Source of the DNA: an uncultured Clostridia bacterium
Lineage (GTDB): Bacteria; Bacillota; Clostridia; TANB77; CAG-508
Direction: 5' to 3'
DNA length: 64,000 nucleotides
NCBI GenBank assembly: GCA_947631745.1
Contig: CANRMM010000002.1
Coordinates: forward strand, 3,364 to 67,363
Shown: positions 1 to 64,000 of the stretch, one piece after another
How positions within the stretch are numbered: the first letter of the stretch is position 1
Layout: the number at the start of each line of letters is the position of its first letter
Made by a program: the position numbers and the translations under genes
Notes under the pieces: generated by a model
What the model was told of the DNA's origin: nothing
Database searches by the model: none
Seen by the model: the letters and a program-made list of their open reading frames with translations, nothing else

Positions 1-641
1 TCTACATCTAATTGTCCACTAACTGTTAGGTGAGCGGGTCTTCCAAAAAAGTCTTTTGAATAATCTACTTTTCCATCTTCAGTTTTTGGAACATTATCAA
101 AATCTAAAGTAGATACATTAAACATTTCTCCTGCACCTTCACAATCACTACTTGTGATTAGTGGAGTATGAACATATACAAATCCATTTTCTTGTAAATA
201 TTTGTGTATAGCATAAGATAGAACACTACGTACTCTAAATACTGCATTAAATGTATTAGTTCTAGGTCTTAGGTGTGATACTGTACGTAAATATTCGAAT
301 GTATGCCTTTTCTTTTGAAGAGGGTAACTACTATCTGCCAAATTAATAATATTTATATTAGTTGCTTTTATTTCAAATGGCTGTTTTGCATTTTCTGTTT
401 TTACCACATTACCAGTTACTTCAATTGATGAAATAATTGTTAATTTACGTATTTCTTCAAAATTATTTAAAGTATTATCAAAAACAATTTGAACATTTTT
501 GAAACAAGAGCCATCATTAATTTCAATAAAACCAAAATTTTTTGAATCTCTAAGTGTTTTTACCCAACCACTAATTGTAACCTCCTTATTAATATATTCT
601 TCTGTTTTGTTAAATAAATCTTTTACTGTAATACCTTCCAT
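1..641 (-). CDS. asnS: asparagine--tRNA ligase, N-terminal portion (rest lies beyond window start)
   Basis: Not in ORF track (open to edge). Minus-strand translation from ATG at 641: [47 protein letters not shown]...[16 protein letters not shown]...[20 protein letters not shown]-fold plus class IIb core pattern of AsnRS; SD AAGGAGG (rc) at 650-656. Confidence 0.85.
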
Positions 642-659
642 TTTTTTGACCTCCTTAAA

Positions 660-900
660 TATAAAAATGTAGCAATAAAAAAAGTCCCTGCAATTTAAAT
701 TGCAGGGACGAAATTTCCTTTCGCGGTGCCACCCGGCTTGAAAAGTAAAATACTTTTCCTCTTTATTTAGAAATGCTCTGATGTGTTGCGAGACTATGTT
801 TATCTAAAAAAGGCTTTCAGCCGGTGACCTTTTTTCTCTGTTAGTAACCTCTAATCTCTTTCCATCTTCAACGCAATAATTTTATAAATAATTTAGAACA
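660..900 (-). promoter_or_regulatory. T-box leader (tRNA-sensing riboswitch) in front of asnS
   Basis: Minus strand reads CCGGGTGGCACCGCGAAAGGAAATTTCGTCCCTGCAATTTAAATTGCAGGGACTTTTTTT: conserved T-box sequence (722-736) overlapping a 9-bp-stem terminator (684-709) plus U-run; AGAGA-containing stem I-like region about 800-890; possible AAC specifier at 798-800. Confidence 0.8.
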
Positions 901-901
901 T

Positions 902-930
902 ATTTTATAGTATTGTAACCTAAAAGTCAA
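902..930 (-). promoter_or_regulatory. sigma-A type promoter for T-box/asnS
   Basis: Minus strand TTGACT (925-930), 17 nt spacer, TAAAAT (902-907). Confidence 0.5.
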
Positions 931-1013
931 TATTTATGTTAAAAAAAATAGATTGATTATCAATTTTAAATATGATAAACTTTTTTTAGATTTTATTAAT
1001 GGGGGAAATAAAT

Positions 1014-1595
1014 ATGGCAAATTCAAAGTTAATAGTTGTAGAAGGTGCACAGGGAGCAGGAAAAACGACAGTAACAGATTATATTAGAAATACAATGAAT
1101 TATACAAATTTGTATAGATTATGTGGAACTTCAGATCCATCTGAAGCAGGAAAGAAGAAGACCACTATTATGTATAGAGATTTAATGGATTATCTTTCTA
1201 AGCTTGAGAATTGTAGTATAAATTTATTATTTGATAGAACTTTTTTTACAGAGGAAAATTATTGCCGACTAGGGTATAAGGAATATTCTTTTTCTGATGT
1301 ATATGATGAATTATTGGAGAAGTTTAGCAAATTGGATTTTAAAATATATTATGTAACACTTTATTTAGAAGATGAATCAGAATTCGAAAAAAGACTGGAT
1401 AGAAAAGGAAAAGTAGAGCTAGATTATTTAAAATTCAAGTCAGAGAATAGTATTAAACAACAACGTGAATATTTGAAAATGGCAGAAGAAATTAAGAAAA
1501 AGTACCCTCAAATTCATTGTATTAATATTGAAAATAACAGGGATTTTGAAGAAGTAAAAGAGGACATTAATAAAATTATTAATGATAAAGTTTAA
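1014..1595 (+). CDS. P-loop NTPase, (deoxy)nucleoside/nucleotide kinase-like
   Basis: Walker A VVEGAQGAGKTT near N-terminus, about 190 aa, dTMP-kinase-like size; start moved to MANSK with GGGGGAA SD. Confidence 0.55.
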   Translation: MANSKLIVVEGAQGAGKTTVTDYIRNTMNYTNLYRLCGTSDPSEAGKKKTTIMYRDLMDYLSKLENCSINLLFDRTFFTEENYCRLGYKEYSFSDVYDELLEKFSKLDFKIYYVTLYLEDESEFEKRLDRKGKVELDYLKFKSENSIKQQREYLKMAEEIKKKYPQIHCINIENNRDFEEVKEDINKIINDKV

Positions 1596-1742
1596 ATGTT
1601 TGTATATGTGAAGTAAAAAAATATTATTTAAATGAGTCTTTGAATTTGATATATGGGAATTCGGGACTTGTTTTTTTATGGAAAAATGTATATAATGATT
1701 AAATAATTTTACTAGATGAAGAAAATCAGATTGGAGGAAAAT

Positions 1743-2033
1743 ATGGCAGAAGTAAGTAAAGAAGAATTATTATATATTGCAAAGTTAGCAGACTTAAATT
1801 TGAAAGATGAAGAAATAGATAAATATTTATTACATCTTCAAGATATTTTAAATTTTGCTAATATTGTAAATAATGCGAATGTTGATGGATTAGATATTAC
1901 AATAGGTGCTAATGAGGCAAAGAATGTTTTTCGTAAAGATGAAGTAGTTGTGTTTGAAGATAATGAAGCATTACTACAAAATGCACCGGATAAAGAGAGG
2001 AATATGTTTAAAATTCCTAAGGTAATCCAATGA
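1743..2033 (+). CDS. gatC: Asp/Glu-tRNA amidotransferase subunit C
   Basis: MAEVSKEELLYIAKLADLNLKDEEIDKY... typical GatC; GGAGGAAAAT ATG; followed by gatA/gatB. Confidence 0.9.
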   Translation: MAEVSKEELLYIAKLADLNLKDEEIDKYLLHLQDILNFANIVNNANVDGLDITIGANEAKNVFRKDEVVVFEDNEALLQNAPDKERNMFKIPKVIQ

Positions 2034-2044
2034 TAGGAGGAAAT

Positions 2045-2677
2045 ATGAGGTTAGGAATTGACATCGATGATACTATTTCGGATACTTATCAAATTGTAAT
2101 GGAGTATGCGAAAAATTTTACCAAGCAATATTGCCATCGTGAGTATAATGATATTGAAAAGAGGCTTGGAAATATAGAGACACATTATTATATACAAGAG
2201 GTTTTTGAGTGGAATACTGAAGAAGAGGAAGCTTTTTTCAAACAATATTACCGAAAATTTATTGATGCAGTAAAACCAAAAGAAGATGCTCAGAAGATTT
2301 TACAAGAATTATATTGTCATCATGAAATTATTTTAATTACAGCTAGATGGGAAGATGAAAAAGACAATGGAATTAAGGAAGCAACAAAGAGGTGGCTAGA
2401 GCAATATCAAATTCCTTATAATAAATTATATTTGAATCGCCCTAAATTAGAAGTATGTAAGGAAAATAAAATTAATGTTTTTATTGATGATAGTTATGTG
2501 AATTGTAAATCTGTTCAAAGTGATGGAATTAAGACATATATGATGGATTGTAAATCTAATCAAAATATAGAAGATGACAGCATTGAGCGTGTTTATAATT
2601 GGAATGATATTTATGAGAAACTAAAAAAATATGAGGGGGAAAATGCAAATGGAAATTACTACTCTTACCGTTCATGA
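2045..2677 (+). CDS. HAD-superfamily 5'(3')-deoxyribonucleotidase-like (NT5C-type) hydrolase
   Basis: N-terminal DxDxT motif ([14 protein letters not shown]), later FIDDS motif; about 210 aa; sits between gatC and gatA, 3' end overlaps gatA start. Confidence 0.6.
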
Positions 2678-4127
2678 GTTACAAGAAAAACTAAAAAATA
2701 AAGAGCTTACGAGTTATGAAATTACAAAAGCATATACAGACAGAATTGCTGAAAAAGAAAAAGATGTACAAGCTTTTGTAACAGATTTATCAGAGGTAGC
2801 TCTAAATCAAGCAAAGGAAATAGATGATAAAAGAAAAAAAGGAGAGATTACAAATAATTTAGCAGGTATTCCAATAGGAATAAAAGATATTATTTGTACA
2901 AAAGGTGTTAGGACAACTTGTAGTTCTAGAATGCTAGAAAATTTTATAGCACCTTATGATGCAACTGTTATGGAAAAAATTAATGAAGAGCATCTTATTG
3001 ATTTGGGAAAATTAAATATGGATGAATTTGCGATGGGAGGCTCTACAGAATATTCATATTTTAAGAAGACAAGAAATCCATGGAATTTAGATAAAGTACC
3101 TGGAGGTTCATCAGGAGGTTCTGCTGCAGCAGTTGCTGCTGGTATGGTACCTTGGGCTTTAGGAACAGATACAGGAGGTTCTATTAGACAACCAGCTAGT
3201 TTTTGTGGAATTGTTGGAATGAAACCAACTTATGGTCTTGTTTCTAGGTATGGTGTTGTGGCATTTGCTTCATCACTTGATCAAGTTGGACCTATGACAA
3301 AAGATGTAACAGATTGTGCAATGCTTTTAAATATTATTGCTGGTCATGATGAAAAAGATTCTACATCTGTGGATAATGGGGATAAAGACTATACAAAATC
3401 GCTTAAAGCTGATGTTAAAGGATTAAAAATAGGAATTCCAAAAGAATATTTTGGAGAAGGAATTAATCCAGAAGTAAAAGAAAAATTACAAGAAGCAATT
3501 GAAAGATATAAGAAATTAGGTGCTGTTGTTGAAGAATGTTCTTTAAATATTGCAGATTATGCATTAGCTACTTACTATATTATTGCTTGTGCTGAGGCCA
3601 GTTCAAACTTAGGTAGATTTGATGGAATCCGTTATGGATATCGTACAGAAAATTATACTAATTTAAAAGAATTATACCGTAATTCTAGAAGTGAAGGCTT
3701 TGGTGCAGAGGTAAAAAGAAGAATTATTTTAGGAACGTATGTACTTTCATCAGGATATTATGATGCATATTACAAAAAAGCACAACAAGTAAGAACTTTA
3801 GTAATGCAAGAATTTGCAAAATGTTTTGAAAAGTATGATGTACTTTTAACACCAACATCACCAACAGTAGCATTTGATATTGGTTCAAAATCAAATAATC
3901 CATTAGAGATGTATTTGGCAGATATATGTACGGTTTCTGTTAATATAGCAGGTCTTCCTGGAATTTCAATTCCTTGTGGAGTAGATAAAGAAGGAATGCC
4001 TATTGGAATGCAATTGATTGGTAATCGTTTTAGTGAGGAAATATTAATTAGAACAGCATATACTTTTGAACAAGATTTGAAATTTAGAGATAATTATCAA
4101 CCAAAATTCAAAGGAGGTGCAAGGTAG
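2643..4127 (+). CDS. gatA: Asp/Glu-tRNA amidotransferase subunit A
   Basis: Amidase signature [14 protein letters not shown]...[16 protein letters not shown]. Confidence 0.95.
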
Positions 4128-4128
4128 T

Positions 4129-5571
4129 ATGGCAAAAGAAGATTATGAGATGGTAATAGGACTAGAAGTTCATGCAGAGCTTTCTACAAAAACGAAAATA
4201 TTTTGCTCTTGCCCTACTGAATTTGGTGGAGAGCCCAATACGCATACTTGCCCAATTTGTATGGCAATGCCAGGAACACTTCCTGTACTTAATGAAAGAG
4301 TTGTTGAATATGCTGTTAAAGCAGGCTTAGCTACTAACTGTGAAATTGCAAGAGATAGTAAGAATGATAGAAAAAATTATTTTTATCCAGACTTACCAAA
4401 ATCATATCAGATTTCGCAATTTGATAAACCACTTTGTGAGCATGGATATGTAGAAATTGAGGATGATGAAGGAAATCCTAAAAAAATTCGTCTTACAAGG
4501 ATTCATATAGAAGAAGATGCAGGAAAATTAAATCATAATGAATTTGGTGGAGGAAGTTTAGTTGACCTAAATAGGGCAGGAGTGCCTTTAATTGAGATTG
4601 TATCAGAGCCAGATTTGCGTTCATCAGGAGAAGCTGAAAGATATTTAAAGAAATTAAAGTCAATTCTAGAATATATAGAAGTTTCGGATTGTAAGATGCA
4701 AGAAGGTTCTTTGAGAGCAGATGTTAATGTTTCTGTTCGTAAAAAAGATGCAGATAAGTTTGGAACCAGAACTGAAATGAAGAATATGAATTCATTTAAG
4801 GCAATTACTAGAGCAATTGAGTATGAAGCAGATAGACAAATTGATGTGATTGAAGATGGAGGAAAAATTGACCAAGAAACTTTAAGATGGGATGATGTAT
4901 CTGGAAAGACTTTTTCTATGAGAGATAAGGAAAATGCACAAGACTATCGTTATTTTCCAGATCCAGATTTAGTAGCTATTAAACTTTCTGAAGAGTATAT
5001 TGAGAATATTAGAAAAGGATTACCAGAGTTACCAGAAAGCAGAAAGGCAAGATATATGGACGAATTTAAACTTTCAGAAAAGGATAGTAGATTGCTTACT
5101 GCATCAAAGTATTTATCAAATATGTTTGAAGAAGCGGAAAGCATTTGTAAAAATGCAAAGTCTGTTGCTAACTGGTTGTTATCTGATATTTCAAGAATTT
5201 TAAATGAAAAAGAAATGGAGCCAGAAAATATTCCATTTACAGGAAGAGACCTTGCTACAGTAGTACAATTGATAGATAAAGGAACTATTAGTTCTGCTAT
5301 TGCTAAAAAAGTAGTAGAAGAATTATTTGAAAATCCAAAAAATCCTGAAGAGATTATAAAGGAGAAAGGTTGGATTCAAATTTCTGATGAAGGTGCTATT
5401 AAAGAAGTTGTTATGAAAATATTAGAAAATAATCCTCAATCTATTGCAGATTATAAAGCTGGAAAAGATAGAGCATTAGGATTTTTAGTTGGCCAAGCTA
5501 TGAAAGAAACAAAAGGAAAAGCAAATCCTCAGATGCTAAATAAAATGTTTTTAGAGGAATTAAAAAAATAA
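4129..5571 (+). CDS. gatB: Asp/Glu-tRNA amidotransferase subunit B
   Basis: YEMVIGLEVHAELSTKTKIFC...RIHIEEDAGK... and C-terminal GatB/YqeY tail; SD AAAGGAGG. Confidence 0.95.
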   Translation: MAKEDYEMVIGLEVHAELSTKTKIFCSCPTEFGGEPNTHTCPICMAMPGTLPVLNERVVEYAVKAGLATNCEIARDSKNDRKNYFYPDLPKSYQISQFDKPLCEHGYVEIEDDEGNPKKIRLTRIHIEEDAGKLNHNEFGGGSLVDLNRAGVPLIEIVSEPDLRSSGEAERYLKKLKSILEYIEVSDCKMQEGSLRADVNVSVRKKDADKFGTRTEMKNMNSFKAITRAIEYEADRQIDVIEDGGKIDQETLRWDDVSGKTFSMRDKENAQDYRYFPDPDLVAIKLSEEYIENIRKGLPELPESRKARYMDEFKLSEKDSRLLTASKYLSNMFEEAESICKNAKSVANWLLSDISRILNEKEMEPENIPFTGRDLATVVQLIDKGTISSAIAKKVVEELFENPKNPEEIIKEKGWIQISDEGAIKEVVMKILENNPQSIADYKAGKDRALGFLVGQAMKETKGKANPQMLNKMFLEELKK

Positions 5572-5587
5572 AGATATAAAATTAGAA

Positions 5588-5630
5588 AAGCTCTTAAAAT
5601 GAAATTATTTCATTTTAAGAGCTTGCTTTT
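5588..5630 (+). terminator. rho-independent terminator after gatB
   Basis: 17-bp stem AAGCTCTTAAAATGAAA / TTTCATTTTAAGAGCTT followed by T-rich tract. Confidence 0.8.
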
Positions 5631-5650
5631 ATGTATATTTTTTCATCTGA

Positions 5651-5884
5651 TTAAAAATGAATCCGAAAGCAAATAAAAGCAACTAAGAAAAATAGACTTG
5701 TTTGAAATAAGGAAATGCCAACGAAAAATAATGAAGGAATATGTAATGATTCATAGATTGTTAAGATAAGAGTAGCGAATAAACAGAAAATAAAACTGAA
5801 ATGGATTCCAGATTTCATTAATTTAAGAATAGATGAATCTAAGGTATGTATTTCATTATAAATTTTTTGAACATTTTTCATAAT
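5651..5884 (-). CDS. hypothetical small membrane protein
   Basis: ORF with two hydrophobic segments; start set to MKNVQ with GTGAGGT SD; no recognisable family. Confidence 0.35.
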   Translation of the reverse strand: MMKNVQKIYNEIHTLDSSILKLMKSGIHFSFIFCLFATLILTIYESLHIPSLFFVGISLFQTSLFFLVAFICFRIHF

Positions 5885-6220
5885 GTACCTCACTTTATAT
5901 GGTTTACTATAATTATATGTTAACATAATATAAAAAGAAAAACAAAGTAAATTTCTGGAAATTTTATTGAAAAATAATTTATTATGTGATTTAATAATTA
6001 GGATTAAATGTAATAGATATGCTATTACAAATTTATAATAATTTTTTTAGTTTTATTCTAAAATGAGATTTCAAGATATTTAATTCAAATTAAATTTAAA
6101 TCTAAAAGCGAATCGCTTGATTATTTCAAATAATAATAAAAAATGTGAGATAGGAGGTGCTATTTTAATTAAATAGCATATTTAAAGCATTTAAAATATT
6201 AATAAAGGAGAAAAATAATA

Positions 6221-7183
6221 TTGATAGAAAATAAACAAGAAACAGGCGAAGAAAAAATGGAAAAAAGAAAATTGTTAATACCTAAAATAGATGTTGTTTT
6301 TCATTCTCTTTTTCGATCTAGTAAAGAAAAGTTAATAGGATATTTTATATCAAGTTTAATTCAAAAAAAGGTAAAGGTTATATATGTAGATAAAGATAGG
6401 CATTTGATGAGAAAATATCCAGAAGAAAAATTAGGCATTTTAGATTTACGTACAGAACTAGAAGGTGGAGTTATTTGTAATATAGAAGTACAATTGGCAA
6501 ATCCTGGGAATATTGTAGATCGAATATTATATTATTGGAGCAGAGCATTTGGTGAACAACTGAAAGAAGGAGATGAATACCAAGAATTAAATAAAACAAT
6601 AGGAATATTGATTGTAGATTTTAAATTGAAAGAAATGGAGGGAATAGAGAAATTAGGAACAAAATGGAAGATAATGGCAGAAGGAGAGGAAAATCGAATA
6701 TTGACAGAAAAGCTAGAATTAATTATACTAGAAATACCAAAAGCAAGAGAAATGGTAAAAATGGGGAAAAAAGATAAAATAGTGGAATGGCTAATGTTTT
6801 TGGATAATCCAAATAGTGTGGAGGTAACAAAAATAATGGAGGAGAACGAAGAAATAAAGGAAGCTGTGGAAGAATTAGAAGAAATTAGTCAAGACGAAGA
6901 ATTAAAAAGAGTAGCTTTTTTGAAAGAAAAATATATACGAGATGAAAAAAGTGCAAGAAGATATTATAAAGAACAAGGATTAGAAGAAGGTAGAATATTA
7001 GGAATAAAGCAAGGTGTAAAAGAAGGAATAAAAGAAGGAAAAAAAGAAGGAATAAAGGAAGGCAAAAAAATAAATACAGAGGAAATTGCAAAAAAAATGC
7101 TACAAAAAAATTTTCCAATAGAAGTGATTATGGAGATAACAAATTTAACAGAAGAAGAAGTTAAGAAGATTCAATCTAATTAA
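6221..7183 (+). CDS. Rpn-family recombination-promoting nuclease / PD-(D/E)XK putative transposase
   Basis: LIPKIDVVFHSLF...ILDLRTELEGGVICNIEVQL pattern of Rpn/YhgA (PDDEXK_2) proteins; C-terminal KEGIKEGKKEG repeats; SD AAAGGAG before TTG start (ATG 6257 alternative). Confidence 0.75.
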   Translation: MIENKQETGEEKMEKRKLLIPKIDVVFHSLFRSSKEKLIGYFISSLIQKKVKVIYVDKDRHLMRKYPEEKLGILDLRTELEGGVICNIEVQLANPGNIVDRILYYWSRAFGEQLKEGDEYQELNKTIGILIVDFKLKEMEGIEKLGTKWKIMAEGEENRILTEKLELIILEIPKAREMVKMGKKDKIVEWLMFLDNPNSVEVTKIMEENEEIKEAVEELEEISQDEELKRVAFLKEKYIRDEKSARRYYKEQGLEEGRILGIKQGVKEGIKEGKKEGIKEGKKINTEEIAKKMLQKNFPIEVIMEITNLTEEEVKKIQSN

Positions 7184-7189
7184 AAGAAA

Positions 7190-7218
7190 AAAGACAGGCT
7201 ATTTGATAGTCTGTCTTT
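7190..7218 (+). terminator. terminator hairpin after Rpn gene
   Basis: AAAGACAGGCTA / TAGTCTGTCTTT stem, 5-nt loop. Confidence 0.6.
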
Positions 7219-7256
7219 AAAAATTAAATAAAAAACTGTGCACAATTTTTTATTCC

Positions 7257-7523
7257 TTATGCATTTACTGCATTTAATTTTTTAGCTAAGTTTGATTTTT
7301 TTCTAGCAGCTGTATTTTTTACAATAACTCCTTTTGTACATGCTTGATCAATTTTTCTTGTAGCTGTTGAGAATAATTTTGTAGCTTCTTCAACATTATT
7401 GTTTGCTAGAGCTTCTTCAAATCTTTTAATTGCAGTTTTATATTCAGATTTAATCATATTATTTCTTAATGTTTTCTTCTCAATAACATTAACACGTTTG
7501 ATAGCTGATTTAATGTTTGGCAT
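7257..7523 (-). CDS. rpsT: 30S ribosomal protein S20
   Basis: [22 protein letters not shown]... canonical S20 N-terminus; SD GGGAGGTG. Confidence 0.95.
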
Positions 7524-7564
7524 ATTTAGCACCTCCCTTTATGTTCGTAAATCTAACGTATAAG

Positions 7565-7593
7565 ATTATATCATACGGTTTCTATTTTGGCAA
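7565..7593 (-). promoter_or_regulatory. sigma-A promoter of rpsT
   Basis: Minus strand TTGCCA (7588-7593), 17 nt spacer, TATAAT (7565-7570). Confidence 0.65.
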
Positions 7594-7761
7594 GAGGTTT
7601 ACAGAAAAATGCGAAGATTTATGAGAAAATAAATGAATATTGAATAAATGTGTAGTGAAGGTCTAGCTTTTTTATATAATATACTTGAAAAAAATAGAAT
7701 AAACATATATAATAGGAATACACTAAAACAAAGGAACGAAAAATTGGAAGGAGAGATTGTT

Positions 7762-8292
7762 ATGAATATAAAAATAACAAGCAAAGATTTAGTGGCTACA
7801 GAAGCAATCAAAGATTACATTGATAGAAAATCAGAAAGATTGGTAAAATATTTTGGAGATGACTTAGATGTTTATGTAACGATTAAAACAGAGGGAAGTA
7901 ATCAAGTTGCAGAAATGAGCTTAAAAGTAGAATCTACAGATTTTAGAGCAGTAACGGCTCATAGAGATTTATATGCTTCTATCGATAAAGATATGGATAT
8001 ATTAGAAGGTCAAGTAAGAAAGATGAAAACTAAGAAAGATAAGCAAAATATGACAGAGTCTATTCGTGTAAAGGAAACAGCACAACATGAGGAAACAGAG
8101 GTATCTGATGAAATTGTAAAAGTTTTATATTATGATATAAAACCTATGACACCAGAAGATGCAAAGTTAAAATTACAAGAGCAACCTCAAAATCGTTTCT
8201 TAGCATTCATTGATATAGATACAGGAAAGACAGATATTATTTATCGTTTAAAAGATAACAAAAATTATGGATTAGTAGAGCCAGAGGCATAA
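7762..8292 (+). CDS. hpf: ribosome hibernation promoting factor (long HPF)
   Basis: MNIKITSKDLVATEAIKDYIDRKSERLVKYF plus C-terminal dimerisation-type tail; start moved to ATG 7762 behind GGAAGGAGAG. Confidence 0.9.
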   Translation: MNIKITSKDLVATEAIKDYIDRKSERLVKYFGDDLDVYVTIKTEGSNQVAEMSLKVESTDFRAVTAHRDLYASIDKDMDILEGQVRKMKTKKDKQNMTESIRVKETAQHEETEVSDEIVKVLYYDIKPMTPEDAKLKLQEQPQNRFLAFIDIDTGKTDIIYRLKDNKNYGLVEPEA

Positions 8293-8306
8293 AACTGAAT
8301 ACATAA

Positions 8307-8340
8307 AAAAGACATAGTAATTTTTATTACGATGTCTTTT
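8307..8340 (+). terminator. terminator after hpf
   Basis: AAAAGACATAGTAA / TTACGATGTCTTTT hairpin with T-run. Confidence 0.7.
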
Positions 8341-8370
8341 ATTATATATAAAAAATAGGAGAGAATAAAT

Positions 8371-8706
8371 ATGGTATATCAAATGAAGCTATTAGAAAAA
8401 CCTTTTCAAGCAATAAAAGATGGAACAAAAACAATAGAATATAGGTTATATGATGAAAAAAGAAGAAAATTAAAAATTGGTGATAAAATAGAATTTTCAA
8501 AATTACCTGATTTATATGAAAAAATAACAGTGGAAATATTGGATTTTTATCATGCAAAAAATTTTAAAGAGTTATTTGAAAAATGTATGGATAGCCAATT
8601 AGAAGTTGAAGAGCATATAAAAACAATTTATAATATTTATTCAAAAGAGGAAGAAAAACAATATGGAGTGATTGGAATAAAAATTAAAGTTGATGATACT
8701 GATTAA
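8371..8706 (+). CDS. ASCH domain protein
   Basis: MKLLEKPFQAIKDGTKTIEYRLYDEKRRKLKIGDKIEF resembles ASCH (ASC-1 homology) fold proteins. Confidence 0.65.
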   Translation: MVYQMKLLEKPFQAIKDGTKTIEYRLYDEKRRKLKIGDKIEFSKLPDLYEKITVEILDFYHAKNFKELFEKCMDSQLEVEEHIKTIYNIYSKEEEKQYGVIGIKIKVDDTD

Positions 8707-8737
8707 AAAAATATAGTGAAAGAAGAGTATAACAGAA

Positions 8738-9235
8738 ATGAAAATAAATATTGTTATGGTGGAACCTGAAATACCACAAAATACAGGAAATATTGCAAGG
8801 ACGTGCGCTGCAATTGGTGCTAAATTACATTTAGTAAAACCATTAGGATTTGATATTAGTGATAAATACTTGAAAAGAGCAGGTCTTGATTATTGGGATA
8901 AACTCGAAATAGAAGAACATGATTCATTAGAAAAATTTTTGGAAAAATATAAACCAGAAGAGCATAATATGTATTATGCAACAACAAAAGGCCAACATTG
9001 TTATTCAGATGTAGATTATTCTAAAATGGATGAAGTATTTTTACTATTTGGAAAAGAAACAAAAGGATTACCAGAAGATTTACTACAAAAATATATTACA
9101 AATACAATTCGTATTCCGATGAGAGAACATTTGCGTTCACTAAATTTGTCAAATTCAGTAGCCATTGTTGTATATGAAGTTTTAAGACAAGTTGGTTTTA
9201 ATGAATTGGAACAAATTAGTAATTATTTTGAATAA
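8738..9235 (+). CDS. trmL: tRNA (cytidine/uridine-2'-O-)-methyltransferase TrmL (SpoU family)
   Basis: NIVMVEPEIPQNTGNIARTCAAIGAKLHLVKPLGF...LFGKETKGLP...SLNLSNSVAIVVYE. Confidence 0.9.
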   Translation: MKINIVMVEPEIPQNTGNIARTCAAIGAKLHLVKPLGFDISDKYLKRAGLDYWDKLEIEEHDSLEKFLEKYKPEEHNMYYATTKGQHCYSDVDYSKMDEVFLLFGKETKGLPEDLLQKYITNTIRIPMREHLRSLNLSNSVAIVVYEVLRQVGFNELEQISNYFE

Positions 9236-9282
9236 AAAAAGGAAAATAATTGCAGAATAAAATAAAAGATACTTGGCAAAAT

Positions 9283-9316
9283 AATATTGTTAATCTTACG
9301 AAAAATTAACAATATT
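9283..9316. promoter_or_regulatory. 12-bp perfect inverted repeat upstream of surface-protein/sortase operon
   Basis: AATATTGTTAAT (9283-9294), 10 nt, ATTAACAATATT (9305-9316). Confidence 0.5.
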
Positions 9317-9341
9317 AAATTTTGTGAAGGGCGGTGGAATA

Positions 9342-10457
9342 ATGCGAGAAGTTAAAAAAATCGTATTTTTTCTAATTATTATTGTTGCACTTCTATTGTT
9401 GCCAAGTATTTGTAAAGCTACTGATTATACAGTTGCAGATGAAGATACTTTGAGAAATACACTTGAAAGTGCAGTAACAGGAGATGTTATTACTTTAACA
9501 AAAGACATTGTGTTAACAAGTCCAATTACAATAACAGATAAAATTATTGAAATCAATGGTAATGGTCATAGTATTAGTGCTGATGATACATGGACTTCTG
9601 GAACGCAAGGAAATCAAAGCTTGCTTACAATTTCAACAGGTGCAAATGTTACTTTAAGAAATCTTACTTTAAGAGATAGTAAGAAATATGGTGTTCAAGC
9701 ATATGATACTGGTTATGTTATTTTAGATGGAGTAACTCTTATTGATAATAATTATGGTGGAGTTCTAGTTAATGGAGGAAATCTTGAAATTGTTGATGTT
9801 GATTTAGGAAGAAATGGAGAAGAAAATAATGTTGGAATAGAAATATCAAAAGGAGAAAGCGCACAACGTGATCCAGTTATTATTATGAATGGTAGATTAT
9901 CTTCAAGTGAATCTGAAAATGTTATTTGGATAGCTCAAAATGATAACCTTGATAAATTTACATTAGAAAATACAGAAGAAACAGAATATAAATTATTTTC
10001 TACAGGAAATCAAGTTTTAGTAGCAGATGAAAATAATCAAATTATTTATGCAAGTAATGAAAGTGAAAAACAAATTGAGATCTCACCTGATGAGAGTATA
10101 GAAAGTGTTATTGTAACAATTCATTATGGAGATGGAGTATTACAATTTGCAGTTAATAAAGGAGATAAATTATCAAGTGTAGATTTAACAGAGGTTAAAG
10201 AAGGAATAGAAGGCAAAGAATTTGTAGAATTTAGAGTTGGAACAGAAAAGGGAGAAGTATTTAAGGAAGATACAGAAATTACAGAGAGCATTGAATTAAT
10301 GGCAGTATATAAGGATATTAAAAAGGAAGAAGTAAAGAAACCAGAAGAAAAAGATGAAAGTGATAAAAATGGTATGGACAATACACAAATTGTTATTGCT
10401 TCTACTTTAGCAATTTTATCACTTGTTGGATTAGTTGAATTAAAGAAAAATAAATAG
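9342..10457 (+). CDS. secreted right-handed beta-helix (pectate-lyase-fold-like) surface protein with C-terminal TM plus basic tail
   Basis: Signal peptide; LTKDIVLTSPITI...INGNGHSISAD...LRNLTLRDS...VILDGVTLIDN repeats; C-terminus IVIASTLAILSLVGLVELKKNK. Confidence 0.55.
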   Translation: MREVKKIVFFLIIIVALLLLPSICKATDYTVADEDTLRNTLESAVTGDVITLTKDIVLTSPITITDKIIEINGNGHSISADDTWTSGTQGNQSLLTISTGANVTLRNLTLRDSKKYGVQAYDTGYVILDGVTLIDNNYGGVLVNGGNLEIVDVDLGRNGEENNVGIEISKGESAQRDPVIIMNGRLSSSESENVIWIAQNDNLDKFTLENTEETEYKLFSTGNQVLVADENNQIIYASNESEKQIEISPDESIESVIVTIHYGDGVLQFAVNKGDKLSSVDLTEVKEGIEGKEFVEFRVGTEKGEVFKEDTEITESIELMAVYKDIKKEEVKKPEEKDESDKNGMDNTQIVIASTLAILSLVGLVELKKNK

Positions 10458-10523
10458 AAGTAAAAGAAAAGCATAGGAACTTAATAAACTATGTTTTTCT
10501 TTTGTTTTACACTTGGAGGAAAT

Positions 10524-11342
10524 ATGAATAAGGGAAAAAGGATTATAATTATTTTATTGCTGTTTATCTTTTTTTGTTGTATTTCTTATCTTATTTTAGA
10601 TTTTTCAGAACTTTTTAGAGAGAATCAAGAAATGATTGGATTATTAAATTCTATAGAAATTGATGAAGAAACTAGAGAAGAAGTTAATGAAGAAATTAAT
10701 GAAGATGATATTAAAGATACTAAGCCAGAGGTAACGGAAAGGATGCTTAAAGTTCGTGAATTAAAAAAGGAAAATCAAGATGTTATTGGATGGTTAGAAA
10801 TAGAAGATACAAATATAAATTATCCTGTTATGCAAGCTAGTGAAGAAGAAGATCAGTTTTATTTAACACATAATTATAAAAGGGAAGAAAATAAGCAAGG
10901 TTCTCTTTATTTGGAAGAAGAATATGATTGGAGTATTCCATCTAACAACTTTTTAATTTTCGGGCATAATAATAGTTTAGACGGAAGTATGTTTGCAGAT
11001 TTACCAAAATATGAAGACGAAAGTTTTTATCAAGAACATCCAACAATACGATTTACAACAGTGGGTGAAGATGCTGAATATGAGATAATTTCAGCATTTC
11101 GCTCGAGATTGTATTATAAAAATGAAACAGGTGTGTTTCGCTATTATTTCTTTTATAATTGCGAGAATGAGGAAGAATACAATGAGTTTGTTAGAAATGC
11201 AAAAGATAGTTCATTGTATGATACAGGAAAGACAGCTAAATATGGAGATCAGCTAATTACACTTTCAACTTGTGCTTATCATACAGAAGACGGAAGGTTT
11301 GCAGTTGTGGCAAGAAAGCAAAATTCTACTAAATCGTCTTGA
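10524..11342 (+). CDS. srtB: class B sortase
   Basis: VIGWLEIEDTNINYPVMQ...FLIFGHNN...LITLSTCAYHTEDGRFAVVARK (His, TLxTC Cys, Arg all present); N-terminal TM. Confidence 0.85.
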   Translation: MNKGKRIIIILLLFIFFCCISYLILDFSELFRENQEMIGLLNSIEIDEETREEVNEEINEDDIKDTKPEVTERMLKVRELKKENQDVIGWLEIEDTNINYPVMQASEEEDQFYLTHNYKREENKQGSLYLEEEYDWSIPSNNFLIFGHNNSLDGSMFADLPKYEDESFYQEHPTIRFTTVGEDAEYEIISAFRSRLYYKNETGVFRYYFFYNCENEEEYNEFVRNAKDSSLYDTGKTAKYGDQLITLSTCAYHTEDGRFAVVARKQNSTKSS

Positions 11343-11389
11343 TAAAAGTTGCTTTTTCTGATATAGTGTATGTTGCAGAGGTGAAATTT

Positions 11390-12385
11390 ATGAAATCGGG
11401 TAAGCATCATCAAACGAACCAAAAGAACAAAAAAAATGATAAAAAGAAAAGTACTACTAAAAATGTGGAAACACCTAAAAGCAATGCAAAACATGCAGAA
11501 ACGGTGAAAGATAATGCTAAAGACAAAAAAATTGTTAAACAGAATGCTAATAAAGAAAGTTCTATAAAAAGAGCTAGTAGTGTAGAAATTGCTAGTGATA
11601 ATGTTGAAAATTCCATAAATAATCATCAAGATGAGAGTATAAATAAGTCAAATAGTAAAATTATAGTACGTATTATACTAATTATTCTTGTTATTTGTGC
11701 TGTTTATGTTGCTTCTTATATATGGAGTCTATATGGTGAACAAGTGGAATTGGAACATTTATTATCTAGTGTAGAAGTTAGTGAAAATGATATACAAAGG
11801 ACAGGAAAAACTGAAAGAATGTTACAACTAGAAGAAGTAAAAGAGATTAATCCAGATATTGTTGGATGGCTTGAAATTTTTGGAACAAAAATCAATTATC
11901 CTGTTATGCAAAGCAAAGAAGAAAATGATAAATTTTACTTAGATCATAATTATAAAAAGGAAGGAAATATACAAGGTTCTATTTATTTAAAAAAGGAATA
12001 TAACTGGAATATTGCATCTAATAATATGATTATCTATGGACAAAGCAATACTATAGATGGAAGCATGTTTGGGGGATTAAAAAATTACCAAAGTGAAGAG
12101 TTTTATAATTCTCATGATACATTTCGTTTTACAACGGAAGATAGTGATTTTGTATATGAGATAATTGGAGTTTTTTCATCAAAAGAATTTAACTATGAGC
12201 AATATATTAATTTAGATGGGGAAAAACAATATGATGAGTATGTGAAGAATGTAAAAGAACATTCTATGTATGACACAGGAAAAACAGCTAAGTATGGAGA
12301 AACATTAATTAGTCTTTCTACATGTTCTAATAATGCACAAGATGAAAGATTTGTTATAGTAGCAAAACAGAGAAATGAGGAATAA
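11390..12385 (+). CDS. class B sortase paralog with catalytic His replaced by Gln and a Lys-rich N-terminal extension
   Basis: IVGWLEIFGTKINYPVMQ...MIIYGQSN (Q where His is expected)...LISLSTCSNNAQDERFVIVAK; roughly 100 aa K/N-rich region before the TM. Confidence 0.8.
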   Translation: MKSGKHHQTNQKNKKNDKKKSTTKNVETPKSNAKHAETVKDNAKDKKIVKQNANKESSIKRASSVEIASDNVENSINNHQDESINKSNSKIIVRIILIILVICAVYVASYIWSLYGEQVELEHLLSSVEVSENDIQRTGKTERMLQLEEVKEINPDIVGWLEIFGTKINYPVMQSKEENDKFYLDHNYKKEGNIQGSIYLKKEYNWNIASNNMIIYGQSNTIDGSMFGGLKNYQSEEFYNSHDTFRFTTEDSDFVYEIIGVFSSKEFNYEQYINLDGEKQYDEYVKNVKEHSMYDTGKTAKYGETLISLSTCSNNAQDERFVIVAKQRNEE

Positions 12386-12387
12386 TT

Positions 12388-12756
12388 ATGAATATTTTAG
12401 GAAATGTATTATGGTTTTTATGTGGAGGATTTTTTAGTGGACTTTCTTGGCTTATATCTGGTGTATTATGGTGTATAACGATAGTAGGAATTCCTTATGG
12501 AAAACAATGTTTTAAGTTTGCTTCTATGTCTTTTGCTCCATTTGGAAAGGATATAGAATATGGAGGAAGTGTACCTTCCTTAATAGCAAATATAATATGG
12601 GTTATTTTCTTTGGAATTCCAATGGCAATAACAAATGCTACTTGGGGTTGTGTTTTATGCATAACAATAATAGGCATTCCATTTGGACTTCAATTCTTTA
12701 AAATTGCAAGGTTATCTTTGACACCATTTGGAGCACAAATTATTACTAATAAATAG
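12388..12756 (+). CDS. YccF-domain inner membrane protein
   Basis: Two repeats of ...ITIVGIPYGKQCFKFA / ITIIGIPFGLQFFKIA typical of YccF family. Confidence 0.8.
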   Translation: MNILGNVLWFLCGGFFSGLSWLISGVLWCITIVGIPYGKQCFKFASMSFAPFGKDIEYGGSVPSLIANIIWVIFFGIPMAITNATWGCVLCITIIGIPFGLQFFKIARLSLTPFGAQIITNK

Positions 12757-12811
12757 AAATAAGTACATTTTATGATATGTAATTGAATAAAAAGTAAAGA
12801 GGCATTTTTGA

Positions 12812-12852
12812 AGTGAATCTAAATTATCTGATAATTTGGATTCACTATCTTT
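12812..12852 (+). terminator. terminator after yccF-like gene
   Basis: AGTGAATCTAAATTATC / GATAATTTGGATTCACT long stem (1 mismatch) followed by ATCTTTTT. Confidence 0.7.
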
Positions 12853-13131
12853 TTAGGTGAATACACATTATACATATTTTTATGTTTGTCAAATTAATTA
12901 TAAAGTGGATTATTAGGGGCATAAAAGAGAAAAACCTAATTTAATAGGACAAGCGTAATTTTAGAATAGCAAAGTTCTTTTAGAAATGAATATAATTGTT
13001 AGAAATTGTAAATTAAACAAATAATAAAAAAAATTGTAATTTTACAAAGGAGTAAAAAATTATTTAGGAAACAATATTGTAAGAAACTGGATATTATGGT
13101 AAAATGTAAACTAATGAAAATGGAGGTAAAT

Positions 13132-14367
13132 ATGTTGGAAAAAATCCCAAATCATTTATTAGAATTAATTAAAGAAGGAGAAAAAATATCAATAGAATTT
13201 AAAGAGGCTGGTGTAGCATTACCGGAAGACTTATTTGAAACTATATGTGCATTTCTAAATAGAAATGGAGGACATATATTTTTAGGAGTAAATAACAATG
13301 GAAAAATAACAGGAGTTTCAAAAGAACATATAGAAATGATGAAAAAAGATTTTGCTAATTTATGTAATAATCCACAAAAAATAAATCCCACGGTATATTT
13401 AAAAATTGATGAATATGAAATAGATAATTTGAGAATATTACATATATATGTGCATGAAAGTTCAGATGTTCATAAAACTAAAAATAGAATCTTTGATAGA
13501 AACGAAGATGGTGACTATGATATTACTCAAAATACGACTTTAGTTGCTAATATGTATTTGAGAAAGCAAAAAACTTATACTGAAAATAAGATATATCGAT
13601 ATGTAACGATAAATGATTTGAGAAAAGACCTGATAGAGAGAGCAAGGCAAATGGCCGTAAATAGAGCAGGAAATCATATATGGGAAACAATGACAGACTT
13701 AGAAATGCTAAAAAGTGCATCCTTATATGAAATAAACTATGAAACAGGAGAAGAAGGATTTACGCTTGCAGCGATACTATTATTAGGAAAAGATGATGTT
13801 ATACAATCTGTCTTACCACATCATAAGACAGATGCAATTTTAAGAGTAGAAAATGTAGATAGATATGATGACAGAGATGATATAAGAACGAATTTAATAG
13901 AAAGTTATGATAGATTAGTTGCATTTATAAGGAAACATTTAAGTGAAAAATTCTATATTGAAAATGATCAAAGAATAAATGTTAGAGATAAAATTGCAAG
14001 AGAAATTTGTGCTAATATACTTATTCATAGAGAGTATTCTAATCCATTTCCAGCAAAATTAATAATAGACAAACATTATATTAGAACTGAGAATGCCAAT
14101 AAGCCTAAAATGATAGGATGTATAAATATTACTGATTATGTTCCTTATCCTAAAAATCCTAAAATAGCAAAGTTTTTTAAAGAAATTGGTTTAGCAGACG
14201 AGTTAGGATCTGGAGTAAGAAATGTTGCCAAATATACTAAAATATATTCAGGTGGAATACCAATATTTAAAGAAGATGATATTTTTAAAACGGAAATATT
14301 AATATCAAGTGAAAAAAATAAAGAAATAGATATAACCGGCGATAAACCGGCGATAAACCGGCGATAA
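13132..14367 (+). CDS. AlbA_2 (Schlafen-like DNA-binding) + RecG-C-like (HATPase_c_4) regulator, truncated before its C-terminal winged helix
   Basis: ISIEFKEA...LNRNGGHIFLGVNNNGKITGV (AlbA_2 pattern); PKNPKIAKFFKEIGLADELGSGVRNV (HATPase_c_4 pattern); ends inside an 11-bp tandem repeat. Confidence 0.7.
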   Translation: MLEKIPNHLLELIKEGEKISIEFKEAGVALPEDLFETICAFLNRNGGHIFLGVNNNGKITGVSKEHIEMMKKDFANLCNNPQKINPTVYLKIDEYEIDNLRILHIYVHESSDVHKTKNRIFDRNEDGDYDITQNTTLVANMYLRKQKTYTENKIYRYVTINDLRKDLIERARQMAVNRAGNHIWETMTDLEMLKSASLYEINYETGEEGFTLAAILLLGKDDVIQSVLPHHKTDAILRVENVDRYDDRDDIRTNLIESYDRLVAFIRKHLSEKFYIENDQRINVRDKIAREICANILIHREYSNPFPAKLIIDKHYIRTENANKPKMIGCINITDYVPYPKNPKIAKFFKEIGLADELGSGVRNVAKYTKIYSGGIPIFKEDDIFKTEILISSEKNKEIDITGDKPAINRR

Positions 14368-14378
14368 ACCGGCGATAA
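14335..14378 (+). repeat. tandem repeat, 4 perfect copies of ACCGGCGATAA (11 bp)
   Basis: Read directly: accggcgataa x4, G+C-rich in an A+T-rich gene; stop codon arises in copy 3. Confidence 0.95.
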
Positions 14379-14563
14379 CTGCTAAAGACAAAATTATAGA
14401 ATATGTAGTAACTAATACATATATAACAACAAGCATAGCGACAGATTTGCTAAAATTAAAGAGTAAATCATGGGTAAGAAGTATTTTGAATAAAATGGCA
14501 GAAGAAGGAATTTTAATTATAGAAGGTGCTAATAGAAATAGGAAGTATAAATTAAACAAATAG
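14357..14563 (+). pseudogene. detached out-of-frame C-terminal winged-helix segment of the preceding gene
   Basis: Other frame is open from 14357: TGDKPAITAKDKIIEYVVTNTYITTSIATDLLKLKSKSWVRSILNKMAEEGILIIEGANRNRKYKLNK*; no start codon or SD of its own. Confidence 0.65.
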
Positions 14564-14871
14564 TAATGATTCATTGGAAATATTTATGATAAATATTTAA
14601 TTGAGTATGATGAAGTAGAAGAAAAAATTATAATGACAGAAAATACAGAAAATGGTTATGTTACTAAAGAAATGGAAACAAATAATGTAACGAGTAATGA
14701 AAATACAATAGAACCATATATACCTAATAAATGAATAAGAAAAAGGTAAAAACGTAGGTAATAGATATCAAGCTGTAAAAGTTGAAGTCTATATGTAATA
14801 GGCAGAGGAGGAGTTATGATCCTGCTCTGTTTTTACATAAAAAAGCAGATATTTGAATCCGCTTTTTAAAA

Positions 14872-16377
14872 CTAAATATTATATATATCCTTTTTTGCAA
14901 AATGACGAATAGCAATACCTAACAGTGCTATCTCATATATTAAACAAATGCATACTGAAAAAGGAAGTGTTAATACATTAATATCAGGTATTCGACCAAA
15001 TAAATAGATACTAAAATCCCAATTATTTGTTATAAAGTATTTAGCGATAGGAGTAAGTGCAGAAATTTCAGACCATTGAGCGATAACAGTACTGCAAATA
15101 AAAAAGATTATTAAAGTAAGAATCATTGTCATAACAGAGTGATTATTCATAACACTCATAAATATGCAAAATGTAACAATTATAAAATACATTGGCAATT
15201 TGCATAATAACAAAAGTAGTAAATAAACAAATAAATTTAAAGTAAATACGGAATTAGAAGTATAGTTATAACCAATGTAACCAATACTATAGCTATCAAA
15301 TCCAAAGATGATTCCACCAACAATATATTGTACTAAAATCATAAACAAAGTAGTTATTATAATTGTTATTACACAAGCTAAGATTTTTGAAATTAAAATT
15401 TGACTGCGTTTATGAGGCTTGGTAAGTAAATTCTTAATTGTTCCTTTATTTTTTTCTTCTGCTATGCTAGTGCAAGCTATATAAATTGCTATTGCCACAA
15501 TTACAATATCAAAATGTTTAAATGATCTTATCAAAGAAATTCTGGCATCAACTTTATTATGAGAGAGTACAGTAATTGCACTATCTGAAATATCATAATT
15601 AATTTTATTTTCCAAGGCATATTTATTTAAAGCAACATTTAATTTACAATTTTTTATTGTTTTATTATAAATGCTATCAGATTTATTGGATTTTAGACAA
15701 GATTCTAAAAGATATTGTTTCGATCTCCAATTACTTATGTAATCATTGAAAATATCATCATTAAAAGGAATATCATATTTTAATCGATATTCATATATTT
15801 CTATTTCAATATTCAAACTTTTCTTTTCATCAGAAGTAATAGAAGGGGATTCGGTTTTTTGACGTAAATTTTTAATTTTTAATGCAACAAATTCTTTCCA
15901 ATCATCATTATTTAAAGCTTGTACATATTGTTTATATATTTTTTGGGCTTCTTCATAATCACTTTTTTGAATATTAGAATTAGGATTTATTTCATAATCA
16001 ATTATAGTAGTCAAATTAGATTTTATATCTTGATAAAAATTTGTGGGAAAATCCTGAACATCATGACTGGTATTCTCTTCACCTAAAGCATATTTTTGCC
16101 AAGAATTTTCTGAATAACTGTTATATAGTTTACCAAATTCAATAGACAATTTTTGGGAAACATAAAACTTATCATTTTTATCCATGTTTTCGAAGGCTCG
16201 CTCGAGAGCATCAATATTAAAATCCAAAGGTCTAAAAAAAATTTTATTTTGATCAGGATTAGCATAATTAAATAAAGCAATGATAATAATGATGATGAGT
16301 AGCAATAAATAAAAACTTTTTTTCTTAAAAATTTTAATCAGTTCATTTTCAATTAACTTAATCAATGTCTGTACCAC
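14872..16377 (-). CDS. ABC-2 type exporter permease with large extracytoplasmic domain
   Basis: N-terminal TM, about 270-aa soluble loop, then EEKNKGTIKNLLTKPHKRSQIL and 5 TM segments; GTG start overlaps ATPase stop. Confidence 0.75.
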   Translation of the reverse strand: MVQTLIKLIENELIKIFKKKSFYLLLLIIIIIIALFNYANPDQNKIFFRPLDFNIDALERAFENMDKNDKFYVSQKLSIEFGKLYNSYSENSWQKYALGEENTSHDVQDFPTNFYQDIKSNLTTIIDYEINPNSNIQKSDYEEAQKIYKQYVQALNNDDWKEFVALKIKNLRQKTESPSITSDEKKSLNIEIEIYEYRLKYDIPFNDDIFNDYISNWRSKQYLLESCLKSNKSDSIYNKTIKNCKLNVALNKYALENKINYDISDSAITVLSHNKVDARISLIRSFKHFDIVIVAIAIYIACTSIAEEKNKGTIKNLLTKPHKRSQILISKILACVITIIITTLFMILVQYIVGGIIFGFDSYSIGYIGYNYTSNSVFTLNLFVYLLLLLLCKLPMYFIIVTFCIFMSVMNNHSVMTMILTLIIFFICSTVIAQWSEISALTPIAKYFITNNWDFSIYLFGRIPDINVLTLPFSVCICLIYEIALLGIAIRHFAKKDIYNI

Positions 16378-17086
16378 CTACCTTCTTAATAAAAGCATCT
16401 TCTAAGGTAGAATCTTTAGATGCAATTAATTTAAAATTATCAATTGTATCATCAGCAACAAGCTTACCATTTTTTATCGCAACAATTCGATTACATACTT
16501 TATCAATTTCACTTAGATTATGACTAGAAATTAAAATTGCAATTCCATTGTCAGATAACTTTTTAATGAGTTCTCTCATTTCAATAATTCCTTCAACATC
16601 AAGACCGTTGGTAGGTTCATCTAAAATTAAAAACTCAGGATGATTTAAAATAGCTTCTGCAATGCCTAATCTTTGTTTCATTCCAAGAGAATAGGTAGAA
16701 ACTTTATCTTTAATTCTATTTTCTAAGCCAACAATTTTTACGACTTCGTTAATTCGCTCTTTTCCAATATTTTTAAAGTTATTAGCAGCAATTTTTAAAT
16801 TATCATATCCAGACAAATACATATATGAAGCAGGGCTCTCAACAATGGCACCAACTTTATCAATAGCTTTTACAAAATCTTTTTGAATATCAAATCCATT
16901 AATCAAAACAGTTCCTTCTGTTATTTTAATAAGACCTAAAATTAGTTTTATAATTGTTGTTTTACCAGCACCATTAGCACCAATCAAACCAACTACATCA
17001 CCACTATTGATAGAAAAAGAAATATTTTCTACAATTACTTTATTCTTTATTTTTTTCTTTAAATTTTCACATTTTAATACTTCCAT
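16358..17086 (-). CDS. ABC transporter ATP-binding protein
   Basis: Walker A GANGAGKTT, signature LSLGMKQR, Walker B FLILDEP; start MEVLKCENL behind AGGAGGA. Confidence 0.9.
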   Translation of the reverse strand: MEVLKCENLKKKIKNKVIVENISFSINSGDVVGLIGANGAGKTTIIKLILGLIKITEGTVLINGFDIQKDFVKAIDKVGAIVESPASYMYLSGYDNLKIAANNFKNIGKERINEVVKIVGLENRIKDKVSTYSLGMKQRLGIAEAILNHPEFLILDEPTNGLDVEGIIEMRELIKKLSDNGIAILISSHNLSEIDKVCNRIVAIKNGKLVADDTIDNFKLIASKDSTLEDAFIKKVGGTDID

Positions 17087-17096
17087 AACTTTCCTC

Positions 17097-18057
17097 CTAT
17101 GATTCATTTACAATATCTTTTTCTTTAAAGACTTTTAATATGATGACGGTAAGTAGTAAAAAAATTATGACAGAAATGATTAGCATAGAAATAATATTTC
17201 CACTTAACTCACCATATATATATTGGCTTAAATCCCAAGTATAAATACTTCCGCATATAATTTAAAAATATTTCTGTTTTTGATAATAAATATAGTCCTA
17301 AAGAAACTAATATAGAGAGAGGAGTGTTACCAGTAGTAATACCTAGCAATATAATGACTAAATTTAAAATCATAAACATACAAAGTTTAGTACCAAGTAT
17401 AGATAACATATAAAGACATAGGTTCATTGTAACGACAGTATTTGATGAAAAATCATAACGAATAGCATCTAAATTATAACTATCAAAACCAAAAAAAAGT
17501 CCACCTAATAAAAACTGAAATAGAATGATAAAAATAGTAATACCAATACATATACTAAATGAAGTTATTAATTTTGCAAAAAATATGGCGATTCGCTTAT
17601 GAGGTTTAGTAAGTAAATTTTTGATAGTTCCTTTTTGATATTCATCTGAAAAAATAGTACTAGCTACATAGAGAACAATAAAGATAATAGCAATTTCGAA
17701 AAGATTAAATACCTTCATAAGAAGAATCCTAGCATCTGCTGGAAGAGATACATTTTTATTTTCTGAATTTAAAAGAATATTATATTGGATATTATTGTCA
17801 ATTGCATATTTTTCCAAAGCAATTCTTTCAATAACAGTAGAATATTTTTCGGGCTCAGAAAAATTTTCATAATTTTCTAGATAAAAAGTATCTTGTTTAT
17901 ATGATCTTTCATATAAAGTTTGAATAGAATCCTGAGAATTAGTAATTTTTAAAAATAAATTATAGACAGAAATGAGGGCAATTGCTATGAAAAATAAGAT
18001 GTAAATATTCTTATTCTTAAATATCTTTATGATTTCATTTTTTACTAAATTTAACAT
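17097..18057 (-). pseudogene. ABC-2 permease (first gene of exporter operon), frameshifted in an (AT)5 run
   Basis: ORF 17209-18057 stops right after ATATATATAT (17214-17223); next frame continues GELSGNIISMLIISVIIFLLLTVIILKVFKEKDIVNES* to 17097, matching the C-terminal TM of the family. Confidence 0.65.
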
Positions 18058-18077
18058 TTTAATCTCCTTTTTTACAA

Positions 18078-18107
18078 ATTATAACATATAGAATATATTA
18101 GTTACAA
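18078..18107 (-). promoter_or_regulatory. putative promoter of ABC exporter operon
   Basis: Minus strand TTGTAA, 18 nt spacer, TGtTATAAT; same sequence conserved in the duplicate at 25930-25959. Confidence 0.5.
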
Positions 18108-18265
18108 TATTATAAATGGTAAAATTAGAGTAATTAATATATAGATAGAAATTTTATAATATAAACTAATTATTACATTTTTATGTTATTATTTTAAATA
18201 AATATATAAAAAAACATCTTATAAGTAGATTGGGTTTGCAAACGATATAAAAAATAGGAGGAAAA

Positions 18266-18796
18266 ATGGAAGAACTAGTAGAGAAAGCAAGAAAAGGAGA
18301 TAAAAAAGCTTTTACAGAACTTATGGTATTATATGAAAGCGATTTATATAAGATTGCAAGGTCAAGGCTGAAAGACGAAAATGATATATGTGATGCAGTG
18401 CAAGAAACAATGATTATTGCTTTTCAATCTATTAAGAAACTGAAAAATCCCAAGAGTTTTAAATCATGGATTATAAAAATTTTGATTAATCAAAGTAATA
18501 AAATTTATAGATATGAAAATAAAAGAAAAATAGTATCTTTTGAGGAAATAGAAAACGATATGATAGATGAATTTAATATTGAAGATACTGAACAAATACT
18601 AGATTTTAATTTTTTATGTAAAAATTTAAAATATGAAGACAGAATTATAATGGTGCTGTATTACATAGAAAAGTTTACAGATAAGGAAATAGGAGAAATA
18701 CTAAATTTAAAGGAAAGTACCGTAAGAACTAAAAGGTTTAGAGTTTTACAAAAGATGAAAGATAGTATAAAAGGAGGAAAGAAGATATATGAATGA
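18266..18796 (+). CDS. ECF-type sigma-70 family RNA polymerase sigma factor
   Basis: Region 2 (DAVQETMIIAFQSIKKLKNPKSFKSWIIKILINQ) and region 4 HTH (EKFTDKEIGEILNLKESTVRTKRFR). Confidence 0.85.
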   Translation: MEELVEKARKGDKKAFTELMVLYESDLYKIARSRLKDENDICDAVQETMIIAFQSIKKLKNPKSFKSWIIKILINQSNKIYRYENKRKIVSFEEIENDMIDEFNIEDTEQILDFNFLCKNLKYEDRIIMVLYYIEKFTDKEIGEILNLKESTVRTKRFRVLQKMKDSIKGGKKIYE

Positions 18797-19970
18797 GATA
18801 GAAGGAAATGAATATTATGAACTAGAACAAAGGTTATATCATGATTTGAATTTAGAAATAGAGATTCCAGATAAATTTAAAAGAATAATAAGGGAAGGGC
18901 CAAGAGAGAATAAAAAATATAGTAAATTTGCAAAAATAGTCGCAACAATTTGTGCTACGCTTTTAATAGGAGCTGGAATTGTATATGCAGGAGTTAGCAT
19001 ATACGAAAACATTTGGAAGAAACCAGAGAAGATAGAGGGATTTTATAGTGGAGAAGGAGAAAATATATATCCAATTACTGAAGAAGAAAAAAGCAGTGTT
19101 ATATCTGAATCAGATGCCAAAAAGAGAGCAGAGCAAATATTAAAACAATTTGGTTGTGAAAATGAAAAAATAAAATCGATCGAAATTGAAAATTTGGCAG
19201 TAGATTATGATTTATTATGGCATATAAGAACAGATAAAAATACAGAAATTTTAATTGATGCAAAAAATACAGATAATTTTAGGATAATGCTCGAAAACGA
19301 ATTAAGTGAGGTAGAAAAATATGAAATAACAGAAAAAGAAGCTGAAGAAATAGCAAAAAACATTTGCAGAAAATTAGGGTATAATATAGATGAATACAAT
19401 GATATAAGAATATTTCATAATGGACTTTTAGATGAGAATATTAAAATGTGGAAAATAGTTTTCTACAAAGAATATAATGAAATTGTAAATCCCTATGAAT
19501 CTATACGTATTGGTTTTATTCCTAAAACTAATAAAATTTGTTATTTCTTTGTGAGTAATAGGGAATTTGAAAACAATCCAATTGAGATAAGAGAAGAACA
19601 GGCAAAAGAAATAGTACTAAAAGAAGAAGAAAAAATAACTATGAAATATAAAGAAATAAAGAATATAGAAACTGAATTAGGCATTATTGAAACAAATGGT
19701 AATGCATATTTGAGAGTAACAGATTATAAAAAATATCGTGAACAACTTTATAAAAGCTATCCAGAAGAAGACGTTGCATTATATCGTACAGAAAGTCATA
19801 TTAGAAGAGCATGGATAGTTACTATAGAATACGATGTTTTGGAAGATACAGAAGAAAGTAATGATATTAATGAAAGGTATTATTCATATTTTGTTGATGC
19901 AACAACAGGAGAAATAATAGGTGGAGAATTATACTATCAAAACATAAAGAAGCTTTTATATGAATATTAA
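18789..19970 (+). CDS. membrane-anchored putative anti-sigma factor with PepSY-like extracytoplasmic repeats
   Basis: ATGAATGA overlap with the sigma gene; single TM (IVATICATLLIGAGIVYAGV); three repeats with PepSY-like pattern, ending YFVDATTGEIIGGE. Confidence 0.55.
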   Translation: MNEIEGNEYYELEQRLYHDLNLEIEIPDKFKRIIREGPRENKKYSKFAKIVATICATLLIGAGIVYAGVSIYENIWKKPEKIEGFYSGEGENIYPITEEEKSSVISESDAKKRAEQILKQFGCENEKIKSIEIENLAVDYDLLWHIRTDKNTEILIDAKNTDNFRIMLENELSEVEKYEITEKEAEEIAKNICRKLGYNIDEYNDIRIFHNGLLDENIKMWKIVFYKEYNEIVNPYESIRIGFIPKTNKICYFFVSNREFENNPIEIREEQAKEIVLKEEEKITMKYKEIKNIETELGIIETNGNAYLRVTDYKKYREQLYKSYPEEDVALYRTESHIRRAWIVTIEYDVLEDTEESNDINERYYSYFVDATTGEIIGGELYYQNIKKLLYEY

Positions 19971-19982
19971 TAACTGAAAGTT

Positions 19983-20010
19983 GGGGTGCCTGAAGCGGGC
20001 ACCCCATTTT
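19983..20010 (+). terminator. G+C-rich terminator
   Basis: GGGGTGCC tgaagc(g) GGCACCCC followed by ATTTTT. Confidence 0.8.
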
Positions 20011-20038
20011 TCCATAAACTAAAGTAATAGCTATTGGA

Positions 20039-20053
20039 AGAAACTAGAGGAGC
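20039..20053. repeat. left arm of perfect 15-bp inverted repeat
   Basis: AGAAACTAGAGGAGC; exact reverse complement at 20711-20725. Confidence 0.9.
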
Positions 20054-20106
20054 AAAATTAGCTTTTACTCAGAGGTTATTTATGCTTTTGATTCGAATAA
20101 ATTAAA

Positions 20107-20685
20107 TTATCTCCAAGCATCTTTCATCAAATAATACCAATAAGTAACAGTACAGGGGAGATTATCGTCATAGTTTCCATTGGCATCAGTAATACGGAAG
20201 TAAATTTGAACTTCTTGATCTCTAGTCACAGGGGCTGATCCAGTTAAAACAGTACCCGTTTTCCCTACAGAGGAAATGCCTTCACCACCAAGCAGAACAG
20301 AAGAGGTATAGGCTTTTAGAATTTGGACAGTCATTTTAACTGACTTGCTACAGCTATATTCGGCATAAATGGCAACGGAATAACCGGTAACACCGATTTT
20401 TTTAACAGGAGTTACGTTATTTCCCTCCATTGTAAACGTACCGACATTAATCCAACCAGTCACATTATTCCAGGTTTCCACTTCAGAAATAGAAGAAACC
20501 GAAGAAAGAACTGTGGAAGTGGGAAGTGTAGCAATGGCTTCTCCGTCACTGTTAAAAGTGATAGTCTGCTTTTCGCTCACAATCACCGAAGGGTTATTGG
20601 CATCGGTAGATTCTGAAGCAGAAGAGGCAGGAACTACGGAGAAACACATAATTGTCGCTAACAAGAGTGCTAAAAACCGTTTCAT
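20107..20685 (-). CDS. secreted protein of unknown family (higher G+C than surroundings)
   Basis: Start MKRFLALLLATIMCFSVVPASSASE (signal peptide) behind AAAGGAG; beta-rich, 2 Cys; codon usage visibly less A+T-biased than neighbours. Confidence 0.6.
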   Translation of the reverse strand: MKRFLALLLATIMCFSVVPASSASESTDANNPSVIVSEKQTITFNSDGEAIATLPTSTVLSSVSSISEVETWNNVTGWINVGTFTMEGNNVTPVKKIGVTGYSVAIYAEYSCSKSVKMTVQILKAYTSSVLLGGEGISSVGKTGTVLTGSAPVTRDQEVQIYFRITDANGNYDDNLPCTVTYWYYLMKDAWR

Positions 20686-20710
20686 AGTAAAAATACTCCT
20701 TTCATAGTTG

Positions 20711-20725
20711 GCTCCTCTAGTTTCT
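20711..20725. repeat. right arm of perfect 15-bp inverted repeat
   Basis: GCTCCTCTAGTTTCT = reverse complement of 20039-20053. Confidence 0.9.
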
Positions 20726-20744
20726 ATGTGCAAAGTTTGCACAT
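20726..20744. promoter_or_regulatory. 19-bp perfect palindrome (candidate operator)
   Basis: ATGTGCAAA g TTTGCACAT, directly abutting the right inverted-repeat arm, in the 5' region of the secreted-protein gene. Confidence 0.6.
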
Positions 20745-20760
20745 GCTTAATATAACATAA

Positions 20761-20767
20761 TTCGACA
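20761..20767 (-). promoter_or_regulatory. perfect Spo0A-box (TGTCGAA)
   Basis: Plus strand TTCGACA = rc of 0A-box consensus TGNCGAA; lies between the Spo0A-like gene and the secreted-protein gene. Confidence 0.5.
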
Positions 20768-20785
20768 ATATTAGATATAAAGAAA

Positions 20786-20813
20786 AATGTATCTTAATGT
20801 ATCTTGATGTATC
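20786..20813. repeat. three direct repeats with 10-bp phasing
   Basis: AATGTATCTT AATGTATCTT GATGTATC; overlaps the stop codon of the Spo0A-like gene. Confidence 0.7.
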
Positions 20814-21570
20814 AAACATAAAAGCTACGAATTATATTTTTATGAACATTTAACAGAACGATACTTATAATAGTTTTTATATTAGGTTTGTGTGGTGTTG
20901 TTAGAGAAAAATAGTTAGTTAATTTGTCTTCAGGGCAGTTATAATACATTGCTTCAGTAGCTCTAACGATATTACATTTTATATTATTACTTGTTTGATT
21001 ATATCTTTGAGCGATTGTTGGATAAACATACTTATTTAAGTTTTCTAGTAGTGCGTCACCTTGAGAAAAAATCATATATATTACATCAATTAAATATTGG
21101 GTACCTTTATGAGAGACATCATAGCTTAGGTATAAAAGTTCATCTGTAATTAAACTTTTTATGTTATGTATTTTATATTTTTCTTCCTTAATTAAAATTA
21201 GTTCATTTATTTGTGATACTATTTGCTCAGTATTTAATGTATTGGGTAATAATTTGTAAATCATCGAATTATCTTTTAACACAGGGTTACTAATTAAATC
21301 CATTTCACCGCAAGTGACAAGAATAGAATTATTATATTGATTTTGATGTTCAGAAACTAATCTGTTAAGTATTTCAATTCCATCATAGTTAGGCATTTTT
21401 AAATCCAGTAATACAATATCTATATTATTTGCAGAACTTAAAAGTTCTAAAGTTTCCTTCCCATCGACTGTAATATTAGAAACTCTTATATAATTAGAAG
21501 TTGCATTAATAGATGACATTAAACTTCTTGCATAATCAACATTATTGTTTGCTATTAATAAATTTAGCAT
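20812..21570 (-). CDS. Spo0A-like response regulator paralog (degenerate receiver + Spo0A_C DNA-binding domain)
   Basis: Receiver: LLIANNN (Asn-Asn where the acidic pair DD is expected), VLLDLKMPNYDG keeps the phospho-Asp position; C-terminal HKGTQYLIDVIYMI...YPTIAQRYNQTSNNIKCNIVRATEAMY matches the Spo0A C-terminal pattern. Confidence 0.75.
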   Translation of the reverse strand: MLNLLIANNNVDYARSLMSSINATSNYIRVSNITVDGKETLELLSSANNIDIVLLDLKMPNYDGIEILNRLVSEHQNQYNNSILVTCGEMDLISNPVLKDNSMIYKLLPNTLNTEQIVSQINELILIKEEKYKIHNIKSLITDELLYLSYDVSHKGTQYLIDVIYMIFSQGDALLENLNKYVYPTIAQRYNQTSNNIKCNIVRATEAMYYNCPEDKLTNYFSLTTPHKPNIKTIISIVLLNVHKNIIRSFYV

Positions 21571-21719
21571 AAAATCATCTCCTATATATAAGAGACATTG
21601 AGAGTATAAAATAATTTCAAAAAATGTAGTATTTTGTATTTTTTTGTCGATTTAATAAATAAAAATAATGAAACTAAAAGATGATAATATATAATCTATT
21701 ATATAGAAGGGAGAAGAAA

Positions 21720-22244
21720 ATGAAAAAATTAAAAGAAAATACTGATGAAAATGATGAAATTTGTTATATATTTGAAAAATATATGCTTGATATGTATAAA
21801 GTAGCTAAATCTCGACTATATGATGAAGAAGACGTGTATGATGCGATACAGGAAACAGGCTATAGATTATACAAAAATATGAAGAAAATTAAACAACCTG
21901 AAAAAATAAAAATATGGCTATTAAAAGTTTTAATTAATGAATGTAACAAGATATATAACAGAAAAAAGAAAGAAGTAAAATTACAAGAGAAGATTTATGA
22001 AGAAGAATTAAAGAATGTAAATAGTAATTATAGTAATGAAGAAATAGAGTTCGATTTTATAATTAAAAGTCTGAACAAAGATGACAGACTAATTTTTTCT
22101 TTATATTATGGAAATAAATTAACAATAAAGGAAATCTCAAAAATTATAGGAAAAAATGAGAACACAATAAAGACCAGAATGAAACGAGCAAAGGAATATA
22201 TTAAAGATAGGTTAGAGAAAGGAGAAGAAAAATATGAAAAATAG
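21720..22244 (+). CDS. ECF-type sigma-70 family sigma factor
   Basis: DAIQETGYRLYKNMKKIKQPEKIKIWLLKVLINE (region 2), LTIKEISKIIGKNENTIKTRMKRA (region 4). Confidence 0.8.
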   Translation: MKKLKENTDENDEICYIFEKYMLDMYKVAKSRLYDEEDVYDAIQETGYRLYKNMKKIKQPEKIKIWLLKVLINECNKIYNRKKKEVKLQEKIYEEELKNVNSNYSNEEIEFDFIIKSLNKDDRLIFSLYYGNKLTIKEISKIIGKNENTIKTRMKRAKEYIKDRLEKGEEKYEK

Positions 22245-23358
22245 TGAATTAGATATGAAATTATATAATTACTATAATAAGATAGAAATGTCTCCTAAAT
22301 TTTACACTTTGCCTAAAAGTATAGCAAAAACAAATTATTATAAAAATAATAAGACATATATTTTGAAATTATCAATAGCTTGTATGTTACTATTGATGAT
22401 ATGTACAGTAACTTTCGGAAAAAACATATATATGTCAATTCTAGAAGCTATGGCTGAAGTTCATGAGGGGGTATCAGTAGCAATTAATAATGATTACTAT
22501 GCTGAGATAGAGATGGAATATGCAAATTCGAACAAAATAAAGTTAAAAGTAAGTGAATTTATTATGGATGACTATAATTTGTTTTTAGGATTTAAAATAG
22601 AAAATAATCGTATGGAAGAAATAAGAAATATAAAGTTTCAAGATATGACTATAACAGATGAGTATAATAATCTAATATTTTGCGATGATAAAGAAGCTTA
22701 TGATAAATATTGTAAAGAAAATAATATGCGAAGTGAAAGAATAACAGAATATAGTTTAACCAATAGGGGATATGGAATAGAGCAAGTAAAACAAGATGGT
22801 AATGAATTGGAAGTGTTGTATAAATTATGCTCAGATGGATATCCAAAAAGTAAAGAATTGCATATACAAATTCATACAATAGAAGCTAAAGGAGAAAAGG
22901 GAGAAACATTGAAACTAGATGGTATATGGAAAATGAAAGTAAATGTACCAAAAGAATTTTATGAGAGAAATTATATTACTTATCAAGTAAAAGATGGTAG
23001 TGACGCTAAATATGGAATGCATATAGACAATATGGTAGTAACTGATACTCAAACTGTTGTATCATATAAAGGAAATTATAATATTGATAATATTACATTT
23101 AATAATACTGAAGAAGAAATATTAGATTTTATTGATAATAATCGTAGCTTTTATGATGAAATAAAACTAAAAAATGAAAAAGGTGAAATATTTAATACTG
23201 CTTCAATGACAGACGCATTTGGTACATATTATTCAAAGGAAAACGAACAATTTGAAGGAAGGTTACCATTTGAACTAACGAAATATGATATAACAGATAA
23301 GATATATTTGATAATTATAAAAAATGGAGAAGAAAAAGTGATAAATTTGGAGAGGTAA
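22234..23358 (+). CDS. putative anti-sigma factor (DUF4179-like, single TM)
   Basis: Overlaps the sigma gene stop; TM LKLSIACMLLLMICTVTF; extracytoplasmic beta-rich domain. Confidence 0.5.
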   Translation: MKNSELDMKLYNYYNKIEMSPKFYTLPKSIAKTNYYKNNKTYILKLSIACMLLLMICTVTFGKNIYMSILEAMAEVHEGVSVAINNDYYAEIEMEYANSNKIKLKVSEFIMDDYNLFLGFKIENNRMEEIRNIKFQDMTITDEYNNLIFCDDKEAYDKYCKENNMRSERITEYSLTNRGYGIEQVKQDGNELEVLYKLCSDGYPKSKELHIQIHTIEAKGEKGETLKLDGIWKMKVNVPKEFYERNYITYQVKDGSDAKYGMHIDNMVVTDTQTVVSYKGNYNIDNITFNNTEEEILDFIDNNRSFYDEIKLKNEKGEIFNTASMTDAFGTYYSKENEQFEGRLPFELTKYDITDKIYLIIIKNGEEKVINLER

Positions 23359-23372
23359 GAAAGGAGTAAAAT

Positions 23373-23792
23373 ATGAAAAAAATTCTCATAATTCTATGCC
23401 TTCCAGTCAGCATTGTAATTTTAGCCTTATGTATAGAAAAAATATTTTATAATTCCATAATATTAGTATTTAAATATGATTATGTTATATGGTGCAATGC
23501 AGACAAACGTAATTATATAACAGAAGAATATGGAATAACTGGAAATTATAATATTATTGCATGTGAAGTTAGTTGGGATAGAGAAAAAATGAAAGTTTAT
23601 AAAATTAAAGAATTACCGTATGGTGTAGGAGAAAGAATAGAAATATCGTCAGCTTTATGTGAGTATGTTAGAGAAAATAATAAGGTAGAAGAAGTTATAA
23701 TAAAATCTTCACTTCCATATATTATAATAGGAATAGTATTAATTATATTAATTAAGACAATGATAAAAAAATATCGTGAACAAGAAGAATAA
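23373..23792 (+). CDS. hypothetical membrane protein (N- and C-terminal TM)
   Basis: ORF with SD AAAGGAG; no recognisable family. Confidence 0.4.
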   Translation: MKKILIILCLPVSIVILALCIEKIFYNSIILVFKYDYVIWCNADKRNYITEEYGITGNYNIIACEVSWDREKMKVYKIKELPYGVGERIEISSALCEYVRENNKVEEVIIKSSLPYIIIGIVLIILIKTMIKKYREQEE

Positions 23793-23903
23793 TTGACATC
23801 AAACTGAAGTAGACCATATTTTACAATGATATACGGGAATAATTCTATAAAAGTAAAAACAACAGGAAGTATAAGTGAATCAGATTCACTTTTATAACAG
23901 AAA

Positions 23904-23934
23904 AAGGTTGCAATCCTTGAATGCAACCTTTTCT
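23904..23934. terminator. bidirectional terminator
   Basis: AAGGTTGCA / TGCAACCTT stem flanked by an A-run and a T-run. Confidence 0.7.
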
Positions 23935-24007
23935 CAACAGCTATTAAATATATAGCAGGTGTTGAACTAAACACATGAACCCATTCTTCTTTCTTTATTT
24001 TTGTTTT

Positions 24008-25177
24008 TCATTGCTTGATATATGGTTTTAAAATTGGTGTTCCTCCAATTATCTCTCCCGTTGTAGCATCTATATAATAAGCATAAAATCTATACATTAC
24101 TCCATCTTTGTCTACAATCCTATTTTTTGTTTCCCCTATATCGTACTCTATCGTAACCTTCCAAACTTTTCTTACTAAAGCCTCTGTACGAAATTCAATA
24201 TAATCTTCTGGAGGATAGTTTTGTTCTAATTGTCTTTTATACTTAGAATAATCCATACTTCTAAAATATGCATCACCATTCATTCTAACAATATCTAAAG
24301 ATGCACTTGTATTTATAATTTTATATCCAATGTCAATCTTGTTTTCATTATTTATGGCTGTTTCAATTGCTTTTTCTTTATCAATGTCTACTGGATTATT
24401 ATCATATTCAATATCATATATAGTAAATCGATATAATTCATTTATTTCTGGAATAAAACCAATATTAATTGATTCATAAGGATTCACAATTCCATCATAT
24501 GTTCTTTTAAAATCAACATACCATATATAAGAATCACTTTCCGAAAGGAGATTTGTACTTATTTTCAAATCATCATATTTTGTTGAATCATATCCATACT
24601 TTTTGCAAAGTTCTTTTGCTGTTATTTCTGCATCCTCCTTCGTAGTTCTATAGTTTTTTATATCTTTATGTAATATATTATTAAATGTTACACTTAAATA
24701 TTTTCCGTCTCCTGCATCAAATGATAAAAATATATTATTTTCTGTTTCAATGCACCATATCACGTCATAATTATCAGGATAATTTTGAAGTTCTATTGAC
24801 TTTATCTTCTCATTTTTATATCCAAATTTTTCTAATATTTTTTTTGCATTTTCTCTTGCCTGCTTTTCTGACATTATTCCTTCATATTTTTTATTTTCAC
24901 TTATGTCCGTAATATTATTTTCTTCCGAATAAAATCCGATTGTTTTCTCTGGCTCTTTCCATATCTTATTAGTTATAGCAGTTCCTGCATATACAATCCC
25001 AACTGATAATACTAAACTAATACTAGCTATTATAGCTACTTTTCGTATTGGATAACCCAATACTTTCTTTTTTTCTTTATCTGTATTTAAACTTTCTTGA
25101 ATAACAGTTTTAAATTCACTTGGAATTTCAATTTTTGAATTTAATTCACGATATAATCTTTTATCTAACTCGTCCAT
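24008..25177 (-). CDS. putative anti-sigma factor, paralog of 18789-19970
   Basis: Same architecture and many identical blocks (IWKEPEK, IVNPYESI.IGFIP, YYIDATTGEIIGG); start ATG 25177 behind AAAGGAG. Confidence 0.55.
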   Translation of the reverse strand: MDELDKRLYRELNSKIEIPSEFKTVIQESLNTDKEKKKVLGYPIRKVAIIASISLVLSVGIVYAGTAITNKIWKEPEKTIGFYSEENNITDISENKKYEGIMSEKQARENAKKILEKFGYKNEKIKSIELQNYPDNYDVIWCIETENNIFLSFDAGDGKYLSVTFNNILHKDIKNYRTTKEDAEITAKELCKKYGYDSTKYDDLKISTNLLSESDSYIWYVDFKRTYDGIVNPYESINIGFIPEINELYRFTIYDIEYDNNPVDIDKEKAIETAINNENKIDIGYKIINTSASLDIVRMNGDAYFRSMDYSKYKRQLEQNYPPEDYIEFRTEALVRKVWKVTIEYDIGETKNRIVDKDGVMYRFYAYYIDATTGEIIGGTPILKPYIKQ

Positions 25178-25713
25178 TTTCTTCACTCCTTTCTAAAATA
25201 TTTTTAATTTTTTGCTTTGCTCGTGTCCTTTTAGTCGTTACCGTAGTTTCTTTCAAGTTTAATATTTTTCCTATTTCTTTATCTGTAAATTTTTCTATAT
25301 AATATAAAATAATAATAGCTCTATCTTCATATTTTAAATTTTTACACATAAAATCAAAATCTAGTAACAAATCTATATCTTCTATATTAGTTGACTCAAT
25401 TAGTCCAGTTCTTTCTGAATCATCAAAAGGTATTATTTTATTTTGACTTTTTTGCTTGTAAATTTTATTGGTTTGATTTATCAAAATTTTAATTATCCAA
25501 GTTTTAAAATATATAACGTGTTTTAATTTTTTAATGGATTTAAAGGCTATTAAAATAGTTTCTTGTACTGCATCATATATATCTTCATTGTTATTTAATC
25601 TCATTTTTGCAACTCTATATAAATCCTTTTCTAATAATAGCATGAGAGTAGTAAAAGCTTCTTTATTGCCGCATTTTTGCTTCTGTTACTAGTTCTTCAA
25701 TATTTTCTTCCAT
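25161..25713 (-). pseudogene. ECF sigma factor paralog of 18266-18796, frameshifted in an A5 run
   Basis: ATG 25713 gives MEENIEELVTEAKMRQ*; the neighbouring frame continues KCGNKEAFTTLMLLLEKDLYRVAKMRL..., colinear with paralog KARKGDKKAFTELMVLYESDLYKIARSRL; shift at AAAAA (25674-25678). Confidence 0.7.
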
Positions 25714-25929
25714 ATTTGTTCCTTTCTAGTTTTGTTTATAAACTCAATCCATATATTAAATGTTCAGTATCCTTCTATTTTTTCATATATCTATATAATT
25801 AGATATTTTTTTATGGAAATTTCTTTCACTTTTTTTATATTTTTTTTCATATCATTTATTATTTCATATCCAAGATATAGGAATATGAGTCAATTCTTTT
25901 AATTTTTGCTGTCTTTTGATATTATAATA

Positions 25930-25959
25930 TTGTAACCAATATATTCTATATGCTATAAT
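25930..25959 (+). promoter_or_regulatory. duplicate copy of the exporter-operon promoter
   Basis: TTGTAA, 18 nt spacer, TGcTATAAT; near-identical to rc of 18078-18107. Confidence 0.5.
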
Positions 25960-26026
25960 TTTTTTACTACTTACTGTCATCATATTAAAAATCTTTAAAG
26001 AAAAAAATATTGTAAATGAATCATAG
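25958..26026 (+). pseudogene. 3'-terminal remnant of first ABC-2 permease
   Basis: ...TTTTTACTACTTACTGTCATCATATTAAAAATCTTTAAAGAAAAAAATATTGTAAATGAATCATAG aligns to the last roughly 22 codons of the 17097-18057 gene; everything upstream is deleted back to the promoter. Confidence 0.7.
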
Positions 26027-26035
26027 GAGAGATTT

Positions 26036-26158
26036 ATGGAAGTATTAAAATGTGAAAATTTAAAGAAAAAAATAAAGGATAAGGTAATTGTAGAAAATAT
26101 TTCTTTTTCTATTAATCGTGGTTTTATTAAGAAGGTAGGTGGCACAGACATTGATTAA
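26036..26158 (+). pseudogene. internally deleted ABC ATPase remnant (40 codons)
   Basis: MEVLKCENLKKKIKDKVIVENISFSINRG|FIKKVGGTDID*: the first 27 aa and last 11 aa of the 16358-17086 protein joined directly; Walker A through the D-loop is missing. Confidence 0.8.
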
Positions 26159-27665
26159 GTTAATTGAAAATGAACTAATTAAAATTTTTAAGAAAAAAAG
26201 TTTTTATTTATTGCTACTCATCATCATTATTATTATTGTTTTATTTAACCATGCTAATCCTGATCAAAATCATACTTTAGAGTTTCCTAAAACTTCAGAT
26301 ATGGCTGTTAATCTTTGGGAACAAAACTTAAAAAATAAAGCTGTAAATGATGAAAGTTATATAAATAGTGAAGGTTATATTCAAGACAAATATTCTATTG
26401 AATTTGGTAAGCTATATAACAGTTATCCAGAAAATTCTTGGCAAAGATATGCCTTAAATGATGAACGTAATAGTATATCTGTCCCATTGTTTCCCACAGA
26501 TCTTCATCAAGATATTGAACCTAATTTAAAAACAATAATTGATTATGAAATAAATCCTAATTTTAATATTCAGAAAAATGATTATGAAGAAGCAAAAAAA
26601 ATATATGAACAATATATGCAAGCTTTAAATAATGACGATTGGAAAGAATATGTTGCACTAAAAATTAAGAACTTACGTCAAAAAAGTGAAAGTTCTTCTA
26701 CTACTTCTGATGAAAAGAAAAGTTTGAATATTGAAATAGAAATATATGAATATAGATTAAAATATGATATTCCTTTTAATGATGATATTTTCAATGATTA
26801 CATAAGTAATTGGAGAGAGGAGCAGTATCTTTTAGAATCTTTTTTAAAAATGGGTACTTCTGATGAGTTTTATTATCAAACGACACAAATTTGTAAATTA
26901 AATATTGCTTTAAGTAAATATGCCTTGGAAAATAAAATTGAATATGATATTTCAGATAGTGCAATTACTGTACTCTCTCATAATAAAGTTGATGCCAGAA
27001 TTTCTTTGATAAGATTATTTAAACATTTTGATATTGTAATTGTTGCAGTAGCAATTTATATATCTTGCACTAACATAACCGAAGAAAAAAATAAAGGAAC
27101 AATTAAAAATTTACTTACCAAACCTCATAAACGTAGTAAAATTTTAATTTCAAAAATCTTAGCTTGTATAATAACAGTTATAATAACTACTTTGTTTATG
27201 ATTATTGTACAATATGTTGTTGGTGGAATCATCTTTGGATTTGATAGTTACAATATTGATTACATTGGTTATAACTATACTTCTGATTCTGTATTTACTT
27301 TGAATTTATTTGTTTATTTACTACTTTTGTTATTATGCAAATTACCAATGTATTTTATAATTGTTACATTTTGCATATTTATGAGTGTTATAAATAAGCA
27401 TTCTATTATGGCAATGATTCTTACTTTAAGCATTTTTCTAATCCGTACTGATATTGAGAGATATTCTAGATTTCCTGTATTTACTCCTATTGCTAAATAT
27501 TTTATAACAAATAATTGGGATCTTAGTATATTTTTATTTGGACGAATACCTGATTTTAATGTATTAACACTTCCTTTTTCAATATTTGTTTGTTTAATCT
27601 ATGAGATACTACTATTAATTATTGCTATTCGTCATTTTTCAAAAAGGGATATATATAATATTTAG
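26139..27665 (+). CDS. ABC-2 permease, close paralog of 14872-16377
   Basis: GTG start; 3 differences in the first 44 residues versus the paralog; same TM layout. Confidence 0.75.
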   Translation: MAQTLIKLIENELIKIFKKKSFYLLLLIIIIIIVLFNHANPDQNHTLEFPKTSDMAVNLWEQNLKNKAVNDESYINSEGYIQDKYSIEFGKLYNSYPENSWQRYALNDERNSISVPLFPTDLHQDIEPNLKTIIDYEINPNFNIQKNDYEEAKKIYEQYMQALNNDDWKEYVALKIKNLRQKSESSSTTSDEKKSLNIEIEIYEYRLKYDIPFNDDIFNDYISNWREEQYLLESFLKMGTSDEFYYQTTQICKLNIALSKYALENKIEYDISDSAITVLSHNKVDARISLIRLFKHFDIVIVAVAIYISCTNITEEKNKGTIKNLLTKPHKRSKILISKILACIITVIITTLFMIIVQYVVGGIIFGFDSYNIDYIGYNYTSDSVFTLNLFVYLLLLLLCKLPMYFIIVTFCIFMSVINKHSIMAMILTLSIFLIRTDIERYSRFPVFTPIAKYFITNNWDLSIFLFGRIPDFNVLTLPFSIFVCLIYEILLLIIAIRHFSKRDIYNI

Positions 27666-27803
27666 TTTTAAAAAGCATAATAAAAAAACTTAATAAAACA
27701 TTTTATGACCAAACTAGTTGAAAACAAATAATAAGAATGATATATTTTATAAAACAATATTAGATGGAGGAAAAGAATTTATTTTTAAATAGGAGGAATT
27801 AAA

Positions 27804-28397
27804 ATGGCAAAAGAAGATGTAGTAAAAAATGCAGAATTAGCAAAAGAAGTATGGGATGGGATAAATGATGAAGATTTTATAAGAAAATGTGCTAATTTAA
27901 AGTTTAACAAAGAAGAATTTGAAAAATTAGGAATAATGAAGGGAGATAAAGGTTTTGAGGCTCATCTACAAGCTTGGCTGATAAATGTTATTAATGATTG
28001 TGAAAATTAGTATAATAAAGAATTAAAAGAAGCATTGGGATTAAATGAAATTTATTTCATTGGATCAGAATTGATTTTTCAAGAAGATGTTGTAAAAAGA
28101 GGACAAAGAGCAGATATAGTTATACATGATGGTAATGAAACAGTTTATATTTTGGAGCTAAAAACAGGTAAAGGATATCCTAGAAAAGATGGAAAAAGTC
28201 CTTATGAACAAGTTAAAGACTATGTAGAAAAATATAGAAAAGATAAATTATATGAAAAGCTATTATTAAATTATCCTATGGCAGAAAAATTAAAGAAAAT
28301 TAAAAAATATGAAGGATTTGTTGTTAAAGGAGATAAAAATACTGAAAAAATATGTAGAGATGAAAACAAAAATATAATAATGATACCAGAAAAATAA
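27804..28397 (+). pseudogene. PD-(D/E)XK nuclease-fold (NucS/DUF91-like) gene interrupted by one in-frame TAG
   Basis: ORFs 27804-28010 and 28035-28397 are in the same frame, separated by TAG (28008-28010) plus 8 sense codons; motif GQRADIVIHDGNETVYILELKTGKG. Confidence 0.5.
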
Positions 28398-28440
28398 AAC
28401 TTTTGAATAATAGGAAAAAATATTATAAAAGGAGAAAATT

Positions 28441-28959
28441 ATGAAAGACGAGACAGTAACTTATGAACAAGTTGAGCAACGATTAAAAAATAAGCCACAA
28501 GAACAATGGACAAAAAATGATGTATTCGATAGGTATGTTGGGTATGGAAGTCTAGAAGAGATGGAAAATTCAGAAGTACAAAAGCTTTTTATAAAGTATG
28601 AATTATATGAAGAATTAGTTAACTTAGTAGATAATGTTATTACAGATAAAGAAGTTGTAGAAAAGGTGCTTAATAGCAATATATTTGAGAAAAAAGAACT
28701 TCAAAAAATAAAGGGAAAAATAAAAGAGATAAATGTTTTAGAAATAGAAGATGACAAAATTGATGAGTTAAAACAGATTTTAATTACATTTGAAAAAGAA
28801 AATGGTATAGAACAGGTACAAATAAATGATTTTTGTCTTACATCAGATATAAAGCAATATTTAGGAGATAAAGTAAAGTATGAAAATAGAATGATAACAG
28901 CTATTGTAGAAGAAAATAATGAAAAATTAAATTTAAAATGTTTTTGCTTGGAGATATAG
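28441..28959 (+). CDS. hypothetical acidic protein
   Basis: ORF with SD AAAGGAGAA; no recognisable family. Confidence 0.35.
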   Translation: MKDETVTYEQVEQRLKNKPQEQWTKNDVFDRYVGYGSLEEMENSEVQKLFIKYELYEELVNLVDNVITDKEVVEKVLNSNIFEKKELQKIKGKIKEINVLEIEDDKIDELKQILITFEKENGIEQVQINDFCLTSDIKQYLGDKVKYENRMITAIVEENNEKLNLKCFCLEI

Positions 28960-29216
28960 TTATAGAAATATCTTATCGTAAATGGCTTTTAGTAGATGTG
29001 GCAAAAATATTATCAACTAATAATGATAATGGTATTGCGGAAGCGGAAACATAAAAAAAATATGAAAAATATTTTGGAAAATTATCAGTGGATTTTACTA
29101 ATTTACCTAATCAATTCTATTATGTTGAGCCACAAATTATAGATAATATAGAAGTATTTGAAATAACAAATAAACCTTACCTAGAGATGGAAGAAAAATT
29201 TTGTGGATATAATTAA
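28938..29216 (+). pseudogene. short ORF interrupted by in-frame TAA
   Basis: MFLLGDIVIEISYRKWLLVDVAKILSTNNDNGIAEAET*KKYEKYFGKLSVDFTNLPNQFYYVEPQIIDNIEVFEITNKPYLEMEEKFCGYN*, stop at 29052-29054. Confidence 0.3.
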
Positions 29217-29232
29217 TAAAATTATATATAAT

Positions 29233-29280
29233 AAAAAGAACTCTATTTAAATATGTATACCTAAATAGAGTTCTTTTTTA
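29233..29280. terminator. bidirectional terminator
   Basis: AGAACTCTATTTA / TAAATAGAGTTCT 13-bp stem between an A-run and a T-run. Confidence 0.8.
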
Positions 29281-29358
29281 CGCCTTACAAAGATATGTTC
29301 ATAATAATATAAACATATAATTGTGATTACGCAAAATTATTATTTTAGTGGGATAGAA

Positions 29359-29559
29359 CTATTTCATGTTGTTTTCTGCTTGTTGAATCATTTTTCTAAC
29401 CATTTGTCCACCTATTCTACCAGCGTCTTTTGAAGATAAATCTCCGTTATAACCTTGTTTTAAGTTAACACCAACTTCGCTAGCTACTTCATATTTGAAT
29501 TTGTCTAGAGCTTCTCTTGCTTCTGGAACAACTTTTTGATTGCTGTTTGAGTTTGCCAT
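29359..29559 (-). CDS. small acid-soluble spore protein, alpha/beta type
   Basis: MANSNSNQKVVPEAREALDKFKYEVASEVGV...GGQMVRKMIQQAE, classic SASP motifs; SD GGAGGTG. Confidence 0.9.
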   Translation of the reverse strand: MANSNSNQKVVPEAREALDKFKYEVASEVGVNLKQGYNGDLSSKDAGRIGGQMVRKMIQQAENNMK

Positions 29560-29794
29560 ATTTTTCACCTCCTAGAATGTGATACTGATATTTCTACTTT
29601 GAAAAAACAGTTTTGCTTTTTCAATATATATCTTGCACCATATCGATTTTTTTAAACTGGAAATTTTTGAGAACATGTTGTAAAACGAGAAATAAATGAT
29701 ATAATTTAGAAATAAAAAAGAAATTTGACAAAAAATGCATAAAAAAGTCGAAAGATAAAATAATAAAAAAAGCACATTTAGAGAGGAAGAGAGT

Positions 29795-30664
29795 ATGTAT
29801 AAATTAATTGCTATTGATTTAGATGGAACTTTATTAAATTCTTATGGTCAAGTATCAATAAGAAACAAAGAGGCTTTGATGAAAGCAAAAGAATCCGGTG
29901 CGGAAATTGTGTTAGCATCTGGAAGATCAACAAATTCTGTTCGCAATATTGCAAGTGATCTTGGAATTTGTCAATATATTATTTGTGGAAATGGTTCTTT
30001 AATATATGATTTGTCAAAAGAGGAAATAATATACGATAAATTTATCGATAAAAAAAAGGCTTTACAAATTATTCAAATTTGTGAAGAAAATAGTATATAT
30101 TATAATATTTATACAGAAGATATGGTGATTGCTAAGAGTTTAAGCAATAATGTTTTATTTTATTATCAAGAAAATAGTAATAAACCAGATAGTAAAAAAA
30201 CAAAAATTAATTTAGTACAAGATATCTATAAGTATGTAGAAGAACTTGAAAATCAAAATATTTTGAAAATAACAATTAGTGATAATGATAATATCATTTT
30301 TAATGGAATTATTCGTAAATTAAGGGAAGTAAAGGATATTGATGTTTTAGATGTAGCTCATATGTCAAGGAAGATTATAAAATCAGGAACAGAAGAAGTA
30401 TTGATTGAATATTATTATACTGAGATTACAAGCCAAAATGTTGACAAATGGTATGCATTACAGTATTTGATGGATACGTTAAATATTCCTAAAGACGAAG
30501 TAATTGCAATTGGAGATAATGTAAATGATAAAATTATGATTGAGAATGCTGGAGTGGGTGTAATAATGGGAAATAGTGCACCATATATTAAGGAAATTGC
30601 AGATATGGTAGTGGCAGATAATAACCAAGATGGAGTTGCGGAGGCAATTGAACAATTAGTATAA
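29795..30664 (+). CDS. Cof-type HAD-IIB phosphatase
   Basis: LIAIDLDGTLLNS...GDNVNDKIMIENAGVGVIMGNS. Confidence 0.85.
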   Translation: MYKLIAIDLDGTLLNSYGQVSIRNKEALMKAKESGAEIVLASGRSTNSVRNIASDLGICQYIICGNGSLIYDLSKEEIIYDKFIDKKKALQIIQICEENSIYYNIYTEDMVIAKSLSNNVLFYYQENSNKPDSKKTKINLVQDIYKYVEELENQNILKITISDNDNIIFNGIIRKLREVKDIDVLDVAHMSRKIIKSGTEEVLIEYYYTEITSQNVDKWYALQYLMDTLNIPKDEVIAIGDNVNDKIMIENAGVGVIMGNSAPYIKEIADMVVADNNQDGVAEAIEQLV

Positions 30665-30686
30665 ATAAAGGAATAAAAAAATAAAA

Positions 30687-30723
30687 AAAGCACATAATGT
30701 ATTTAAAACATTATGTGCTTTTT
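30687..30723 (+). terminator. terminator
   Basis: AAAGCACATAATGT / ACATTATGTGCTTT stem followed by T-run. Confidence 0.8.
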
Positions 30724-30734
30724 AGGAGGAAAAA

Positions 30735-30944
30735 ATGAATCGTAGGAAAGGAATTCGTGCAAGAAATAGTGGAAAAGAGATTAATCAAGATGGTCAAACT
30801 GAACAAATGAAAGAAGAAATAGGGGAGATTGAGGATGCTACAAAATATGGAGAGTTTGTATCTTCATATTTTACTTGGATTTCACCAGAAATACAAAAAC
30901 AGAAGGCAAAAGAACTAGAAGATATTACAAAGGAAGAAGAATAG
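30735..30944 (+). CDS. hypothetical small acidic protein
   Basis: ORF with SD AGGAGGA; no family recognised. Confidence 0.3.
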   Translation: MNRRKGIRARNSGKEINQDGQTEQMKEEIGEIEDATKYGEFVSSYFTWISPEIQKQKAKELEDITKEEE

Positions 30945-30984
30945 ATTGTTCACATAAAATTCACAAAAGAAAACAGAAAATGTA

Positions 30985-31012
30985 TTGACAATTTTTTAAG
31001 AGTGAGTATAAT
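30985..31012 (+). promoter_or_regulatory. sigma-A promoter of ctsR operon
   Basis: TTGACA (30985-30990), 16 nt spacer, TATAAT (31007-31012). Confidence 0.7.
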
Positions 31013-31020
31013 ATAATTAT

Positions 31021-31045
31021 AGGTCAAAGAAAGTCAAAGTCAAAA
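31021..31045 (+). promoter_or_regulatory. CtsR operator (tandem GTCAAA heptads)
   Basis: AGGTCAAAGAAAGTCAAAGTCAAAA matches the CtsR box (A/G)GTCAAA-NAN-(A/G)GTCAAA, with a third heptad, just downstream of the -10. Confidence 0.8.
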
Positions 31046-31062
31046 AACAAGAGGTGATAAAA

Positions 31063-31512
31063 ATGAGAATGTCGGATATGATAGAAGAATTTATAAAGGA
31101 ACTATTTCAAGATGAAGACTACATAGAAATACAGAGGAATGAGTTGGCAGAGCAATTTAACTGTGTACCATCACAAATTAATTATGTTATTGCCACAAGG
31201 TTTAAGCCAACCCAAGGATATTATGTAGAAAGTAAAAGAGGTGGTGGAGGATATATTAGTATTCGTAAAGTCAATATTACAAAAAGTAATTATTTGATGC
31301 ATATTGTTTCTAATATAGGAGATAAAATAACAGCACAAGAAGTTGATATTTTTATTAGTAATTTTCTATCATATAAAATGATTACAGAAAAAGAGGCAAA
31401 GCTATTAAAAGTAGCTACCAGTGATAATGTTCTTACTGTTCCGACAGAAATAAAAGATGAACTAAGAGCAAGAATTTTTAAAAATATGCTAATTAATTTA
31501 GTGGAAGATTAA
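31063..31512 (+). CDS. ctsR: class III stress gene repressor CtsR
   Basis: MRMSDMIEEFIKELF...VESKRGGGGYISI; operon context. Confidence 0.9.
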   Translation: MRMSDMIEEFIKELFQDEDYIEIQRNELAEQFNCVPSQINYVIATRFKPTQGYYVESKRGGGGYISIRKVNITKSNYLMHIVSNIGDKITAQEVDIFISNFLSYKMITEKEAKLLKVATSDNVLTVPTEIKDELRARIFKNMLINLVED

Positions 31513-31543
31513 TATTTGTAAATAAAATAAAGGAGTGATTTTT

Positions 31544-32137
31544 ATGAAATGTCAAAATTGTGGAAAAAATGAGGTAAATTTTCGTTATACGCAAGTTGTA
31601 AATGGCGTAAAGAAAGAAATGCATTTATGCGATAAGTGTGCGAGAGAGTTGGGATTGGAAGGCTTAGATTTTAGCATGCCAATTAATTTTTCAAGTTTCT
31701 TCAGTGATTTCTTTAATGATACAGAGGGGTTATTACCAAGTTTTGCAAAAACAGATGTATTAAGTTGCGATAAATGTGGAACAACTTTTGAAGATTTTGT
31801 AAGCTCTGGTGAGTTTGGTTGTGGCAACTGTTATATTACATTTGCAGATAGAATTTCTCCGGTATTGAAAAATTTGCATGGTTCAAATAAACATATTGGA
31901 AGAGGATATAAAGAAAGTATTGATGAATTAGAATATAACAAATCAAATTTTGAGAAAAGTCAAAAAGAAAAACAAGGTGCAGAGGATAAAGTTGATGAGA
32001 AAGCTGAAAAAGTAGCAGAGGAGAAGAGTAAAATTGCAAAACTTAAGAGAGATTTGCAAAAGGCAATTAAAGAAGAAAGATATGAGGATGCAGCAAAAAT
32101 TAGAGATGAAATAAAAAAGCTAGAAGAAAATAAATAA
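31544..32137 (+). CDS. mcsA: McsA (zinc-finger / UVR motif protein, activator of McsB)
   Basis: MKCQNCGKNEV...CDKC...CDKCG...CGNCY Cys clusters and C-terminal UVR motif EERYEDAAKIRDEIKKLE. Confidence 0.85.
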   Translation: MKCQNCGKNEVNFRYTQVVNGVKKEMHLCDKCARELGLEGLDFSMPINFSSFFSDFFNDTEGLLPSFAKTDVLSCDKCGTTFEDFVSSGEFGCGNCYITFADRISPVLKNLHGSNKHIGRGYKESIDELEYNKSNFEKSQKEKQGAEDKVDEKAEKVAEEKSKIAKLKRDLQKAIKEERYEDAAKIRDEIKKLEENK

Positions 32138-32215
32138 GAGCAGATTAAGTTTTAGTTTTGAGTTTTAGTTAGAAGAATTAAATTATTTTGTAAAAAGAAA
32201 AAATATAACAAGGTA

Positions 32216-32267
32216 TGTCCCCAAAGTGACAAAAGTGTCACAAAAAGGAACGTCCCCAAAGTGACAA
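32216..32267 (+). repeat. interspersed structured repeat, copy 1 (in mcsA-mcsB spacer)
   Basis: TGTCCCCAAAGTGACAAAAGTGTCACAAAAAGGAACGTCCCCAAAGTGACAA; internal direct repeat GTCCCCAAAGTGACAA x2 and palindrome GTGACA-N4-TGTCAC; second copy inverted at 63535-63586. Confidence 0.85.
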
Positions 32268-32279
32268 GGAGGAGATAAA

Positions 32280-33296
32280 ATGGCAAATTGGTATTTGCAG
32301 AATGGTAGAGATTCTGATGTGGTTATTAGTTCGAGAGTGAGACTTGCGAGAAATATAGAGGATTTCCCTTTTACAACAAAGTGTACTACTGCGGATTTGA
32401 ATAAGATTTTGGATATGATAAAGGAGGTAACTCCAAGTATTGGATATGGTTTGAAGTTTATTGATTTGAAGGATATTGATGATATTACGAAAATTACCTT
32501 AATCGAGAAACATATGATTAGTCCTGATTTTGCTATGAAAAAGAATGAAAATGGTGCAATTTTAGTTAATGATGATGAAAATATTTGTATAATGATTCAT
32601 GATGAGGATCATATTAAATTGCAAGTTTTTTCTTCTGGCCAAGATTTGGAAAATTTGATGAATTTGGCAATAGAAATTGATGAAAAATTAGGAGAGTTAG
32701 TTCGCTATTCTTATAGCAATCAATTTGGATTTTTAACAGTATCTCCAACAAATGTTGGTACAGGAATGCAAGCATCTGTTATGGTTCATTTGCCAGCTCT
32801 TACACTAACAGGAAATATTAATAAAGTATTACACATCGTTAATAATTTTGGTATGAATGTACGAGGAATATATGGTGAAGGAACACAAGTACAAGGTGAT
32901 ATCTATCAAATTTCAAATAATCAGACATTAGGATTAACAGAAAAAGAAATTATTAAAAACTTAAAAACAATTACAGATAAAGTTATTGAACAAGAGAGAT
33001 TAGCAAGAAAGTATTTAACAAAAGATTCTGTTTCATTGGAAGATAGAGTTTATAGAGCATATGGAATTTTAAAATATGCTACTAAATTAACTTCTGATGA
33101 ATGTAGAAAGTTATTATCAGATGTGAAATTAGGAACTGATTTGGGTATTATCAAAGAGTTATCTGATGCGAAAGTGAGCAAGTTAAATTTATACACTAAA
33201 CCAGGAAATTTACAAAAATATTTAGGAAAGCAATTAGAGGGATATGATAGAGATATAAAGAGGACAGAAGTGATAAAACAGATTTTAGCAGAATAA
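32280..33296 (+). CDS. mcsB: protein arginine kinase McsB
   Basis: ISSRVRLARNIEDFPF...IMIHDEDHIKLQVF...PTNVGTGMQASVMVHLPAL phosphagen-kinase-type motifs. Confidence 0.9.
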   Translation: MANWYLQNGRDSDVVISSRVRLARNIEDFPFTTKCTTADLNKILDMIKEVTPSIGYGLKFIDLKDIDDITKITLIEKHMISPDFAMKKNENGAILVNDDENICIMIHDEDHIKLQVFSSGQDLENLMNLAIEIDEKLGELVRYSYSNQFGFLTVSPTNVGTGMQASVMVHLPALTLTGNINKVLHIVNNFGMNVRGIYGEGTQVQGDIYQISNNQTLGLTEKEIIKNLKTITDKVIEQERLARKYLTKDSVSLEDRVYRAYGILKYATKLTSDECRKLLSDVKLGTDLGIIKELSDAKVSKLNLYTKPGNLQKYLGKQLEGYDRDIKRTEVIKQILAE

Positions 33297-33345
33297 TGTA
33301 TGAAAATAGATTGAATTGCAAACTAATTGAGAAAGGAGACTAGAA

Positions 33346-35796
33346 ATGATATACAAATTTACAAATCGTGCTGAGAAAGCAATTGAAATTGCAAATAGTA
33401 TTGCAATGGAATTAGGTCATAATTATATTGGCACAGAGCATTTATTATATGGTTTATCAAAAGAAGGAAATGGCGTAGCTAGCAAAGTTTTAGAATCACA
33501 GGGAATTATTCCTGATAGAATTGTAGAAGAAATTGAAAATCTTATAGGTATAGGAGATACGATTAATGATTCTAGCACAATTGGCTTTACACCAAGGACA
33601 AAAAGAGTAGTAGAGAGTGCTTTTTTAGAAGCTCGTAAATTAGGTTCAGAATTTATTGGCACAGAACATTTATTAATAGGAATTATGCGTGAGGGAGACA
33701 GTGTGGCTGTTAGAATTATGATGGACTTAAATGTTAATCCTCAAAAATTATATAATGAAATTGTAAATGTAATTCGAGAAGATGAAAATGCTACTAATAG
33801 TTCTAATCAAAATAATGTAAAAAATAAGGGAAGCTTTCATCAAACACCAACTTTAAATCAGTTTGGAAATGATTTAACAAAACAGGCAACAGAAGGAAAA
33901 CTTGACCCTGTTATAGGAAGAAAGAGTGAAATTGAAAGAGTTATACAAATTCTTTCGAGGAGGACAAAAAATAATCCATGTTTAATAGGTGAACCTGGTG
34001 TTGGTAAAACTGCTGTAGTGGAAGGACTAGCAGAGAAAATTGTTGCAGAGGATGTCCCTGAAACTTTAAAGAATAAAAGAGTAGTTAGTTTAGATATTTC
34101 GAGTATGGTGGCTGGTGCTAAATATAGAGGTGACTTTGAAGAGAGAATAAAAAAATGTCTGTCTGAAGTAAAAAAAGTGGGAGATGTTATTTTATTCATT
34201 GATGAAATTCATACAATTGTTGGTGCTGGTTCAGCAGAAGGAGCAGTTGATGCGGCAAATATTTTAAAACCATTACTTGCAAGAGGAGAAGTTCAAGTTA
34301 TTGGTGCTACAACTTTAAATGAATATCGTAAATACATTGAAAAGGATGCTGCTTTAGAAAGAAGGTTTAGTCCTGTTACTGTAGGAGAACCAACGATAGA
34401 AGAAACGATAAAAATATTAGAAGGTATTCAGGATAAATATGAAGCACATCATAATGTTAAAATTACACCAGAAGCAATTAAGTCGGCTGTTAATTTATCA
34501 GTTCGATATATTAATGATAGATTTTTACCAGATAAAGCTATTGATTTAGTTGATGAAGCGGCTTCACGTGTTAAAATGAAAACATATACAATGCCGGATA
34601 GTATTAAGGAATTGGAAGAGAAAATTGCAGAGATTGATAAGGAAAAAGAAGATGCTATTCGTATGCAAGATTTTGAAAAAGCAGCGACTTTGAGAGATGA
34701 AGAAAAAGAGAAAAAGGATAAGTTAGAAAAAGAAAAGGAAAAATGGAAAAATAAAAATACGAGAAATGTTATTACATTAACAGAAGAAGATATTGCTAGT
34801 GTTATTGCAAGTTGGACAAATATACCAGCTAATAAAATTACACAGGATGAAAATGAAAAATTGAAAAATTTAGAGGAAACATTACATCAAAGAGTTATTG
34901 GACAAGATGAGGCTGTGAAGGCAGTGGCTAAGGCTATTAGAAGAGGAAGAGTAGGACTAAAGGATCCAAACAGACCAATTGGCTCATTCTTATTTTTGGG
35001 ACCTACAGGAGTAGGAAAAACAGAACTTTCAAAGGCTTTAGCAGAAAGCCTATTTGGAAATGAAAATGCAATGATAAGAGTTGATATGTCTGAATATATG
35101 GAACCACATTCAGTTTCAAAATTAATTGGTTCACCTCCAGGATATGTTGGATATGATGAAGGGGGACAATTAACGGAAAAAATTAGAAGAAAGCCATATT
35201 CTGTTATCCTTTTTGATGAAATTGAAAAAGCACATCCAGATGTTATGAATATGTTATTACAAATATTAGATGATGGAAGATTGACAGATGCTACTGGTAG
35301 AACAGTTAATTTTAAGAATACAGTTATTATTATGACTTCTAATATTGGTGCAAGGTTGATTACAGATAAAACAACTTTAGGATTTTCTGTTGGAAGTGAT
35401 TCAGATGAGTCAAGACAAAAAGAATATGAAAATACCAAAAAAGATGTTATGGCTGAATTAAAAAAGCAATTTAGACCTGAATTTATTAATCGTATAGATG
35501 AAATTATTGTATTCCATAAATTAAATCAAGAAGACATTGATAAAATTATTGATATTATGTTAAAACAAGTACAATCACGTTTAAAAGAACAAGAGATGGA
35601 TGTTGAATTTGATGATTCTGTTAAAGGATTTATTTCTAAAAAAGGAATTGATATTAATTATGGAGCACGTCCATTAAAGAGAGCTATTCAAAGTCATTTA
35701 GAAGATCGTATTGCTGAGGCTATATTAGATGGAAAAATTAAAAAGAAAAAGAAAGTAAAGGTTTCTGTCGAAAATGATGAAGTAACAATTAAATAA
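33346..35796 (+). CDS. clpC: ATP-dependent Clp protease ATP-binding subunit ClpC
   Basis: Two Clp_N repeats, two AAA+ modules (GEPGVGKTA, GPTGVGKTE), UVR motif MQDFEKAATLRDEE. Confidence 0.95.
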   Translation: MIYKFTNRAEKAIEIANSIAMELGHNYIGTEHLLYGLSKEGNGVASKVLESQGIIPDRIVEEIENLIGIGDTINDSSTIGFTPRTKRVVESAFLEARKLGSEFIGTEHLLIGIMREGDSVAVRIMMDLNVNPQKLYNEIVNVIREDENATNSSNQNNVKNKGSFHQTPTLNQFGNDLTKQATEGKLDPVIGRKSEIERVIQILSRRTKNNPCLIGEPGVGKTAVVEGLAEKIVAEDVPETLKNKRVVSLDISSMVAGAKYRGDFEERIKKCLSEVKKVGDVILFIDEIHTIVGAGSAEGAVDAANILKPLLARGEVQVIGATTLNEYRKYIEKDAALERRFSPVTVGEPTIEETIKILEGIQDKYEAHHNVKITPEAIKSAVNLSVRYINDRFLPDKAIDLVDEAASRVKMKTYTMPDSIKELEEKIAEIDKEKEDAIRMQDFEKAATLRDEEKEKKDKLEKEKEKWKNKNTRNVITLTEEDIASVIASWTNIPANKITQDENEKLKNLEETLHQRVIGQDEAVKAVAKAIRRGRVGLKDPNRPIGSFLFLGPTGVGKTELSKALAESLFGNENAMIRVDMSEYMEPHSVSKLIGSPPGYVGYDEGGQLTEKIRRKPYSVILFDEIEKAHPDVMNMLLQILDDGRLTDATGRTVNFKNTVIIMTSNIGARLITDKTTLGFSVGSDSDESRQKEYENTKKDVMAELKKQFRPEFINRIDEIIVFHKLNQEDIDKIIDIMLKQVQSRLKEQEMDVEFDDSVKGFISKKGIDINYGARPLKRAIQSHLEDRIAEAILDGKIKKKKKVKVSVENDEVTIK

Positions 35797-35827
35797 AAGT
35801 GTATATGTGTCAATATGTGATAGAAGC

Positions 35828-35856
35828 TTGAGTAAATCAACATAATGTGTTATAAT
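35828..35856 (+). promoter_or_regulatory. near-consensus extended -10 promoter in front of the G+C-rich ORF
   Basis: TTGAGT (35828-35833), 17 nt spacer, TGt TATAAT (35848-35856). Confidence 0.6.
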
Positions 35857-35900
35857 AAATATGTGTTACCCTTATATAAAAATTAAAAGGAGGTATTATC

Positions 35901-36458
35901 ATGGGTTACACTTACATTCACAAGGTCGCCAACCAGAGAAAGGACGCAGTCCGCATTACGTGCGAGGGCGACATCCCTGAGTTCCTGAAAGGGAGCATCC
36001 GGTTCCAGAATGATGCTACCTTGGTTCTCGACTGTGTCGAGGGATCTGAGCTCACGAGAGTGGGTGTGGTCGTCGGCTATGAGAAGTCTGAGCGGACGCC
36101 TAGCGGCTACAACTGCTGGGTCATCGGCAATGCTGCCACCAATCTGATGGAGATTGATGGGGTCTTTTATAAGAAGGCCACTATCCTGAAGGCGATGGCT
36201 GTTTCCGATGAGTTCCCGAAATTCCTCACTGGTGCTATCATTCGCCACAACAACGACGGTTCCTGGACTATCAAGACCGATTGGGGTGAGTCTACGGGCT
36301 TCCCTGGAAAGGCCTACTGGGTTCTGTACGGGACAAAGGCTGATGGTACTCCGGATGCCAATATCCTTACCAAGACGGAAAAGTCCTATCAGGATTATGT
36401 CGTCTGTGACGAGGATGGACAGGATATCGGGCTTCTCTGCGAAATCGATCCGACCTAA
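35901..36458 (+). CDS. orphan 185-aa protein of unknown family, compositionally foreign (G+C-rich)
   Basis: SD AAAGGAGGT 6 nt upstream of the ATG; G/C-ending codons throughout (AAG, CTG, GGC, ATC, GAC); internal duplication IPEFLKGSIRFQND / FPKFLTGAIIRHNND; no signal peptide or TM. Confidence 0.7.
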   Translation: MGYTYIHKVANQRKDAVRITCEGDIPEFLKGSIRFQNDATLVLDCVEGSELTRVGVVVGYEKSERTPSGYNCWVIGNAATNLMEIDGVFYKKATILKAMAVSDEFPKFLTGAIIRHNNDGSWTIKTDWGESTGFPGKAYWVLYGTKADGTPDANILTKTEKSYQDYVVCDEDGQDIGLLCEIDPT

Positions 36459-36511
36459 AAGTATCTCCTCAACCGATGAAGTTCCATTAGCTTCTAGGTT
36501 GTAAAAAACAC

Positions 36512-36539
36512 AAAGCTTCCACTCATTTGTGGAAGCTTT
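36512..36539. terminator. bidirectional terminator shared with convergent CDF gene
   Basis: AAAGCTTCCAC tcattt GTGGAAGCTTT, with an A-run before and T's after. Confidence 0.8.
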
Positions 36540-36564
36540 TGTGGTTGAATATGGTAAATATATT

Positions 36565-37425
36565 TTATATTGGATTTACATGTATGATTGTCTTATGGAT
36601 ATTTTCTAAATTTGTAATATCCTGTTCTAAGCTATCGGCTAACTTATGACTATCAAATGTAGTCATATTGCCATCTACATAGATTGTTAATACAATTAAG
36701 TATTGATATCCTACAGGGGTAGACGAAACCTGATCTACTTTTTGAATTTCAGGGTATTTTTTTATAATTTTCATAATAATATCTAATGTTTTTGAGTCAA
36801 TAGCAATATCCATTAAGACATTATAACTTTCCATAAAAATTTTTAAACCTGTTAAACAAATCCAAATAGAAATGCCAATTCCTACAATTCCGTCAAAATA
36901 GTAAATACCAAATAAACTTAGAATAATTGAAATTAGCGTAAATGTAGTTACAATACAGTCATTTCTATGATCTTTTTTATTAGCTTCTAATAAGATGTTG
37001 TGATATTTTTTTGATAGATGATTTGTATAGATAAATAGTGATAATTTTACAATAATTGTTATAATACATACAAATATTAAAAACCATGAAAAAGTTAATT
37101 GATGATATGTTATTAAAGAAGTTAGTGAGTCAAAAAATAGTTTAAATGAAACTAGAATCATTGCAATGCTTATAAAAAGTGAAAATAAATATTCTGCTTT
37201 CCCATGTCCAAAGTTATGAGACTCATCATCAGGCTCACTTGCGATTTTATTTCCAATGAAAGTCATTAATGATGCAAATATATCACTAGCACTGTTAGCT
37301 GCATCTGCAATCATTGCTTGACTGCTACTCATAAATCCAACGGTAGCTTTAATAGCTAGTAAAAATATATTGCCGAGGATACCTAATATCCCAGCTTTTT
37401 TTGTAACTTCAAATCGATGATCCAT
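36565..37425 (-). CDS. cation diffusion facilitator family transporter
   Basis: ILGILGNIFLLAIKATVGFMSSSQAMIADAANSASD...HGKAEY...; 6 TM plus cytoplasmic domain; start set to MDHRF behind AGGAG. Confidence 0.85.
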   Translation of the reverse strand: MDHRFEVTKKAGILGILGNIFLLAIKATVGFMSSSQAMIADAANSASDIFASLMTFIGNKIASEPDDESHNFGHGKAEYLFSLFISIAMILVSFKLFFDSLTSLITYHQLTFSWFLIFVCIITIIVKLSLFIYTNHLSKKYHNILLEANKKDHRNDCIVTTFTLISIILSLFGIYYFDGIVGIGISIWICLTGLKIFMESYNVLMDIAIDSKTLDIIMKIIKKYPEIQKVDQVSSTPVGYQYLIVLTIYVDGNMTTFDSHKLADSLEQDITNLENIHKTIIHVNPI

Positions 37426-37565
37426 ATTGAAAGTACTCCTATACAAAAATTGAGATTTATTATATCATATATATGAAATAAGGCAAGTAAAAATGAGTTT
37501 TTTATTGCACATCTTTTTTGATAATGCTATAATAAAAAAGAGGTAATATAAAGAAAGGTATTGAA

Positions 37566-37907
37566 ATGGGATTAATAGCCGTAATATATATATTGATTTT
37601 GATTGTGTTTGGATTAATTGTTTTTTCGGTTTTGCAAATTCGAATGGCTGGCATTAAAGTAAAAGATTTTTGGGGTTTTATTCAAGCTAATCAATTGTTA
37701 GATAAATTGTATACTTTTTCTAAAACATGTTCTCTTATGAGTCCACAAGAACAAATTCTTTTTTTGAGTGAAGCAGAAAAAGTGTTTGAAGCTTTTGATA
37801 AAATACCACCAATTGTTTGGGAAGAGGAATATAGAAAATATAATGAGGTTTTGGAAACTTATAAAAATATTCGAGTAGAAAGATGGCAAAAAAATTCTAT
37901 AAAGTAA
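37566..37907 (+). CDS. hypothetical membrane-anchored protein
   Basis: N-terminal TM, no recognisable family. Confidence 0.4.
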   Translation: MGLIAVIYILILIVFGLIVFSVLQIRMAGIKVKDFWGFIQANQLLDKLYTFSKTCSLMSPQEQILFLSEAEKVFEAFDKIPPIVWEEEYRKYNEVLETYKNIRVERWQKNSIK

Positions 37908-37993
37908 TAAATATAAAAAACATTGCATATAATAAAATATGCAATATTTTTTTTGGCGAATTTTGGTCTTATCAAAAATGGAAAGAGGTAAAT

Positions 37994-39133
37994 ATGAAAA
38001 TTCGATATTTTGATTATGCTGCAACAACGCCTGTAAAAGATGAAGTTATGAAAGAAATGATACCATACTTTGGAAAATGCTATGGAAATGCATCAGCTAT
38101 GTATAGTATTGGAAGAGAAGCAAAACGTGCGATAGAGAGGGCAAGATGTAGAGTAGCTGAAGCAATTGGTGCTAGCCCTCATGAAATTTATTTTACATCT
38201 TGTGGTAGTGAAAGTGATAATTTGGCAATTAAAGGAGTGGCATACGCTAACAGGGAAAAAGGAAATCATATAATTACAACTAAAATAGAACATCATGCTG
38301 TATTAAATAGTTGTAAAACGTTAGAAAAACAAGGATTTGACGTGACATATTTAGGAGTTAAACCTAATGGAATTATAGATTTAGGAGAACTTATTAATAG
38401 TATTAGAAAAGATACAATTTTAATTACGATTATGACTGCTAATAATGAAATTGGAACGATACAACCGATTGAACAAATTGGAGAAATAGCGAAAAAATAT
38501 AATGTTTTATTTCACACAGATGCTGTGCAGGCTATTGGTAATATAAAGATTGATGTGCGACAATCTAATATTGACTTACTATCTATGTCTGGACATAAAT
38601 TTTATGCTCCTAAGGGAATAGGAACATTGTATGTTAGAGAAGGAATTGCTTTTGAGAAGTTACAAGATGGAGGACATCAAGAACGTGATAAAAGGGCTGG
38701 TACAGAGAATGTATCTCAAATTGTTGGATTGGGAAAGGCAATTGAACTAGCTTATAAGAATTTTGATGAGTATAATAAAAAATTATTAAATTTTAGGAAT
38801 TTTTATTTATCGGAAATTGAAAAGAGAATTCCAGATGCAATATTGAATGGTGATAAAGAAAAAAGATTACCTGGAAATAGTAACATTTCCTTTAATGGGG
38901 TGGATGCTCAAGAATTGTTATTTAAGCTAGATGAAGTGGGAATTTGTGCATCAGCAGGGTCAGCTTGCTCAACAGGAGATACACTACCATCTCATGTATT
39001 AACTGCGGTAGGATTAAATAAAGATTTAGCAGGTAGTACCTTAAGAGTTACTTTTGGAGAAGATAATACGATGGAGGATATAGAATTTTTAATTCAAAAG
39101 TTAGAAGAATTAACATATAAGTTAAAAAAGTAA
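37994..39133 (+). CDS. nifS: cysteine desulfurase (NifS/IscS class V aminotransferase)
   Basis: YFDYAATTPV...SGHKFYAPKG (PLP Lys)...ASAGSACSTG (active-site Cys loop). Confidence 0.9.
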   Translation: MKIRYFDYAATTPVKDEVMKEMIPYFGKCYGNASAMYSIGREAKRAIERARCRVAEAIGASPHEIYFTSCGSESDNLAIKGVAYANREKGNHIITTKIEHHAVLNSCKTLEKQGFDVTYLGVKPNGIIDLGELINSIRKDTILITIMTANNEIGTIQPIEQIGEIAKKYNVLFHTDAVQAIGNIKIDVRQSNIDLLSMSGHKFYAPKGIGTLYVREGIAFEKLQDGGHQERDKRAGTENVSQIVGLGKAIELAYKNFDEYNKKLLNFRNFYLSEIEKRIPDAILNGDKEKRLPGNSNISFNGVDAQELLFKLDEVGICASAGSACSTGDTLPSHVLTAVGLNKDLAGSTLRVTFGEDNTMEDIEFLIQKLEELTYKLKK

Positions 39134-39152
39134 AATTTATAAAAAGATAATA

Positions 39153-39184
39153 AAAAATACTAGCAAGAATGCTAGTATTTTTGT
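39153..39184. terminator. bidirectional terminator
   Basis: AAAATACTAGC aagaat GCTAGTATTTT. Confidence 0.75.
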
Positions 39185-39224
39185 ATAATATATTTACCTA
39201 TAGGTTAATATTAAAATAAAATAG

Positions 39225-39437
39225 TTATGATTTTTTATCTGGTATGTATTCTAATAAATCAGAAATTTCACAATTAAATGCTTGGCAAATTCTATCTAAT
39301 TGTGATACATCAAATCGTTTACATTCTTCATAATACATTTTAGAAATGGTAGCTGGTCTTATACGCGTTGCCTCAGATAAAGCTTTTTGAGTCATTTTAT
39401 TTTTACCTAGTAAATCAGATAGTTTTATTTTAATCAT
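39225..39437 (-). CDS. XRE-family helix-turn-helix transcriptional regulator
   Basis: MIKIKLSDLLGKNKMTQKALSEATRIRPATISKMY... HTH_3 pattern; SD GGAAGG. Confidence 0.75.
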   Translation of the reverse strand: MIKIKLSDLLGKNKMTQKALSEATRIRPATISKMYYEECKRFDVSQLDRICQAFNCEISDLLEYIPDKKS

Positions 39438-39599
39438 TCTTTTCAACCTTCCTCTATCTAAGTTTTGATGTAAGTCGAAATATGTCATATTTTGTCTAAT
39501 GCTTGTATTTTAACATGGTGTGTATTAAAATTACATATTGGAAAGTAAATATAACGATAGGAGTAAGAAAAAGTCTATTAAACGTAAAGGAAAGAAAAT

Positions 39600-39857
39600 A
39601 TGAAAATAAAAAAGATGAATTTAAAAAAAGAAGAAAATAAGTATTATCAAAATGATAGAAAATGGAAAGAAGAAAATAAGAAATATTTAATAGAATTGCA
39701 AATGTTTTTTGATAAAGTAGAAGAGATTAAGGATGTAAATTTAAGACAGAGAGTTATTAATCAAATGTTACAATGTGATAAAGTTCTTACAGAGATTGCT
39801 GAAGAAAAATTTTTTTACTGTTATGAAGAAGGATATCAAAAAGCAAAGGATGAATAA
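39600..39857 (+). CDS. hypothetical protein
   Basis: ORF divergent from the XRE gene; no family recognised. Confidence 0.3.
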   Translation: MKIKKMNLKKEENKYYQNDRKWKEENKKYLIELQMFFDKVEEIKDVNLRQRVINQMLQCDKVLTEIAEEKFFYCYEEGYQKAKDE

Positions 39858-39908
39858 TTGCTGGAAATTGGTTTATACTAATAAAAAAATATTAGTGGTG
39901 TGTATAAA

Positions 39909-40253
39909 ATGAAAATTGCTTTAATTGGTATTATAGTGGGAATTGTTAGTGGGATGTTTGCATCTGGAGGAGGACTTATCCTTGTTCCAATATATACTTA
40001 TTTTATGAAATTAGAGGAAAAACAAGCAAGAGCAACATCTTTATTTTGCATTTTGCCGATGGTTATTGTTACTGCAATTTTATATGGGACAAGTAATTTT
40101 ATTAATTGGCAAATTGGAATTAAATGTGCTATAGGAGGAGTGATTGGAGGAATTATAGGTAGTAAATTACTGAATATAATACCTATTAAGTATTTGCAAC
40201 TTTTTTTTATACTATTTTTATTTTATGCAGGTATTAGCATTTTATTAAAGTAG
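39909..40253 (+). CDS. TauE/SafE-family anion exporter, half-size subunit 1
   Basis: IGIIVGIVSGMFASGGGLILVPI typical TauE repeat; only about 115 aa. Confidence 0.7.
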   Translation: MKIALIGIIVGIVSGMFASGGGLILVPIYTYFMKLEEKQARATSLFCILPMVIVTAILYGTSNFINWQIGIKCAIGGVIGGIIGSKLLNIIPIKYLQLFFILFLFYAGISILLK

Positions 40254-40267
40254 GCGAAAGGAATAGT

Positions 40268-40657
40268 ATGGAGATTATTATTGGTATTATTGCTGGTATT
40301 ATAGGAGGTTTAGGTATGGGAGGAGGTACTATATTAATTCTTCTCCTATCCTTATTTTTAGATGTAGAACAACATATTGCGCAAGCAACAAATGTTATTT
40401 TTTTTATTCCAACAGCTATTTCAGCTATTATTGTAAGTATAAAAAATAAAAATATTGATATGAAATTAGGTTTACCAATTATTGTGTGGGGATGTATAGG
40501 AGCTTTTATAGGAGCCAAAATATCAACTAAAATGAATGTACCACTTTTAAGGAAATTTTTTGGAGTATTTTTAATATTTATAGCTTTCTATCAATCATAT
40601 GAGTATATAAAAGAAAAAAGGAGACATACTAATGAAAAAAAAGAAAAAGGAGGATGA
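40268..40657 (+). CDS. TauE/SafE-family anion exporter, half-size subunit 2
   Basis: IIAGIIGGLGMGGGTILILLLSL second TauE repeat encoded as a separate ORF. Confidence 0.7.
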   Translation: MEIIIGIIAGIIGGLGMGGGTILILLLSLFLDVEQHIAQATNVIFFIPTAISAIIVSIKNKNIDMKLGLPIIVWGCIGAFIGAKISTKMNVPLLRKFFGVFLIFIAFYQSYEYIKEKRRHTNEKKEKGG

Positions 40658-40659
40658 AT

Positions 40660-40806
40660 ATGAACATGAAATTTGTAAAGGGAATGATTATAGGAGGATT
40701 AATTTCAGCAGGAGTTGCCATGATGTGTACAGAAACTATGCAACCAAGTAAAAAGAAAATGATTAGAATGGGTAAACAATTTGCAAGAAAAATGGGAATT
40801 ATGTAA
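40660..40806 (+). CDS. 48-aa small membrane protein (not in ORF track)
   Basis: MNMKFVKGMIIGGLISAGVAMMCTETMQPSKKKMIRMGKQFARKMGIM*; SD GGAGGA; start abuts the upstream stop. Confidence 0.4.
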   Translation: MNMKFVKGMIIGGLISAGVAMMCTETMQPSKKKMIRMGKQFARKMGIM

Positions 40807-40835
40807 AAAAGTCTTGTAGTTTGTTTATATAAAAA

Positions 40836-40875
40836 GACCGGTTGTGAATTAGATACTCACACCCGGCTTTTTTGT
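40836..40875. terminator. bidirectional terminator
   Basis: ACCGGTTGTGA ... TCACACCCGGC stem (1 mismatch) followed by TTTTTT. Confidence 0.7.
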
Positions 40876-40879
40876 TATA

Positions 40880-41308
40880 CTAACATGAGCAATCTGGTTT
40901 TTCAGGTTTATTTGGTTTACAATCGTTATCAGGACAGTCTATTTTTACACCTTTTAGACATTTTCCTTCATGTTCGCATTTTGTACATACCTTGCAATGT
41001 TTTACTTCATTTACCCAAATTTCAATCTCATAGAACTTATTTGCACACAAAGGTCCAAATACAAATTCTCCGTTTTTATCAGTAAAAGTATGAGAAACTG
41101 GTCTTCTTTCTTCTTTGCCACAATCTTTTACAACCTCTACTAATTTTACTACTGCATCACAAATAGGATCTTTATAACAATCTTTTACAATTCCATATAT
41201 AACAGAACGATTGTCTTCAGGAAGAGTAATTTCTAGATCAAATTGTGAGCCAGTAGCCAAAACACCATCTACATTTAAAACAGGGCATATATTTTTTTCA
41301 TATTCCAT
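40880..41308 (-). CDS. Cys-rich protein with carboxypeptidase-regulatory-like beta-sandwich (possible spore coat/surface protein)
   Basis: IYGIVKDCYKDPICDAVVKLVEV...FTDKNGEFVFGPL...YEIEIW pattern; C-terminal CKVCTKCEHEGKCLKGVKIDCPDNDCKPNKPEKPDCSC. Confidence 0.45.
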   Translation of the reverse strand: MEYEKNICPVLNVDGVLATGSQFDLEITLPEDNRSVIYGIVKDCYKDPICDAVVKLVEVVKDCGKEERRPVSHTFTDKNGEFVFGPLCANKFYEIEIWVNEVKHCKVCTKCEHEGKCLKGVKIDCPDNDCKPNKPEKPDCSC

Positions 41309-41457
41309 AATTTTATTTCTTCCTTTCTTAAGCAAACTGCTTAATATATAATATGAAACATATGAAAAAAAGTGATTTTTTTGTGGAAAAATGTATTATT
41401 ATGTTGTATAATAATGCTGTTGAGAAATTTTTTAGTGAATATAAGAAGGAGTTAGAA

Positions 41458-42567
41458 ATGAAAAATTATTATTTTACATCAGAAAGTGTAACTGAAGGAC
41501 ATCCAGATAAATTATGTGATTTCATATCAGATAGTATTTTAGATGCTTACTTAATGCAAGATGAAAATTCAAGAGTGGCAGTAGAAACTTTTGCTTCTAA
41601 GGACAAAATTACTATTGCAGGGCAGGTAACTTCAAAAGGTGAAGTGAATATTGAAAAAATCGTAAGAGAAAAGATAAAAGAAATTGGATATGATAATAGC
41701 TTATTAGACATGGATTACAGGACTTGTAAAATAGATATTAATATTACAAAGCAAAGTCCAGATATTGCCATGGGAGTTGATATAGGTGGTGCAGGAGATC
41801 AAGGTATTATGTTTGGATATGCATGTGATGAAACTCCAAATTATATGCCATATGCAATTGATTTAGCTCATAAGCTTTCTAAGAGATTGACTCAGGTACG
41901 AAGAGAAAAAATATTGACATATTTAAGACCAGATGGGAAAACACAAGTAACGGTAGAATATGAAAATGATAAGCCAAAGAGAATTGAAACTATTTTAATT
42001 TCAGCACAACATGAAGAAAATGTTAAGCTAGAGCAATTAAAGCAAGATATAAAAAAGCATGTTATTGAAGCAGTTGTGCCAAATGATATGATGGATGAAC
42101 ATACAAAAATTTATATTAACCCAACAGGAAGATTCGTAATAGGTGGACCACTTGGAGATACGGGATTGACTGGAAGAAAGATTATCGTTGATACTTATGG
42201 AGGATATAGTAGGCATGGTGGTGGTGCTTTTTCTGGAAAAGATGCTAGTAAAGTAGATCGCTCAGCCGCATATATGTTAAGGCATATTGCAAAGAATATA
42301 GTAGCAAACCATTTGGCAAAGAAGTGTGAAATTCAAGTGGCTTATGCTATTGGAATGGAAAAGCCATTAGCTGTATATATTAATACTTTTGAAACAGGAG
42401 TAAAATCTAATGAAGATTTAGTAAATTTGATTGAAGAAAAGTTTGACTTGACTCCAAATGGCATTATTAAATATTTACAATTGAAAAAACCAATTTTTGA
42501 GAAAACAACAAACTATGGACATTTTGGAAAGGAAAATTTACCTTGGGAAAAAATTATAGAGTTATAA
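41458..42567 (+). CDS. metK: S-adenosylmethionine synthase
   Basis: [16 protein letters not shown]...[12 protein letters not shown]...GGGAFSGKD. Confidence 0.95.
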
Positions 42568-42632
42568 AATAAAAGAATAAACCTTCATTTACAAGCATAT
42601 AATCATATTATCTTGTTAATGGAGGTATTTTT

Positions 42633-42827
42633 ATGTTTTTTGTTATCAATAAATCAAAGATTTATTCATATATGATAGCCCTTTCAACTGTAGTTATCTT
42701 ATTTGTAGCTGTTTCCAAAATTGATGATATGGTATCTCCAAATAATACAGTTGTAGAGACTTCTACAAATATAATAGAGCAGGAAAATTTAGTAGGAAAT
42801 TGTATTTTGAATAATATTAGTGAATAA
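42633..42827 (+). CDS. hypothetical small membrane protein
   Basis: Single TM; SD GGAGG. Confidence 0.3.
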   Translation: MFFVINKSKIYSYMIALSTVVILFVAVSKIDDMVSPNNTVVETSTNIIEQENLVGNCILNNISE

Positions 42828-42879
42828 ATTGTGAAAAACTAGGAAGAATATAAATATACATATAAATTAAAGGAGAACA

Positions 42880-43374
42880 ATGATGTCTTTTGCAGGAATT
42901 GTAACAAATCCTAAAAATGAAGGCTATGTTAAGGAGATGTTATCTGATATTTTTCCAGTAGAAAATCTTCAATTTATTTCTGATAAAAATATAAAAAACA
43001 TGCATAATATACAATTTGAAATATTATTAATTGATAAGGAAATAAAACAAAAGGAAAGTATGAAACGTGTTATATCAAATGCAGATTATGTTATTTTAAA
43101 TTCAGATCTAACACTAGAGCAGGATATATTAAATGATTTGAACTTAACGGTTATTACTTATGGATTTCATAATAAAGCTACTATAAGTGTTTCTAGTATA
43201 GAAGAAAATACTATTATTGTTTGTTTGCAAAGGATTATTAAAACAATACAGGGAAATGCAATAGAACCACAAGAAATTGAAATAATAAGACCTAGAAATA
43301 TAGAAATAAACTGTTTACTAGGAACAACAGGAATTGGATTAATATATGAAAAATGTGGATTTGATGCAGATTAA
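42880..43374 (+). CDS. hypothetical protein
   Basis: ORF with SD AAGGAGAA; no family recognised. Confidence 0.35.
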   Translation: MMSFAGIVTNPKNEGYVKEMLSDIFPVENLQFISDKNIKNMHNIQFEILLIDKEIKQKESMKRVISNADYVILNSDLTLEQDILNDLNLTVITYGFHNKATISVSSIEENTIIVCLQRIIKTIQGNAIEPQEIEIIRPRNIEINCLLGTTGIGLIYEKCGFDAD

Positions 43375-43511
43375 AAGACTATAAAATTTACAAAATTTGA
43401 AAAAAATAACATTTTATGTAGACAAAACCAAAAAAAAGTAGTATAATAGAAAATGTGTTAAATAACGAATAAACTAATACTAGGATGAATAAGATTTAAA
43501 ATAAGAAACAA

Positions 43512-44228
43512 ATGGAGGAGGAAATTAAGTTGAATACAAATTATTCAGATAATAACCACATTACATTAGTGGGAAAAGTAACAAGTGAAAAGAGGTTTAG
43601 TCATGAAATATATGGAGAAAAATTTTATATATTTGATTTGAGCATACCTCGTTTGAGCGGAAATGCAGATAACATACCAATTACAATATCAGAGAGATTA
43701 TTAACACAAACAGATTTACCAATTGATAGTAAAGTATCAATACAAGGACAGTTTAGATCATATAACTGCTATCAAGGAGAAAAAAACAGATTAATTCTTA
43801 CAGTTTTTGCTAAAGAAGTTGAATTTTTAGAAAACCAAGAAGAAGAGATACAAGTAGGAAAAGACGTTACAACAAATGAAGTAATATTAGATGGTTATAT
43901 TTGTAAGAAACCAATTTATAGGAAGACACCATTTGGTAGAGAAATAGCAGATTTATTACTAGCTGTTAATCGTTCTTATAATAAATCAGACTATATTCCA
44001 TGTATTGCTTGGGGAAGAAATGCAAAATTCTGTGAAACTGTGCCAGTAGGAGCAGAAATAAGAATTGTAGGTAGAGTACAATCAAGAGAATATGAAAAGA
44101 AATATGAAGATGGAACAGTTGAAAAAAGAGTTGCTTATGAAGTTTCAGTAGCAAGTCTTGAAATTATAGATAAAGAGTCAACTGAAAAAGAGGAAGAAAG
44201 AGTTTCAGAAAATGAGGAAGCTATATAA
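43512..44228 (+). CDS. tandem OB-fold single-stranded-DNA-binding-like protein with acidic tail
   Basis: Two SSB-like modules (ITLVGKVTSEKRF...VSIQGQFRSYN; VILDGYICKKPIYRKTP...IRIVGRVQSREYEKK) and acidic C-terminus; TTG 43530 behind GGAGGAGG is an alternative start. Confidence 0.5.
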   Translation: MEEEIKLNTNYSDNNHITLVGKVTSEKRFSHEIYGEKFYIFDLSIPRLSGNADNIPITISERLLTQTDLPIDSKVSIQGQFRSYNCYQGEKNRLILTVFAKEVEFLENQEEEIQVGKDVTTNEVILDGYICKKPIYRKTPFGREIADLLLAVNRSYNKSDYIPCIAWGRNAKFCETVPVGAEIRIVGRVQSREYEKKYEDGTVEKRVAYEVSVASLEIIDKESTEKEEERVSENEEAI

Positions 44229-44381
44229 TTAAACATATATGCTTGAAACAAAAGATGACGATTTAATATAAAAATTCCGAAATGCCAAAGTGAAAGCTTT
44301 GGTATTTTTTTGCAAAAATAAGTTATCAAAACTTATTTTATTTGGTATAATAAGAGTATTATTAAAAAGTCGAGGAGAATT

Positions 44382-45056
44382 ATGAAGAGAACAAAGTTAA
44401 GTGAAAGAGTATTGCCAAGCTATACAAAAGGAGAAGAAATTTTTAATATGACTTCTCATATTGTAGGGGCTGTTTTAGGAGTTGTAGCTATTGTACTATG
44501 TGTTATTGTAGCAGCAAGTCATGGAAATGTGTATGGAGTTGTTAGTGGTGCTATTTATGGAACTACAATGCTAATTTTATATACGATGTCTAGTATTTAT
44601 CATGGATTAAGTCCTAGATGTACTGGAAAAAAAGTATTACAAATTTTAGATCATTGCACTATTTTTTTATTAATAGCAGGTTCTTATACACCCTTTGCAC
44701 TTTGTACTTTTAGAGAATACAACGTAGCAATTGGTTGGACTTTATTTGGTATTATATGGGGAATGGCCATTCTAGGAATTGTTTTAAATGCTATTGATTT
44801 GAAAAAATATAAAAAATTTTCAATGATTTGTTATCTTCTTATGGGATGGGCAATTGTATTCCGTGTGGATTTATTTCCATTATTACTTGAAAAAGCAGGA
44901 ATTATTCTTTTAGTATTAGGAGGAATTGCCTATACTGTGGGAGCTATTTTTTATGGAGTAGGTAAAAAACATAAATATATGCATTCTATTTTTCATTTAT
45001 TTATATTATTAGGAAGTATCTTGCAGTTTTTCAGTATATTATTATATGTATTATAA
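44382..45056 (+). CDS. hemolysin III / PAQR family membrane protein
   Basis: EEIFNMTSHIVGA...SSIYHGL...LDHCTIFLLIAGSYTPF...HLFILLGS conserved His motifs, 7 TM. Confidence 0.85.
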   Translation: MKRTKLSERVLPSYTKGEEIFNMTSHIVGAVLGVVAIVLCVIVAASHGNVYGVVSGAIYGTTMLILYTMSSIYHGLSPRCTGKKVLQILDHCTIFLLIAGSYTPFALCTFREYNVAIGWTLFGIIWGMAILGIVLNAIDLKKYKKFSMICYLLMGWAIVFRVDLFPLLLEKAGIILLVLGGIAYTVGAIFYGVGKKHKYMHSIFHLFILLGSILQFFSILLYVL

Positions 45057-45193
45057 TAAAAAACAAATACTTTACTATTTTATAAAGTTGATATATAATA
45101 TATGCGAAATGTTTTTCAAACCGTCAGGCTTATACTACTTAATTAAGAGTATACTGATATATTTATTAATATAATAAAACTGAGGAGATAAAC

Positions 45194-46372
45194 ATGAGAA
45201 ACTTTAAAGATTATAGTGAGTATGACAAAAAAGAAAATTGGAAGGTAGGTTCAAAACTAGTTCATGGAGCAGCAGGAGGAGATCCTTTGACAGGTTCTGT
45301 TAGTTTTCCTATTTACCAAACAGCGACATTTAGATTTAGAGCATTAGGAGATTCATTAGGATTTGACTATACTAGATGTCAAAATCCAACTATTGAAGAA
45401 TTAGAAAGAACAATAGCAATGCTTGAGGAAGGAACAGAAGGATTTGCTTTGAGTAGTGGCATGGCAGCTGTAATGTGTGCTTTTTCAATTTTAAAACCAG
45501 GAGATCATATTATTTTATCAGATGATATTTATGGTGGAACTTATGAAATAGCACAGACTGTATTTGTTGACAACAATATTGAGAAAACTTTTGTAGATTT
45601 AAGTGATCTTAACAAATTTAAAGCAAGTATTAAGCCTAATACAAAGATGGTATTTATAGAGACACCAACAAATCCTATGATGAAAGTAGCAGATATTGCA
45701 GAAATTTCTAAAATAGCAAAGGAAAAAGGAATTGTAGTTGCGGTGGATAATACATTACTTACACCATATTATCAAAAGCCTTTGACTTTAGGAGCAGATA
45801 TTGTTGTTCATAGTGCTACAAAATATTTAGAAGGACATAATGATACAATTGCAGGATTAGTAGTTGTAAAAGATGAAAAATTAGGACAGGCAATGAGAAA
45901 TTTCTTAAAATATCAAGGAGCTTGCCTAGCACCACTTAATGCATGGCTAACATTAAGAGGAATAAAAACATTAGAAGTTAGAATGCAGAGACATAATGAA
46001 AATACAATGAAAGTAGCAAAATGGTTGAGAAATCATCCAAAAGTAAAAAAAGTATATTATATTGGTTTTGAAGATCATCCAAATTACGAAGTAACCAAAA
46101 AACAATGTACTGGTTTTGGTGGCATGCTTTCATTTGAAGTAGATAGTAAAGAAACAGCATTAAAAGTAATTGAAAAAGTAAAAATGATAGTATTTGCAGG
46201 AAGCTTAGGAGGAGTAGAAAGTTTAATTACATATCCAATGATTGTTACGCATCATGAAGTACCAGAAGATGTAAGAGAAGCATTAGGAATTAATGAAAGA
46301 TTTTTAAGATTGTCAGTTGGTATTGAAGATGCAGATGATATTATAGCAGACTTAGAGCAGGCTTTAAAATAA
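45194..46372 (+). CDS. Cys/Met-metabolism PLP enzyme (cystathionine gamma-synthase/beta-lyase family)
   Basis: YTRCQNPT...DNTLLTPYYQKPL..GADIVVHSATKYLEGHND (PLP Lys). Confidence 0.85.
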   Translation: MRNFKDYSEYDKKENWKVGSKLVHGAAGGDPLTGSVSFPIYQTATFRFRALGDSLGFDYTRCQNPTIEELERTIAMLEEGTEGFALSSGMAAVMCAFSILKPGDHIILSDDIYGGTYEIAQTVFVDNNIEKTFVDLSDLNKFKASIKPNTKMVFIETPTNPMMKVADIAEISKIAKEKGIVVAVDNTLLTPYYQKPLTLGADIVVHSATKYLEGHNDTIAGLVVVKDEKLGQAMRNFLKYQGACLAPLNAWLTLRGIKTLEVRMQRHNENTMKVAKWLRNHPKVKKVYYIGFEDHPNYEVTKKQCTGFGGMLSFEVDSKETALKVIEKVKMIVFAGSLGGVESLITYPMIVTHHEVPEDVREALGINERFLRLSVGIEDADDIIADLEQALK

Positions 46373-46384
46373 TAAAAAAGTATA

Positions 46385-46415
46385 TTGCTAAGGAATAAAA
46401 AGTTTGCCTTAGCAA
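46385..46415 (+). terminator. hairpin after PLP-enzyme gene
   Basis: TTGCTAAGG ... CCTTAGCAA 9-bp stem; weak T-tract. Confidence 0.5.
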
Positions 46416-46460
46416 TAATATTATTACTAGTAATAATTGATTTGGAAAGAGGTAATTGAT

Positions 46461-47330
46461 ATGAAAATTAAATTTACGAAAATGCAAGCTTATGGCAATG
46501 ACTATGTATATATAGATGCTATTCATCAAAAACTAGATAAATTAGATAATCTAGATGAATTAGCAAGATTTTTAAGTAATAGACATTTTGGAGTGGGGTC
46601 AGATGGAATTGTACTTATTTGCCCATCAGAAGTAGCAGACTTTCGCATGAGAATGTTTAATCCAGATGGAAGCGAAGGAGAAATGTGTGGGAATGCTTTA
46701 AGAAGTATGAGTAAATATGTATATGCTTATCATTTAACAGATAAAACTGATTTAAAAATTGAAACTTTAGGAGGAATACAAAAAGTAAAATTATTTATTG
46801 ATAATGGGGAAGTTGTTAACATTGAAGCTAATATAGGAGAACCTAAATTAAGCACAAAAGTAATCCCGGTTAATACACAGGAGAGTGAATTCATTGAACA
46901 ACCTGTTCAAATATTAGATAAAGTATTTAAAATTTCTGCACTTTCATGGGGAAATCCGCATTGCGTTATTTTTGTAGATGATGTAGAACATTTTGATGTT
47001 CAGCAATATGGAAAAGCTATAGAATATAAAACAGATTTATTCCCTAATAGAACTAATGTAACTTTTGCTCAAGTTATTAATCGTAATTATATTAAAATGA
47101 GAGAATGGGAAAGAGGAACAGGAGAAACAATGGGTTGTGGAACTGGATGTTGTAGTGCAGCTGTACTTGCTTCAGTTACAGGAAGATGTGATAGAGAAGT
47201 GACTATAGAACAAAAAGGTGGAAACTTAGAAGTAAACTGGGATGAAACAACAAATACTGTATTTATGAAAGGACCTTCTCATACTGTTTTTGAATCAGAA
47301 ATAGATGTCCCTTTTCTTTCTGAAAAATAA
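46461..47330 (+). CDS. dapF: diaminopimelate epimerase
   Basis: MKIKFTKMQAYGNDYVYID...MCGNALR...GNPHCVIF...GCGTGCCSA (both catalytic Cys). Confidence 0.9.
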   Translation: MKIKFTKMQAYGNDYVYIDAIHQKLDKLDNLDELARFLSNRHFGVGSDGIVLICPSEVADFRMRMFNPDGSEGEMCGNALRSMSKYVYAYHLTDKTDLKIETLGGIQKVKLFIDNGEVVNIEANIGEPKLSTKVIPVNTQESEFIEQPVQILDKVFKISALSWGNPHCVIFVDDVEHFDVQQYGKAIEYKTDLFPNRTNVTFAQVINRNYIKMREWERGTGETMGCGTGCCSAAVLASVTGRCDREVTIEQKGGNLEVNWDETTNTVFMKGPSHTVFESEIDVPFLSEK

Positions 47331-47335
47331 AGGAG

Positions 47336-48823
47336 ATGTCGCAGATGAAAAAATTAAAAGAAATTTTGGCTAATGTAGATTATGAGTTAATAAAAGGTAA
47401 TCTAGATATTGAGATAAATGATATTAAAGATAATTCACAAAAGGTAGTAGAAGGTGATTTATTTATTGCGCTTGTTGGAACAACAGCAGATTCTCATAAG
47501 TTTATACCAAATGCAATTCAAAGTGGAGCAAAAGCGATTGTAATTGAAAGGGATGTTACTATTGATGAAGATGTAACCGTTATAAAAGTAAAGTCTTCTA
47601 GGGCCGTTCTTGGCCCTATGTCTGCTTCGTATTTTGACTATCCAGCAGAAAAATTAACAACAGTTGGAATTACTGGTACTTGTGGAAAAACATCTACATC
47701 TTATATTATTAAAAGTATGCTTGAGGAGTTTGGGTATAAAGTTGGAATCATTGGAACGATTTGTGCAATGTTAGGAGATAAAAAGATTGAGGTACATAAT
47801 ACTACTCCAAATGCTTATGAAATACAAAAATTGTTTTATGAAATGGTACAAGCTGGATGTAAATATGCTGTTATGGAAGTATCATCACAGGGTTTAAAAA
47901 TGGACAGAGTAGCTGGAATTATGTTTGACTATGGAGTGTTTACTAATATTTCTATTGACCATATTGGTCCAAATGAGCATGAAAGTTTTGAAGAATATTT
48001 ATATTGTAAAAGTTTATTATTTAAGCAGTGTAAAATTGGTATTGTAAATAGTGACTCAGATAAATGGGAAAAGGTAACTAAAGGACATACTTGTGAAATT
48101 ATGAAATATGCTTTACAAGATGAAAAGGCAGATTTTAAAGCATCTAATATTCAATTTTTAATGGAAGATAATTTTATAGGTGTGCAATTTGACGTGTCTG
48201 GAAAAATAAATACAACTTTTAAGTTAGATATTCCAGGTAGGTTTTCAGTTTATAATGCTTTGTGTGCTATTAGTGTAGCCTATAAACTAGGAATAGATGT
48301 AGAAAGTATGAAAAAAGCATTGGAAAAAGTAAAGGTGCTTGGAAGAATGGAATTGGTAAGCTCAAATGAAAGCTACAAATTAATTATTGATTATGCTCAT
48401 AATAGAGATGAAATGGACAACCTAATGGATACAATTTCAGAATACAAACCTAAAAGATTAGTATGTATTTTTGGCGGTGGTGGAAACCGAGCAAAGTCTA
48501 GAAGATATGATATGGGAGAAGTATCTGGTAAATGGGCAGATTTAACTATCCTCACGGAGGACAACCCTCGTTTTGAAGAAATTGAATCGATTAACAATGA
48601 TATTATTGTGGGATTAAATAAATATAATGCTAAATATATCTTTATTAAAGATAGAAAAGAAGCAATAAAATATGCTATGAAAAATGCTGAACCAGGAGAT
48701 ATTATTCTTTTAATTGGAAAAGGACATGAAAATTATCAAGAAATAAAAGGTGTAAGATATCCTTGGGATGAAAGGAAAGCTGTTAAAGAGGCAGAAGAAG
48801 AAATTAAGAAAGAAGTAGGCTAA
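47336..48823 (+). CDS. murE: UDP-N-acetylmuramoyl-L-alanyl-D-glutamate--2,6-diaminopimelate ligase
   Basis: GITGTCGKTSTS, Mur ligase middle and C-terminal domains, DNPR motif (LTEDNPRFE) indicating meso-DAP specificity. Confidence 0.9.
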   Translation: MSQMKKLKEILANVDYELIKGNLDIEINDIKDNSQKVVEGDLFIALVGTTADSHKFIPNAIQSGAKAIVIERDVTIDEDVTVIKVKSSRAVLGPMSASYFDYPAEKLTTVGITGTCGKTSTSYIIKSMLEEFGYKVGIIGTICAMLGDKKIEVHNTTPNAYEIQKLFYEMVQAGCKYAVMEVSSQGLKMDRVAGIMFDYGVFTNISIDHIGPNEHESFEEYLYCKSLLFKQCKIGIVNSDSDKWEKVTKGHTCEIMKYALQDEKADFKASNIQFLMEDNFIGVQFDVSGKINTTFKLDIPGRFSVYNALCAISVAYKLGIDVESMKKALEKVKVLGRMELVSSNESYKLIIDYAHNRDEMDNLMDTISEYKPKRLVCIFGGGGNRAKSRRYDMGEVSGKWADLTILTEDNPRFEEIESINNDIIVGLNKYNAKYIFIKDRKEAIKYAMKNAEPGDIILLIGKGHENYQEIKGVRYPWDERKAVKEAEEEIKKEVG

Positions 48824-48888
48824 AAACAAAGAGTAACAATTAAAACAAGTGGATTTACTCTAAAGATAAAAAATGGTGGTGAAGAAAA

Positions 48889-50109
48889 ATGGTGATAGCA
48901 GAAAAAATTATTTTTAATTTGATTGCCTTTACATTGTTTATTATTATCTTTGCAAAAATGATTAAAAAGAATGATACAACATATGTTTATGTTTTGGGAG
49001 TGCAATTTATTGGCATTGTTCTTAATTTTTTAGAATTGATTTTTAACTGGAGTGTAAATCCATTTTTAAAAGCAATTATTTATTTGTTATCGATTGTTGT
49101 ACCGGGAATTGTTATTTATGTTGAAAAAAAGTTAAAATATGATTTGCCAGAATTAGTTTATATAGCAATGGCTCACATTAGTATTAAGTCGGGGAAAAAT
49201 GATGTGGCAAAAGATTATTTGTTTCAGTTGATGAATAAATATCCTCAAAGTTATTTAGCTCATAAGATGTTAGCGGGATTATATGAGAAAGAAGGCAAAA
49301 ATGCAAATGCTATTGATGAATATATTCGTGTAACAGAAATAAATAATAAAGATTATCAAATTAGTTATAATATTGCTAACTTATTAAACAAAGAGGGAAG
49401 AAATGATGAAGCAATTTCTGTTTTACAAGATTTAATTAAAAGAAAACCGGAGGAATATAAAATTACACAACTTTTAGGTGATATATTGTATATGCAAGAA
49501 CGTTATAAAGAAGCAATTTCTGTTTATATGAATGCTTTAAGATATAACCCTGGAAATTATGATTTATATTATAGTTTGGGAATGACCTATACTATGATAA
49601 ATGACTTTCAAAGAGCAAAGGAATTTTATGATAAAGCAGCAGAAATTAATAGCTTATTGTATAATGCAAAATTAAGTTTAGGACAAATTGCTTTGATTTA
49701 TGGAGATTTAGATGAAGCAGAACAATATTTTAATGAAAGTATAAAAGGTGAAGAGGCAGAAGCAGGGTCTTATTATTACTTATCACAAGTAGCTATGCTA
49801 AGAGGAGATAAAACAAAGGCTACTAATTATATGAATTTGGCAGTTAGCTTAGAACCTAAAATGTATGATAAAGTACAAAAGGAGCCTGTATTTCTTCCAA
49901 TTAAGCAAGAAATAAGTGAGCCTACAGAAGAAGAAAAAATGCAGAATAAACCAATTCCATTAAAACCAAAAGAAAAAAAATCAGTTAATCATTTGGCTAA
50001 AACTTGTACTTTGGTAGGTAGCTTAAATAATGATGACCTAAAGGTAATGAAGAATATAAAAGAAAAGGAAAAAGATGAAATTAGGAAAGATAGGCAAAGA
50101 GGAACTTAA
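48889..50109 (+). CDS. membrane-anchored TPR-repeat protein
   Basis: 3 N-terminal TM segments, then repeated A..Y..AL..NP..Y TPR pattern. Confidence 0.6.
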   Translation: MVIAEKIIFNLIAFTLFIIIFAKMIKKNDTTYVYVLGVQFIGIVLNFLELIFNWSVNPFLKAIIYLLSIVVPGIVIYVEKKLKYDLPELVYIAMAHISIKSGKNDVAKDYLFQLMNKYPQSYLAHKMLAGLYEKEGKNANAIDEYIRVTEINNKDYQISYNIANLLNKEGRNDEAISVLQDLIKRKPEEYKITQLLGDILYMQERYKEAISVYMNALRYNPGNYDLYYSLGMTYTMINDFQRAKEFYDKAAEINSLLYNAKLSLGQIALIYGDLDEAEQYFNESIKGEEAEAGSYYYLSQVAMLRGDKTKATNYMNLAVSLEPKMYDKVQKEPVFLPIKQEISEPTEEEKMQNKPIPLKPKEKKSVNHLAKTCTLVGSLNNDDLKVMKNIKEKEKDEIRKDRQRGT

Positions 50110-50160
50110 GTGATATAAAAAATATACTCTCATATAATTTATTATAAGGAGAGTGATATT

Positions 50161-51019
50161 GTGAAAAAAGAAATTTCAGTAATACGGTGGAGATTTACGT
50201 ATAGCAAAGTTGATAGAACTTTTAGCTAAGGATGGTCACACCGTATTTTTTTATGGACAGGAAAAGTATTTTTCAAATGTTGAGACAAATCCAAAAATTA
50301 AAAGATGTGAAACTATGAAAGAGTGTGCAATGAAGTCTAGTATTGTTATTAGTGGAATGCCACTCTCAAAAGATAATGTTACAGTTTATGCACCTTTTAG
50401 TAATAAGGAAATTCAACTGGATGAATTACAATCTTGCATTGAAAATAAATTATTTATAGCGGGAGTAATACCGGACAGCTTTTTAAAAAATGATAAAGAA
50501 ATATTAGATTTAAATTTAATTGAGTCTTTAACAATATTAAATGCTATTCCCACAGTAGAGGGAGTAATAAAAATTGCAATAGAAGAAACAGAAACCACAA
50601 TTCATGAAGCAAATGTAATGATATTAGGATATGGGAGAATTGGAAAAATTTTGTGCCACCATTTTCAAATGATGGGTGCTAACGTGTACTGCGCCGCAAG
50701 AAAAGCGACAGACTTAACATGGATTAGAGAAGCAAAATATATTCCAGTAAAATATGAAAATATTGAAGAATATTGTGAAAATGTGAACATTATAGTCAAC
50801 ACAGTACCAAGTCATGTAATTGGAGAAGACATTATGGCAAAATTATCATCTACTTGTCTTATTATAGATGTAGCATCAAAACCAGGGGGACTTGACAAAG
50901 AAATTGCGGAGAGGTATAAAATAAGAGTCATAACAGCATTAGGAATTCCAGGAAAGGTGGCTCCAAAAACAGCCGCAAAATATATAAAAGAAGTGATTCA
51001 AGAAAAATTAGAATCATAG
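50161..51019 (+). pseudogene. dpaA: dipicolinate synthase subunit A (SpoVFA/DpaA), N-terminus split by a 1-nt frameshift
   Basis: GTG 50161 (SD AAGGAGAG) gives VKKEISVI then goes out of frame; the next frame from 50186 reads GGDLRIAKLIELLAKDGH..., colinear with SpoVFA KIAVIGGDARQLEIIRKL; extra C near 50185; later ILGYGRIGK NAD site. Confidence 0.7.
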
Positions 51020-51032
51020 AAAGGAAGAAAAA

Positions 51033-51836
51033 ATGACATTATTTCAAGCAATTATTTTAGGAGCGGTTCAAGGATTAACAGAATTTTTACCAATTTCGAG
51101 TTCAGGACACTTAAATGTATTTCCATGGTTATTTGGATGGGAAAAATTATCGGAAGGAATGGATGTAGCTTTACATATAGGTACATTATTAGCATTAGTT
51201 ATATTTTTCTTTAAAGATTGGGTAAGATTATTATATGCGGGATATAGACAGGTAGTAAAAAAGAAAGATTCATCAGATGGGAGAATGTTTTGGTATTTGG
51301 TAATTGCTACTATACCAGCAGGAATTTTGAGTTTAATTTTAGATCACATTGTAAAAGCTATTATAGGAGAAAATGATGATCTTGAAATGTTAATTATTGC
51401 TTTTTTCTTAATTGTTATGGGATTGATTTTATATATAGTAGATAAAAAGGCAAAATCTACAATTACTGAGAAGAAAATTTCTTGTAAGCAAGTTGTTTTA
51501 GTAGGAATTTCACAAGCTTTAGCAGCAGGATTACCGGGTGTATCAAGATCAGGAATTACAATGACAACTGCAAGAGCGTTAAATATAAAAAGAGAAAGTG
51601 CAGCTAGATTATCTTTTTTACTATCTATGCCAATTACTTTTGCAGCGGTTATATTTGATATTCCATATTTTCAGTTTAGTTTGGAATTAATTGTTGGTAT
51701 TTTAGTAAGCTTTTTAGTGGGAATTTTTGTTATTAAATTTTTATTAAATTATTTAAAAAAAGGTGATTTTAAAATTTTTGCCATTTATCGTGTCATTTTT
51801 GGAATTATTATTATTACGTGTGCATTATTAAAATAA
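51033..51836 (+). CDS. uppP: undecaprenyl-diphosphate phosphatase
   Basis: ILGAVQGLTEFLPISSSGHL...PGVSRSGITMTTA. Confidence 0.9.
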   Translation: MTLFQAIILGAVQGLTEFLPISSSGHLNVFPWLFGWEKLSEGMDVALHIGTLLALVIFFFKDWVRLLYAGYRQVVKKKDSSDGRMFWYLVIATIPAGILSLILDHIVKAIIGENDDLEMLIIAFFLIVMGLILYIVDKKAKSTITEKKISCKQVVLVGISQALAAGLPGVSRSGITMTTARALNIKRESAARLSFLLSMPITFAAVIFDIPYFQFSLELIVGILVSFLVGIFVIKFLLNYLKKGDFKIFAIYRVIFGIIIITCALLK

Positions 51837-52057
51837 AATATTACAAAAATGTTACAATTGTATTACATTTATATTAAATATGAATATATCATATTGACTT
51901 TTAATAAAAAAAAGATAAAATAAATATGAATTTGTAAAGATTTAGAAATATTATATATAATAATGTAGATTCATAAGAAAAGGTAAAAGATTCAAGTAAT
52001 AATTTGTCGGATTTCGTCAATTATAATAATGTCTAAAAATAAACAAAGGAGAATAAA

Positions 52058-53677
52058 ATGTCGAGCTGTTTAGGATTATATATCGAAAGTAATGTAATTA
52101 AATATGCTAAAGTTACTAGAGAACGTGAAACACTAAAAGTTGAATCTTTCGGAATGAAATTTTACGAAAATCTTGACGAAACAATTAATCAAATTATTTC
52201 TGAAACATATAGCTATAAAACGCCAATTTCCGTTAATATGTCAGAAGAAATGTATAATTATTTTGACATGTTTAGTTTATTAACTAAGAACGATTTGAAA
52301 AAAGCAATTGAAACTGAATTTGAATCTTATTGTTTTGAAAAAAATATTAACAAAAATGCATTTGAGTCGAGATATGCATTGGCAAATAACTATAATGATA
52401 AAGACAAAATTAGAGTATTACATGTTTCAGCCAATAAGGCAACAATTTCGAAAATGATGCAAGTTATGAAGGAAACTAAACTTAGTACGATTACACCGAT
52501 AGGAATGTGTATCCCTAATATTGCTAATATTAAACCAAAAGAAAATATATTAATTGTTAATATGGAAGATATAACTACGGTTACTTCTGTTGTTGATCAG
52601 AAAGTATATAGTGTTGAAAAAATAAATGTTGGTGCAAATGAAGTATTAGATAGAATTGTTGCAAAGGAAAATTCATATTCAAAAGCTTATGAAATTTGTA
52701 GAAATTCTACTATTTATACAATGGAAGGCAAAGAATTGCAAGATGAAGAAAACGAATATCTAGATGATATTATGCCAATATTGTATAAAATAGTAACAAA
52801 GGTTCAAGATTATGTAAATGATTCGACTATAAAGTATGACACAATTTATATAACAGGAACTTTATCAGTTATTAATAATGTGGATCTATATTTTCAAGAA
52901 TATTTTGCCTCAGAAAAATGTGAAATATTAAAGCCATATTTTATTACAGACAATGCAAAAATAAATATAAAAGATTATATAGAAGTTAATTCTGCTATAG
53001 CTATTGCTTCACAAGGTGTAGGTTATGGAATTCAAAGCATGAATTTTAAAGAACCTGCTTTTGGAGACAGAATCCCTAATTGGATGAAGCTAGATGGTAT
53101 GGGAAATGCTGAAGGAAAAAGCAAAAAGTCTAAATTTAAAATTTCAAGTGGAGGAAGAGGCTTTGATGCTGTAGAACGATGGCTATTTCGCTCGGCAGGA
53201 GGTATTTTATCATTAGTACTTATCTATATGGCATTTTCAATATATTTAAATACTCAAATTACTAATAAAATAGCTGAAGTAGATGAAGTAAGGGAAGATA
53301 CATTAAGACAAATTCAATTAGTTAAAAATGATACTAATTCAGTTAAACAAAAAGCAAACCGTTATGTTGAATTATCAGAAAATTTAAAAAATATTAGTAA
53401 AAATATAGAAGAATCTGCTAAAACTAAAAACGTTATTCCTAATTTATTGACAAGAATTATGTCTATTATACCAAGAGAAGTTCAACTGTTGTCAATAGAA
53501 AATACTTCTGGAACTCATATCGTTATTGAGGCTCAATCAAAGACATATGAGCAATTAGGATATTTTAAAGCAAAGATTAAAGAAGACAATATTTTAAATA
53601 AAAATACAGTAATATCTTCACAAGGTGAAAAGCAAAATGAGTTTGTAAAAGTAACAATAGAGGGGGATTTGCCATGA
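52058..53677 (+). CDS. pilM: type IV pilus assembly protein, PilM-PilN fusion
   Basis: Actin-like ATPase-fold N-terminal part, TM (ILSLVLIYMAFSIYL), then PilN-like periplasmic part; locus context. Confidence 0.65.
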   Translation: MSSCLGLYIESNVIKYAKVTRERETLKVESFGMKFYENLDETINQIISETYSYKTPISVNMSEEMYNYFDMFSLLTKNDLKKAIETEFESYCFEKNINKNAFESRYALANNYNDKDKIRVLHVSANKATISKMMQVMKETKLSTITPIGMCIPNIANIKPKENILIVNMEDITTVTSVVDQKVYSVEKINVGANEVLDRIVAKENSYSKAYEICRNSTIYTMEGKELQDEENEYLDDIMPILYKIVTKVQDYVNDSTIKYDTIYITGTLSVINNVDLYFQEYFASEKCEILKPYFITDNAKINIKDYIEVNSAIAIASQGVGYGIQSMNFKEPAFGDRIPNWMKLDGMGNAEGKSKKSKFKISSGGRGFDAVERWLFRSAGGILSLVLIYMAFSIYLNTQITNKIAEVDEVREDTLRQIQLVKNDTNSVKQKANRYVELSENLKNISKNIEESAKTKNVIPNLLTRIMSIIPREVQLLSIENTSGTHIVIEAQSKTYEQLGYFKAKIKEDNILNKNTVISSQGEKQNEFVKVTIEGDLP

Positions 53678-54462
53678 AAAAAATTTTAAGCTCGGTGTTC
53701 ATTTTATTGCTACTTATACTAGCGTATTTCATAATTTTTAAAGGAATTTCATTTGGTGAATTCAATATTTTAAGTGTTGGACAAATATCGGATGCAAATA
53801 CAACATTAACAAATAAAATAGATGAAACTAATTCTTTGTTAAAAAAAGATTTTGTATCTGAAAAAAATTCATTATCTTCTGCAGTATCTGACTTGCTACA
53901 GAAAAAACAAGAATATTTTAATTTGGCAAAAATTAGTACAACTGGAGAACTAAAAAAGGCAAATACACAAGAAACTTATTTGATTGAATATTTATGGACA
54001 AGAGTAGGAAGACATGCAACAGGAAGAGGTGTAAATATTAAAATGGATGTAATGTCCGCAGATGCAGGAGATAGGGAAGTAAAGAACTTATCATTTAATG
54101 TACAAGGACAATATCCAGCTATTATAGAATTTTTATATGCTATTGAAGGAGACAGTGAATTAAATTTTAGAATTAGTAGTTTCAAAATATTGCCAAATGG
54201 ATCAAATTCAACTTTAGTAGCAACTTTCTATGTAAATGGAGTTCGTATTAAGAATGAGACTGTTACTACATCAACATCGCGTAATTCATCAGTAACAAGT
54301 TCTCCAAGTACTATAGACAGAAATACAGGAACTCAAAGTACAAATAATTCTTCTAATAGTGAGTCTATTGGAGATACTACTAGTAGTCCAAGTAGCGATG
54401 TTACTAGCAGTCTAAGTGATGATGCTATTAGCAGTCCAAGTATTGATGCTACATCAGAATAG
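53674..54462 (+). CDS. PilO-like pilus assembly protein with Ser/Thr-rich tail
   Basis: N-terminal TM plus coiled coil plus small domain; translationally coupled (ATGA) to pilMN; tail SSPSSDVTSSLSDDAISSPSIDATSE. Confidence 0.45.
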   Translation: MKKILSSVFILLLLILAYFIIFKGISFGEFNILSVGQISDANTTLTNKIDETNSLLKKDFVSEKNSLSSAVSDLLQKKQEYFNLAKISTTGELKKANTQETYLIEYLWTRVGRHATGRGVNIKMDVMSADAGDREVKNLSFNVQGQYPAIIEFLYAIEGDSELNFRISSFKILPNGSNSTLVATFYVNGVRIKNETVTTSTSRNSSVTSSPSTIDRNTGTQSTNNSSNSESIGDTTSSPSSDVTSSLSDDAISSPSIDATSE

Positions 54463-54476
54463 AATTGGAGGTAAAT

Positions 54477-54917
54477 ATGGTAAAATCAGTCATTAAAGAA
54501 ATCATTATAACGTTATTACTATGCGTAGCTATTGTGTTGATTTTAGGAATATTATTTTATGACTATATTCCAACAAATAAAGTTGTACCAGCAAAAGAAG
54601 CATATACAACTCCAAATAATGTTAGAGAAGAAATTGAAGAACAAATTACAGAAATACAAAAAACAGAAATTTCTTATGAAATTACTGGTTCAGATTTGAA
54701 TATTTATAAACAAAGTAATAGTTATGTACAAGGAAAGGAAAATCCATTTGCATTAGTAAGTGACCAAGCAAATAATGTAAATACTAATGCAGTTGGTAAT
54801 CCAAGTACAGGTAATCCAAATACAAACAGTACTGGCAATGGAAATACTGGTACTGGAAATAGTTCAGGAAATACAAATAATAATTCAACAGGTACATTTT
54901 TCAACGATGTAAAATAA
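54477..54917 (+). CDS. membrane-anchored pilus-locus protein with Asn/Gly/Thr-rich tail
   Basis: TM IIITLLLCVAIVLILGILFY; low-complexity GNPSTGNPNTNSTGNGNTGTGNSSGNTNNNSTG. Confidence 0.4.
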   Translation: MVKSVIKEIIITLLLCVAIVLILGILFYDYIPTNKVVPAKEAYTTPNNVREEIEEQITEIQKTEISYEITGSDLNIYKQSNSYVQGKENPFALVSDQANNVNTNAVGNPSTGNPNTNSTGNGNTGTGNSSGNTNNNSTGTFFNDVK

Positions 54918-54977
54918 ATTAGGTTATATTTATAATTTTATATAGATATACAAAAAAAATATAAGGAGGAATTTTTT

Positions 54978-55193
54978 ATGTTAAAGAATCAAAAAGGTAT
55001 TACATTAGTAGCTTTAGTAGTAACAATTGTTATTTTAATTATCTTAGCTACAATCAGTATTGCTGTTGTATTCCAAGGAGGATTAATTGACAGAGCTAAT
55101 CAAGCCGCTGATTTCCAAGCAAATGCTGATCAAGAGTTAAATGAATTATCTGACTCAATGTTAAATTTCTTAGACGATAAGATACCTGACTAA
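54978..55193 (+). CDS. pilA: very short type IV pilin-like protein (71 aa precursor)
   Basis: Class III signal MLKNQKG|ITLVALVVTIVILIILATISIAVVF, then only about 38 aa of acidic tail; strong SD AAGGAGGA. Confidence 0.7.
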   Translation: MLKNQKGITLVALVVTIVILIILATISIAVVFQGGLIDRANQAADFQANADQELNELSDSMLNFLDDKIPD

Positions 55194-55342
55194 AATTAAT
55201 TATTAGTGTCAGTAATGAGTAGAAATATTAATTTTAAACGGTTTAAAATTAGTTTAAACTAAATATGAGGTTATCTAAGACTAAAATTATTTTGTGATAA
55301 TTGTATTTAGGTAACCTCTATTTTTATAAAAGAGGAGAGAGT

Positions 55343-56158
55343 ATGGACTATATATTATACTTATTAATTTTTTGCATTGGAACTGTGTTTGGTAGTTTTT
55401 TTACACTTGCTGTTTATCGTATTCCGTTAAGACAAGATATTACGCATACACGTTCATATTGCCCTCATTGTAATCATAAATTATCATTTTGGGATATGAT
55501 TCCGATATTTAGTTATGTTTTCCTAGGGGGAAAGTGTAGATATTGTAAAGAAAAAATAAGACCTCGTTATTTATTGCTTGAAGTTTTTTCAGGAATTGTA
55601 TTTGTCTTGTTTGCTCTTTCTGTTAAATTAAGTATTTTTTCATTTAATACTTCAGTACTTATGTATGTAGGAATTGGAATATTATATATTACAACTTTAT
55701 TTATTATAGCAGGAATTGATAAAGAAAAGTTTAAAGTTGAAAAGCCAGTCTTATTGTTTGGCTTTATTTGTGTTACAGCATATATGATTTATCTATATAT
55801 AGTAGAGGGAAATCCTAGTATGTATAGATATGTTATATATTTGATTATAGCTTGTATTTTAACTATACTAGATACAGTATATTTAAGGAAGAAATTAAAA
55901 AATAGTTATGTAATTGATATTTTATTATTATCTATTCTTATGATTATTTTTAGCTATGAATTGGTATATATTTGTACTGTTATTGTTACACTAATAGCAA
56001 TTGCGCTACAATTAATTTTACATAAATTAGACAATATTAAAAGTAAATGTATAAAAGTTGATAAAACAAATAATAGCGAAATACCAATTGCTTTTTATAT
56101 GTGTGTAGCTAATATTTTGATTATGATAGCAAGTAATATGTATATTTTTTATCTATAA
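55343..56158 (+). CDS. pilD: prepilin peptidase (A24 family), divergent
   Basis: N-terminal Cys pairs CPHCNHKL...CRYCKEKI, first Asp in IAGIDKEKF, C-terminal EIPIAFYMCVA; second motif reads YVID instead of GxGD. Confidence 0.75.
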   Translation: MDYILYLLIFCIGTVFGSFFTLAVYRIPLRQDITHTRSYCPHCNHKLSFWDMIPIFSYVFLGGKCRYCKEKIRPRYLLLEVFSGIVFVLFALSVKLSIFSFNTSVLMYVGIGILYITTLFIIAGIDKEKFKVEKPVLLFGFICVTAYMIYLYIVEGNPSMYRYVIYLIIACILTILDTVYLRKKLKNSYVIDILLLSILMIIFSYELVYICTVIVTLIAIALQLILHKLDNIKSKCIKVDKTNNSEIPIAFYMCVANILIMIASNMYIFYL

Positions 56159-56176
56159 TGGAACATAGGTGATGAA

Positions 56177-56602
56177 ATGAAGAAAAAAAAATTGATTAAA
56201 TTGAATATAAAATCAGAAAAAGGTTTTACAATGCAAGACTTAATTGCTGCTATTCTTATTTTTGCGGTTTTTACAGTAGCAATTATGAATTTATTGAATG
56301 TAAATTACCAAATGAATTATAAGATTAGAATGACAGAAAACGCAACTAGTTATGCTATTCAGATTATGGAAGATATTGATAAAATTGCTTATGAAGATGT
56401 AAATAGTTCATTAACTAGTACGTATTATAAAGAAAAGTTTAATATTCCAGCTGGATATAGTGTTAAATTAGATATAACAGAAGTTACTTTGGGAATGCCT
56501 AAATATGATATTGTAAAGCGTGTAAGGTTAACAGTTTTATATACTTTGTACGATGATACGGAGCAAGTTGTAATTGATAGATATAAAATAAGGGAGTTGT
56601 AA
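56177..56602 (+). CDS. minor pilin-like protein
   Basis: KSEKG|FTMQDLIAAILIFAVFTVAI prepilin-type N-terminus (Asp at +5). Confidence 0.55.
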   Translation: MKKKKLIKLNIKSEKGFTMQDLIAAILIFAVFTVAIMNLLNVNYQMNYKIRMTENATSYAIQIMEDIDKIAYEDVNSSLTSTYYKEKFNIPAGYSVKLDITEVTLGMPKYDIVKRVRLTVLYTLYDDTEQVVIDRYKIREL

Positions 56603-56605
56603 AAT

Positions 56606-57058
56606 ATGAAAACGCAGAAAGGTGTAACTTTAATTAGTTTAATTTTATATATAGCTGTTTTTATGATTATTATAGCAGTTATGACAACAATTTCAGATTA
56701 TTTTTATGAAAATGTAGCAGAAATTAAAGAACCTTTAAAGTATCCGGCAGAATTTAATAAATTCAATATGTTTTTTATTAATGATGTTAAGAAAAATAAA
56801 TCAGCAGTTACAAATGAAAATGGGACAGCTATCCGTTTTGATGATGGTGTAACTTATACTTATTCTGATGGGAAAATTTATAGAAATGATGTAGAGATTG
56901 CTAAAAATGTGAAAGATGCTAGATTTTATATGGTTGATTCATATTATGTAGGAGATGTTGAGAAAGAGATTGTGAATGTTCAAATTTTATTTTTGAATGA
57001 TCCACGTACTCAAGAAGAAATACAAGCTGGAATTGATTATATATTAAAATATTGGTAA
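56606..57058 (+). CDS. minor pilin-like protein
   Basis: MKTQKG|VTLISLILYIAVFMIIIAV prepilin-type N-terminus (Ser at +5). Confidence 0.55.
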   Translation: MKTQKGVTLISLILYIAVFMIIIAVMTTISDYFYENVAEIKEPLKYPAEFNKFNMFFINDVKKNKSAVTNENGTAIRFDDGVTYTYSDGKIYRNDVEIAKNVKDARFYMVDSYYVGDVEKEIVNVQILFLNDPRTQEEIQAGIDYILKYW

Positions 57059-57145
57059 ATAAATGTAAATTCATTATATATCTATTTTTTAAGAAAAATA
57101 TATAGTATAATTAAAATCAGATAAACAAAAGAAAGGAGTCATGTT

Positions 57146-58768
57146 ATGGATAGAAGACAACCTTTAGGTATTGAATTAGTAAAAAGAGGTATTGTAACAG
57201 AGAGTGATATTGAAAAAGCTTTAGATTATCAAAAAGCAGAACCAAGAAAGAAGATAGGAGATATATTAAATATATTAAGGTTGGCTGACCCATATATTTT
57301 GATTAATGCTATTGGAGAAATTCTAGGAGAAAAAGCAATTTATCTAAGAGAGGCTGACATTAGAATTAATGTATTAGACTATATTTCTCTTGATATAGCA
57401 AAACAATCAAGAGCAATTCCTTTTGAAGAGGAAAACGGAAGGATTAAGGTTTGTTTTGCTGATACTTCTAATAGACGTTCTGTTGAAACAATAAGATTAC
57501 TATTACTTAATAAAGGTTTAGTAATGGATAAATATATTACCTTTGAAACAAATATTGATACAATTTTAAATTCTTTAGAAGGTAGTTCAGAAAATATAAG
57601 TCTTACCTCAGATGTTTCTGGATTTTTGGATAGTGTTATTAAATCTGCTATGGAAAAGCGTGCAAGTGATATTCATATTGAGCCTATGCAAATGGGATTA
57701 AGGGTGAGGTACAGAATAGATGGACAATTAATGACAGCAGTTCAAATTGGAAATGATAAGCAAGCACAAATAATAGGAAGATTAAAGGCAATTTCGAATA
57801 TGCATCAGGAAAAACAAGAGTCACAAGATGGTAGAATTATTTTGTATCCAGATTATAATATCCGTGTATCTTCACAAAAAAATATTTATGGAGAGAAATT
57901 TGTTCTAAGATTGTTGAAAAAAGATGCAGATGTTAGAGGAATATTTGATTTAGGATTTCCAGAAGATGATCAACTTGTAAAAGATGCATTTAATAAGAAG
58001 AATAGTATCACTGTTATTGCAGCTCCAACAGGAGAAGGTAAAACTACTACATTATATAGTATTATTGATTTCTTAAATAAGAATGAAATTAATATTACTA
58101 CTATCGAAGACCCTGTTGAAATTCGTATTAATGGACTAAATCAAATAGAAATAGATAATGTAAAAACAACTTTTGCTAATTCTTTAAGGACAGTTTTAAG
58201 ACAAGATCCAGACATTATTTTAGTAGGAGAAATTAGAGACACAGAAACAGCCGAGATTGCAATGCAAGCAGGTCAAACAGGTCATTATGTTTTATCTACA
58301 ATACATACAATAGATGCTATTGAAGTTATTACAAGATTAAGAAAAATGGGTATTTCGAATTATGATATTTCAAGTACTTTAGCAACAACTGTATCACAGA
58401 GACTTGTAAGAAGATTGTGCCCTAATTGTGCTAAGGAAAGACCATTTACAGAACGAGAAATTAAAATTATGACTGAGATTGGAAAAAAATCTGGTGTAGA
58501 ATTTGATTTTAAAGGTAAAACAACTTTTGATGCAGTAGGATGCAAAAAATGTAATAATACAGGATATTATGGCAGAATTGGTATATTTGAAGTACTTGTT
58601 ATTAATGAAGACATTAAAGAACTTATCGTAAAAGGTGCTTCTCCATTAGAAATTAAAAAGGTAGCATTAAAATCGGGATATTTACCTTTAATAATAGATG
58701 GTGTTCATAAAGTATTAAGTGGAGTTACAAATTTAAATGAGCTTAATAATAAATTAGCATTGTATTAA
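57146..58768 (+). CDS. pilB: type IV pilus assembly ATPase PilB (GspE family)
   Basis: T2SSE_N-like N-domain, Walker A APTGEGKTTT, Asp/His boxes, tetra-Cys CPNC...CKKC. Confidence 0.9.
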   Translation: MDRRQPLGIELVKRGIVTESDIEKALDYQKAEPRKKIGDILNILRLADPYILINAIGEILGEKAIYLREADIRINVLDYISLDIAKQSRAIPFEEENGRIKVCFADTSNRRSVETIRLLLLNKGLVMDKYITFETNIDTILNSLEGSSENISLTSDVSGFLDSVIKSAMEKRASDIHIEPMQMGLRVRYRIDGQLMTAVQIGNDKQAQIIGRLKAISNMHQEKQESQDGRIILYPDYNIRVSSQKNIYGEKFVLRLLKKDADVRGIFDLGFPEDDQLVKDAFNKKNSITVIAAPTGEGKTTTLYSIIDFLNKNEINITTIEDPVEIRINGLNQIEIDNVKTTFANSLRTVLRQDPDIILVGEIRDTETAEIAMQAGQTGHYVLSTIHTIDAIEVITRLRKMGISNYDISSTLATTVSQRLVRRLCPNCAKERPFTEREIKIMTEIGKKSGVEFDFKGKTTFDAVGCKKCNNTGYYGRIGIFEVLVINEDIKELIVKGASPLEIKKVALKSGYLPLIIDGVHKVLSGVTNLNELNNKLALY

Positions 58769-58792
58769 AATATTAAACAGGGGGATAAACAA

Positions 58793-59905
58793 ATGATAGA
58801 TATGGATAAAGTTTTAACAACAGCACAAGAAAGGGATGCTTCAGATATACATTTGATTTGCGGAATTAAGCCTACATTAAGAATTCGAAGACAACTAATT
58901 GATTGTCCTGATACAGAAGTATTAACAGAAGATGATATGGCAGATATTTATGATTATTTTGTAAGGGGAAATATTGATAAAGATAATGTATTTAAGACAA
59001 CAAAGAAATTAGACAGTTCTTTTGTATATGGAAAACTTCGTTTAAGGGTTAATATCTCTCTTTCAAATGAAATTCCTATTTTTACATTAAGATTAATAAA
59101 AGATACATTACCAAAGTATGAAGATTTAGGTGTTCCAGATGTTGTTAGAAGAACTACATATCAACCACAAGGGTTAATTCTGGTAACAGGAAAAACAAAT
59201 TCAGGAAAAACAACGACGTTAAATGCTTTAATTAATGAAATTAATGAAACACAAAATAAAAAGATTTTAACATTAGAAAAACCAGTTGAGTATAAACATG
59301 TTTGTAAAAAATCTATTATAGTACAAAAAGAAATTGGACCTGGAGGAGATTCTTTAACTTATAGTGATGGTGTTAAGAACTGTCTAAGAGAAGACTGTGA
59401 TATTCTTGTAGTAGGAGAGATAAGAGATAGGGAAACTATGGAAGCTGCTATTGAAACAGCAGAATCTGGCCACTTAGTTATTGGAACTCTACATACTAAG
59501 TCTTGTGCAGAAACAATTGATAGAATGGTTAATTTTTATGATATTAGAGATCAACAGCAAGTTAAGTATTTAATAGCATCTCTTTTAAAATTAGTTATTT
59601 CGCAAAGATTATTGCCAGCTAGGGATGGTTCATTAGTATTAGTTCCTGAAGTTATGGTTGTAGACAATATTATTTCAGGTATTATTCGTAAAGAAAAAAT
59701 TAGTGTTGCTGAAATAGAAGATGCTATTCAAAGTAATAGTGAAAAAGGAAGTATTAGTTTAATTAATTCAATTGCTCAATTATTTGTAGATGATATTATT
59801 ACATTAGATCAAGCGAAGGCTCAGATAGAGGAGAAAAATATAGAAATATTGAATAGAACAATAATGCAATTAAAAATAAAAAGGGATAGAAAAACAACAT
59901 TATAA
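58793..59905 (+). CDS. pilT: twitching-motility retraction ATPase PilT
   Basis: ASDIHL..., GKTNSGKTTT, VGEIRDRETMEAAIETAESGHLVIGTLHT; about 370 aa. Confidence 0.9.
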   Translation: MIDMDKVLTTAQERDASDIHLICGIKPTLRIRRQLIDCPDTEVLTEDDMADIYDYFVRGNIDKDNVFKTTKKLDSSFVYGKLRLRVNISLSNEIPIFTLRLIKDTLPKYEDLGVPDVVRRTTYQPQGLILVTGKTNSGKTTTLNALINEINETQNKKILTLEKPVEYKHVCKKSIIVQKEIGPGGDSLTYSDGVKNCLREDCDILVVGEIRDRETMEAAIETAESGHLVIGTLHTKSCAETIDRMVNFYDIRDQQQVKYLIASLLKLVISQRLLPARDGSLVLVPEVMVVDNIISGIIRKEKISVAEIEDAIQSNSEKGSISLINSIAQLFVDDIITLDQAKAQIEEKNIEILNRTIMQLKIKRDRKTTL

Positions 59906-59928
59906 TGATATAATGAAGAAGGGAGGAA

Positions 59929-61296
59929 ATGATGCCAGAGTATATTTATCGTGCAGTAACACCGAAAGGACAAGTTGTAAAAAATAGAGTAGAAGAAGCA
60001 AGTAGAAACACTTTAATTAAAAAATTGAAAAATAATGACTTATTACCAATTAGCATTGTTCAAGTAGGGTTAATGAATAAAAAAATAGGCGGAAAGCCTA
60101 ATAAAAGAAATATGCTAGATATTAGTGAGATTATGACACAGGCGGAATCATCTAGTATTTTACAAGGTAAAGCTTCAATGAAACCAACTTTAAAAGAAAA
60201 AGTTAGTTTAGCTTTATCAAAAGATGAAAAAATAACAATTCAAGATGTTATTATTTTTACACAGAATTTTTATTTATTGAAAAAAGCAAATTTTAATAAT
60301 ATTCATGCATTAAGTACAATTATAGATAGTACAGAGAATTTATCTTTAAGAGGTGTATTACAGGATATTCTAGCCGGAGTTGAAGGTGGAGAATATATGT
60401 ATGTCACAATGGAATACTATTCAAATATATTTCCGTACATATATATTAATATGATAAAGGTAGGAGAGTTATCTGGTAACTTAACACAGTCATTGGAGCA
60501 AGCTGTAAAATATCTAGAAACTTCTTCAACAACACAAAGAACTTTAAGAGGAATTATAATTCCTAATGCACTTCAACTTGTATTAATTTTAGGATTGTTA
60601 ATATTTGGTGTTGCATATATTATTCCTTTAATACAAGATGCGTTTGCCCAATCGGGTACAACAGCACAATTACCTGGTATTACACTGTGGTTTGTTGATT
60701 TTTGTAATATGATAATGGCTAATTGGTATTTGCCTTTTATAGTCATTGTAGGTATTATAGCGTTAATTATTGCGTATGTTAATACACCTAAAGGAAAATA
60801 TCAGTTCCATTATTTTAAATATACAATGCCTGTTTTTGGAAAGTTAATTTTTGCAATGGACTTTTCAAGACTAATGAAGGCTATGTTATTAAATTTACAA
60901 AATGGTATGAGAATTCAAGATTCTCTTGAAGTAGGTAAATCAGTTATAAAAAACTATGTTATGCTTTCTATTATAGAGACTGCTATTAATAATATTTTAA
61001 TAGGTGCCTCTTGGATAGAACCATTTGAAAGATCTGGACTATGTTCATCAATGCAAACAGAAATGCTTAAAATAGGTATGCAAACAGACTTACCAGAAAT
61101 GATGGAAAAATTAGTAGAATATATGGATATTGAAATTAATAACCAAATGCAAAGAGTAATGAAAGTATTACCACAGATTGTTTACTCTATCGTTGGAGTA
61201 TTCTTAATCTTCTTAGTATTAGTTATTATTGTACCTTGTGTTCAATTATATATGGGTGATTGGATCTTTGATGCAGTTGATTTACCACCACTATAA
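59929..61296 (+). CDS. pilC: type IV pilus platform protein PilC (GspF family)
   Basis: YIYRAVTPKGQVVKNRVEE start, two GspF-like repeats, 3 TM. Confidence 0.8.
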   Translation: MMPEYIYRAVTPKGQVVKNRVEEASRNTLIKKLKNNDLLPISIVQVGLMNKKIGGKPNKRNMLDISEIMTQAESSSILQGKASMKPTLKEKVSLALSKDEKITIQDVIIFTQNFYLLKKANFNNIHALSTIIDSTENLSLRGVLQDILAGVEGGEYMYVTMEYYSNIFPYIYINMIKVGELSGNLTQSLEQAVKYLETSSTTQRTLRGIIIPNALQLVLILGLLIFGVAYIIPLIQDAFAQSGTTAQLPGITLWFVDFCNMIMANWYLPFIVIVGIIALIIAYVNTPKGKYQFHYFKYTMPVFGKLIFAMDFSRLMKAMLLNLQNGMRIQDSLEVGKSVIKNYVMLSIIETAINNILIGASWIEPFERSGLCSSMQTEMLKIGMQTDLPEMMEKLVEYMDIEINNQMQRVMKVLPQIVYSIVGVFLIFLVLVIIVPCVQLYMGDWIFDAVDLPPL

Positions 61297-61313
61297 AAGA
61301 AAAATAAAACTAG

Positions 61314-61346
61314 AAATGCAAGTAATTAATTACTTGCATTTTTGTT
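61314..61346 (+). terminator. terminator of pilus operon
   Basis: AAATGCAAGTAATT / AATTACTTGCATTT perfect palindrome followed by TTTGTTTG. Confidence 0.8.
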
Positions 61347-61391
61347 TGTTTTGAATTATTATAGATGAAGAAATAAAAAAATAGGTGAAAA

Positions 61392-62291
61392 ATGATGAAA
61401 GTAGGAATTGATATAGGTGGAAGCCATATAGCTGTAGGTTTAGTAGATGATAATGGAAAAATTATTGAAAAAGTAGAAGAAGACATTAAGCTACAAGATA
61501 ATATGGAGAAATATATTGTGGATTATGTGGATATAGCATTACAAAAATTTAGTAAAACTGCAGATATTTCATATATTGGAATTGCAGGTCCAGGAAATCC
61601 TAAAGGATGTATTATTTCACATCTAGTTAATTTAGGAATTGAACAGATTGATTTCAAGGCTATTCAAGAAAAATATAATATACAAATAGAATCTTTAAAT
61701 GATGGAAAAGCATCAGCATTAGCAGAAAAACAATATGGAGCTATGAAGGAATTTCAGGATGCAGTATTTTTATGCTTAGGAACTGGTATAGGTGGAGCAG
61801 TTATTCTTAATAATGCCTTGTTACAAGCAAATCGAAATCCAGGATTTGAATTAGGTCATATGATTATTCAAAAAGATGGAATCCAATGTAATTGTGGTAA
61901 AAAAGGGTGTTTTGAAACTTATTGTTCAATGAAACGATTTAAAGTTAATTTAGTTGATACATTAAAAAGACTTGGAATAGATGCTTCTGTCAAAGATGCT
62001 TCTGGTTTGGTTAGATTATTGAAAGAAAATCTTGATAAAGAGCCAGTAAGTCAATTAGTAAATTGTTATATAGATGATTTAATAATAGGGTTGTCTAATA
62101 TTATTGATATTTTTGAACCGCAAGGAATTGTTTTAGGCGGAAGTTTTGTATATTTCAAAGATGTCTTATATCAAAAATTAATGAATGAAATGGAAAAGAG
62201 AAAATATGTATTTAATAAAGATTCTTTACCGAAGATAAAGCTTGCAGAGTTTCAAAATGATGCTGGCATAATTGGTGCTACGTTATTGTAA
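61392..62291 (+). CDS. glcK: ROK-family glucokinase
   Basis: VGIDIGGSHIAVGLV..., LGTGIGGA, Zn motif GHMII...CNCGKKGCFETYCS. Confidence 0.85.
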   Translation: MMKVGIDIGGSHIAVGLVDDNGKIIEKVEEDIKLQDNMEKYIVDYVDIALQKFSKTADISYIGIAGPGNPKGCIISHLVNLGIEQIDFKAIQEKYNIQIESLNDGKASALAEKQYGAMKEFQDAVFLCLGTGIGGAVILNNALLQANRNPGFELGHMIIQKDGIQCNCGKKGCFETYCSMKRFKVNLVDTLKRLGIDASVKDASGLVRLLKENLDKEPVSQLVNCYIDDLIIGLSNIIDIFEPQGIVLGGSFVYFKDVLYQKLMNEMEKRKYVFNKDSLPKIKLAEFQNDAGIIGATLL

Positions 62292-62317
62292 AAAATGGAA
62301 AATAGAAGGGATTTTAA

Positions 62318-63313
62318 ATGAAAAAAATTATAATAGTATTGCTTAGTATTATCGTTTTGATATGTGCGGTAATGGGTATATACTATGTTTTTCAGTTGCA
62401 AAAAAATGTAGATACTATGGCAGAGGTTATACAAGAAGAAAATGATGAACCGCCTGTAATTATTTTAAAAGGAGATAAGGATATTACTTTAAATGAAGGG
62501 GAATCTTATAAAGAACAAGGATATTCTGCTACAGACGATAGAGATGGAAGCCTTGTAAAAAATGTTAAGGTAGAAAAGAAAAATGTGACAGATACACAAT
62601 ATAATTTAGTATATACAGTAGCGGATTCTTCTGGAAATATTGCTAAAGAAGAAAGACATGTTAAATTTCATAAGAAAAAGAAAAATAAAGGAGTAATCTA
62701 TTTAACTTTTGATGATGGTCCATCTAGTAATACTAATAATATATTAGATATTTTAAAAGAGGAGAAAGTAAAAGCAACATTTTTCTTATTAAATTACGAG
62801 AAAAGCCAAGAAAATCTTGTACAAAGAGAATTTAAAGAAGGTCATGCGTTAGGAATTCATGGATATTCTCATGATTATGGTAAAATCTATAAATCTGTTG
62901 ATGCTTATATGGAGAATTTAGATAAATTGCAAAAGAAAATTTATCAAACGACTGGAAAAAAAGTTACTATTACTAGATTCCCTGGAGGTAGTTCTAATAC
63001 AATTAGTGATTTTAATCCTGGAATCATGTCCAAACTTTGTAAGGAAATTGGAAAAAAAGGATATAAATATTGTGATTGGAATGTGGATTCAGAAGATGCA
63101 GGAGGAGCAAGAAATTCTGATGAAATTTATAAAAATGTTATTAAAGATTTAAGAAAAGATAGAAACAATGTTGTATTGATGCATGACGCTTCAGATAAAA
63201 TAAATACTGTAAAAGCTTTGAGAAAAATTATTAAGTATGGAAAGGAGCATGGATATACTTTTGATATACTTACTCCAGAAACAGAGATGGTACATCACGG
63301 AATTGCGAATTAA
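62318..63313 (+). CDS. polysaccharide deacetylase (NodB domain) with N-terminal TM and Ig-like (DUF5011-type) domain
   Basis: PVIILKGDKDITLNEGESYKEQGYSATDDRDGSL...; NodB motifs LTFDDGPS, HGYSH, VVLMHD. Confidence 0.85.
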   Translation: MKKIIIVLLSIIVLICAVMGIYYVFQLQKNVDTMAEVIQEENDEPPVIILKGDKDITLNEGESYKEQGYSATDDRDGSLVKNVKVEKKNVTDTQYNLVYTVADSSGNIAKEERHVKFHKKKKNKGVIYLTFDDGPSSNTNNILDILKEEKVKATFFLLNYEKSQENLVQREFKEGHALGIHGYSHDYGKIYKSVDAYMENLDKLQKKIYQTTGKKVTITRFPGGSSNTISDFNPGIMSKLCKEIGKKGYKYCDWNVDSEDAGGARNSDEIYKNVIKDLRKDRNNVVLMHDASDKINTVKALRKIIKYGKEHGYTFDILTPETEMVHHGIAN

Positions 63314-63328
63314 ATAAAAATTTTAATA

Positions 63329-63357
63329 TTGACAAAATGTAATATTATTGGTATAAA
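63329..63357 (+). promoter_or_regulatory. near-consensus extended -10 promoter
   Basis: TTGACA (63329-63334), 17 nt spacer, TGg TATAAA (63349-63357). Confidence 0.6.
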
Positions 63358-63390
63358 ATAAGTTAAACAAAAGAAGGAGAAAAATATAAG

Positions 63391-63447
63391 ATGATAAAAG
63401 CTGAAACCGTTGCGAGAGTACACACACACACACACACACACAAGTAA
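63391..63447 (+). CDS. 18-codon leader-like ORF containing the (CA)11 run
   Basis: SD AAGGAGA; MIKAETVARVHTHTHTHK*; not in ORF track (too short). Confidence 0.3.
   Translation: MIKAETVARVHTHTHTHK
63421..63442 (+). repeat. (CA)11 dinucleotide microsatellite
   Basis: cacacacacacacacacacaca read directly. Confidence 0.95.
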
Positions 63448-63500
63448 CTTTATAGAAACAAAAAAGGACAATAGAGCCCTTTATTTAATATGTTCAATGG

Positions 63501-63521
63501 CAGACTATTTTTGGTAGTCTG
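63501..63521 (+). terminator. short hairpin (weak terminator/attenuator candidate)
   Basis: CAGACTA tttttgg TAGTCTG followed by TCATTTT. Confidence 0.4.
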
Positions 63522-63534
63522 TCATTTTGTCACT

Positions 63535-63586
63535 TTGTCACTTTGGGGACGTTCTTTAAAGTGACACTTTTGTCACTTGAGGGACA
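63535..63586 (-). repeat. interspersed structured repeat, copy 2 (inverted relative to copy 1)
   Basis: rc reads TGTCCCTCAAGTGACAAAAGTGTCACTTTAAAGAACGTCCCCAAAGTGACAA; by hand alignment 46 of 52 positions match 32216-32267. Confidence 0.85.
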
Positions 63587-63655
63587 GACTTAAAGAAAAA
63601 GACTTGAATAGGTTGTACTTAGAAAACTAGAAATGTAAAGGAGGAAAGAAAACAG

Positions 63656-64000
63656 ATGAAAAAAGAAAAAATAAGAGAAAGACTAAGACAGTGCAAAGGA
63701 ATAACATTAATTGCATTAGTAGTAACAATAGTGGTATTAATTATTTTGGCGGTGATAAGTATTAATTCAATATTTGGAGAGAATGGATTGATAACAAGTA
63801 CACAGAAAGCAGAAGTAGAGCATACTCATGCAACAGTATGGGAATATATGGAGATGTCATACTCAGACTACTGGGCAGGGAAAGTAGCAGGAGAAAAGAA
63901 AGATTTAATAGAATATTTACAAAAAAGCTACATAATAGGAGAGAATATAGGAGAAGAGAAATACAAAATAAATGTAGAAAAACTAGTAGGAAGAAAAATG
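63656..64000 (+). CDS. pilin-like protein with prepilin-type N-terminus (5' part; continues past window end)
   Basis: SD AAAGGAGGAAAG; MKKEKIRERLRQCKG|ITLIALVVTIVVLIILAVISINSIF..., same Glu5-less motif as 54978 pilin; frame open to the window end. Confidence 0.6.
   Translation, partial: MKKEKIRERLRQCKGITLIALVVTIVVLIILAVISINSIFGENGLITSTQKAEVEHTHATVWEYMEMSYSDYWAGKVAGEKKDLIEYLQKSYIIGENIGEEKYKINVEKLVGRKM

What the first reader, a model, noticed from the sequence alone, without database searches (positions are those of the whole stretch)
14335..14563. An 11-bp x4 tandem repeat uncouples the winged-helix tail of an AlbA_2/Schlafen-like regulator
ACCGGCGATAA occurs four times in perfect tandem (14335-14378) and is G+C-rich within an A+T-rich gene. 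Read in the gene's frame it gives TGDKPAINRR and then a TAA created in copy 3. Downstream, a different frame holds 62 more codons with no start or SD of their own (ITAKDKIIEYVVTNTYITTSIATDLLKLKSKSWVRSILNKMAEEGILIIEGANRNRKYKLNK*). That segment has the look of the winged-helix domain that usually terminates this protein family. With exactly two repeat copies the frames join seamlessly (…ITGDKPAITAKDK…). One copy, or three or more copies, all terminate early. So a 22-bp tandem expansion has detached the DNA-binding tail. Because the unit length is not a multiple of 3, slippage could toggle the fusion, as in a contingency locus. The gene family is frequently associated with defence or regulatory islands.
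Basis: partly seen in the sequence, partly recalled or inferred. Interest (0 to 1): 0.65.

Follow-up and report, generated by a model that had tools for sequence, protein, structure and literature searches.

The report
Repeat expansion splits Schlafen-like regulator gene
A 22-base expansion of an 11-base repeat in the flexible linker of a Schlafen-like ATPase gene has cut off its DNA-binding tail, and the same break recurs in at least five other gene lineages, so this linker is a natural weak point where the gene family repeatedly splits in two.

Summary
ACCGGCGATAA occurs four times in perfect tandem at 14335-14378. The SLFN_AlbA_2 + GHKL-ATPase gene (13132-14367) stops at a TAA in unit 3. 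An intact 61-68-codon winged-helix tail follows in the +1 frame with no usable start codon.

The nearest intact relative (89% identical) has exactly two units and a fused tail, so the window allele is a +22-bp expansion. Only two units give the 469-aa protein.

New context:
- The linker between the ATPase and the tail is a tandem repeat in 30 of 76 relatives, usually with 12-bp units that keep the frame.
- The CCGGCGATAA(A) type alternates 11 and 10 bp (7 aa, TGDKPAI). It is the type in which every split allele was found; the other types were not searched by DNA pattern.
- Six gene lineages carry '...INRR*' alleles (five of them '...PAINRR*').
- One species shows 2, 3 and 5 units. There the tail has its own ATG and both halves stay conserved.

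Rapid phase variation is not shown. The 4-unit allele is identical in two further records: a second public assembly and a second sequencing sample. A sister lineage is uniform at about 500x depth. From four units, return to ON needs exactly -22 bp or -1 bp.

Verdict: a real, stable domain-uncoupling allele at a slippage hot spot, and a new variant of repeat-driven frameshifting.

The parts
13122..13126 (+). GGAGG ribosome-binding site 5 nt before the likely true start ATG at 13132
   Evidence: Read directly from the sequence. Homologues begin at the aligned M(L/S)EKIPN.
13132..14367 (+). Truncated core ORF of 411 aa plus TAA. It holds a SLFN_AlbA_2 domain and a GHKL-type ATPase (HATPase_c_4), the 'Schlatpase' supradomain, and ends ...ITGDKPAINRR*.
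   Evidence: PF04326 E=3.8e-19. PF13749 scores 24.1 bits, just under its cut-off of 26. 5958 homologues have E<=0.001. The exact protein is present in 3 public contigs.
14335..14378 (+). Linker array of four perfect 11-bp units, ACCGGCGATAA. The core motif is CCGGCGATAA(A), which is read in two frames as TGDK and PAI.
   Evidence: G+C is 54.5% against 26.8% for the gene. The k-mer evidence supports exactly 4 units.
14365..14367 (+). TAA stop created in unit 3. Any run of three 11-bp units puts a TAA in all three frames.
   Evidence: The same '...INRR*' ending is found in L001, L002, L089, L093, L099, L104 and L106.
14357..14563 (+). Detached tail frame (+1), open for 68 codons and ending in TAG. 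The winged-helix domain is about 14378-14560. There is no canonical start codon before 14447.
   Evidence: The tail is 75% identical to the in-frame tail of L006, with dN/dS 0.18. The AF2 model has pLDDT 92.5 with an H-H-H-beta-beta layout. Foldseek hits are winged-helix proteins.

Best explanation
**What the gene is.** It belongs to the very large prokaryotic family that joins a Schlafen-type AlbA_2 domain, a GHKL ATPase and a short C-terminal winged helix.

**How the linker is built.** In one branch of the family the linker before the winged helix is made of a 10/11-bp unit, CCGGCGATAA(A). When 11- and 10-bp units alternate, the 21-bp period encodes TGDKPAI and keeps the frame.

**What happened here.** Slipped-strand mispairing has left four 11-bp units in a row, where the nearest intact relative has two. 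The extra 22 bp shift the frame by +1, and unit 3 supplies a TAA.

**Consequence.** The cell makes a 411-aa core without its DNA-binding tail. The tail remains intact but silent, because it has no start codon.

**Status of the allele.** It is stably inherited; it is not a rapidly flipping switch. It can revert only by losing exactly two units or one A.

**Shown.** The array, the frames, the two-unit natural counterpart, the fold of the tail, recurrence of the same break in other lineages, and unit-number polymorphism in another species.

**Inferred.** Slippage as the mechanism, that the truncated core still works here, and that the tail is not translated.
For: **Array and frames.**

**Natural counterpart.** L006 has two units and a fused tail.

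**Age of the break.** Between the window and L006, dN/dS is 0.07 for the core and 0.18 for the tail, at dS of about 0.7. The tail was therefore under selection for most of that time and the break is recent relative to that divergence.

**Recurrence.** Six gene lineages have '...INRR*' split alleles (five end '...PAINRR*'):
- the window;
- the L001 group;
- L002;
- L093 and L099;
- L089 and L106;
- L104.
In each of them at least one member keeps a full-length, open winged-helix tail; only partial tails are available for L002 and L099, which run off their contigs.

**Contrast with 12-bp linkers.** None of the 76 anchored genome loci had a truncated C-terminus, apart from one cut by a contig end. 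They include 30 with linker peptide repeats, mostly of 4 aa (12 bp).

**Polymorphism within one species.** The arrays have 2, 3, 5 and 5' units, while the 64-aa tail and the neighbouring genes are the same.

**Truncated cores stay selected.** Within that all-split clade the core has dN/dS of 0.04-0.14, with dS up to 0.13.

**Stability.** The allele is identical in X1-X4, X5 and L114. The L093 lineage shows a 500: 1000 depth ratio against flanks of about 490-570 in one run. Its 4-unit allele is the one present in eight runs from eight studies, seven of which show the 1:2 word-depth signature.

**No start codon for the tail.**
Against: **Limits of the read data.** Only k=31 contigs were available, not reads. 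Minor alleles with 3 or 5 units cannot be seen directly and can be excluded only above roughly 10%.

**Alternative origin.** The ancestral state could have been the 11-10-11-10 form seen in P0003 and P0006. In that case one extra A, and not 22 bp, would be the event. Both routes restore the frame.

**Unknown function here.** Whether the truncated core is functional in this organism is not known. The selection evidence comes from another species, in which the tail has its own ATG.

**Intact tails without a start.** Four of the six split lineages lack a start codon for the tail yet keep it intact. That is more than simple recency easily explains.
Confidence: 0.68

Rival explanations
1. **True contingency (phase-variable) locus.** The array changes unit number at a high rate within populations. 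Cells would then keep switching between a tail-fused form (n=2, or 11/10 alternation) and a tail-less form of the protein, for example to escape a cost or to change the regulation of a toxic or defence-like effector.
For: - The unit length is not a multiple of 3 and the array lies inside an ORF.
- Unit number differs among strains of one species: 2, 3 and 5.
- L093 and L099 have 4 and 3 units, and L089 and L106 have 4 and 3.
- Tails stay intact in split alleles.
- Loss of function of the family member TrlG is selectable in Photorhabdus at about 2.6e-6 (bioRxiv 10.1101/2020.06.02.129163). An on/off advantage is therefore plausible.
Against: - There is only one ON state. From n=4 neither +1 nor -1 unit restores the frame.
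- Four units make a short tract.
- No variant contigs appear in the window's sample (summed word depth about 37x over its four runs), in the second sample X5 or in a second assembly.
- The L093 lineage gives an exact 1:2 k-mer ratio at about 500x, and its 4-unit allele is the one present in eight runs from eight studies, seven of which show the 1:2 word-depth signature, dated 2019-2025.
- No ON allele was found in either of the pairs L093/L099 and L089/L106.
Confidence: 0.14
2. **Plain decaying pseudogene.** The frameshift inactivated a dispensable or costly accessory gene. Both halves are now drifting, and the tail looks intact only because the event is very recent.
For: - The tail has no start codon.
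- The gene is accessory and not syntenic with its closest relative. L006 sits between hpf and phage or plasmid-like genes.
- The downstream frame of L106 diverges from a winged helix after about 18 residues, which suggests decay after a split.
- Loss-of-function mutations of TrlG are readily selected.
Against: - The 411-codon core is fully open and identical in three public contigs.
- In an all-split clade the core shows dN/dS of 0.04-0.14.
- Schlatpase proteins without any C-terminal domain are common natural forms (bioRxiv 10.64898/2026.05.29.728809).
- All six split lineages keep a tail that is intact as far as it is sequenced.
Confidence: 0.2
3. **The tail is still made from the split allele.** One route would be reinitiation after the TAA. 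Another would be ribosome hopping between identical codons of neighbouring units; a 22-nt hop from GCG-ATA at 14350-14355 to GCG-ATA at 14372-14377 would recreate the two-unit protein. On this reading the array tunes the ratio of fused, separate or tail-less products.
For: **Coupled two-gene forms.**
- In the L001 group and in L002 the tail starts with ATG.
- In two alleles (L113, L108) the core's TGA overlaps that ATG as ATGA.
- The tail there is identical in protein across strains whose flanks differ by 4-5%.

**Hopping geometry.**
- In the five split lineages built of 11-bp units only, a hop of a whole number of units (11 or 22 nt) would restore the tail frame. This follows from the tail frames.
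- The stop is preceded by the codons CGG CGA. These are G+C-rich, and I take them to be rare in this A+T-rich genome; codon usage was not measured.
- The RNA around the array folds better than shuffled sequence, with z = -3.15.
Against: - In the window there is no ATG, GTG or TTG before the middle of the domain and no Shine-Dalgarno sequence.
- The frame shift that would be needed differs between lineages (+1, +2, or 0 with a stop), so no single slippery-site mechanism fits.
- No classical slippery heptamer is present.
- There is no expression data.
Confidence: 0.07
4. **Assembly or sequencing artefact** in a short repeat.
For: The source is a metagenome assembly at about 9x depth per run.
Against: - Independent k=31 contigs of 5 runs from 2 samples contain the 37-base pure-period piece, with a 2:1 word-depth ratio.
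- A second assembly is identical.
- The same architecture is found in several unrelated assemblies.
Confidence: 0.02

Closest known systems
'Schlatpase' proteins: SLFN_AlbA_2 + GHKL ATPase, mostly with a short C-terminal HTH. The supradomain was described with SLFN-pAgo (bioRxiv 10.64898/2026.05.29.728809). Photorhabdus TrlG is a member (bioRxiv 10.1101/2020.06.02.129163).
   Same: - The domain order is the same: PF04326, then PF13749, then a winged helix.
- The CAFLN motif lies at the place of the family's SAFAN motif.
- The size fits: the two-unit form would be 469 aa.
- The preprint reports that over 90% of C-terminal tails in the family are HTH and that tail-less forms are common.
   Different: - No member of the HTH-tailed group has a demonstrated mechanism.
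- tRNA cleavage and ATP-driven tetramerisation were shown only for the Argonaute fusion.
- I found no description of the repeat linker or its frameshifts in the two papers read. A term search of the paper library on the two Pfam domain names returned 169 papers; the 20 titles and abstracts shown did not mention them.
Simple-sequence contingency loci of host-adapted bacteria, with frameshifting repeats of 1-7 nt in Neisseria, Haemophilus, Helicobacter and Campylobacter (from my own knowledge)
   Same: A tandem repeat inside an ORF has a unit length that is not divisible by 3. Changes in unit number alter the reading frame, and unit number is polymorphic between strains.
   Different: - The unit is 11 bp long and there are only 4 copies.
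- There is one ON state and many OFF states.
- No heterogeneity within a population was detected.
- The switch removes one domain and leaves the rest of the protein in place.
Phase-variable truncation of Type I restriction-modification HsdS subunits by repeats between the two target-recognition domains, for example NgoAV of N. gonorrhoeae (from my own knowledge)
   Same: A repeat in an inter-domain region produces a shortened protein that is still functional but lacks its C-terminal DNA-recognition module.
   Different: The protein family and the repeat type are different. A function for the truncated product is inferred here, not shown.
Gene fission into translationally coupled pairs with an ATGA overlap
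   Same: In the L001-group species the core and the 64-aa winged-helix tail are separate ORFs. Two of its alleles have an ATGA overlap, and both halves are conserved.
   Different: The window's tail has no start codon. At best the window is an early or failed stage of such a fission.

Membership tests
Schlatpase-HTH family (SLFN_AlbA_2 + GHKL ATPase + C-terminal HTH) | SLFN_AlbA_2 domain (PF04326) above the curated threshold | tested here: met
   69.8 bits against a cut-off of 25.3, E=3.8e-19, residues 29-141 of the 423-aa ORF. A profile of the family hits SLFN5, SLFN11, SLFN14 and the RecG-related domain 2kyy in the PDB.
Schlatpase-HTH family (SLFN_AlbA_2 + GHKL ATPase + C-terminal HTH) | GHKL-type ATPase domain (PF13749, HATPase_c_4) | tested here: inconclusive
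   24.1 bits, just under the cut-off of 26. Most close homologues carry a precomputed PF13749 hit, and the ELGSG motif region is invariant.
Schlatpase-HTH family (SLFN_AlbA_2 + GHKL ATPase + C-terminal HTH) | C-terminal helix-turn-helix domain fused in frame | tested here: not met
   The domain is present and folds as a winged helix, but it lies in the +1 frame behind a TAA. The window encodes a tail-less derivative of a family member.
Simple-sequence contingency (phase-variable) locus | Tandem repeat inside the coding sequence with a unit length not divisible by three | tested here: met
   11 bp x 4 at 14335-14378.
Simple-sequence contingency (phase-variable) locus | Unit number differs between strains of one species | tested here: inconclusive
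   Met in a sister species, with 2, 3 and 5 units. Not seen in the window's own lineage, where the window, sample X5 and assembly L114 are identical.
Simple-sequence contingency (phase-variable) locus | Mixed unit numbers within one population (read-level heterogeneity) | tested here: inconclusive
   Only k=31 contigs were available. Word-depth ratios fit a single 4-unit allele, both here (2.07) and in L093 at about 500x (500:1000). Raw reads were not available.
Simple-sequence contingency (phase-variable) locus | Gain or loss of one unit switches expression on or off | tested here: not met
   Only n=2 is ON. The forms with n=3, 4 and 5 all give the same 411-aa product.
Programmed ribosomal frameshift | Conserved slippery site and a fixed shift direction across relatives | tested here: not met
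   There is no X XXY YYZ heptamer, by direct reading. The tail frame relative to the core is +1, +2 or 0 in different split lineages.
Translationally coupled split gene pair | Start codon for the downstream ORF at or near the upstream stop | tested here: not met
   The window has no ATG, GTG or TTG in the tail frame before 14447. The feature is met in the L001 group and L002.

The most novel reading that the evidence does not exclude
The CCGGCGATAA(A) array may be more than a tolerated linker. It may be a selected joint at which Schlafen-ATPase cores shed, regain or exchange their winged-helix tails.

**Evidence consistent with this reading**
- The same 21-nt stretch is kept letter for letter in genes whose cores are only 22-27% identical.
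- The tails are much more alike than the cores. For L093 the tail is 68% identical and the core 23%.
- Hybrid linkers exist: TGDKPAIN|ADKTPIN in P0001, and a contig that joins TGDK to NYTENYTE in runs X19, X22 and X26.
- Splits recur.

On this reading the family would carry a built-in diversification and fission device at the boundary between sensor and effector.
Probability: 0.2. Interest if true: 0.75.

Novelty: new variant of a known kind. Interest (0 to 1): 0.52.

Why it matters
Schlafen-ATPase proteins number in the tens of thousands in prokaryotes. Relatives act as tRNA-cutting antiphage effectors, and one restricts growth in Photorhabdus. The role of the common HTH-tailed form is still unknown.

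A natural series of alleles now exists for comparison: fused, tail-less, and split into two coupled genes. All of them arise at one repeat. This series gives a ready-made genetic dissection of what the tail does.

The locus also shows how a linker built from a unit that is read in two frames can drive gene fission. If switching proved to be fast, it would be an unusual contingency locus, with an 11-bp unit and loss of a single domain. If it is slow, it remains a clear case of a mutational hot spot shaping domain architecture across many gut bacteria.

Tried and rejected
**Dead ends from the tools**
The window's own genome and its relatives could not be scanned.
- Raw reads could not be had. 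Every run was served as k=31 contigs, which break inside the array, so I used word-depth ratios as a substitute.
- A wider search for runs of this species found only the same sample.

**Searches that found nothing useful**
- NCBIfam has no family for the core.
- PADLOC gives only a weak, partial hit: Aga_SIR2-PNTD, 23 bits.
- phmmer of the core against the PDB finds nothing.
- The array pattern has no match in viral contigs.
- Four of the metagenome pattern hits (L095, L098, L101, L105) are chance matches in unrelated G+C-rich DNA.

**Ideas considered and rejected**
- A DNA hairpin as the driver of slippage. The single-stranded DNA fold is not better than shuffles (z = -0.89).
- A classical -1 or +1 programmed frameshift. 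There is no slippery site, and the required shift differs between lineages.
- Other copies of the unit elsewhere in the window, as silent cassettes or binding sites. There are none.
Full report
**1. Observation**

The sequence shows ACCGGCGATAA four times without a mismatch at 14335-14378. TRF reports period 11 and score 91. The 10-mer CCGGCGATAA, allowing one mismatch, occurs only at these four places in 64 kb, against 0.4 expected. The array is 54.5% G+C in a gene of 26.8%.

The ORF that enters the array ends ...ITGDKPAINRR* at a TAA in unit 3, at 14365-14367. It has no ATG, GTG or TTG before 14447.

I rebuilt the gene with 0-8 units. Only two units give a full-length protein, of 469 aa. With 0 units the product is 407 aa, with 1 unit 406 aa, and with three or more units 411 aa. 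Removing one A at the second unit junction also restores the frame and gives 476 aa with TGDKPAI twice.

The likely true start is ATG 13132, behind GGAGG. Homologues begin there.

**2. Is the array real?**

Only k=31 contigs of public runs could be laid on the window. They break in the array, as expected for a 45-base periodic stretch. Four runs of one rabbit-gut sample and one run of another study each contain two informative pieces:
- a 34-base piece whose words occur twice in a 4-unit array;
- a 37-base piece whose words occur once and exist only if there are at least four units.

Summed depths are 65.4 and 31.6, a ratio of 2.07, against flanks of about 37. A separate public assembly (L114, a 66.7-kb contig) has the identical gene and array. 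The array is therefore not an artefact, and the allele is the only one detectable in these data. Minor 3- or 5-unit alleles below roughly 10% would escape this test.

**3. What the gene is**

Pfam finds SLFN_AlbA_2 at 69.8 bits against a cut-off of 25.3. HATPase_c_4 scores 24.1 bits, just under its cut-off of 26. The family is huge: 5958 hits among the 8000 candidates scored. Full-length relatives in the alignment are 468-487 aa and end in a tail like the detached one...EGANRNRKYKLNK.

An alignment of eleven tails gave an AlphaFold2 model with mean pLDDT 92.5 and a helix-helix-helix-strand-strand layout. Foldseek matched winged-helix DNA binders: AspA, RbkR, PKZ Z-alpha, CadC and MarR. It also matched a region of the 556-residue C. 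diphtheriae protein DIP2311 (3lmm), with TM 0.87 and rmsd 1.2.

A 2026 preprint names the AlbA_2 + GHKL pair the 'Schlatpase' supradomain.
- It counts 60,692 such proteins.
- It states that most have either no further domain or a short C-terminal HTH.
- In its Argonaute-fused member the Schlafen domain cuts tRNA after ATP-driven tetramerisation.

In Photorhabdus, loss of the family member TrlG lets cells grow at 36 C. This includes IS insertions near the gene's 3' end. Members can therefore be costly.

In the window the neighbours are two sortases, YccF and an ABC-2 exporter. PADLOC gives nothing meaningful.

**4. Origin of the break**

The closest relative found is L006, a Clostridia MAG that is 89% identical over residues 8-481. 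It reads ...KNKVPAINTGDKPAITSKDKIVGYLL..., with CCGGCGATAAA CCGGCGATAAC directly before the tail.

Other intact relatives (P0003, P0006) have TGDKPAITGDKPAIT, which corresponds to units of 11, 10, 11 and 10 bp. Starting from that state, a single extra A would give the window's array. I cannot exclude this second route.

Between the window and L006, dN/dS is 0.07 for 401 core codons and 0.18 for 61 tail codons, at dS of about 0.7. The tail was therefore constrained for most of the time since the two sequences diverged, and the break is recent relative to that divergence.

L006 sits in a different neighbourhood, after era, recO and hpf and next to plasmid or phage-like genes. The gene is accessory and mobile.

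**5. The linker is a repeat throughout the family**

In 30 of 76 genome loci the segment between the ATPase and the tail holds at least three copies of a short peptide repeat. Most have a 4-aa (12-bp) unit: NYTE, VGLN, AQDK, TEQV, TPQV, SGAQ, GVES and others. None of the 76 loci is truncated, apart from one cut by a contig end.

The TGDKPAI and ADKTPIN types are different. Their 21-bp period is made of one 10/11-bp unit read in two frames: ACC GGC GAT AAA gives TGDK, and CCG GCG ATA gives PAI. If two 11-bp units follow each other the frame shifts. Three in a row put a TAA in every frame.

**6. Recurrence of the break**

I collected arrays from protein hits and from a metagenome scan for CCGGCGATAAACCGGCGATAA.

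Six gene lineages carry alleles ending '...INRR*' (five of them '...PAINRR*'):

| Lineage | Units or spacing | Note |
|---|---|---|
| Window | 4 x 11 | |
| L001 group | 5 | |
| L002 | 4 | |
| L093 / L099 | 4 / 3 | |
| L089 / L106 | 4 / 3 | the tail of L106 looks rearranged |
| L104 | 10, 11, 11, 10, 10 ... | the TAA is in frame |

About eight lineages are in frame: L003, L006, P0002, P0003, P0006, the L091/L092/L097/L100 group, L094 and L096. In each split lineage at least one member keeps a full-length, open tail frame, apart from L002, whose tail is cut by the contig end (as is that of L099).

The cores of these genes are only 22-27% identical to the window's core. The 21-nt stretch is nevertheless identical, and the tails are 28-68% identical. 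The linker-plus-tail module therefore seems to move between cores, or the unit is unusually constrained. Dual-frame reading combined with homogenisation among units could contribute to that constraint.

**7. Polymorphism and selection in one species**

Looking up the exact 64-aa tail of L001 returned seven more contigs from other samples with the same neighbouring genes. Their arrays differ:
- L113 has 2 units.
- L107 has 3 units.
- L001, L111 and L112 have 5 units.
- L108 has 5 units, with a T-to-C change that removes the TAA.

In L113 and L108 the core's TGA overlaps the tail's ATG as ATGA. In this species the tail always starts with ATG.

The tail DNA shows only two variable sites, both synonymous, among strains whose next 600 nt differ by 4-5%. 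This look-up finds identical proteins only, so it is biased. Even so, diverged strains share the protein.

The 405-codon core within this all-split clade has dN/dS of 0.04-0.14, with dS up to 0.13. In this species the split is therefore an established two-gene arrangement with both halves in use, and the array between them changes length.

**8. Is it a fast switch?**

The L093 lineage has the same 4 x 11 array and no start codon for its tail. It occurs in many chicken-gut runs.
- In a run at about 500x depth the two repeat pieces have depths of 500 and 1000, against flanks of 491 and 571.
- The 4-unit allele, or the array end it shares, is present in eight runs from eight studies dated 2019-2025. 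Seven of them show the 1:2 word-depth signature; for X15 and X26 the short repeat pieces are not among the pieces listed.

This matches the window's lineage, in which the window, sample X5 and assembly L114 all carry the same allele. From four units a one-unit change stays OFF.

I conclude that the array is hypermutable over evolutionary time. A physiological contingency switch is not shown and is unlikely for this allele.

**9. Other mechanisms considered**

There is no slippery heptamer. The shift that would be needed differs among lineages (+1, +2, or 0 with a stop). A programmed frameshift is therefore unlikely.

Hopping between identical codons of neighbouring units, or reinitiation after the stop, would work in any frame. 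Either could explain why tails without a start codon stay intact. The RNA around the array folds better than shuffled sequence (z = -3.15), through CCGG:CCGG pairs. There is no direct support for either mechanism, and I rate this reading low.

**10. Verdict**

The expansion and the loss of the winged helix are real, and the predicted two-unit form exists in nature. The toggle idea is weakened.

The locus is a stable domain-uncoupling allele at a slippage-prone, dual-frame linker repeat. That repeat has split this gene family repeatedly and, in at least one species, has produced a working two-gene form. I class it as a new variant of repeat-driven frameshifting, of moderate interest.

Two points carry the main open questions: the letter-for-letter conservation of the unit across distant cores, and the intact tails that lack a start codon.

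Noticed in passing
Family-wide: loci L006-L085; examples are L031 (NYTE x4), L059 (TEQV x8), L082 (AQVE x6) and L075 (SGAQ x4): In 30 of 76 GTDB representatives of this protein family the linker between the GHKL ATPase and the C-terminal HTH is a tandem peptide repeat. The unit is mostly 4 aa (12 bp), and the unit sequence differs between subfamilies. I did not find this described in the two papers read.
   Followed up: partly
L091, L093, L094, L096 and L089 compared with window 14335-14378: The 21-nt stretch CCGGCGATAAACCGGCGATAA is identical in genes whose cores are only 22-27% identical to the window's core. Their tails are 28-68% identical. This suggests that the linker-plus-tail cassette is exchanged between cores, or that the DNA unit is unusually constrained.
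   Followed up: partly
L093:10597 in runs X19, X22 and X26; P0001 / L003:1332-1390: Hybrid linkers exist. One contig joins the core end and TGDK of the L093-type gene to an NYTENYTE repeat. P0001 reads TGDKPAIN followed by ADKTPIN and carries the other class of tail. Both look like recombination joints inside the arrays.
   Followed up: no
L108:~800-880 and L113:~540-580: In one species a T-to-C change in unit 3 (GATAA to GACAA) removes the TAA. The core then reads through five units and ends in a TGA that overlaps the tail's ATG (ATGA). The 2-unit allele has the same overlap.
   Followed up: partly
L070:1377-2105: One Nitrospirota relative carries the whole linker-plus-tail module twice in tandem within one reading frame. 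Each module is a TEQA/TPQV repeat followed by an HTH.
   Followed up: no
window 13003-13059: A 28-bp unit (AAATTGTAAATTAAACAAAGAATAAAAA) is present twice, at 80% match, in the 375-bp A+T-rich spacer upstream of the gene (TRF score 70). It could be a promoter or operator element, or it could be chance.
   Followed up: no
window ~15597-15690, inside the ABC-2 permease gene 14872-16377 (- strand): The otherwise identical second assembly L114 differs from the window at 28 clustered positions, starting at L114:3966.
   Followed up: no
window 14320-14440: The RNA across the array folds into nested CCGG:CCGG helices between units. The minimum free energy is -20.8 kcal/mol, with z = -3.15 against shuffles. 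The same stretch as single-stranded DNA is not exceptional (z = -0.89).
   Followed up: partly

Follow-up and report, generated by a model that had tools for sequence, protein, structure and literature searches.

Inverted repeats around a secreted-protein gene of gut Clostridia very probably pair as a long-range helix in its mRNA

What are two exact inverted repeats doing around a single gene for a small secreted protein? The whole stretch of DNA analysed here, a 64 kb window from an uncultured Clostridia bacterium, contains the 15-nt sequence AGAAACTAGAGGAGC at positions 20039-20053 of the plus strand and its reverse complement GCTCCTCTAGTTTCT at positions 20711-20725; a recount confirmed that the match is exact. 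The arms can be lengthened to 18 nt at the cost of one mismatch (20039-56/20708-25), and a scan of the window found copies of the 15-mer at these two places only. Between them lie a single minus-strand coding sequence (20107-20685) and its Shine-Dalgarno (SD) sequence, while the promoter elements are left outside, just as the original prediction had described. Three readings of this layout had been put forward: an ON/OFF switch operated by inversion between the arms, a mobile element with the arms as its termini and the gene as a passenger, and the pairing of the arms as parts of the 5'UTR and 3'UTR within the mRNA. It is the last of these that gains support, from covariation, from an asymmetry in G·U mismatches, from RNA folding and from the context of the transcript. 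We are highly confident that pairing of the arms at the RNA level is under selection. The fuller proposal, namely that the arms pair with each other as a long-range helix within one monocistronic mRNA and are not recombination sites, and that this helix serves as a stabilising clamp on the ends of the message, appears to us moderately probable.

The enclosed gene (20107..20685, minus strand) translates into a 192-aa secreted protein with a signal peptide and a β jelly-roll or sandwich core. Its family is small and uncharacterised, with 139 cluster representatives among 1.84 billion. Searches with the protein against Pfam, NCBIfam and PADLOC yielded no family match, and a profile search against the PDB returned nothing below E=0.28. 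The AlphaFold2 model has a mean pLDDT of 78, with core residues 70-190 above 90, and Foldseek found weak, generic jelly-roll or CBM-like matches only (TM 0.3-0.45; CBM6/36, the Pgp3 C-terminal domain and Cry domain III). The gene had been called compositionally foreign, and it is indeed richer in G+C than its surroundings (0.41 versus about 0.25 on both flanks; GC3 0.34 versus 0.13-0.21). The label is nevertheless misleading, as nearly all relatives show the same excess in G+C and GC3 within their own low-GC genomes; being family-wide, the excess was rejected as a sign of recent transfer.

Read as mRNA from the minus strand, the locus has a compact and orderly layout. A promoter region (20749..20768, minus strand), recognised by reading the sequence and by alignment with the TATAAT of relatives, has a weak -35 element and a -10-like TATATT at 20749-20754. 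It is followed by a 19-bp palindrome (20726..20744, minus strand), which would form a hairpin at, or within a few nucleotides of, the predicted transcription start. The 5' arm (20711..20725, minus strand; AGAAACUAGAGGAGC in the mRNA) directly follows and occupies positions -40 to -26 relative to the ATG. A strong SD sequence, GAAAGGAG (20696..20703, minus strand), lies 7 nt downstream of this arm and thus outside the helix. Beyond the coding sequence, the 3' arm (20039..20053, minus strand; GCUCCUCUAGUUUCU in the mRNA) begins 54 nt past the stop codon and is succeeded by a stem-loop (20011..20038, minus strand) and by the hairpin of a predicted bidirectional intrinsic terminator (19982..20006, minus strand), which marks the predicted 3' end of the transcript. 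This hairpin gives a terminator-like call on both strands and is shared with a convergent anti-sigma gene, its U-tract being poor on the minus strand. The candidate control elements all lie outside the right arm, as had been noted for the palindrome, an element resembling a 0A box and a set of phased repeats; they would do so because it is in this arm that the transcript is first single-stranded.

How surprising is such a repeat? By its length alone, it is unremarkable in DNA this rich in A and T: Markov-simulated windows of the same composition contain 0.72 perfect 15-nt inverted repeats each at a spacing of 50-1000 nt, and 37% of the simulations hold at least one. None of 200 simulations, on the other hand, produced such a repeat with at least seven G/C positions. 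When the complementarity between 5' and 3' flanks was scored for 156 ORFs from the window and the related loci, this gene came out on top with a score of 27, against a median of 14; only one further family member reached the same score, and the other top ranks were mostly occupied by family members as well. Among the loci, a core 10-mer of the arms occurs at these genes only, apart from one match in locus L025, which is located inside a 624-aa coding sequence and was dismissed as chance. A scan of positions 19800-21000 against Rfam, with E up to 1, gave sub-threshold chance matches only. As judged from these sequences, it is the comparative evidence, not the length of the repeat, that makes it non-random.

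This comparative evidence comes from 23 distinct related loci, including relatives detectable only by profile searches, at E=1e-7 and 2e-5. All 23 show a complementarity of 12-17 nt at the same two places, the 5' arm starting some 20-58 nt ahead of the ATG and the 3' arm 8-54 nt beyond the stop codon. In many of them, the arms resemble GAAACTAGAGG, whereas in others they are unrelated to it, as in GGAAATTTGAAATGAA, AATGGCTA(TA)GGGGC, TATCAGAAACCT, GAGAGGAAAGGGA and GTTTAAAGGCAGAT. In an RNAalifold analysis of the concatenated UTRs, the arm helix was the only consensus structure, with compensatory changes in 9 of its 14 pairs. The share of paired cells was 95.4%, compared with 81% in shuffles, none of 500 of which reached the observed value, and with 36-55% when the partner was slid along. 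Mean complementarity is 22 for a gene's own flanks versus 14 for swapped flanks. Under symmetric scoring, the transition-type mismatches inside the helices comprise eight G·U pairs on the mRNA sense strand and no A·C (binomial p ~0.004). Such an asymmetry is expected of an RNA transcribed from the coding strand, but not of DNA sites.

The elements around the helix are retained along with it. In most loci, the 5' arm directly follows a hairpin whose stem differs in sequence and whose loop ranges from 3 to ~20 nt; wherever a promoter can be recognised, this hairpin coincides with the predicted start of the transcript. With its covarying stem and this variable loop, the palindrome was rejected as a DNA operator. 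A hairpin abutting both the 3' arm and the terminator is found in most relatives, and most of the 20 whose 3' flank is long enough carry, at the corresponding position, a terminator hairpin with a U-tract. Furthermore, a 12-nt palindrome with stop codons in all three frames immediately precedes the 3' arm in 14 of the 23 loci. Nearly all relatives have an SD sequence; it is separated from the 5' arm by about 6-35 nt and falls within the helix in no locus. The arms of the window themselves look SD-like (AGAGGAG/CUCCUC). Mimicry of SD and anti-SD sequences was, however, dropped as an explanation, since the arms of many relatives lack any GGAG.

Folding agrees with this picture. For the 773-nt transcript of the window, whose ends were inferred from promoter and terminator motifs, the helix is part of both the minimum free energy (MFE) and the centroid structure (z = -5.4), as are the 5' hairpin, the stem-loop behind the 3' arm and the terminator hairpin. 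The mean pair probability of the helix is 0.97 here and 0.82-0.998 across all 18 full-length transcripts folded. The 15-bp duplex of the window has an energy of -25.1 kcal/mol, and the duplexes of the relatives, formed by arms of 12-17 nt, range from -15.7 to -25.7 kcal/mol.

How might such a helix act? We propose that the transcript starts at the 5' hairpin (20744-20726), its ends being predicted at about 20742-20745 (5') and just left of 19982 (3'), and continues through the 5' arm, the strong SD sequence and the 192-codon ORF, followed some 50 nt past the stop codon by the 3' arm, the stem-loop and the terminator. The arms, paired over 15 bp at around -25 kcal/mol, would then close the whole ORF into a loop; in vivo, this helix would have to form across 650 nt, in competition with local folding and with ribosomes. 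Because the 5' hairpin, the closing helix, the 3' stem-loop and the terminator would abut one another, neither end of the mRNA would offer a single-stranded entry site. By analogy with the hbs mRNA of Bacillus subtilis, this end-clamp may limit attack by 5'-end-dependent and endonucleolytic RNases, such as RNase J1 and RNase Y, and by 3' exonucleases. The result would be a long-lived message, whose protected form could arise only once a full-length transcript had been made. With the SD sequence outside the helix, translation would not be blocked. That stabilisation in particular is the role of the helix is, on the strength of this analogy, somewhat better than an even guess.

The same RNA-level evidence would fit equally well if the helix were a site of processing or regulation instead of a protective clamp, which we regard as a tentative alternative of clearly lower probability. 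It might, for instance, be an RNase III substrate, cut either to mature the message from read-through transcripts, like the stems flanking rRNAs, or to trigger its decay, as in the icaR mRNA. Read-through transcripts are plausible in many relatives, where the anti-sigma or regulator gene immediately precedes the gene on the same strand. Typical RNase III substrates, though, are longer than the 12-17 bp seen here; excision would be unneeded at most loci with enough flank, where the structure has its own promoter and terminator flush with it; and decay of the icaR type sits badly with SD sequences that never fall within the helix. Alternatively, the pairing could bring the stop codon beside the SD sequence, so that terminating ribosomes re-initiate in a closed loop. 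The short distances from the stop codon to the 3' arm (8-54 nt) and from the 5' arm to the SD sequence (~6-35 nt) are consistent with this. More speculatively still, helix, 5' hairpin, 3' stem-loop and terminator could together make up an mRNA 'end-cap', a dedicated module evolving jointly with the secreted-protein family while its sequence turns over completely. Beyond slowing decay, it might then support re-initiation with the stop codon held beside the SD sequence, or provide a junction for an RNA-binding protein in storage or localisation, with the three-frame-stop palindrome guarding the helix from read-through ribosomes. We consider this extended version improbable.

Explanations at the DNA level fare worse than pairing within the mRNA. 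For the inversion switch, the arms would be the sites of a recombinase encoded elsewhere, and inversion of 20054-20710 would disconnect the coding sequence from its promoter and so cause phase variation. Exact inverted repeats that flank a coding sequence, with the promoter outside, do suit this idea, recombination itself could keep complementary arms identical, and the orientation of the gene relative to its neighbours varies by lineage (e.g. between the window and loci L017/L018). In established switches, such as C. difficile cwpV and flgB and the 'invertons' of gut bacteria, short inverted repeats likewise flank a segment, which there lies between the promoter and the controlled gene: a promoter or leader of 150-300 bp is inverted, both orientations occur in reads and strains, and a tyrosine or serine recombinase is required. 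Here, by contrast, all 23 loci are promoter-proximal or 'ON', with the order promoter, 5' arm, SD sequence, coding sequence, 3' arm and terminator. Among the contigs listed, the four with the identical protein and the six with protein P0009 keep the gene order relative to the neighbours, and four Logan/ENA assemblies pass through both arms unbroken. Where orientation does vary between lineages, promoter, hairpin and terminator have moved along with the gene, so the arms are not the breakpoints. No integrase, resolvase or invertase domain was found among the 57 ORFs of the window that encode 110 aa or more. Arms that covary freely, being unrelated between relatives and still complementary, are not constrained as a protein recognition site would be. 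Covarying complementarity is, to be sure, also expected of recombination sites homogenised by exchange, and the two readings are therefore separated only by the G·U asymmetry on the sense strand (eight events), the fixed order of promoter and gene, and the transcript context. Taking these together, we judge an inversion switch very improbable. The native junctions read CTATTGGAAGAAACTAGAGGAGCAAAATTAGC and CATAGTTGGCTCCTCTAGTTTCTATGTGCAAAG; those of the inverted orientation would read CTATTGGAAGAAACTAGAGGAGCCAACTATGAAAGGAG and AAAGCTAATTTTGCTCCTCTAGTTTCTATGTGCAAAG.

Two other DNA-level readings can be weighed in the same way. The arms might be two DNA sites bound by one looping regulator, for example a Spo0A-like protein or an ECF sigma factor, or their match might be accidental. 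A core, GAAACTAGAG, is indeed common to many relatives, and a 15-nt repeat is not rare by length, as the expectation of 0.72 per window indicates. The loci L005, L037 and L038, however, have homologous regulators and yet carry unrelated, complementary arms, and mismatches confined to G·U speak against a DNA site. Against chance stand the 200 simulations without a repeat as G+C-rich and the recurrence of the feature in 23 of 23 loci. We hold this reading to be even more doubtful than inversion. As for terminal inverted repeats of a non-autonomous mobile element, the bracketing of one gene whose G+C content exceeds that of its flanks would be in keeping with a passenger, and conjugation genes, such as TraG/VirD4 and TraX, are found close to some relatives. 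The 5 nt beside the two arms differ, though (TTGGA/ATGTG), so that there is no target-site duplication. Conservation extends past both arms into the 5' hairpin and promoter on one side and the 3' stem-loop and terminator on the other, the window holds one arm pair and each related locus one, and the family shows its G+C excess in nearly every host. The plasmid, phage and viral collections searched contained no match. A mobile element thus appears to us scarcely credible.

A long-range helix between the UTRs of one mRNA is not without precedent. [quoted passage not shown] Both are monocistronic Firmicute mRNAs, predictedly so in our case, with structured ends, an arm of about 14 nt after a 5' hairpin, its partner before the terminator, a strong SD sequence outside the helix and comparable energies (-19 versus -15.7 to -25.7 kcal/mol). 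They differ in that gene and sequence are unrelated, that in our family the hairpin is placed at the predicted 5' terminus and the 3' arm is flanked by an additional stem-loop, and that the pairing rests on natural covariation in a diverged protein family here and on mutagenesis there. In Staphylococcus aureus icaR, a UCCCC in the 3'UTR pairs with the SD sequence, prevents translation and gives rise to an RNase III site, a pairing absent even from Staphylococcus epidermidis (PMC7821165). The helix described here shares with icaR, and with the 5'-3' helix of RNAIII/hld, the intramolecular pairing of 3'UTR and 5'UTR in one bacterial transcript. In contrast to icaR, however, it is family-wide and leaves the SD sequence outside by 7 nt or more in every locus; the 5' arm ends 7 nt upstream of it in the window and up to about 30 nt upstream in relatives, so the predicted pairing of the 3'UTR does not involve the SD sequence. 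Likewise, in B. subtilis mRNAs, sequences hundreds of nucleotides away pair with the 5' region in vivo and affect decay, and these anti-SD sequences, which pair with the ribosome binding site, are inhibitory and selected against (Gill et al. 2025 preprint, PMC12697547). Our helix, by contrast, avoids the ribosome binding site and is selected for.

More remote parallels exist on the side of RNA architecture. In rRNA precursors, a helix between the 5' and 3' flanks encloses the whole functional RNA and serves as an RNase III substrate; these stalks are longer than the helix discussed here. In stabiliser leaders, such as those of ompA, aprE and ermC, a 5'-terminal hairpin impedes 5'-end-dependent decay and acts alone, without a 3' partner. 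We know of no report in which either co-evolves, as a unit, with a protein-coding family.

The intramolecular 5'UTR-3'UTR pairings named in the literature cited here are those of RNAIII/hld, icaR and hbs, and a review has asked whether the mechanism extends to other genes (PMC7821165). In the present family, evolution appears to have carried out the compensatory-mutation experiment itself: a helix predicted to close the whole ORF is found at the same place in every relative examined of this secreted protein of gut Clostridia. It persists even though the arm sequences have been replaced completely, the promoter has changed type (sigma-A consensus, ECF-type or response-regulator-dependent) and the gene has changed orientation. 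The family thereby offers natural variants that are ready for testing how end-to-end pairing affects the decay and translation of Firmicute mRNAs. It also advises caution in pipelines that search for invertons, as short inverted repeats flanking a gene can be RNA structure.

The change of promoter type leads back to the control elements upstream. In the window, an element resembling a 0A box (TTGTCGAA, 20761-20768, minus strand) lies in the promoter spacer, and three GATACAT direct repeats in 10-bp phase (20787..20813, minus strand) form a candidate site for the Spo0A-like response regulator encoded next to the gene, at 20812-21570. A consensus promoter scan of the locus did not call the promoter at 20749..20768, from which we infer that it depends on an activator. 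Phased G[AT]TACA[AT] repeats are present upstream of the gene in 8 of 19 tabulated loci, and in all eight a gene for a Spo0A_C-type regulator is either the neighbour or a member of the cluster. A literature search on Spo0A-like orphan regulators found nothing relevant. The neighbouring Spo0A-like response regulator thus probably drives transcription of the window gene via the three GATACAT repeats. In the five loci where the distance was measured (the window, L011, L012, L017 and L026), the -10 box lies 4-7 nt upstream of the 5' hairpin; the promoters of these five are of the sigma-A-consensus or repeat-dependent kind, and in other loci an ECF-type promoter abuts the same hairpin.

The repeat arms are exact: the left arm, AGAAACTAGAGGAGC (20039-20053), recurs as its perfect 15-nt reverse complement at 20711-20725, and the inverted repeat reaches 18 nt if one mismatch is allowed. 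No further exact copy of the 15-nt arm is present in the 64-kb window. As in the original prediction, the 657 bp between the arms hold a single minus-strand ORF (20107-20685), encoding a 192-aa protein with an N-terminal signal peptide, and its SD, GAAAGGAG (20696-20703, minus strand), with all proposed control elements outside the right arm. These are a 19-bp palindrome, ATGTGCAAAGTTTGCACAT, immediately adjacent to the arm (20726-20744), a -10-like TATATT (20749-20754), a 0A-like box, TTGTCGAA (20761-20768), and three GATACAT repeats with 10-bp spacing (20787-20813), the last of which overlaps the upstream gene's stop codon. The length of the repeat is by itself not significant: per 64 kb, simulated sequences of the same composition contain 0.72 perfect inverted repeats of 15 nt with arms 50-1000 nt apart; one with at least seven G/C was seen in none of 200 simulations.

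The encoded protein, described as signal-peptide-bearing, beta-rich and of no recognized family, lives up to this description: AlphaFold2 predicts its core with confidence as a beta jelly-roll/sandwich, for which the fold matches are only generic, and no family was found in Pfam, NCBIfam or PADLOC. A search of a 5.8-billion-protein collection returned ten relatives (33-53% identity), and a profile run against 1.84 billion cluster representatives only 139 matches. Loci around relatives (designated L005-L038) were gathered by exact-protein look-up and from GTDB genomes, metagenomes and viral contigs. The GTDB genomes with relatives are uncultured Clostridia MAGs and Clostridium sp. CAG:273, and the metagenomes are of human gut origin wherever labelled; none were found in viral contigs. 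The comparison set consists of the 23 distinct loci having both flanks.

In the window, the gene is flanked by a convergent operon (18266-19970) for a sigma factor of the ECF type and a putative anti-sigma factor of 393 aa and, upstream on the minus strand, by an orphan response-regulator gene (20812-21570), whose product joins a receiver domain to a Spo0A C-terminal DNA-binding domain and scores far under the Spo0A equivalog cut-off. One G+C-rich hairpin (19982-20006) serves as terminator of both convergent transcription units, with a good U-tract for the anti-sigma operon only. This module of ECF-type sigma factor, anti-sigma-like protein (~385 aa), jelly-roll secreted protein and Spo0A-like regulator (18266-21570 in the window) recurs in L005-L038, even in the very distant L037 and L038, and the jelly-roll gene in its middle changes orientation with lineage.

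All 23 loci show complementarity of 12-17 nt between the two flanks of the gene. The 5' stretch begins 20-58 nt upstream of the start codon and the 3' stretch 8-54 nt downstream of the stop codon, with a 1-2 nt bulge in two loci and an internal mismatch in one. Many loci have the arm core GAAACTAGAGG / CCTCTAGTTTC in common, and the outer pairs vary in a compensating manner, with GGAGC/GCTCC in the window, GGCTTA/TAAGCC in L011, GGTC/GACC in L017, GAGAAA/TTTCTC in L019 and AGCTAGAAGTTC in L024 and L032. Arms of unrelated sequence occupy the same place in L005 (GGAAATTTGAAATGAA), L035 (AATGGCTA(TA)GGGGC), L036 (TATCAGAAACCT), L037 (GAGAGGAAAGGGA) and L038 (GTTTAAAGGCAGAT). For a MAFFT alignment of the concatenated 5' and 3' flanks, RNAalifold returned the arm helix as the sole consensus structure, with double compensatory changes in nine of its 14 pairs. 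Paired cells amount to 95.4%, compared with 81% in column shuffles, of which 0/500 reached the observed value, and shifting the partner by 1-3 columns lowers the share to 36-55%. Likewise, a locus's own flanks score 22 on average, against 14 for 5' flanks combined with the 3' flanks of other loci. When the 156 ORFs of the window and the loci are ranked by flank complementarity, family members come out on top, and the window gene, with a score of 27 (median 14), is joint highest. As far as sequence comparison can tell, these data support the view that base pairing between the UTRs, in the sense RNA, is under selection.

A 12-nt palindrome, AACT[AT]A[ACT]TAGTT, which puts a stop codon into every reading frame of either strand, lies 0-4 nt upstream of the 3' arm in 14 of the 23 loci (L005, L011, L012, L017 at 1732-1743, L018, L021-L026 and L030-L032); the 205 kb of sequence contain no copy elsewhere. 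It shows no covariation with the arms, and in the window it is absent or degenerate.

The arms take a fixed place in the predicted transcripts. In most loci, a hairpin with a covarying stem and a loop of 3 to about 20 nt, equivalent to the 19-bp palindrome of the window, lies 0-2 nt ahead of the 5' arm, and in the five loci measured (window, L011, L012, L017, L026) a -10 box is found 4-7 nt further upstream. The promoter itself differs: it is of the TTGACA-17-TATAAT type in L011, L012 and L026, ECF-like (TGAAAC-N16/17-(C)GTCTA) in L014, L019 and L028, and combines a weak -35 with phased G[AT]TACA[AT] repeats in the window, L005, L013, L017, L018, L022, L023 and L031. A stem-loop and an intrinsic terminator follow the 3' arm in most loci with sufficient 3' flank. 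With this arrangement, the arms would form the first and the last single-stranded segments of the predicted monocistronic mRNA. The predicted 773-nt window transcript folds 5.4 standard deviations better than shuffles, with the helix present in both the MFE and centroid structures. The helix has a mean pair probability of 0.82-0.998 in all 18 full-length predicted transcripts folded, and arm duplex energies range from -16 to -26 kcal/mol.

Since covarying complementarity is also expected of recombination sites, we sought features that separate RNA pairing from DNA inversion, which had been put forward as an ON/OFF switch. Under a scoring that penalises every mismatch equally, the transition-type mismatches within the helices comprise eight G·U and no A·C on the coding strand; A·C there would be the wobble pair of the opposite strand, and DNA sites predict no such bias. 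Moreover, the order promoter, 5' arm, SD, CDS, 3' arm, terminator is identical in 23/23 loci, and gene order is unchanged in the contigs read, which are four of the seven listed for the window protein and six of the 23 listed for P0009, one of its relatives. The gene's orientation with respect to its two neighbours, sigma/anti-sigma operon and regulator gene, does vary by lineage: relative to the anti-sigma gene it is convergent in the window, L014, L019, L020, L028 and L029, co-directional in L011, L012, L017, L018, L022, L024-L027 and L032-L034, and divergent in L005. At each of these changes promoter and terminator moved with the gene, so that the arms are not the breakpoints, and the switch is not borne out. 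The same holds for terminal inverted repeats around a passenger gene: the 5-nt flanks of the two arms differ and thus form no target-site duplication, and conserved sequence continues past both arms. Within the loci, the arm core motif occurs only at these genes, bar one chance match inside a CDS, and no related sequences were found in plasmids, phages or viral contigs. Among 57 scanned window ORFs of at least 110 aa, none has an integrase, resolvase or invertase domain, and a PD-(D/E)XK transposase-family ORF (6221-7183; PDDEXK_2, E=1e-40) is the sole mobile-element-like match. Taken together, DNA inversion, terminal inverted repeats, DNA looping sites and chance appear very improbable. Pairing of 5'UTR and 3'UTR in the mRNA, originally listed as an alternative, is instead supported by the occurrence of the complementarity in all 23 loci, the covariation and the G·U-only mismatches.

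The gene had also been called compositionally foreign. Its G+C content is indeed 41%, compared with ~25% on either side; recent import does not follow, because nearly all relatives show such an excess within their own genomes of 21-30% G+C, which makes it a property of the family. In most relatives, the gene has roughly double the GC3 of its neighbours. The coding regions form more stable folds than dinucleotide shuffles (mean z -3.0 vs -0.9 for control segments, and about -7 in L014 and L022), and this stable folding may be part of the reason for the excess.

As to function, the 5' hairpin, closing helix, 3' stem-loop and terminator would abut one another, so that RNase J1 and RppH, which act on single-stranded 5' ends, would find none and no 3' end would be free, and the strong SD would stay free outside the helix. 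Because of these abutting ends without single-stranded entry, and of an architecture close to that of the Bacillus subtilis hbs mRNA, we favour, with some reserve, the helix as a stabilising end-clamp. In hbs, a 5' hairpin is closely followed by 14 nt that are fully complementary (-19 kcal/mol) to a partner just upstream of the terminator; the pairing, proven by compensatory mutations, limits RNase Y cleavage in the leader (PMC5737220). The window family closely matches this succession of 5' hairpin, arm and partner before the terminator. RNase III could also use the helix as a site of processing or decay, or the helix could close a loop that promotes ribosome re-initiation; even jointly, we consider these two options less likely. 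A device of the icaR type (PMC7821165) is excluded, as the SD never lies inside the helix. A 2025 preprint (PMC12697547) shows intramolecular pairing over long distances to be widespread in B. subtilis, but with an inhibitory anti-SD effect and selection against it. Rfam has no family at the window locus, and the literature reviewed (PMC7821165, PMC5737220) names three bacterial pairings of 5'UTR and 3'UTR only, those of RNAIII/hld, icaR and hbs. The window locus appears to be a new, independently evolved case of the hbs kind, notable for its family-wide covariation, the enclosure of a whole ORF and its persistence under three promoter types.

The promoters also point to possible regulators. 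Two or three G[AT]TACA[AT] direct repeats in 10-bp phase lie just upstream of the weak -35 in eight of 19 tabulated loci, and in all eight a Spo0A_C-type orphan response-regulator gene adjoins or shares the cluster; L038, beyond these 19, has two TGTATC copies, the repeat motif on the opposite strand. L011, L012 and L026, with their consensus promoter, have no repeats, and no Spo0A_C regulator gene was detected there. This co-occurrence suggests that the regulator activates the jelly-roll gene via the repeats as candidate sites. The window gene and L025 (about 3925-3935) each have the 0A-like box TTGTCGAA in their promoter spacer, with the similar TATATTAA / TAATATTAA downstream; no Spo0A-like regulator gene was detected in the 8.5 kb of L025. 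In the window's closest clade, the ECF-type promoter precedes the same 5' hairpin (L014, about 160-200; L019, about 395-440; L028/L029, upstream of the gene), which suggests that the neighbouring ECF sigma factor directly drives the gene in these loci; the motif is absent from the window's own promoter.

Two further sigma/anti-sigma pairs (21681-23358 and 24008-25643) are paralogous to the first, with sigma factors 37-61% identical to each other, and the three are interleaved with ABC-2 type transporter genes (14872-18057, 26139-27665) within 13 kb. Otherwise, the window consists of ordinary chromosomal genes of a low-GC spore-former, with gatAB, hpf, a sortase gene, ctsR-mcsAB-clpC, metK, murE, dpaA, uppP and type IV pilus genes. 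Two adjacent short ORFs (39900-40253, 40268-40657) correspond, in swapped order, to the two halves of the TauE/SafE exporter profile, the first to the C-terminal and the second to the N-terminal half; they may stem from a gene that was split or rearranged, or belong to a family made of two pieces. Finally, a Schlafen/AlbA_2-domain protein (13096-14367) weakly matches the PADLOC model of an Argonaute-associated SIR2-type protein (E=4e-6) and may be defence-related.

Follow-up and report, generated by a model that had tools for sequence, protein, structure and literature searches.

The window analysed here, a 64-kb stretch of DNA from an uncultured Clostridia bacterium, carries the gene of a diverged Spo0A-type regulator and, next to it on the same strand, a gene for a small secreted protein. 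The reading that we favour, and to which we attach moderate confidence, is that the regulator would activate the secreted-protein gene through DNA boxes of its own and independently of phosphorylation. The strongest part of this finding is an array of three boxes, repeated with a 10-bp period at the end of the regulator gene. Arrays of this kind recur next to related regulators, whose recognition helix differs from that of Spo0A.

The regulator, its family and its receiver pocket

Open reading frame and Pfam analysis recovered the regulator gene (20812–21570, minus strand, stop codon included) as it had first been described, encoding a 252-aa protein in which a receiver domain (REC) is followed by a Spo0A_C domain. 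Response_reg (PF00072) scored 37.2 bits against a threshold of 30.2, with only model positions 2–70 of 111 aligned, and Spo0A_C (PF08769) scored 43.9 bits against a threshold of 25 over model positions 1–100 of 104, which places the C-terminal domain within Spo0A_C. The protein is collinear with residues 4–256 of B. subtilis Spo0A at 24.7% identity, and in a whole-protein profile search it reached 68.7 bits with the Spo0A equivalog TIGR02875, below the cut-off of 200. The regulator is thus a diverged relative of Spo0A and not Spo0A itself, in agreement with the preliminary description, which had called it a Spo0A-type paralog. No second Spo0A homologue was found within the 64-kb window. As a separate observation, SpoIVA and YtfJ genes are present on contigs of relatives.

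A full-length search with the regulator matched 104–105 family clusters (E 1e-87 to 1e-16), and the C-terminal domain as the sole query matched at least 264 clusters at 50% identity (E ≤ 1e-10). Members with the REC+Spo0A_C layout come without exception from metagenomes or MAGs of uncultured Clostridia, so heterologous systems will be needed to study them. A look-up of the family clusters returned no names apart from one 'CheY-like chemotaxis protein', the C-terminal domain had no match in plasmid and phage collections, PADLOC returned nothing and Rfam gave no match. A genome scan with a narrower family alignment retrieved mostly generic receiver patterns, among which only loci L001 and L002 held true family members. 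The regulator is an orphan response regulator of an unnamed, uncharacterised REC+Spo0A_C family that is chromosomal in uncultured gut Clostridia.

Its receiver domain (21211–21570, minus strand) was characterised by alignments to Spo0A PDB structures and to the family, and by Foldseek. In the AF2 model, which has a mean pLDDT of 92 over the whole protein, five strands alternate with helices, and the Spo0A receivers 1qmp and 5wq0 match the regulator with target-normalised TM scores of 0.74–0.84. The active-site pocket reads N8-N9-D56-C87-N110. Indeed, N8-N9 (21544–21549, minus strand) align with D10-D11 of Spo0A, so the Asn-Asn noted earlier does replace the acidic pair, and both the PDB and the family alignments show that the phospho-acceptor D56 (21403–21405, minus strand), within LLDLKMP, is retained, also as noted. 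The K-P motif, which had been described as loosened to YKLLP, needs correction. The conserved Lys of the family follows a proline (LPK) and is present in 82/101 members; in the family alignment the regulator, with YKLLPN, carries N110 at this position (21241–21243, minus strand), and K106 occupies a separate mid-strand position, so that the conserved Lys is lost. C87 stands where the family has Ser, at the Ser/Thr position of the pocket; a Thr (T86) lies one residue upstream, which leaves the assignment of this position ambiguous.

Receivers are defined as pseudo-receivers once any of the five catalytic residues is missing (PMC12632262). The regulator's receiver lacks both residues of the DD pair and the Lys, though it is not aspartate-less, given that D56 is present. 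An intact D/E-D-D-S/T-K pocket is found in 74/101 family members, and since most members thus have D-D-D-S/T-K and the regulator has NNDCN, its receiver is a derived pseudo-receiver, as had been suspected. Given the loss of the Mg2+-binding acidic pair and of the catalytic Lys, the regulator probably works without aspartyl phosphorylation.

Might the receiver still be a switch, with D56 phosphorylated by an orphan kinase or with a ligand or partner being sensed, so that the regulator would not be constitutive? The retention of Asp56 within its LLDLKMP motif speaks for this, as does a receiver divergence no faster than that of intact relatives (60% identity to the nearest relative's receiver, with pairs of intact receivers spanning 52–71%). 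Moreover, kinases for the family probably exist, because most of its members have intact pockets. Against these points, the pocket has lost both metal ligands and the Lys, three catalytic residues out of five, C. difficile Spo0A is crippled by the corresponding changes made one at a time, and no kinase gene was found in any of the neighbourhoods examined. We therefore regard a working switch as unlikely and retain phosphorylation independence as the preferred reading, although D56 and the Thr beside Cys87 may allow some unconventional phosphorylation.

With four active-site positions out of five altered, a state that none of its close relatives shares, the regulator might be taken for a duplicate that has lost its function and is decaying, with the repeats left behind. 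To this we give very little credence. The reading frame is intact and full-length, the identical protein is encoded on 6 contigs, and the DNA-binding domain has 65% identity with that of the nearest relative and keeps the residues that are invariant in the family (G156, T157, Y159, L160, Y183, M208, C212, Y220 and F221). In addition, pseudo-receiver states recur in 27/101 family members and extend to entire sub-branches, as would be expected if the state is functional and tolerated.

Phased boxes and a changed recognition helix

The three 10-bp-phased direct repeats of the preliminary description are present at 20786–20813 and read AATGTATCTT AATGTATCTT GATGTATC. On the plus strand they form the tandem boxes TGTATCT, TGTATCT and TGTATCA (20788–94, 20798–804 and 20808–14, within 20786–20814), which score 7, 7 and 6 of 7, overlap the stop codon of the regulator gene and, counted from the transcript start predicted for the target gene at about 20742, span roughly −46 to −72. 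No other pair or triple of boxes scoring at least 6/7 is phased at 10 bp in the 64 kb. With a box pattern that was derived from the very loci counted, pairs of boxes of at least 6/7 near regulator genes were found at 10-bp spacing 14 times, at 20-bp spacing four times and at any other spacing at most once, compared with 2 of ~240 box pairs at 10-bp spacing elsewhere in the same loci; with the same pattern, the density of three-box arrays was raised 14-fold at distances of up to 300 bp from regulators. Only the count of repeated 7-mers is blind to the motif, and it gave the same picture: perfect 7-mer repeats with an offset of 10 bp numbered 0.90/kb near regulators versus 0.078/kb elsewhere, and near regulators other offsets were essentially absent. 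The hexamer TGTATC was enriched 2.8-fold but ranked after ribosome-binding-site words, which lends modest support. Across the family, arrays lie upstream of regulators, directly after their stop codons and, in L075, at the promoter of an ECF sigma gene, and the orientation of the boxes relative to the target gene varies among loci. At the thresholds used, no array was found in the family loci L002, L084, L087 and L070.

The protein that would read these boxes has a Spo0A_C-type DNA-binding domain (20857–21150, minus strand), covering residues 141–238 in Pfam and matching 1lq1_A over residues 136–236 in phmmer (E 2.9e-5). Beyond residue 114 the structural model consists of helices only, predicted with confidence; in the Foldseek search, for which the whole protein was the query, receiver matches filled the top 50 and 1LQ1/1FC3 were absent from them. 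Alignment to B. subtilis Spo0A locates the recognition helix TSNNIKCNIVRATEAM at 20947–20994 (minus strand). At the positions of R211, E213, R214, R217 and H218, whose contacts with individual bases we take to be those of the 1LQ1 structure, the regulator carries N, K, C, V and R, and the first three replacements are conserved in the family (N in 97/101 members, K in 100/101 and C in 66/101). The family box, approximately WWTGTAWCTT, has T-G-T in common with the 0A box TGTCGAA and differs from it at positions 4–6. Spo0A touches G2, C4 and G5 of TGTCGAA (PMC3485338); of these, the family box retains G2 and is altered at positions 4 and 5. By eye, boxes of the GATAC and GTTAC types showed no obvious correlation with the sequence of the recognition helix.

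Given that the arrays flank family regulators and are rare elsewhere, and that the helix differs from that of Spo0A, the three phased repeats are probably the family's own boxes. The family would thus read a box of its own in 10-bp tandem repeats, with the 7+3 geometry of Spo0A sites; indeed, two 0A boxes 3 bp apart form a known Spo0A site (PMC2731898). The regulator would most likely occupy its three boxes, 46–72 bp upstream of the predicted target start, as a head-to-tail multimer.

Two other readings of the repeats have to be weighed against this one. Phased A/T tracts bend DNA by themselves, and in several relatives the boxes do lie inside such tracts (AAAAAGTTACAAAAAGTTAC). The repeats could accordingly be bent upstream DNA, sites of another factor or slippage duplications, with the regulator's targets elsewhere. 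Yet it is the TGTAWC core that is conserved and not the A-tracts, which the window array lacks altogether. The 10-bp arrays also follow regulators that are only 36–62% identical, the rest of these AT-rich loci contains them about 11 times less often, and they occur upstream of regulators, after stop codons and at the L075 ECF sigma promoter alike. On this evidence we consider such an origin rather improbable.

The second reading gives the regulator the specificity of Spo0A, acting through heptamers at 20761–20767 and 21645–21651, or has a true Spo0A link the locus to sporulation. The 'perfect 0A box' of the preliminary description, TGTCGAA, is indeed there (20761–20767, minus strand), in the predicted −35/−10 spacer of the target promoter, where a bound protein could repress, and heptamers of the TTCGACA type form one member of phased arrays in L075, L079, L080 and the window's upstream region. 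As a meaningful element, this box does not hold up: the window contains 2 copies of TGTCGAA versus 2.6 expected by chance, the heptamer is out of register in the homologous promoter of L097, and the recognition helix is unlike that of Spo0A at conserved positions. The TGTCGAA heptamer is therefore probably incidental. The near-0A box TGTCGAT is also present, one position away from where it had been placed, and it coincides with the −35 hexamer TCGACA of the regulator's own predicted promoter (TCGACA-16-TACATT, 21623–21651, minus strand), in the region that the regulator gene and the divergent sigma gene share. The same promoter is overlapped by a weak 10-bp-phased TGT array (TGTAGTA/TGTATTT/TGTCGAT; 4, 6 and 4 of 7), which is no more than suggestive as a set of boxes. 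Taken together, Spo0A-type specificity at this locus appears very unlikely to us, and the phased array remains the preferred site.

The proposed target gene, its predicted promoter and its bracketing arms

The product of the target gene (20107–20685, minus strand) is a secreted protein of 192 aa that carries a signal peptide and is predicted to fold as a jelly-roll beta-sandwich. At 41%, the G+C content of the gene stands well above the 28% of the genome. The core of the protein's AF2 model, computed from an alignment of 11 database sequences, exceeds a pLDDT of 90 and has weak matches to CBM6/CBM36, Pgp3 and Cry-domain-III. Homologues adjoin family regulators in L073, L075, L080, L093 and L097, and the secreted-protein gene is a conserved partner of these regulators. 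In L070, which holds the closest regulator, the gene downstream of that regulator has no similarity to it, which at first suggested that the target is not conserved; local BLAST then found homologues in other loci, on the regulator's other side.

The predicted target promoter combines a good −10 hexamer, TATATT (20749–20754, minus strand), within a TATA.T that is invariant among the aligned promoters of the window, L097, L096 and L093, with a poor −35 (TATCTA). Over this −35, an inverted box-like heptamer, TATATCT (20773–20779, minus strand), can be read from the sequence, and it recurs as a box variant in L085, L086 and L088. The distance from the boxes to the −10 is 32 nt in both the window and L097, and in L096, which has neither boxes nor an adjoining regulator, the homologous gene lies behind a perfect TTGACA-17-TATAAT promoter. 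The shared spacing and the consensus promoter of the box-free locus make activation the most likely mode, with the bound regulator acting on a target promoter that is weak at its −35.

The 19-bp palindrome ATGTGCAAAgTTTGCACAT (20726–20744, minus strand) is, as reported, perfect. It would fold into an 8-bp stem-loop where the target mRNA is predicted to begin, and it is unique in the window (0.11 expected even with 3 mismatches allowed). It had been grouped with the elements in the control region of the target gene, and a role as a site for the regulator is not supported. Its counterparts in relatives differ in sequence; the one in L097 contains a G.U pair, and loop lengths range from 3 to 16 nt. 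The palindrome is best described as a hairpin that is conserved at the start predicted for the transcript.

The target gene is further bracketed by an inverted repeat. The 5' arm AGAAACTAGAGGAGCCAA (20708–20725, minus strand) has a conserved core, GAAACTAGAGG, in L096 and L097, and the 3' arm TTTGCTCCTCTAGTTTCT (mRNA strand; 20039–20056, minus strand) lies between the stop codon and a two-way terminator hairpin (19982–20006) that the target gene shares with a convergent anti-sigma gene. The arms, 18 nt long, are 94% complementary, and such bracketing also occurs in 8 homologous loci; compared with 149 control ORFs, the 5' arm is specific to the target gene family. Relative to the predicted transcript ends, the arms lie in all loci between 5' hairpin and RBS on one side and between stop codon and terminator on the other. 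Their extensions co-vary (GAGGAGC/GCTCCTC, GAGGTC/GACCTC and GAGGCTTA/TAAGCCTC), and in two lineages the 3' arm resembles an anti-Shine-Dalgarno sequence (CUCCUC). For the window, the duplex between 5'UTR and 3'UTR is predicted at −32.7 kcal/mol versus −15.2 ± 3.3 for shuffles, and across loci the predicted values range from −21 to −33 kcal/mol versus −11 to −20.

These arms may serve either the pairing of mRNA ends or DNA inversion. For complementary leader and trailer arms, icaR-type 5'UTR–3'UTR pairing is a known model, and the target gene likewise has complementary arms in its 5' leader and 3' trailer. Inverted repeats that flank a segment are a hallmark of invertons; in contrast to invertons, the target arms flank a whole coding sequence and not a promoter, and no recombinase gene lies nearby, nor is one listed among the genes of any locus examined. 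One candidate for such a gene, the GC-rich minus-strand gene at 36565–37446, turned out to encode a cation efflux protein. The target gene is present on 7 contigs, and the two copies listed among them have the same orientation. We also considered, and discarded, two other signs of inversion. Relative to the anti-sigma and regulator genes, the target gene has opposite orientations in the window and in L097, but promoter and boxes have moved with it, which puts the breakpoints outside the arms. Furthermore, the 747-bp contig L098 starts 2 nt past the 5' arm; with a coverage of 1.35× and its other end beyond the 3' arm, it does not speak for assembly breaks at the arms.

Neighbourhood, significance and comparison with known systems

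The genes around the regulator include ECF sigma/anti-sigma genes, an ABC-2 transporter and the secreted-protein gene. A divergent pair of an ECF sigma factor (174 aa) and a DUF4179 anti-sigma factor (374 aa) occupies 21720–23358 (plus strand), a second ECF sigma/anti-sigma pair lies at 18266–19970 (plus strand) and a third at 24008–25643 (minus strand). The flanking pairs match ECF sigma models, at 68 bits for the SigV model, and their scores stayed under the equivalog cut-offs. Homologous pairs adjoin family regulators in L070, L071, L073, L075 and L093, and regulator, phased boxes, secreted-protein gene and ECF sigma/anti-sigma neighbours co-recur in related loci. The recurrence of this unit upholds the initial view of a dedicated regulator with an adjacent gene in a non-sporulation setting. 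Since the regulator is probably independent of phosphorylation, its output would depend on how strongly it is expressed or on a partner protein, possibly in connection with the SigV/RsiV-like pairs. More tentatively, for the family at large, the DNA-binding fold of Spo0A may have been re-tuned to TTTGTAWCTT and may drive, with or without phosphorylation, a GC-rich gene for a secreted jelly-roll protein, equipped with a 5' hairpin and with either UTR pairing or inversion, within SigV/RsiV-like envelope-stress loci.

The Spo0A output domain is usually taken as the signature of one regulator, the switch for endospore formation. A sizeable sister family whose helix has changed, whose box can be predicted and whose regulon comprises one gene would offer a natural experiment in specificity change, in which the helix changes to N, K and C can be compared with the box change from CGA to AWC. 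If the arms pair in the mRNA, they would add a further conserved bacterial case of 5'–3' UTR pairing. Moreover, the regulator's pseudo-receiver could be set against intact relatives at 50–62% identity, which could show how pseudo-receivers are activated, a matter that a recent review calls a mystery (PMC12632262).

Among known systems, SigV/RsiV-type pairs resemble the pairs that flank the regulator, which match ECF sigma models and DUF4179, a domain that we take to be linked with RsiV; their link to the regulator is one of gene neighbourhood only. We know of no described association of SigV systems with a Spo0A-type regulator. Spo0A itself (TIGR02875; 1QMP, 1LQ1, 1FC3) shares with the regulator the layout of receiver and Spo0A_C domain, collinear over its full length, and with the family the TGT-initial heptamer and tandem boxes of 7+3 = 10 bp near a weak −35. 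In contrast to Spo0A, the regulator is only ~25% identical, lacks the long inter-domain linker as well as the acidic pair and Lys, has replaced recognition-helix residues and a TGTAWCT box instead of TGTCGAA, and neighbours ECF sigma/anti-sigma and secreted-protein genes, not sporulation genes. An extra Spo0A-type protein with a suspected role in stress response, Clo1313_0637/Cthe_3087, has been reported in Clostridium thermocellum (PMC4890492). That protein is a close copy, 49% identical to B. subtilis Spo0A, whereas the family described here stands at ~25% and has its own helix and box. Finally, HP1043/HsrA of Helicobacter pylori is described as an atypical, phosphorylation-independent DNA-binding regulator whose receiver lacks catalytic residues (PMC12632262; PMC8345958). 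Regulators of this type carry an OmpR/PhoB-type output domain, whereas the regulator described here joins a Spo0A-type output domain to a receiver that retains its Asp and whose close relatives are intact.

The regulator, its receiver pocket and its family

The regulator gene (20812-21570, minus strand) is an ORF of 252 residues, of which residues 5-78 form a receiver domain (Pfam, 37.2 bits against a cut-off of 30.2) and residues 141-238 a Spo0A_C domain (43.9 bits, threshold 25, with positions 1-100 of the 104-position model aligned). Its top NCBIfam match is the Spo0A equivalog TIGR02875, at 68.7 bits and below the cut-off of 200, which agrees with the preliminary description of a Spo0A-type paralog that is not Spo0A. 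The protein is collinear with residues 4-256 of B. subtilis Spo0A (24.7% identity), and searching the whole window with the latter returned no second match. Solved structures of the Spo0A receiver (1dz3/1qmp) and DNA-binding domain (1lq1, 1fc3) both match its sequence, with IANNN aligned over IADDN and LLDLKMP over LLDIIMP. An AlphaFold2 model built from 37 family sequences (mean pLDDT 92) superposes with its N-terminal half on the Spo0A receiver structures.

The receiver signature D/E-D-D-S/T-K is kept in 74 of 101 aligned family members; in the window regulator the pocket reads N8, N9, D56, C87 and N110. The acidic pair was therefore correctly described as Asn-Asn with the phospho-Asp kept, but the supposedly loosened K-P motif (YKLLP) was misassigned: K106 of this stretch lies mid-strand and is unconserved in the family, and the conserved lysine, which comes after the proline (ILPK), is Asn in the window regulator. 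Position 87, where Cys replaces the family Ser, is ambiguous because a Thr sits directly upstream. In Spo0A the aspartyl pocket comprises D10, D11 and K108, and the corresponding C. difficile mutants are severely defective. Because the loss of even one of these five positions defines a pseudo-receiver (PMC12632262), N8, N9 and N110 identify the window regulator, as judged from the alignment, as a pseudo-receiver member of its family, as had been proposed. The pocket is intact in the close relatives P0002-P0006, so its loss is recent in this lineage, and since 27 members are degenerate in differing ways (including D56 to K, N or Y), this state has arisen repeatedly. We rejected the idea that the gene is decaying, since an identical protein is found on 6 contigs and its receiver is as similar to those of its relatives as intact pairs are to each other.

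A word-indexed search recovered 105 family clusters, mostly of 234-259 aa and almost all with Response_reg plus Spo0A_C, the closest relative being 62% identical. The C-terminal 117 residues alone, in an exhaustive search of 50%-identity clusters, gave 519 matches at E<=1e-3 and 264 at E<=1e-10. Many of these proteins were short (112-180 aa) and may be DNA-binding-domain-only forms or gene fragments; the domain also occurs in proteins of odd length (P0146, 531 aa; P0221, 314 aa), and lies close to the N-terminus in one 531-aa protein. The family comes exclusively from metagenomes or MAGs; where a record is named, in two cases, the name is 'uncultured Clostridia bacterium' and the source rabbit gut or wild mouse gut. 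Contigs with the window's own sequence were found in ENA assembly ERZ27249657 and in the Logan assemblies of runs ERR10663779 and ERR10663780. None of the family members carried an informative protein name, and searches of plasmid and phage collections with the C-terminal domain (tblastn for the phage genomes) found nothing similar. Among PHROGs, however, phrog_37855 (unknown function) matched residues 3-225 of the regulator (E 1.6e-17) and is presumably a phage-borne Spo0A-like group. Loci L070 (1722-2288, minus) and L088/L089 (324-1071, minus) each contain a second, more divergent Spo0A_C-type gene within a few kb of the family regulator, so a genome can carry several paralogs.

Phased boxes beside the regulator genes

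Once 15-16 non-redundant family loci had been aligned to a common orientation of the regulator gene, inspection of its flanks showed recurring tandem repeats with a 10-bp period. Such arrays lay upstream of the regulator in L001 (AAAGTTACAA AAAGTTACAT), L073 (three to five GTTAC/GTTGC boxes) and L083 (AAAGATACAA, twice), immediately 3' of its stop codon in L085 (TGTATCTTTT TATATCTTTT) and L088 (TATATCTTTT TGTATCTTTT), and at various positions in L086, L077, L097 and L093, with WWTGTAWCTT as the consensus across loci. When pairs of the 7-mer TGTA[AT]CT (at least 6/7 matching) were collected within 300 bp of regulator genes, 14 were spaced by 10 bp and four by 20 bp, and no other spacing up to 32 bp was seen more than once. 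Across the other 127 kb of these loci, the 10-bp spacing was found for 2 pairs out of about 240. As this pattern had been derived from the same loci, we also determined, blind to the motif, how often any exact 7-mer recurred at a given offset. At offset 10 there were 0.90 per kb near regulators versus 0.078 per kb elsewhere, and all other offsets from 7 to 15 near regulators yielded one match altogether.

All the DNA elements of the preliminary description (direct repeats, TGTCGAA, palindrome and near-0A box) were found, at coordinates exact or one base off. Its three 10-bp-phased repeats (20788-20814, plus strand; scores 7, 7 and 6 of 7) are the sole phased pair or triple of boxes in the 64 kb and, given the same arrays beside the relatives' regulators, are best read as predicted boxes of the family itself. 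The perfect 0A box fared less well: TGTCGAA has two copies in the window where 2.6 are expected, and the one between the predicted -35 and -10 of the target promoter is out of register with L097, so we treat it as probably incidental. Its weak recognition is possible, since TTCGACA-type heptamers belong to phased arrays in L075. The near-0A box TGTCGAT (21645-21651) coincides with TCGACA, the -35 hexamer on the regulator's strand of the regulator's predicted promoter (TCGACA-16-TACATT), and also falls within a weak phased series, TGTAGTA/TGTATTT/TGTCGAT (scores 4, 6 and 4 of 7).

The window is ordinary chromosome, with gatA/gatB, mcsB/clpC, metK, a Mur ligase and type IV pilus genes. Pairs of ECF sigma and DUF4179 anti-sigma genes recur beside family regulators, and the window holds three (18266-19970, plus; 21720-23358, plus; 24008-25643, minus), in a roughly mirror-symmetric locus (14872-27665) that begins and ends with ABC-2 transporter genes (14872-18057, minus; 26139-27665, plus); from the similarity of their sequences, the anti-sigma proteins of 393 aa and 392 aa look like paralogs. 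In L075 (3242-3268) and L080 (1830-1856) the ECF sigma gene is preceded by an array of three boxes (AGTTACT aaa TGTAACT tta ...), a hint that the family may also control the sigma/anti-sigma operon. Upstream of the locus lie genes for a PD-(D/E)XK family transposase and a Schlafen AlbA_2 / HATPase_c_4 protein (6221-7183 and 13096-14367), and elsewhere a cation-efflux gene (36565-37446, minus) lies within a 39% G+C patch on the strand opposite to all its neighbours.

The secreted-protein gene and its predicted transcript

The product of the target gene (20107-20685, minus), which lies downstream of the regulator, has 192 aa and a signal peptide, and a Pfam search assigned it to no family. Its model (11 sequences; core pLDDT above 90) shows a jelly-roll beta-sandwich that only weakly resembles CBM6/CBM36 modules, the Pgp3 C-terminal domain and Cry toxin domain III. 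The target gene has 41% G+C in a 28% genome, and its homologues 34-45% versus 25-30% for their loci; amino-acid composition, mRNA stability or foreign origin are possible reasons. Its few relatives (11 clusters) are located beside family regulators, either divergently upstream (L073, L075, L080), convergent (L097) or a few genes away (L093), which supports the proposed dedicated regulator-target pair. Downstream of other family regulators lie differing genes, all with secreted products: in L085 a protein of 139 aa, in L086 a ricin-lectin-like one of 398 aa and in L077 one of the Amidase_6 type.

The regions upstream of the target gene in the window, L097, L093 and L096, the last a homologous gene without boxes, align with their elements in the same order: the boxes, a TATA.T -10, a hairpin, then the arm GAAACTAGAGG and, ahead of the ATG, TGAAAGGAG. 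The last box lies 32 nt from the -10 in both the window and L097, the three direct boxes are at about -46 to -72 from the predicted target start, and the window's -35 position, TATCTA, overlaps an inverted box-like TATATCT. By contrast, L096 (3900-4000), with neither boxes nor an adjacent regulator, has a perfect TTGACA-17-TATAAT promoter, and this is the strongest argument for our inference that the boxes would be activator sites making up for a poor -35. The L096 homologue is directly downstream of an ECF sigma/anti-sigma pair and adjoins T4SS coupling-protein genes, and may therefore be on a mobile element.

The palindrome, previously counted among the regulator's control elements, is predicted to form a stem of 8 bp closed by a 3-nt loop, beginning no more than a few bases from the predicted transcript start. 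Its counterparts are TGTGTAAA-TCT-TTTGCACA, with a G.U pair, in L097 and TGTGCG-16 nt-CGCACA in L096, and unrelated hairpins occupy the equivalent place in L073, L075 and L001. This variability in sequence and loop length argues against a dimeric operator and favours a 5'-terminal stem-loop belonging to the target mRNA. Such stem-loops protect Firmicute mRNAs.

Two arms of 18 nt (20708-20725 and 20039-20056; 94% complementary) bracket the target gene. Its homologue is bracketed likewise in all eight homologous loci (six with 13-16 nt exact, two with 13-17 nt and one mismatch), including L097 (1106-1119/1746-1759), L096 (3965-3979/4648-4662), L093 (3965-3980/4559-4574), L073 (5208-5222/5804-5818), L075 (5246-5265/5805-5824), L080 (3838-3854/4395-4411) and L001 (7272-7284/7845-7857). 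When the 5' and 3' flanks of 149 control ORFs were compared, their best complementarity was 6-8 nt in most cases and never exceeded 11 nt; inverted box arrays around the regulator of L088 account for the lone seeming exception. Beside the L083 regulator, a gene for a non-homologous secreted protein of 340 aa is also bracketed (flanks of 462-1484). Arm sequences differ between lineages, their extensions co-vary with compensatory changes, and the predicted 5'UTR:3'UTR duplexes reach -21 to -33 kcal/mol versus -11 to -20 for shuffles. Pairing of the mRNA ends probably accounts for the arms, and DNA inversion is a distinctly less likely explanation: the arms are diverse, and all of them fall within the predicted transcript, between the 5' hairpin and the terminator; no recombinase gene was found near the bracketed target, and its orientation was the same in the two occurrences compared among the 7 contigs carrying the gene. 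Between the window (19970-20830) and L097 (950-1875), the unit from boxes to terminator is opposite in orientation between the same flanking anti-sigma and regulator genes, an evolutionary inversion with breakpoints outside the arms. A seven-codon frame, MKGVFLL (20682-20705, minus), starts 6 nt downstream of GAGGAG in the 5' arm, and its terminal ATGA overlaps the target start codon; L097 and L098 do not preserve it as a frame of its own.

Box specificity and comparison with Spo0A

The Spo0A domain, according to the paper on the 1LQ1 structure, reportedly binds such tandem boxes head to tail. Comparison of the loci points to a real, diverged Spo0A-type regulator family with its own predicted phased boxes and a dedicated secreted-protein gene, a finding more coherent than could be seen earlier, although the 0A-box part of that reading does not appear to hold. 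Every family member is from uncultured bacteria, and it is on comparison that this reading rests. A literature search on Spo0A-like paralogs found only the extra Spo0A of C. thermocellum, which is a close duplicate of Spo0A (PMC4890492). Spo0A makes base-specific contacts to G2, C4 and G5 of TGTCGAA through residues that are all conserved from B. subtilis to C. difficile (PMC3485338). In the family box, T1-G2-T3 stay the same, whereas A-W-C takes the place of C4-G5-A6. At the positions of Spo0A R211, E213 and R214 the family carries N (97/101), K (100/101) and C (66/101), and R217 and H218 of the recognition helix are also replaced; a changed box is plausible for a family whose N/K/C helix residues are conserved among its members yet unlike those of Spo0A.
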